Positions 1-20,000 of a DNA stretch of 20,000 nt are shown one piece after another. Position 1 is the first letter of the stretch; each line of letters opens with the position of its first letter. The stretch is from Psammoneis japonica (lineage: Eukaryota). Where the stretch lies: assembly GCA_008632985.1 (NCBI GenBank), contig QPGO01000285.1:53471-73470 (forward strand), read 5' to 3'. The notes under the pieces were generated by a model. It was not told the origin of the DNA. It saw only the letters and a program-made list of their open reading frames with translations, and made no database searches. The translations under genes and the position numbers were made by a program.

Positions 1-3000
1 GCTTATGGGTCCCTGCTGGATTCGCATTCGCAATCCTCAACCCAACGGATCTCCGATGAGTTGGTGCAAGCTCGAAATGCAGGTGGACTGTCCCAAGCAT
101 CTTAATAGGCTCGATTTGGTCACCAAGGGTGTACCCCGTCCGCCTCCTCCTATGGTTACTGTTTCTTTCAAGCTCAAGACGATTGTTAATCCCAAGACGC
201 AAAAGTCGGAGATTGTATCCGTCAGCACCATTTGTCACAAGCAAGTTTCCTTGGAGACGGCTTCGGATGAATCGACGCGTCACATGACGCAGCTCTCTCT
301 CATTCGTCCTTTAGGTGGAGCTAGTGGTGGTGGCATTCCGCAATTCCCCCGTGACATAGACTCTGAGATTGCTACTTCCATTCCTCAGTTGCAACGTATG
401 CCCAACGAGAGAGCCTTGCTCAGTAGGCTCTTGGCGCAAATTGGAAACTGGGATCCCGACGTTTTAGTCGGACACAACGCGTGGGGATACGACATGGAGA
501 TTATTTTGTCTCGTTGTGCCGAGTTAAAAGTCCCTACGTGGAGTAAGATTGGAAGACGTCGCAGGATGCAGCTTCCGCATCGGTCGTCGTTTTCCAAGTC
601 CAAGGATTGGGCCATAGCTGATGCGGTGGCAGGGCGACTACTTTGTGATACATATTTGAGCGCTAAGGAATTGCTTCGTGAGACAACATACTCGCTCACC
701 AACCTGGCGGCTTCGCAACTCAAGATGGATCGCCAGGAGATTCAGCCGGTTGACGTCCCGCGGTGGTTTTCTTCGTCCAAACACATTTGCCACCTTGCCA
801 GTACCACCTTGTCCGACGCCCAGCTGGTGCAACGGCTTTTCTTCAAGTTACAGATTCTGCCTCTAACCAAACAGCTAACCAACATCGCTGGTAACTTGTG
901 GTCGCATACGATCAGAGGACGGCGTGCGGAGCGTAACGAGTATCTGTTGCTACATGAGTTTCATGAGCTCAAGTTCATTGCTCCAGAAAAGAAGAAATCC
1001 AAGCAGGATGCAACGTCGAAGAAGGCTAAATACAGCGGTGGTCTGGTGTTGGAACCAAAGAAGGGTCTCTACAATTCGTTTATTCTCTTGTTGGATTTTA
1101 ACAGCCTCTACCCCTCCATTATTCAGGAATACAACTTGTGCTTTACCACCATGGATTGGTCCAAGTATACAGATGGAGATGGCTCTTCGTTACCTCCGGT
1201 TCCGGATGATAGCTTGGATCGAGGGGTTCTTCCGCGGGTTATTAAGACTCTTGTCGAACGCCGACGTGGTGTCAAGAATATGCTCAAGAAAGAAGAAAAT
1301 GCGGAGAAGAAGCAAGAGGTAAGGCATTATTGGCTTGAGCGTGATTTGCCTGTCCTTTCGACAATGTCTTATTATTGCGTTTTCTGTCTCTGCAGCTGAA
1401 CATCCGTCAGCAAGCTCTCAAGTTGACTGCCAACTCCATGTACGGATGCCTTGGTTTTTCTAATTCTCGCTTTTACGCTCAGCCGATTGCCGCACTCGTC
1501 ACAGCCATGGGACGTGAAACTCTTCAGCGTACGGTGGATGTCGCACAAGACACTGTCGGTCTTGAAGTGATTTACGGCGACACGGACAGTATTATGATCA
1601 ACACTCGGATCTTGGATGCGTCGAAGGTGGACGAGGTCAACAAGCTTGGAGACAAGGTCAAGAGGGAGGTTAACAAACTCTATCGAAGCATTGAGTTGGA
1701 TATTGATGGCATTTTTCGCAAGATGCTGTTGCTTAAGAAGAAAAAGTATGCTGCGGTTACTGTGACGCAAAAGCCCAACGGAGAATACGAGTACTCCCAA
1801 GAGGAGAAGGGTCTCGATTTGGTGCGAAGGGACTGGTGCATTCAGTCGAAGGATACGGGACGTTACGTGTTGAGTCAGATCCTCTCGGACGAAGACGGCG
1901 AAGAAGTTGTAACGAAAATTCACGAGCATCTTGAAGGCGTCGCTGCAAAAATGAGGAATGGCGAGCTACCGCTTAAAAAGTACGAGATTACCAAGGGACT
2001 GAGCAAGCATCCAAATGATTACCCCGACGGTAAATCTCAGCCTCACGTCATTGTGGCCAAGGCGATGTTAAAGAACAACCGGCCTGTCAATACGGGAGAC
2101 CACATTCCCTATGTCATCACGGCTGCAAACGAAGATTCATCGTCAGACCAGCCCACGACAAAGACCTCGGCTGCTGAACGCGCGCGTCACCCTGAAGAAA
2201 TCGAACGTAGCAACGGGGCCCTAAAACCAGACGTCGAGTGGTATCTTGGCCAGCAGATTCTCCCTCCTATTGCTCGCCTCTGTGAGCCTATTGCCGGGAC
2301 CTCGCAAAGTATTCTCGCTGAGAAACTAGGGTTGGACTCGACCAAATATTCAAGTGTTATCCACTCTGGTGGAACCGAAGTGGACGACGAGGATCTGGTG
2401 GATTACACCCCGGCGTCGAGTCTACCCGACGAGGAGCGGTTCAAGAATGTTGAGAGGCTTATGCTTACCTGCTCGGCTTGCAATGTGAAGAGCGAGTTTC
2501 CAGGAGTGTTTTTGCCTCCAAAGACGCCACTACTGGATCCACTACGCTCGTTTCGGGATTGCGCTGTGTGAACCCCGACTGTCCTCACCCTGAGTTTTGG
2601 GGTAAACCCAGTCATGTCGATTGCTTGGCTCGGGTTTCCAACGCCGTTTCCATGTTGGTCCATCGTCGTATGAGACAGTACTACCTGGGCGAGATTCGTT
2701 GCGAAGACCCCTCCTGCGGTCTTGTCACCCGCCAGCTCTCTGTTGTCGGTGAGCAGTGTATGAGTCGAGGTTGCACGGCTTCCATGCACCCTGTGTACAG
2801 TGAGCGTGCGATGCACGACCAGCTCAAGTACCTGGACGCTCTGTTTGATGTTAATCACGTTTGTGAGAAACTCGAACAAAAGAAGTTCGGCACCAAGAAG
2901 GATCTGCTCAGGGACATTTCCAAGAATGACAGGACCACGTGGGAGGAGCTCCGTGAGGGCGCCAACAAGTATCTACAGGGTAGCGCTTATAACTGGATTG

Positions 3001-3047
3001 AAGCCTCCTTGTGGACAACGTTGTTTGGCAGTAGTAGCCCGAGGTAA
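1..3047 (+). CDS. POLA1: DNA polymerase alpha catalytic subunit (family B), 5'-truncated by the window; intron 1319-1395; apparent 1-nt frameshift in T-run 2509-2513
   Basis: Family B motifs [53 protein letters not shown] and [11 protein letters not shown], plus Pol-alpha-type DPDVLVGHN and C-terminal Cys clusters (CSAC..CVNPDC; CEDPSC..CMSRGC). The intron GAG|GTAAGG...CTGCAG|CTG (77 bp) joins ORF 5-1318 in frame to 1396. The C-terminal zinc domain continues in ORF 2478-3047. Confidence 0.96.
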
Positions 3048-3106
3048 AGCAGTAAGCGCGTGTGGGGCGTTGCCGTAATTTAAACCTTGTAGTATTTCAT
3101 GGACTA

Positions 3107-4572
3107 CTATTTTAAGTATCCTATTACTGTCCTTTCCGCACTTCTATTACTGAAGAGGTGCATAACTTCGATTCCATAAGCGTGAGGTCGCAAACTCCCA
3201 CGACTTTATTCGTTTGCGAGTCAAAAGATTCCTTTGAGTGCCCGACAACGCACTTGAGAGTCAGGACAAAGAGCGCATTTCGATTCAACAACGCCTTGGC
3301 TTGGAGCATGAGCTTGGCCTGGTTATCCATATCCTTGAGGCACATGTCACTGACGAAAACATCAATGCCGAGCCATTATTGGAGGTGTTTTCTGCTTGTT
3401 TCTCAAGGTGAAGAATTGCATCACACGTTTTCATTCTCAAGTGAGTGACATTCGCGTGGCTGCGAACTTGTTCGTCCAATACGGCAGGATCAATGGCGTA
3501 CACGTGTGAGCAGCCATTTTGTACAAGGAATCGAGTCCATCCACCCGGTGATGCTCCACAGTCCATTGCAACTTTCCCATGAAGCGACGCTACAGAGTAT
3601 CGATTGAATGCCTCCTGCAACTTGAAGTAAGCTCTCGAGACTCTGTCCTTGTTTATTTTGCCTTTCTCAATCACGAGGCCAGAATAGGTCTCAGCGCTGG
3701 ACAATCCCAGTAGAAAATAGTCATTATCAATTTGTACAAATGAGAAAACATGCGTAAAGCCAGTTGGGGCCAGTGTAATCTGTAGCTTGTTGCGTTCAGA
3801 GTACTGGCACAATCTCTCTGCGACGATCGGTTTTAATCTTGGTGGGCATGTTACGACTCGCAGAATTTTCTTGGCGGGATGCGGAGAATGGGCGAACGGG
3901 GCTTGTCGAAACAGGTCATCCAGAGCCGCTTCCGGCAAGCGTATTTCATCGTCACAGAACAACTTGGGACTCAAAGAGAAACTTGATTCAAGGCAGGCTT
4001 TAAAATAGTATCCTGAGCGAGCCTGGATGCATACATAACAAGATCGTTTGTATTTTCTACCAAAGATGGCTCCAGAAATAAAAGAGAGGTGACTCGTTTC
4101 TTGCCAAACGCCAAGGAACCAATCTCCGACAAGTTGAAGTTTCGCTTTTGCTCGGTAATGTAGCTTTGTAATCGAGACAAGTGAGAGGTATTGCACTGAA
4201 CAACCACCACGTATGGTATGCGCTTATTGTCCAAAGACAAGTGTGTAAGCCTGTGTTGGATTTCTCAAAGTCCCTCTCTGCTTTGGTCTTTTGCTTTTTC
4301 GGAGGAACGGGAACGGGTCTTTCGTATGCGTAGCCAACCTTGTACTTCGTCGAAGTCGAGTTGTTGTTTGCTTTCCACGCTTCCTGCGCCGATTCGTTTG
4401 TTTCAAAAGTCACAAAGGCGAACTTATTTTGCACAATGACAATGCTCTTGAGAGAACCATAGACACCAAACTCTTGCTTGAGTTCTTCTTCTGTGATTGA
4501 TTCGCTTAGGTTTCCAACAAACAAGCGATTCGAGTTCTCCATACTATAGTCGCTCAACTCCACGTTAGCCAT
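3107..4572 (-). CDS. RRM-domain plus RlmM/FtsJ-like SAM-dependent RNA methyltransferase, interrupted by about 4 frameshifts (assembly errors or pseudogene)
   Basis: N-terminal RRM (RLFVGNL ... KFAFVTF). Methyltransferase motifs VSRAYFKLQEA, AMDCGASPGGWT, VYAIDP, FVSDMC and FVLTLK. C-terminal HLFSNRSAERTVIGYLK* ends at TAG 3109-3107. Segments sit in different frames, switching near 4245, 3980, 3385 and 3200, with no room for introns. Confidence 0.8.
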
Positions 4573-5129
4573 ATGCTGAAGACCGTGTACGAGTCGCTAT
4601 GTTCTAGATCCAATACAGAAACTCCTCTGTGAATGAGAGATTGATGAATCGCAATAAAAAGTAAGCATGAAGCAGCGACATTACAGGCACGCAGAAGCAC
4701 GCCGCAATCACGGCCCACGCGCGTTGCATATAACATACCGTCATCTGTATGGCTCTCTAGAACGTGCTATTTTCTTTCGTTGTCTCTACTTTTCTTGCAT
4801 AAGGAGCCATTATTGGTGAAAAGACACGCATTGAGATGCATTATAATATCATTCCGTGAGTTGCATCGGTGTTCAGCCACTCTCAAATCGCCATCGTCAT
4901 GCCGACAAGCCCGCAACAGCGCGGTGATATGGGTGTTTGATATTTATATCTTAAAATATGAATATAATCATTAACAGATTCATCATCACAAAAACTCTCC
5001 ATGACATCCCTCCCGCTAAACTCGACACGATGTTTCTTGTTTTAATCATTCAACGACGGAATTGTTGACGCAGACGCCATACCGTTACTCTAAGGTGTAG
5101 AGGAATCACTTGTTACGGAAAATCAGCAC

Positions 5130-6503
5130 ATGTCGCTCTTGTTCCACAAGCCAAACACAACAGAAAACGGACGAGGGCAAAGAATGTTTTGCCTCATCAG
5201 GTTGATTCTGTCGATTGTCCTTTTACTGTTGGTTGCTACATCCTGGCGTCAACTTCACTTTGCATCTGCAACAAACGACAAGGGATCGCCTTTCTTTTCA
5301 TTGTCGCGATGGGGTTTTCGACGAGCGCCCTCGTCGTCGTCGTGGTCATCACTCTTGACGTTGGATCCATCCAAGATTTTACCCACGCTGGTGAAGCACG
5401 GGGGTTTGCTCGTTCCGGATTACATTGAAAAAGATCTAGAGTCATTGGCTCAAGTCTGTCATGTCGAAGCATCGAGTCTTGATGTCGCAAATCGAAAGCT
5501 TGAACTAGTGAATTTCACCGTGGCTCTCTCAAACGAAACTCAACAACAAGAGGATTACAATGCTGCGCTGAGAATCGGTCGAGTTTACATTGAGTGGGAT
5601 TCCTATCTGCGTCCCTGTGTCAATATTCAAGTAGAGCAAGTTGAGATTCTTCTTGAATTTACCAATTTTCTTCTCACAAGAAACAATTGGTGAGTCTGCT
5701 ATGTACGGTATTTGCGTTGAGATGTGCGGAAGATTGTTCATGACGCATAACAGTACCAACAGGGATTTTTTGTTTTTGTTTATATCCACCTTAGGCACGA
5801 ATTGAACGATGCTGGGTTTCCTCCCCGTCTGCTCTTGGAGAGTAGTGGTACTAGCGACAGTGACGCGCCGAGTAGCACCTTTGTTCGGTTTAGCAATGTG
5901 GAATTTCTTGGCAATGTCGTGGTACGCATTCAATCACGCCCGTTGGACCATAAACCATTGACCAACGACATCATGTTTGACTTTGCTACACTCAAGGATT
6001 TGACTTTGGAGATTCAAGCATTGGCGGAATCCAACAAGAGCAATAATAATGCAGACGAAAGACCCGGTTGCACCACGGATGAACTGTACAACCTGACGGT
6101 TGACTGGTTCATGCGAAAATTGGAGGGCGTCCTACAAAAGATTCTTTTAGAGTTTGCGTTTGCTCCAGAAGGTGGCATTAAGAGTGCTAGGCGACAAGTA
6201 CAAGAGCATCGACAACAGCTTGCAAAAAATGCTCGTTCCATGCTGAAGGAGTATGCAACGAGTGCCGGAAACAAGATATTGCAAGACCACGAAGGCTCCT
6301 TCTCAAGATTGAAAGACCTCGTGCCAAAAGAACATTTAGACCACCTGGAACAGGTGTCAAAGAAACAGCTAGATCGAGTAGCAGACGGTAGCTTGTTCAA
6401 CAAAATCCTGAAGAAGGCGTTTGATAAGAAGGACAAACCACCGATTGGAGTGGACGAGGATACATATGAGTTCCCAGAAGACATTATGTTTCCCGATCTG
6501 TAA
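5130..6503 (+). CDS. Hypothetical protein (~422 aa) with N-terminal hydrophobic anchor; two exons (5130-5689, 5795-6503)
   Basis: Intron TG|GTGAGT ... TTAG|G (5690-5794) with a T-rich tract joins the two ORFs in frame (..TRNNW-HELNDAGFPP..). Hydrophobic segment LIRLILSIVLLLLVA. Confidence 0.8.
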
Positions 6504-6569
6504 CACACTATGTTTCATAATAAAGAGCTATTGCGTTTTCGATGCTGACGATCGACGATGAGTCCACAT

Positions 6570-6862
6570 CTACTAGGTACCGGTACCGGTAGAGCATTGT
6601 GATTGAGCACAACATAACACGCTCGCTACCGGTACTTACTTCTAGCTACTGTAGAAGTAGCTACTCTCTACTACTCTCTCTAGAGCTCTAGCTAGTAGAC
6701 CACTCTAGTAGAGAGCTAGAGAGAGCTCTAGCTAGCTACTCCTACTAGCTAGAGTATGTCCATCCCCCTTGTCCTCCCGTCCGTCCGTCCGTCTCATGCC
6801 AATGCAGAGATGAACGCGAGGAGGGATAGGAGGAGTCGTCGTCGTCAGTAGACTAGTCTACC
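6570..6862. repeat. Low-complexity CTAG/TAC/AGAG tract with short palindromes
   Basis: GGTACCGGTACCGGTAG, repeated CTAG/GCTAGC/AGAGCTCT, GTCC x3-4, GTC x4, and the perfect palindrome GTAGACTAGTCTAC (6848-6861). Lies between convergent genes. Confidence 0.75.
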
Positions 6863-7087
6863 AAAAGATCTCTTGCCCATTCTGGGATTTTGACATCTCT
6901 CGTATCATAAGCTATAGAATCATCGTACTGGTATTCATTATCACGATCTGTATTTTTAAACTTCTATCCTAAATGAAGGTTTTGACATGGACAAACCGCT
7001 GATTTAGCATCCAAGATTCCAACGATCTCATGTTAACCAATCTTTAAACTTGATTGGTTGTCTAATGAAGCAACTTGTTATTCGTGA

Positions 7088-8773
7088 TCATGATCCGTAT
7101 ATCCAACTTATGCACGCCATGGAGAGGAATATCACAGAAACAACCCCAACCGCAATAAAGATACTGGGGTGATCCACGTCTTCGTGGTGGCCACAATAAA
7201 ACAACCTGCACGGCATGCTTCGTGAATCCGAAATCTCTGAAAGCACTCGTTTGTAGAGGTCATCCTGGACCGTCAAAACATATCTAGCCTCGGAGGGTGC
7301 CTGGTTCTTTTGCCGACACGCAGCACAGTTGTCGCAGTTGCAGTTGCACGCACAACCACCAAAGTAGTTCACTTCTTCATCCATTAGATACTCGGAAAAG
7401 TCATCGTATTCATCAAGGTAGTCTGATCTGAAAATCATTCCTGACTCCAATTCCGAGTCCATCAACAACTGGACCTTGTCGGTTGGTGCATGAAAAAGAA
7501 CTTTTCCAGTTTTTGTCACGCCACGAAACAAGGTGCTTCTCCTGACATCCGACACGACAGATGTAACCGATACGGTCGACAGCATGGACGAGAGACTCAG
7601 TTCCGATCCAGTTCGTTGAAGTGGTAATGGTCCGCTTTGTCCGTCACCGGAAGAAAAGGATCTGGCCCGTGTCGCCAGCGGTGGACGTGCGCTTCGTGTT
7701 GCGCCACCAACACGTTTTCGTTCCGAGGAAAAGGGTGATTTGTGTACTGGCGGCAATCCTTCGGAAGAAAAGGTACGGCGATGATGTCCACTAGCTGATG
7801 GACGAGTGTCTGATCCGTAGGAGCTGATTCGACGGTGTCCACCTATTGGACGCCCACCCAAAGAATTGTTTCTACGATGATGACCAAGAGATCCTGTGCG
7901 TTTGTGACTTGACCTAGGACGCGGTGGTGTCGTTGAACTAGCCATCACGCCATCTCTGTCTTGTGGTTCCGCTTCTTGAGAACGTGACAATAGCGGTGTC
8001 CTCTGGGTGCTGTCTGTAGCAGAATGGACGCGTCGATGATTCCTGGATAACAAACTTGGACGTGGTAATGTCAAAGATGGGGAACTTGGTCGGGGTGGTG
8101 GTTTTGCGGCTACTGCTTCGGTTGATACATAACCAGAATTACTCGGTGATTTTGTGTTGCCGGAGGAATATATCTGACTTAATTGGTGCTGATCATGTTG
8201 AGGTGGAGTTTTGTATATAGAGGATCGTGGGCTTGACCGGTGACCCGTGCTTCCAGTTGACTTGCGACGAGAGCTTCGGGTACTGCTCGGCGGAGGAGGA
8301 GTCCTCGCTGTTGAACCATAGCCAGTGTGTTGTACTTCGTCTTTTGAGGGAGAGAGAAGCGGATGCCCAGGTTCGCTCCAGGTAATTACTCCCGGAGCAC
8401 CATGGCCATTGGCGGGAGAAAGACCCCCGTAACCATAGTCATAAGCATTTTCCTGAGGTGGCGGTGGTGGTGGAGGCGGCGGCGGTAGTGTGTTTGACCA
8501 CGAAACGTGCTGCACATGATGAGGTTGGTATTGATTTGATGGAGTCACGCTGGGGTCAAAGAAAGGAATAATCTCATCATCCGAAGCAGATCTGTATCGG
8601 TCTTGAGGAGGCGTTCCTCCGTAACCGAGATTAGAATGTTGCTCTGCTACAGAACTATGTGATTGTCGATACATGAGTTGTTGGTCCTCCCATGCAAGCT
8701 GCTCTTCTCCAGTTGAAAAGCGACGATCCTGGTTCAGATCATGGCCCAACTCAGCACTTGACTGCTGCGTCAT
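7088..8773 (-). CDS. Hypothetical 561-aa protein: long disordered Ser/Pro/Arg-rich region, Cys-rich motif, C-terminal transmembrane helix
   Basis: Single long ATG-initiated ORF with poly-Pro and RxxS-type repeats, CACNCNCDNCAAC, and terminal hydrophobic helix IFIAVGVVSVIFLSMACISWI. Confidence 0.85.
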   Translation of the reverse strand: MTQQSSAELGHDLNQDRRFSTGEEQLAWEDQQLMYRQSHSSVAEQHSNLGYGGTPPQDRYRSASDDEIIPFFDPSVTPSNQYQPHHVQHVSWSNTLPPPPPPPPPPQENAYDYGYGGLSPANGHGAPGVITWSEPGHPLLSPSKDEVQHTGYGSTARTPPPPSSTRSSRRKSTGSTGHRSSPRSSIYKTPPQHDQHQLSQIYSSGNTKSPSNSGYVSTEAVAAKPPPRPSSPSLTLPRPSLLSRNHRRVHSATDSTQRTPLLSRSQEAEPQDRDGVMASSTTPPRPRSSHKRTGSLGHHRRNNSLGGRPIGGHRRISSYGSDTRPSASGHHRRTFSSEGLPPVHKSPFSSERKRVGGATRSARPPLATRARSFSSGDGQSGPLPLQRTGSELSLSSMLSTVSVTSVVSDVRRSTLFRGVTKTGKVLFHAPTDKVQLLMDSELESGMIFRSDYLDEYDDFSEYLMDEEVNYFGGCACNCNCDNCAACRQKNQAPSEARYVLTVQDDLYKRVLSEISDSRSMPCRLFYCGHHEDVDHPSIFIAVGVVSVIFLSMACISWIYGS

Positions 8774-9308
8774 ATTATGAACAACGAGGCAATCAAAACT
8801 GACCTAAGTTAACGCCATTGTGGGTAGTGACGTCGTCGTAACGTCTTGTACCGGTAGGCATGGCGGCGCTTTCAGCGACGCCGCATTGAACATCGAGAAC
8901 GCATGCGGCGGAGTGCCCCTCTTATTTTGTGAGGCGTGACACAACATTACATTCATCTTCGTCGACATATCTTCTAATTATATCTTTCATACTATACCAT
9001 TCTTAAAATATGACATAACTTAATGATAGCTTAGAGCACAAATACAATTTATTCATTTCAACGTCGCATGGGAGTTATCTCGTAGAATTAATACCATTCG
9101 CTAAACTACACAAATTGTCAGTACTGAAGCTACTTGCTATCGCAGACTGTGGCGCAAAGCGCTTTCCCGCCTTCCATTTTTCTCACCGCGATTCCATGCT
9201 CCATGCACTGAAACAGCAGGTATTGTTGTTTTGATTGTATTCCAAATTGTCACTGCAGTTTCCTTCCACTTTTTGTCTGTACACGTCGTTAAAGTTCATT
9301 ATACAACA

Positions 9309-9704
9309 ATGGGGAAAGGTTCGAACGTCCAGAAAGCGCAGGCAGCGAGAGAACGAAACCAGAAGAAACAAGGGAAAAGCGAAGAAGAACGCCGCGCCGC
9401 TTCCGACAAGGCAAATAAGGACAAGTCAGCATTTGTTTGTCTCTTGTGTCGCCAGACCTTTATGGTAAACGCACGTCCGCCCGTGTTGTACCTTCATGTT
9501 ACTTCCAAGCACCCCGCAGGCACCGATCCAGTGAGTTGCTTTCCGTCTCTAAAAGATTATGATCCCAACGACCCCAAAGGAGAGAAGAAAGCGGCAGCAG
9601 AAAAAGCAGGTGGGGCCGCCAAATCCAAAAAGAAAAAGAAGCAAGAGGATAATCTTGACGATTTGCTTGATGCGGGATTGAGTAAGGGCAAAAAGAAAAA
9701 ATAA
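9309..9704 (+). CDS. Small ZNF706/SERF(4F5)-like C2H2 zinc-finger protein (At2g23090-like), 131 aa
   Basis: ATG at 9309 gives MGKGSNVQKAQAARERNQKK (SERF/4F5-like N-terminus), followed by CLLCRQTF...LYLHVTSKHP...CFP and a Lys-rich tail. Confidence 0.88.
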   Translation: MGKGSNVQKAQAARERNQKKQGKSEEERRAASDKANKDKSAFVCLLCRQTFMVNARPPVLYLHVTSKHPAGTDPVSCFPSLKDYDPNDPKGEKKAAAEKAGGAAKSKKKKKQEDNLDDLLDAGLSKGKKKK

Positions 9705-11233
9705 GCAATGCTGGCGTTCATAGTAATGCTGAGCAGGACATTGACATTAGAAACCAAGATGAACGGAGAGACAGCAGAAATCAAAGCACCCATGCTGTTT
9801 GTCGTACCGTAACAGGTTTATTGATGATGATCAGTATAGACTTGCATGCTTCAATACTGCCTTTCCGTTCGATTTGTATCATTTCCTGTTTGTTTCGTGG
9901 GCCCGATGTTTGCTTGACTGATGTGTACCGTTAGGGTTTCTCAGTTTGTCGGAGGCAAGCGCAAAGGAAACATGAAATCTACTTTGTAGCCTAGTCGCAC
10001 CACCGTAGCTCTACAGACAAACTTTGTGACTGGACTAATATACCTTTGCGATTGACCACCGTCTTGGGTACAATGCACGGTGGGCATTCGCCCATGCTCA
10101 CCGCGAGGTTCCAGAAGATCTGTGTGATTCGTATGATGCCGTTACCTATTTGGGCGCGGATACCGAAGCCGGAGGGGTCGTTTAAACTTATCGTCGAGAT
10201 GCGGATATGCAACTTTTGGGAAAAGAGTGAAATCTAACCGACATGTCGGACTTCCTACGTCAATGTCCTCGTGCCCGGCGCGGCGGGTGCAAGCTCGCTG
10301 CCGTCATGGTCCGTCCAAGACAACTTTAAAGAAATCTTATAGGGATTTCCTGTCTTGCATAAGAGACTTGAGAGCCTAGCCCAAGTTCGGCCGACGGCAT
10401 AGCAGGTACCCGAGGCTTTTGTCTCTTGTTTCCTTTCTATGGTGTGTCGCTACCTAGTTTCCGTAGTTGGCGTTCGTGGTTGTCAAACCAAGAAATGCGG
10501 ATAAAGATGTGGAATCCAGCTAGTCAGACGGCGAATCATCGCAAAGTGAATCGTCGTAGTAGCCGTTGAAGAAAAGCATAGAAGGCATCGACGCATCAAC
10601 CCGGCAAATAATGACGGAAGTTACAGTAGTTTTCCTACGACGCCCTGCAAGGATGAAAGAGGCGATCATTTGCGCACGAAGAAATCATGACGTCGATCGG
10701 ATTGGGCATCACTGTTTTCTCGTTGTCCTTGCAACGAAGCAATCGTGCAAGAATGGAAATCCTCGGAAAAATTCTTTGATGCCACTGCAACCAGGGATCA
10801 ATATTGATTTAGAACGCATATGCATGAACGCTTGTACGTACTCTCGCATATCTCTTCTTTTCTCCTGAAATTGCCTTGACGTTTGGGTTCTCAAGGCGGA
10901 CTGGAGAATAAAATAGATTGACGTCCTTGCCATGTTGGACATTGCATTTTGCTTTGCTCGTTCTAGTACTTTGTCAACATCCTCCGATCTTATCAACAGC
11001 ATGCAGCATGCATGGTTCAAATGACTCGTTGCAAATGAACCAAAACCACGCACCGGATGGGGAACCAGCGGACTGGAAACAGAAGGCATGTCTTGCAAGG
11101 CAGCTGAATCGCAGCCATGGGCTCAAAGAGACGGATGGTGCTGGAACGATCAAAACTATTCGACTTGCTGTATGGAAACACAAACTCATCATCCCGTGAG
11201 TGCGTGTTACCTTAAATCTCAATTTTAAACGAA

Positions 11234-11683
11234 TCAACGCGATTTTCCTTTTTGATCAGAATGCCTTATTGTTGTCCAGGCCTTCGTCGCCTTCCAAGAC
11301 AACCAAATGCGCCCTGGAACGGTAATGGGCTTGAAGAACAACCTTCCAACCTTGGCCTCAACGTAAGACGAAGCAAAGCGTGCCGGATCCACTCCTCGCC
11401 CCTGAAACCAAGCAGACATCCAATTCGGAGAGCCTGATTTCTTTGTCGAAAGCTTCTGGAGCTCTTGTTGTACACGTGGGTGTTGGATAATGACGCTCGT
11501 AGGTCTTCTCCAAGAAACTGGTGCACTCGGAAGCGTCGGTTGCAGCTGATAGCATAGATACCATGTACTTCCAACGAGCAAGGCGGAAAGTGCGGTATGA
11601 ACGAGAACAAAAACCGAAATATCTCCCGCCGACAAATTGTGCTCTTGAACAAACGCCGTTGTATTTCCAAACATGCCCAGCAA
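11234..11683 (-). CDS. Hypothetical small membrane protein (possible distant FAM210/DUF1279-like); start uncertain
   Basis: 149-aa ORF with protein-like composition, hydrophobic segment ISVFVLVHTALSALLVGSTWYLCY and motif FASSYVEAKVGRLFFKPITVPGRIWL. The family assignment is only a resemblance. Confidence 0.55.
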   Translation of the reverse strand: MLGMFGNTTAFVQEHNLSAGDISVFVLVHTALSALLVGSTWYLCYQLQPTLPSAPVSWRRPTSVIIQHPRVQQELQKLSTKKSGSPNWMSAWFQGRGVDPARFASSYVEAKVGRLFFKPITVPGRIWLSWKATKAWTTIRHSDQKGKSR

Positions 11684-12103
11684 AAGAAAGTTGGGCCCTT
11701 GGAAAGGGATTTAATGAGAAATGAGAGAATGACGGGTTTTGGCAGGCAGGCAGGCACACAGCATGGATGATGTGATCACATTGGCGATAGCCGTTAGACC
11801 AAAAAAAACAAATGTTATACGTTGACAAGGGACTAAATCCCTTTTAGCCATCTCTTCATCACTGTTGATCCATGGCATGTGCAGCAGTAACCGCCACAAA
11901 CCGATTGCCGACTACCATGCTAAAGATTGTGGGCGCCACACCCCGGTTTCTGGGGCGATTGTCCCGGGTTTTCGTGCGCGATCTGTGCGCCATAACCTGC
12001 CGGCACGTTTGTACGAAAAAAGTAAGCGGCAGTGCAGCATTAAGCTCGACATGAAACGAACGTCGCTGCGACAACATCAAAAGACAAATTGAAGAAGAGC
12101 ATC

Positions 12104-15100
12104 ATGGCGGCGCTTTTCAACCAAGGTGCTGTTGATGCGGCGGTGGCAGCTGGACTGAGCTTGCCATCTCACACGAGACGAGTTGGCAGTGATGAACCAT
12201 CCGGCGAGCTCAATCTAGAAGAAGCGCTGGAGGAGGCCAACGAAGAAGGTGATGGAGGCGACTCCGATGAGGAGCATGAAATTGCCGACATGCACGATGA
12301 TGCAAGGGCTGAAGCCTTTGCTGATCGGCAAAGAGCCACGGTCAATGGTGAGTCTGATGAACAGACAGTTGAAGTGAATGACGCCACTTCATTGCTGCTT
12401 CACCGCGGGAACATCGAGCACCCCCACAATCTTCATGTCCCAGTGCCGCCAACTGACTGGGTTCCTCCAGCTTGAAAGGCACAACAAGGCGAGCCCGAAT
12501 TCACGGATGCAGACAATCCAGGCGGCTGGAATCAGCTCACCTTCCACCCTGAATTTGACGCCAAGGGCGCCAAACAATGCTTGTGCCATTCGCTCCCAAC
12601 AGGTGCCACTCCTGTTCCCAAAGATGAAGAAGGCAGATGTCCAGTCAACGATTGGGAATTTTTCTGTGATGGGTGGACGCGTGAAAGATCATCCCATTTT
12701 GTTTCTGCTGATGCTGGAGCGATGCTGTCCCTGTCAAACAGGAGCGGAGCATCAAAGGACAATCTGTTCCCAGAAAGCAGGAAGGGCTGACGGGTTCCAG
12801 TCCTGGGTGGGACTTTTTGTGACATTGGGCCCGCAGAATTCTGCATGCGAGCTCTGCAGTAAAATTGTCAAGCAATGGACACATGAATGATCGCCAACAG
12901 AAAAAGAGGCAATTTTGCGGACGCATCTCCTCCTCCACACTTGAAGCACATTCTTTGCAGTGTGCCCGGGTGTGTTCTTCAGACATTAAAGAACATGCCC
13001 AGCACATTTTTGTTGACACAAGTGCAGATGACAGAAAGCCTTTGGCTTCACAAAACAGGCAGTGTCGAACAATTTTTCATGATGGAACACGTAGAAATGC
13101 ACGTGCGAAACATGCGACGGATGACAAAAAACAATTGTGTCACAGCTCAGCAGTGCGAGGTCCCACCTGGAGCTGGAACACGTTGGCCACTTGGATCCAG
13201 CAATGCTGAAAGCGCTTGGCATGACAAAGGAAAGAATCAGCAATCATGGTGCTCTCTTTTTTTGTCAGCTCATTTTGCCAATTTGTGACATTTCAAAGTT
13301 GGGTGTCGACAATGACCCACGAAAGCTGTTTTACACGGAGGTTGAAAGGTTCTCTAACTTGCGTGCTTTGAGAGACCCAAATCCATTCAGCTCGCATGGG
13401 CATGGTGCCAACATGGTTGCTGCAACAGAGTTGGTGCATTTTGATGGTGTGGTGGTTCGTGATGGGGTGAGAGGCGGCAGTGATGGCGCCATTTGTCGAC
13501 GGTGGCAGAGCGGATCGGACCATGATTCAACAATGTCAACGGTGATGCACCATGCCCGCTGGCTCCAAATGAAGCGTCTGACCAAGCTTTGCGACAACAG
13601 CGTGGCGCCACAATGTGGAGAGGATGGGTGTGACCCAGCATGCAAGCATTCCATGCTGCATGATGTCATTGTGCACAATGTGAATGCGATCACCAGAGTT
13701 GCCGACCTCGACATTTGTGGTGACGAAACAACGTGGGGGCATGCAGGTTGCGGAGAGGCTGGCAGCGGATTGACTGGCAGAATTGCTGGGAAGCCGGGCA
13801 TCACAAAGGGGGGGGGCAAACAGTCATTGTCAGTGACACGCACTGCACTCAACTGCGAGCGTGTCTGCATCATCACAAGCTTCGTCCCAAGCCTCAAGGT
13901 TGGGGAGCAATGGGCCCGCTTGAAGCGCGAATGATGATGGAGCAAACAGCACCCATGGTGCAAACTGTTGGGAGCAATGATGGTGATGGAGGGCCAAAGA
14001 AGATGTTCATGGGCAAGCCTCACAGCACTTGGGACAACTGCTTCTCAGGTGACCAGATTGTGGGCTGGCTCGGCCAAAATGGATTTTCTGCAACTGTGAC
14101 ATGTCGTCGAGATCGCCTCCCATCCGGAATCCCTGCAAAGCATTTTCACAAGAAGGTGATGCGGGTGGATGACAGGTCAAAGGTGGCTCGTTTTCTTGAG
14201 CCTGTCAATGCGACAAAGACGGTCCCCAGATCAGACACGAACAGGGAGTGCCAACGGCTTCATTGCTCATTTCAATCTGCCTCCTCCTGCAACATTGCAA
14301 TGGTGAATGCTCTCAACAAATGCTCAAAATTTGCAACACATCGTGAATGAGGCCAGGGAAGAAGCAAGCGCCATTGGGGCATTGAAATGAATGAAGCAAG
14401 AATGACGCACCTCAGCACCTGCTCACGAATTGATTCCATTGATCATTTGATGAAGAACGCACACATGTTTTATCGATCGTGGAAGCACTGGCACTCGGCA
14501 ATGCTGCATGGTAAGAAGCTTGCTGTGACAGTTGTGTGTGACATCCATCTTGAATGTTGTGAAGGGAATGTCGATCCTGAGTGGCGCAATGACAATCCCA
14601 TGTCATTCTGGTCGTTTGAGACAGGTGTTTGGAGCAAATGTTGGAGCACAAGCCAGAGCGTTGCATGCATCCTGGAGACTCAGCAATGCAAGCATCAACC
14701 CAACAAAACCAGCAACGCCGTGACCGTTTGGTCGACAGCGTGCCTCGCTTGACCACCACAATGGGTGAGGTCGTCACAACAACTCAATGCCGGGAGGCAA
14801 AACGTGGCGGCTGTCCACCCCGCTCATGTGGTGACCTGACACAATTGCGGAGGCACATTGATGGAGTGGAGACGGGTTTGAAGCACCCACGTCTTTGTGT
14901 TTGGTGTGGCAAAGATGCGTGCACGCGATGCAACGTCTGTGGGAAATTTGTGCATCATTCAGCGTCCCACCGTGGGAAACATGGTGATGAGAATTGTTTT
15001 TTTCTCTGCCATGATGAAGGATTGTTTGGTCTTGCATGAGATGACACCAAACTTTTTGTTTGCAAGCGCAAGTCAAATTGGAAAGAGCCATCGCAAGCAA

Positions 15101-15162
15101 GAAAGCAGGTGAACGCGACTCACATTCAAGACATTCGTCAAGGACGCAGCAACCCTGAATGA
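12104..15162 (+). pseudogene. piggyBac-type (PGBD) DDD transposase pseudogene
   Basis: Catalytic-type motifs DICGDETTW, HSTWDNCFSGD (cf. DNYF) and RIDSIDH; SWKHWH; C-terminal Cys-rich domain CVWC..CNVC..H..CFFLCH. Disrupted by in-frame TGA at 12473, 14348 and 15037, frameshifts at the G-run ~13808-13816 and near ~14615, and an insertion at 12790-13184. Confidence 0.88.
12790..13184. mobile_element. Non-autonomous TIR element (MITE-like, ~395 bp) nested in the transposase
   Basis: Left end ACGGGTTCCAGTCCTGGGTGGGAC versus reverse complement of right end ACGTGTTCCAGCTCCAGGTGGGAC. Flanked by GGCTG (12785-89) and GGCCA (13185-89). Removing it restores the frame FPESRKG-x-LDPAMLKALGMTK. Confidence 0.8.
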
Positions 15163-15267
15163 CAAGTGTCCAGCCAATCAGTGTCACACACAAATCACAT
15201 TTCTGTCAAACTGCTGCCAGCAAAGCAGAAAAATGAGCATGACTGATGCATTGACAAAGCAACAATG

Positions 15268-15495
15268 CCGGGTGCAGGAACCGCAATTTTGGTGCGGGCG
15301 TCGCACCCGCATGAATGAGCCGGGTGTGGCACCCTCTTTTCAAATGAGGGCGCCACACCCGCATTAAAAACCTGGGTGTGACACCCGCTTTTCAAGTCGG
15401 TGCACCACACCCACATAAAAAAACCCGGGTGTGACACCCGCTTTTCAAGTGGGTGCACCACACCCGAGTGAAAAAAACCGGGTGCAGCACCCTGG
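15268..15495. repeat. ~53-bp tandem array (about 4.3 copies) of palindromic GGGTGTNNCACCC motifs; transposon subterminal repeats
   Basis: Units start near 15268, 15320, 15372, 15425 and 15478. GGGTGTGACACCC occurs at 15374-15386 and 15427-15439. Each unit carries a second, inverted copy (GGGCGCCACACCC / GGGTGCACCACACCC). Confidence 0.85.
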
Positions 15496-15899
15496 GTTTT
15501 GGTGCCAAGACCAAACGACACCTCGCTCATCATCTCGCATGGTTTGGCCAGTGTCATTGCGTGCAAGCGCACAGAGCCATGGGTCTGCTGCAGCGACTCG
15601 TCCGCCACAGAAGCATTTTGTGGCAAGGTCTCGTCGGATGAGGAAGAAGAGAGGTCGCGGTGTTGTCTGAAGAAGACTTGCAGAAGGAAGAGGGCACGCC
15701 ACAGGCTGAGAAAGAAGAAATGGTGCCAATGTGTTGAGCTGTGGCACAAGCTGCACCCTGATGCAAAGCTGCCATCTGCACCCCTGACCCCATTGCCAAA
15801 TTGATGCCTCTCGTCAACATTGGAGTTTTGCACAAAAACTTAGAAGAGAATGACAAGGGTGGGCTGGGGGCATTTCCTGTGGACAACTTGGTTTTCTCA

Positions 15900-18800
15900 G
15901 AGCTGAGAGCTGTGCTGAGTGAGCCAACTCTTCAGGAAAGCTGCTTTTGATGTGTGGAGGGCAACACCTGCCTTCTCAACAACAAAACTCAAATGTGCTT
16001 TTGTTCTTGTTTTCTTGCACATGAGCGAGCAGCTTGTGTGGCTCATGTGCGCCACACACACTGCACTCACAAACTGTGCAAGGTGTGCAGCACGGCTGTT
16101 TTGGGCAACAAAGATGACCTTGAGTGAGTGGCTGGTCAGAAAATGAGTCTGTCACAACCAAGGCATGTGTGTTGCATGGCTGTTGTTTTTGTGGGTCAAA
16201 GTGCAATGTCTTGTTCTGGATGAGTCTCTGAGCAGCCCAAATTCCCAAAATTCATGTTTGCCCACTCTGCACTCACAAAGTGCATTTGCACAAGCCACAC
16301 AGTGCATGAATGGCAGCCAAGTGACCCGCAGCCAAACTGTGCTTGATGCTTTGAATTTGTGCCTTCTTGCTGGAGCATGCACAGTGTGCCTGGAAGCTGA
16401 GAGTGCAAACAATTTGGCAGCAGAAGAGAATTTTTCTGCTGACTGAGACCCATGCCACCAGGTGCTTCTGCACACACAGAAGCTGTGCTGCCACCACAAT
16501 GGCAGTCAAGCAATCCAGCCAAGCTGTGCTCAGCACTTTGCATTTGTGCCTGGGTTGTGCAGCAGAGAGTGCTCTCTCCTCAGAAGCTGAGAGTGCAGAC
16601 AATTTGGCAGAAGCAACTTTTTCTGCTTGCCGAAACCTGGCTGCCAGGTGTCCCTGCAAAAACAGAACTGTGTGCTGCTGACATGTTCCAGCCCCATGCA
16701 ATGCTGCACAAAATGAGACCTCATTTTTGAGCACACAAGTGACATGTTCCTCATGACGACAATGTGTGGAGTGTGCTCAGTGCTCACACAAAATTGTTCT
16801 TTCATTGGTGCCCAAGTTTTGTGCCTGTGATGTGTGCACCACAATTTGTTTTTGTGGAGTCAACGCCAATTGCATGACAGCATGTGTTGGCTGCAACGAA
16901 GCCTTTGCAGAGGCAGAATGCCTGCCAGAAAAAATGACAAACAAATGTTTTGTGTTGGCACCATCCAAACAGCAATGGCACGCAAATTCTAAGATTTTGT
17001 TCAAGAATCACCTGTTGCATCATGATTCATTCATCCTTGCAATGAAAGTTGTTGACAAACAACACTGGCATTTGGACAAAGAATCCATGCTTTTGATGGC
17101 CAAAATTCAGTCGACACAAGTCAGAGATTGCAGAGTGTGTGCAGAAGCTGAGAGCACAAACAATTTGGCAGATGCGGGAAAAACTGCCTCTGCTGGCCAA
17201 TGCTCAGCCACCAAAGTGCCAACTTCTTGTGCAGACAGAAGCTGCGCTGTCACCTTGGGGTTGCAAAACATGCTCAGAAGCTCGGAGTGTGCAAACAATT
17301 TGGCAGAAGTGGCTGTTTCTCTTGCAGCTGAAACTTGGTCACCAGGTGTTCCTGCACACACAGAGGCTCTGTTGACCATGACTTTTTGGACACTGACACA
17401 CCCTGCTGAGTGGCCCAAACTCCCAAAATTTTTGTGTGCAGCACTTCGTTTGTCCTGAACTGCAGAAAAGCTGATTTTGGCAGAGGGCAACAGCTGCCTC
17501 TTCATGACATGATGAAGTTTAAGTGCTTCTTCTTGCTCTGCTCACAGATGAGCAGCTCTCACACAATTTGTGCACACACACCGTGCACTCACGAAGTGTG
17601 CGAAATGTGTGGCATGACTGCTTTGGATGACACAGACCTTGGGTGAGCAACTGGTCAGAAAGAATGAGAGCAACCTTTCACTTCACAAAGCACAATTTCT
17701 TGTTCCAGATTCTTCTCTGATCCACCCAAATTTCCAAAACTCATGCATGCATCATGTTGTGCTCACAAGCTTGCTTGCGCGTGCTTGTGGCTCAGAGTGG
17801 GCCTGCGCAGGTTTTCTGCTGGGATTGACTCGACTGACCTGGCTCTTGACGCCAAAGCACGACAAAACAACACGTGAATCCTTTGCCGTTGTTCATTTGT
17901 CAACCACGAAGAGTTGCCAATCCAATGAGACACATGTGATCCACAAGTGCCTCATTGATGTAGCTGCACCCAAATGGCTTGGCAACTGTTCTGGGTGGGC
18001 CCGAACTCGTTCGACGGAACGTGTCATCGTGGTGGTGTCGCGTGCCAAAAATCGGTGGTTGTCAATTCGCAATGATGTGTGTCAATGACTGCACAAATGA
18101 CCAAAAATTCTGGTGTGTGACGCAGAATGCTGCTGGGGTCAGTGCGAAAAGCAGCAAGCTTGTACAAAGTGCATGAGGTGCATGGCACAACTGTTTTGGC
18201 AGGCAATGAAGACCCTGAGTGAGCAAACCATTGGGGTGCAAATCTGTTGCCCAAGTGTGCGGCATTGGTCTTGTTCTGTGGGTGAGTCTCTGCAGCCCAA
18301 TTTTCCCAAAATCCATGACCACACACTCTGCCCTCATGAAATGCACTTGTGTGAAGCAAACAGCGTGAATGGCAGCCAAGCAATCTGGCCAACAATCTGC
18401 ACTCAGCACTTTGTGTTTGTGCCTTGGGGCATCGTGCAAAGTTTGCTCAGAAGCTGAGGGTGCAAACAATTTGGCAGAAGAGATTTTTTCTGCTGGGTGG
18501 CACCTGGCCACCTGGCATTCCTGCACACACACGGAAGCTGTGGTGTGTGTCCCTGCACAAACAAAAGTTGCTCTGCCACTGCAGTGGCAGCCAAACAGCA
18601 ACCCAGCCAAGCTGTGCTTCAACACTTTGGTTTTGTGAGCCTGGGGTTGTTCAGTGTGTGCTCAGAAGCTTGGAGTGCAAACAATTGTTTGGCAAAAGAG
18701 ATTTTTTCTGCTGGGTGACACCTGACCACCTGGTGTTCCTGCACACAGCATGCACAAAAGCTGAGCTGTTCATGAACTGCCCTGAAAGCTCATGAACTCC
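15900..18800. repeat. Modular degenerate repeat region (TG/CA-rich), element class unknown
   Basis: Motif GAAGCTGAGAGTGCAAACAATTTGGCAGAAG in variant copies at ~16393, 16583, 17144, 17277, 18450 and 18665. A second block (GACCTTGxGTGAG...TCTTGTTC...CCCAAATTxCCAAAAxTCATG) occurs at ~16115-16256, ~17635-17745 and ~18210-18317. Confidence 0.75.
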
Positions 18801-19483
18801 ATTTGAGTTTGCAAACCTCCAGCTCATTTGTTTCTCCTCGTTGAGCTGAGGTTTTTGTGTTTTAAACTTTGTGTTTGGAAAAAGTCCGTGAATTGAAAGC
18901 CCTCAGTGTTTTGGTTTTTGAGCTCCCAATTTTTTCAGGGTCGCCGAAGTGATGACGAAATTGAATGAAAACACGCGAAGCCACCATCATGACGCGGTTG
19001 TGCACTGCAGAACTTAAGTGCTTCAAAGTGTTCAAACGCCAAGCAGCTGCTGACAACTGCAAAGCACAGCTGAAAACATCGAGCCGCTGTTGAACGAGCA
19101 GCAACCCCTCCTGATCAGAGAAGAGCTGAGGACAGACGTAGTCATCACAACGTCCTTTCGCGTTGAGTTGCTTGCTCTTTTTCCGCCAAAAAGTAAGTCC
19201 GCCCATCCAGCATCGTCGGGCATACGGTGTGACAAGAAGCAGTTCGCAATGGCTTTCTCGGTCTCTCTAGCTAGCTACTAGAGAGGAAGCTCGTCTCAGT
19301 GGCCATGTGCATATGCAAAGAATAGCAACTTGAAACTAGACTACCATAGTACTGCACATGTTGCAGTCATCAACTTCGTGATCCAGCTACACAAACACAG
19401 CTTTTAAAAGGACAGAAGGGGCAACCCAGCACCGGCACCGTGACGTGCAGAAGTGCAAACGCCAAACGAGCCTCTACCATTTA

Positions 19484-20000
19484 TCACGCGGTAAACCCGA
19501 CGTTCGCCTTATTATGCCCCTGAGATAAAAGGTTTACCTCAACTCCTTCATCACCATGGGGTTGCTGTTTCGACGTCAAAATTATTCTGCAATTTTCAAT
19601 CGTGGTCGAGACATAGGTTATCACCGACAGATCCTCTTAATAATGCAAGACAAACAGACCGAAGTGAGCTCAACATGAACTTTTAATCAAGACTTGGCAA
19701 CGGTAAAGTTACTGCGTTAACTCACCAAGATCGTCGCCGAAAGGATCTATCATTTTCTGGCCAAGTAATCTCAACCCTACAACAAAAATGGACTGCAAGA
19801 TAACAATCAAGCCACTGAGCAGTTCAATGGTCCAGTCCGAATCGTCTCCCCAGCCAGCAGAAAATGCGTTGTCTATCGCAAAGAGTGGCAAGTAGAATGC
19901 AGAAAGCAGGCACAAGAAATGGATGTAGAAGAAGTGAGTGGGCTGATCGCAATAATCATAAATGCCATCCATGGCACCTCTCAAATCTAGAATACGAGTC
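19484..20000 (-). CDS. Bestrophin/UPF0187-like anion channel, 3' end only; intron 19636-19725
   Basis: QPTHFFYIHFLCLLSAFYLPLFA...IFVVGLRLLGQKMIDPFGDDL, spliced (G|GTGAG...AAG|AG) to EDLSVITYV... This gives the bestrophin-type DPFGDDxEDL motif. Stop TGA at 19486-19484. Confidence 0.8.

Follow-up and report, generated by a model that had tools for sequence, protein, structure and literature searches.

Why should several kilobases of DNA with an ordinary base composition contain almost no TpA (TA) dinucleotides when the DNA on either side is full of them? The question is raised by a 20-kb stretch (the window, by which we mean the whole of the DNA analysed) in which dinucleotide counts reveal 15 TA between positions 12061 and 18840, where 416.3 are expected (observed/expected ratio, O/E, 0.04), and only 4 in 15901-18840 (O/E 0.02). 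Both counts agree exactly with those made by hand in a preliminary description of this DNA, which had also remarked that TA is abundant on both flanks (O/E 0.62 in 1-12060 and 0.53 in 18841-20000). Nor is this an effect of GC content: as that description had argued, A (0.26) and T (0.24) are as common between 12061 and 18840 as G (0.26) and C (0.24), and neither AA (O/E 1.25), TT (1.23) nor AT (0.86) is depleted, so that there is no general A:T-to-G:C drive. What is strongly enriched, again as described, are TG (1.85) and CA (1.70), both almost twofold. CpG is also low (0.48), more so in the non-coding part of the tract (0.28) than in the transposon part (0.66). The books very nearly balance: the combined excess of TG and CA (+657) is close to the sum (624) of the deficits in TA (401) and CG (223). 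CpG decay is thus a second component of the tract, accounting for about a third of the TG/CA excess (223 of 657).

The TA-poor run is bounded by a TA at 12041 and another at 18863, both of which lie within TTAA (12040-12043 and 18862-18865). The ten longest TA-free gaps of the window, from 1149 down to 202 bp, all fall inside this run; the next longest (175 bp, 12041-12216) sits at its left edge, and the longest gap outside measures 166 bp. At the TA density of the left flank we would expect 290.6 TA in 6818 bp; finding no more than 14 has a Poisson probability of 2e-103. Every 500-bp window from 12501 to 18501 has a TA O/E of at most 0.09 together with TG and CA O/E of at least 1.49, and the two halves of the tract give values of 0.05 and 0.02 for TA, 1.73 and 1.97 for TG, and 1.62 and 1.79 for CA. 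The tract contains 786 TG and 722 CA, without strand-coordinated clustering of one versus the other in the style of APOBEC kataegis (runs test, z = 0.12). Of the 15 surviving TA, 7 are found in a YTAR context. The gene for the catalytic subunit of DNA polymerase alpha (POLA1), by comparison, has a TA O/E of 0.55-0.66, POLA1 and the other flanking DNA together ranging from 0.5 to 0.7, which bears out the earlier claim that host genes are spared. POLA1 has its nearest named homologues in diatoms, so that the lineage, a stramenopile rather than a chlorarachniophyte, is a new one for TpA hypermutation.

Features of the window (positions in the 20-kb stretch; a dot marks features without strand)
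Feature	Positions	Strand	Remarks
POLA1, DNA polymerase alpha catalytic subunit	5-3047	+	Pfam PF03104, PF00136, PF08996
piggyBac-like DNA transposon relic, low-copy family, broken transposase gene	11931-15471	+	Basis: paralogous X1 contig, depth, homologues
Left ~110 bp of transposon, spared	11931-12043	.	TA 4 (O/E 0.82), CpG 12 (O/E 1.25)
TpA-erased tract	12044-18861	.	14 TA over 6818 bp; TG/CA almost twofold; CpG low
Transposase relic, N-terminal conserved block	12476-12787	+	In-frame TGA (12473-12475) just upstream
Nested very-high-copy MITE	12788-13188	.	Inserted between the conserved RKG and LD residues of the transposase
Transposase relic, middle block, 269-aa open frame	13125-13931	+	
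Transposase relic, C-terminal blocks	13844-14749	+	Frame shifted relative to middle block; in-frame TGA 14348-14350
Three 53-bp palindromic units	15294-15471	.	Probable right end of transposon
Non-coding tract of degenerate ~190-bp modules	15472-18861	.	TA O/E 0.02, CpG O/E 0.28 (extremes of tract); partly single copy
Second high-copy short repeat	17791-18107	.	X1 depth 2854, X2 depth 152; inverted arms 17903-17924 / 17975-17996

What kind of DNA has lost its TpA? The alignment with a paralogous contig from sequencing run X1 begins at 11931, and X1 depth over the transposon relic amounts to 165-360, compared with about 56 in unique DNA, before dropping to 53 beyond 15572. A protein search with the transposase relic returned 754 homologues. 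Among 10 transposase relatives, the transposase domain PF13843 was found above the cut-off (30 bits) in one and weakly in two, the remaining 7 giving no match; it also figures in the precomputed annotation of 3 further relatives. The window's own open frames do not match PF13843 at E <= 1, and a Pfam search of 28 stop-to-stop frames of the tract produced chance-level matches only, with no transposase among them. The motif at 11931-11962 and the stretch 15355-15386 are complementary at 72%, and no terminal inverted repeats were found adjoining the two flanking TTAA sites. Because 11931, where the repeat unit starts, precedes the left TTAA, we refrain from reading this TTAA pair as target-site duplications. 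The nested MITE is recognizable by its inverted arms (12785-12813 and 13160-13188, 76% complementary) and by its X1 word depth, which reaches 96072 and 51783 in the pair of bins spanning it, where unique DNA has about 56. In the module field (15472-18861), the longest open frame (233 aa) is equalled or exceeded in 33% of Markov simulations; this DNA has no Pfam, Rfam or tRNA matches, and its frames find no match among 80 loci related to the transposon. The identification of modular repeats, a nested MITE and a piggyBac element (the last as a probable, piggyBac-like one), proposed in the preliminary description, is upheld by repeat structure, depth and homologues, and by PF13843 on some of the relatives.

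Depletion extends across all three of these unrelated sequence types, as had been claimed: the MITE retains 3 TA (O/E 0.11), and transposon and module field are likewise TA-poor. The same description had gone on to call the process repeat-targeted, for which we find no support. Two parts of the tract, 15572-16205 (depth 53-64) and 18125-18861 (which lies on a unique contig of 5 kb), are TA-free and yet single copy when likeness of >=80% is the criterion. The process has also left the first ~110 bp of the transposon intact, and the 457 bp that directly follow have a TA O/E of 0.04. Homology-dependent targeting of repeats in the manner of RIP is unsupported because parts of the tract are single copy.

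Confirmation from reads, which had been suggested at the outset, is partial. X1 contigs contain 0.78 of the 31-mers sampled from the window and reproduce 15436-16500, 16473-17781 and 18125-19999 with 14, 5 and 2 differing letters, but X1, for which the sequencing platform is not on record, may be the window assembly's own sample and hence not independent of it. The locus was found in three runs, all from one sample; no RNA runs were listed as holding it.

If TpA has been lost rather than never present, the transposase should betray what was there before, as both tyrosine codons (TAY) contain TA. Taking the 26 columns at which at least half of 20 relatives have Tyr, we find that the window has Cys (TGY) at 10, His (CAY) at 8, Arg (CGY) at 2, Tyr at 2 and other residues at 4, a ratio of Cys to His of 10:8. 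Both consensus Tyr columns of the N-terminal block have become Cys (TGC and TGT), and the nine in the middle block now read as 1 Tyr, 3 Cys, 4 His and 1 Arg. Other consensus residues are largely retained (G 38/45, W 10/12, N 10/11, C 6/7). Ile has been replaced by Met in 5/16 columns (ATA to ATG), and Arg by His, Cys or Gln in 8/28, as CpG decay would produce.

Among the findings that would speak against hypermutation, the preliminary description had named intact copies equally devoid of TpA. We compared the window copy with 80 related metagenome loci, 80 copies entering the test with at least 8 Tyr columns. Whole-locus TA O/E is 0.5 or more in 75 of the 80 related loci, and intact relatives have normal TpA and Tyr; the family is consequently not natively TA-free. 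The lower the TA O/E, the larger is the share of Cys plus His at 24 Tyr columns (Spearman -0.74, p 4e-15), with intermediates at 0.39-0.44 (L068, L070, L071, L034) and at 0.13-0.19 (L079, L050, L055). Among Tyr-free relatives, one copy may have Cys and another His at the same column. A sharp-edged TA-free signature is also present in unrelated metagenome assemblies (L034, L036, L079, L050; Pfam searches on frames of the TA-free patches in L034 and L036 returned nothing), and Tyr-free predicted proteins come from other sources as well. On this comparative evidence, the loss of TpA is decay after insertion, not native composition.

The spectrum at the DNA level comes from related elements in metagenomes and not from the window's own genome, three protein searches for close paralogues having yielded no relative above 59% identity. 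Two of these elements, L034 and L079, share 95% identity across 2 kb; of the 93 substitutions between them, 67 are A>G or T>C when read from L034 to L079. In that direction, TA became CA 25 times, TG 18 times and CG twice, 45 changes in all, with none the opposite way. Control pairs matched in TA O/E show few changes at TA, balanced between the two directions (21 v 21 of 505, 2 v 2 of 41 and 3 v 5 of 108). The context-resolved spectrum that the preliminary description had recommended, here obtained from two close copies, together with the Tyr codons turned into TGY and CAY, thus sustains its core inference of a process turning TpA into TpG/CpA. The share of sites converted varies with context, from 0.59 for TAT and 0.37 for TAC to 0.28 for TAA and 0.13 for TAG (p 0.0016); in five other pairs, pooled, it is 100/561 for TAY and 35/503 for TAR (p 7e-8, assuming that TA is ancestral and with codon structure as a possible confounder). 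From these alignments, T-A-Y is preferred over T-A-R, and both strands are equally affected. L065 and L066, two near-identical metagenome contigs, have 7 TA sites among their 26 differences, which is only a hint of recent activity elsewhere.

Closer to home, 40 of the 687 places at which the window differs from close X1 contigs are listed. A single one of the 40 gives TA in the other copy, implying that the close X1 copies are already TA-free, and 23 are exchanges between CpG and TpG/CpA. Within the window, comparison of the internal modules with one another gives 42 adjacent double transitions of the type CA<->TG and 2 of the type AC<->GT. Note that the ancestor of such TG<->CA alternations could be CG as well as TA.

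How might these observations fit together? Our explanation as a whole, which we consider very probable, is that the tract is dead mobile DNA, made up of a piggyBac-like transposon, a nested MITE and an adjoining field of degenerate repeats, and that in such mobile or silent DNA TpA is converted to TpG/CpA while host genes are spared, in the direction opposite to RIP. The transposon would first have stopped coding; a local, context-specific mutational process would then have rewritten some 92-95% of TpA by A:T-to-G:C transitions, yielding TpG where the A of the top strand was affected and CpA where that of the bottom strand was, with about equal frequency and with a pyrimidine favoured 3' of the target A. 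CpG would have decayed to TpG/CpA in parallel but more slowly, presumably by deamination of 5-methylcytosine in putatively methylated repeats. The boundary toward host genes would be sharp, with no tie to copy number. The comparisons of copies and relatives described above establish the direction of change, its TpA context, its strand symmetry, its timing after inactivation, its independence between copies and its occurrence in other genomes that harbour the family.

The agent would be an enzyme, most likely, by analogy, a TadA/ADAT2-like deaminase acting on adenine in DNA. It would be directed to silenced chromatin, which is also what has been proposed for the same signature in Bigelowiella natans. 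The deaminase step, taken alone, is quite possible, although we would not call it probable. In their natural tRNA substrates, TadA and ADAT2 meet a U before the target A; the natural site of TadA is U-A-C, and early TadA-derived adenine base editors favoured Y-A-C. The tract resembles both in the U/T that precedes the target A, and Y-A-C is akin to T-A-Y. We know of no natural TadA/ADAT2 member established as a mutator of double-stranded DNA across chromatin domains.

The same directed conversion of TpA to TpG/CpA might also begin at thymine, with adenine never deaminated: a TET/JBP-type enzyme could, for example, turn T into 5-hydroxymethyluracil (5hmU), or a glycosylase could remove T at TpA, the site then being copied or repaired as C. 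From sequence, A-to-G on one strand cannot be separated from T-to-C on the other, the products being equally frequent; the co-occurring CpG decay indicates that base-modifying chemistry is active in these tracts, and the 5hmU of dinoflagellates is enriched at TpA and TpC. We nevertheless hold a thymine start to be unlikely, given that 5hmU pairs mainly with A and is therefore a weak mutagen, that we know of no enzyme acting on T that would turn TpA into CpA, and that the U-A context of tRNA adenine deaminases readily gives TpA specificity. Still less can be said for generic forces alone, i.e. 5-methylcytosine CpG decay along with GC-biased gene conversion or a repair bias of heterochromatin. 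Such forces fit the depletion of CpG in both parts of the tract and the dominance of CpG<->TpG/CpA among the listed differences between close copies, but as a sole cause they are contradicted, and highly improbable: AA, TT and AT are undepleted, which speaks against a general A:T-to-G:C drive, and the 45:0 asymmetry at TA is not what gene conversion would leave behind. The preliminary description was right that 5-methylcytosine decay cannot explain the loss of TpA, as CpG decay leaves TA in place, but it did not note the depletion of CpG, and this decay supplies about a third of the TG/CA excess. CpG decay stands as the explanation of the CpG component only.

Might the elements instead have been TA-free when they inserted, having evolved or been selected to avoid TA (for instance to escape transposons that target TA or TTAA, or a TA-specific nuclease)? 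That close X1 paralogues are TA-free too, and that TA-free relatives occur elsewhere, would suit such an origin. We give it very little credence, since it is already contradicted by intact relatives with normal TA and Tyr, by conserved Tyr turned into Cys or His, chosen independently at the same site in different copies, in a gene that is broken by stops, a frameshift and a MITE, and by the fact that three unrelated sequence types are TA-free when the first 110 bp of the transposon are not. It is no more credible that the tract is an artefact of assembly or base calling, or that a non-canonical base at TpA was read as G or C. All runs with the locus do come from one sample, perhaps the very data that were assembled, and from a platform that is not recorded; against this, contigs of word depth ~56 reproduce the TA-free sequence, unrelated metagenome assemblies display the same signature with sharp edges, Tyr-free predicted proteins exist, and protein-level changes, frame breaks and differences between copies behave as inherited mutations.

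The preliminary description was unsure whether such a phenomenon had been described before. The sole report so far concerns an unrelated alga, B. natans, with none, as far as the available text of that report and the other literature searched extend, in diatoms. Of the 302 nuclear single-nucleotide mutations that arose in its mutation-accumulation lines, 231 lay in two integrated viral regions (211 and 20); with a single exception these were A>G or T>C, and every such change was on TpA (Mettrop et al., bioRxiv 10.64898/2026.01.13.699255). According to the same preprint (10.64898/2026.01.13.699255), the targets are integrated NCLDV and virophage DNA, where the mutation rate is raised ~1000-fold, and the host encodes an ADAT2-like candidate deaminase for which targeting to silenced chromatin is proposed. 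As in our tract, the preprint has A:T-to-G:C transitions only at TpA, producing both TpG and CpA on both strands, foreign or mobile DNA affected beside normal host DNA, a lasting mark in which clustered 1-kb windows combine low TpA with raised CpA+TpG, and no dependence on copy number, its NCLDV region being single copy as are parts of the tract. The lineages differ (a chlorarachniophyte, that is a rhizarian, there; by POLA1 a diatom, a stramenopile, here), as do the targets (viral inserts there; a DNA transposon, a MITE and repeat debris here) and the degree of depletion, which is near saturation here (O/E 0.02-0.05) compared with 0.45 in the actively mutating NCLDV region. CpG decay co-occurs here, whereas the term CpG is absent from the main text of the preprint, and the T-A-Y preference found here does not appear in its Results or Discussion. 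Finally, a de novo rate was obtained from lines in B. natans, and the process is known here from sequence comparison. What is new relative to B. natans is the lineage, the transposon target and a near-saturated case.

Other systems resemble the tract less closely. Like RIP in fungi, the process is a dinucleotide-specific transition hypermutation that acts on both strands, wrecks mobile DNA and leaves a local compositional domain. RIP, however, changes C:G to T:A, mainly CpA to TpA, so that it makes TpA and AT-rich DNA, whereas the tract has lost TpA (O/E 0.04) and gained CpA/TpG (1.7-1.85); the earlier claim of an opposite direction is thus correct. RIP also needs duplicated sequence, unlike the process seen here, with its affected single-copy parts and spared transposon end. 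CpG decay in methylated transposons shares with the tract its TpG/CpA products and its concentration in repeats but cannot remove TpA; methylation of transposons has reportedly been found in diatoms. APOBEC3 and ADAR in animals are likewise deaminase-type hypermutators of mobile or viral nucleic acid. APOBEC, however, gives C-to-U, where the tract shows A:T-to-G:C, and ADAR, which favours U before the edited A (Discussion of 10.64898/2026.01.13.699255), acts on RNA and would therefore mark one strand and need an RNA intermediate. ADAR-type RNA editing copied back into DNA does not fit, as the strands are equal and a DNA transposon and non-coding repeats are affected.

Diatoms are major primary producers with transposon-rich genomes. 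In the literature searched, we found no RIP-like mutational defence described for them; the accessible text of the SPLASH paper (PMC9258296) mentions diatoms and hypermutation in unrelated contexts. TA-free tracts lack TAA and TAG stops and hence give rise to long spurious open frames in all six frames and to Tyr-free 'hypothetical proteins', both of which annotation pipelines should flag. The window would represent a second, distantly related lineage with a TpA-to-TpG/CpA signature; a curiosity of one species would thereby become a candidate widespread defence, and the enzyme could be sought by comparison, among deaminase or base-modifying genes whose distribution follows that of the signature. 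Base editing, too, could profit from a natural mutator of adenine in DNA if T-A-Y is its defined context. More tentatively, diatoms, and given the chlorarachniophyte example perhaps many algae of the SAR group, may possess a dedicated genome-defence mutator, an adenine deaminase acting at 5'-T-A-Y-3' in double-stranded or transiently opened DNA and guided not by sequence homology but by chromatin or methylation marks to silenced mobile and viral DNA. If so, such a mutator would be the mirror image of fungal RIP, removing TAA and TAG stops along with all Tyr codons and loading databases with Tyr-free orphan 'proteins'.

Between positions 12061 and 18840, 15 TpA steps are present where base composition leads one to expect 416 (observed/expected ratio, O/E, 0.04), and only four of these lie in 15901-18840 (O/E 0.02), exactly the counts that the preliminary description had reported. 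The flanks show O/E values of 0.62 (left) and 0.53 (right). The TA-poor run (12044-18861, the tract in what follows) lies between a TA at 12041 and another at 18863. The ten largest gaps without TA, which range from 1149 to 202 bp, all fall inside it; the eleventh, of 175 bp (12041-12216), marks its left edge, and the longest gap outside the run measures 166 bp. At flank density the run should contain 291 TA, giving a Poisson probability of 2e-103 for 14 or fewer. As had been argued from the sequence earlier, this is not an effect of GC content: A and T each make up about a quarter of 12061-18840, AA (O/E 1.25), TT (1.23) and AT (0.86) are not depleted, the proposed enrichment of TG (1.85) and CA (1.70) amounts to nearly twofold, and the host genes POLA1 and the FtsJ-like frame are indeed spared. 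A depletion that the preliminary description had not mentioned concerns CpG, whose O/E is 0.48 for the region as a whole, 0.66 for 12044-15471 and 0.28 for 15472-18861. The deficits of TA (401) and CG (223) add up to 624, compared with an excess of 657 for TG and CA together, so that CpG decay alone accounts for only about one third of that excess. Elsewhere in the window, the intergenic stretch 6501-7000 represents the opposite extreme, with 50 TA in 500 bp (O/E 1.32) and low TG and CA (0.75 and 0.77). Just right of the tract, 18866-19266 contains four TA (O/E 0.15) with normal CpG (0.96) and TG/CA at only 1.25-1.35; either the process reached this margin weakly or the stretch is normal coding DNA, and the 134-aa minus-strand frame found there has no Pfam match.

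Features of the window, with strand where assigned
Feature	Positions	Strand	Remarks
POLA1	5-3047	+	Pfam PF03104/PF00136/PF08996; host gene, normal TpA
FtsJ-like methyltransferase frame	3285-4196		host gene, normal TpA
Transposase pieces	12476-12787, 13125-13931, 13844-14347, 14351-14749	+	
MITE insertion	12788-13188		29-nt inverted arms
Three 53-bp palindromic units	15294-15471		resemble motif at 11931-11962
Degenerate ~190-bp modules	15472-18861		65-78% alike; right half of tract
Second high-copy short repeat	17791-18107		22-nt inverted arms 17903-17924, 17975-17996; depth 2854 in sequencing run X1, present in run X2 too

The three organism-named POLA1 homologues among the 120 listed are all from diatoms (Astrosyne radiata, a Nitzschia and Chaetoceros neogracile), and the best identity among the matches listed is 73%. 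The window thus derives from a diatom or a near relative of diatoms rather than from the chlorarachniophyte Bigelowiella. The POLA1 frame switches between 5-1399 and 1375-2571 (at 1375-1399) and again near 2478-2571; these switches are short introns or frameshifts, the rest of the gene lying in very long exons. The open frame at 9231-9704 encodes a zf-met2 domain, which binds zinc (PF12907, E 6e-12), and probably represents a small gene of the host. In its left half the tract is the relic of a piggyBac-like transposon. A paralogous contig from X1 aligns from 11931 onwards; word depth is 165-360 as far as about 15571 and drops to single-copy level thereafter. The palindromic units and the motif they resemble are probably, given their likeness, the two element ends. 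Two in-frame TGA codons, one frameshift and one insertion break up the transposase pieces. For the 269-aa piece there are 754 homologues at E <= 1e-3 among 1.84 billion representatives (best identity 54%), and full-length relatives measure 850-980 aa at up to 59% identity. Pfam recognises none of 28 frames from the tract, and PF13843 scores above cut-off in one of ten transposase relatives, with two more weak matches; the transposase probably belongs to a divergent branch of the piggyBac group. Intact 850-930-aa relatives (P0295-P0311) occur on contigs of only 3.2-4 kb, approximately the size of an mRNA or a single element, and live copies of the family may be common in environmental data. The two bins of the MITE have X1 word depths of 96072 and 51783, compared with about 56 for unique DNA, a depth that corresponds to ~1000 copies or more, and the second short repeat may be another MITE within the tract. 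No Pfam, Rfam or tRNA match was found in 15472-18861, and 33% of Markov simulations produce an open frame as long as the longest one there (233 aa). The many long frames of the tract are thus a by-product of TAA and TAG loss.

Read data lend the locus partial support. X1 contains 0.78 of the sampled 31-mers of the locus, which is present in three runs from one sample, and X1 contigs (word depth about 56) match 15436-16500, 16473-17781 and 18125-19999 with 14, 5 and 2 differing letters. These contigs repeat the TA-free sequence, but X1 could be the very data from which the assembly was built, and no sequencing platform is recorded for it. Support for the phenomenon that is independent of X1 comes from unrelated metagenome assemblies.

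Did the tract lose its TpA, or did it never have any? Tyrosine codons provide a record of direction, TAT and TAC being the only sense codons that start with TA. An alignment of the four transposase pieces with 20 relatives contains 26 columns in which Tyr occurs in half or more of these relatives. At these columns the window encodes Cys (TGY) 10 times, His (CAY) eight times, Arg (CGY) twice, Tyr twice and other residues four times; the middle piece alone (19 relatives, nine Tyr columns) gives Tyr 1, Cys 3, His 4 and Arg 1. Other consensus residues are mostly retained (G 38/45, W 10/12, N 10/11, H 12/15, C 6/7, F 15/20). ATA-to-ATG changes have turned Ile into Met at 5 of 16 columns, and at 8 of 28 columns CpG decay has replaced Arg by His, Cys or Gln. 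The Tyr replacements imply that this copy was originally a normal coding sequence from which about 92% of TA at these sites has since disappeared, in agreement with a bulk O/E of 0.05 against a background of 0.62.

Relatives of the element capture the same decay at different stages. A scan of metagenome contigs yielded 80 loci encoding transposase relatives, and the equally TpA-free intact copies that, according to the preliminary description, would point to intrinsic composition were not what we found: whole-locus TA O/E is at least 0.5 in 75 of the 80, and Tyr is mostly kept. We scored 24 consensus Tyr columns by tblastn in these loci and the window copy (81 rows). Where TA O/E is 0.5 or higher, a copy typically has 16-22 Tyr, 0-1 Cys and 0-3 His. 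Loci L068, L070, L071 and L034 (TA O/E 0.39-0.44) have Tyr 9-11, Cys 2-6 and His 4, followed by L055 (0.19; Tyr 1, Cys 5, His 7), L050 (0.17; Tyr 2, Cys 8, His 11), L079 (0.13; Tyr 1, Cys 5, His 4) and the window copy (0.04; Tyr 2, Cys 10, His 10). The combined Cys and His share falls with rising TA O/E (Spearman -0.74, p 4e-15; 80 rows with at least eight columns). The same Tyr column can hold Cys in one copy and His in another, which indicates that copies were struck independently. Among 165 homologous proteins (median Tyr content 4.1%), three have no Tyr and one has a single Tyr; the lowest content among the 120 POLA1 homologues listed is 2.5%. Four relatives of 13125-13934 (P0146, P0203, P0243 and P0232), deposited as "hypothetical proteins", are Tyr-free, Cys/His-rich decayed transposase frames. 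TA depletion covers the transposase itself in L050/L055 and L079. TA-free patches of 1.5-2 kb (TA O/E 0-0.1, TG/CA O/E 1.5-2.1), for which Pfam gives no match, occur in L034 (about 500-2000) and L036 (about 4400-6400) next to DNA with TA O/E of 0.7-1.3. Adjoining the L036 patch, 6751-7500 is TA-rich (O/E 1.3) and CpG-poor (0.44-0.65); CpG-poor DNA is thus not always TA-poor.

Context-resolved substitutions, which the preliminary description had proposed to tabulate, could be read from these relatives rather than from the window's own genome. L034 (3117-5127) and L079 are 95% identical and contain 66 and 21 TA, respectively. In the direction L034 to L079, their 93 substitutions comprise 33 A>G, 34 T>C, 10 C>T, 3 G>A and 13 transversions; 45 are TA-losing (25 TA-to-CA, 18 TA-to-TG, 2 TA-to-CG) and none is the reverse. 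TA-involving changes are few and symmetric in control pairs of equal TA O/E (21 versus 21 of 505, 2 versus 2 of 41, 3 versus 5 of 108, 1 versus 1 of 18) and asymmetric in pairs of unequal TA O/E (31 versus 12 in L062/L080, 14 versus 5 in L040/L056); the 99% identical L065/L066 differ at 26 positions, including seven TA sites. Within the tract, module pairs (11 partly overlapping alignments, 1518 columns) show 42 adjacent CA<->TG double transitions, compared with two for the reverse-step AC<->GT control and 2-7 for other classes. This excess is the footprint of independent decay at YpR steps (Y, pyrimidine; R, purine), which may have started out as either CG or TA. Among 40 listed differences between the window and close X1 contigs, 23 are CpG<->TpG/CpA and only one restores TA, which implies that close copies are already TA-free and that the change still visible there is CpG decay.

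The process affects both strands alike: the 786 TG and 722 CA of the tract show no strand clustering (756 runs, 753.6 expected, z = 0.12), and Cys and His replacements are about 1:1. It favours T-A-Y. In the comparison of L034 with L079, the fraction of target A that was converted is 0.59 in TAT, 0.37 in TAC, 0.28 in TAA and 0.13 in TAG (Y versus R after the target A, odds ratio 3.4, p 0.0016), and the base 5' of T makes no difference. Pooling of five other pairs yields 100/561 for TAY and 35/503 for TAR (odds ratio 2.9, p 7e-8), a figure that takes TA as ancestral and that coding structure may confound. Seven of the 15 TA that survive in 12061-18840 are in YTAR, a poor target on both strands. 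The TAs flanking the tract are both part of TTAA (12040-12043, 18862-18865), the sequence at which piggyBac elements insert. Neither one is adjoined by inverted repeats, and the repeat unit begins earlier, at 11931. Since the process converts TTAA less readily than any other context, its presence at both edges may be coincidence. Over its initial ~110 bp (11931-12043) the transposon has retained TA (O/E 0.82) and is CpG-rich (1.25); over the next 457 bp TA O/E is 0.04. Single-copy sequence, judged at a likeness of at least 80%, makes up 15572-16205 and 18125-18861. With an element end spared and single-copy parts affected, targeting is by domain rather than by element boundary or copy number. 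The repeat-targeted hypermutation of the preliminary description is supported as a TpA-specific process, but its dependence on repeats is not. About 8% of background TA and 66% of CpG are left in 12044-15471; if exposure was equal, per-site loss at TpA would be about six times that at CpG.

Taken together, these comparisons show a TpA-specific A:T-to-G:C process that acted after inactivation, on both strands, locally and independently in each copy, with CpG decay alongside, and so support the core of the earlier interpretation. An intrinsically TA-free composition would account for the tract without any mutational process, but is contradicted by the Tyr columns and by TA-normal relatives. An artefact is contradicted by the tests, including the recurrence of the signature in unrelated metagenome assemblies. 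Generic CpG decay with biased conversion is contradicted as the sole cause by the share of the TG and CA excess that CpG loss leaves unexplained; CpG decay itself does operate here as a second component. As for the agent of TpA-specific decay, it is likely an enzyme, the most economical candidate being a deaminase with the TadA/ADAT2 fold that acts on adenine in DNA, given that the natural target of these enzymes, A34 in tRNA, is always preceded by U33; the TadA site is U-A-C, resembling T-A-Y. Thymine-directed chemistry (5hmU or a glycosylase) may be at work instead of adenine deamination, since sequence alone cannot separate the two.

A system of this kind is already known from one preprint on another lineage. 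For mutation-accumulation lines of Bigelowiella natans (April 2026; bioRxiv 10.64898/2026.01.13.699255), it reports 231 of 302 nuclear single-nucleotide mutations in integrated NCLDV and virophage regions, where each site mutates at a rate of about 6e-7 in a generation; changes of the A>G or T>C type, all at TpA, for 210 of 211 NCLDV-region and 20 of 20 virophage-region mutations; and an ADAT2-like protein as proposed candidate DNA adenine deaminase. By the cluster definition given there, the present tract qualifies many times over. The targets in B. natans are integrated viral regions, whereas here they are a transposon and a MITE; and the main text of the preprint mentions neither diatoms nor CpG, whereas here the host is a diatom and CpG decays as well. 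In the openly readable full-text literature we found no description of a TpA-loss signature in diatoms. New in the present case are a diatom as host, a transposon and a MITE as targets, erasure that is almost complete, CpG decay that accompanies it and a preference for T-A-Y, along with metagenome evidence that this decay has advanced to differing degrees in many natural copies of one transposon family. Whole proteomes could be screened cheaply for TpA hypermutation by looking for proteins that lack Tyr.
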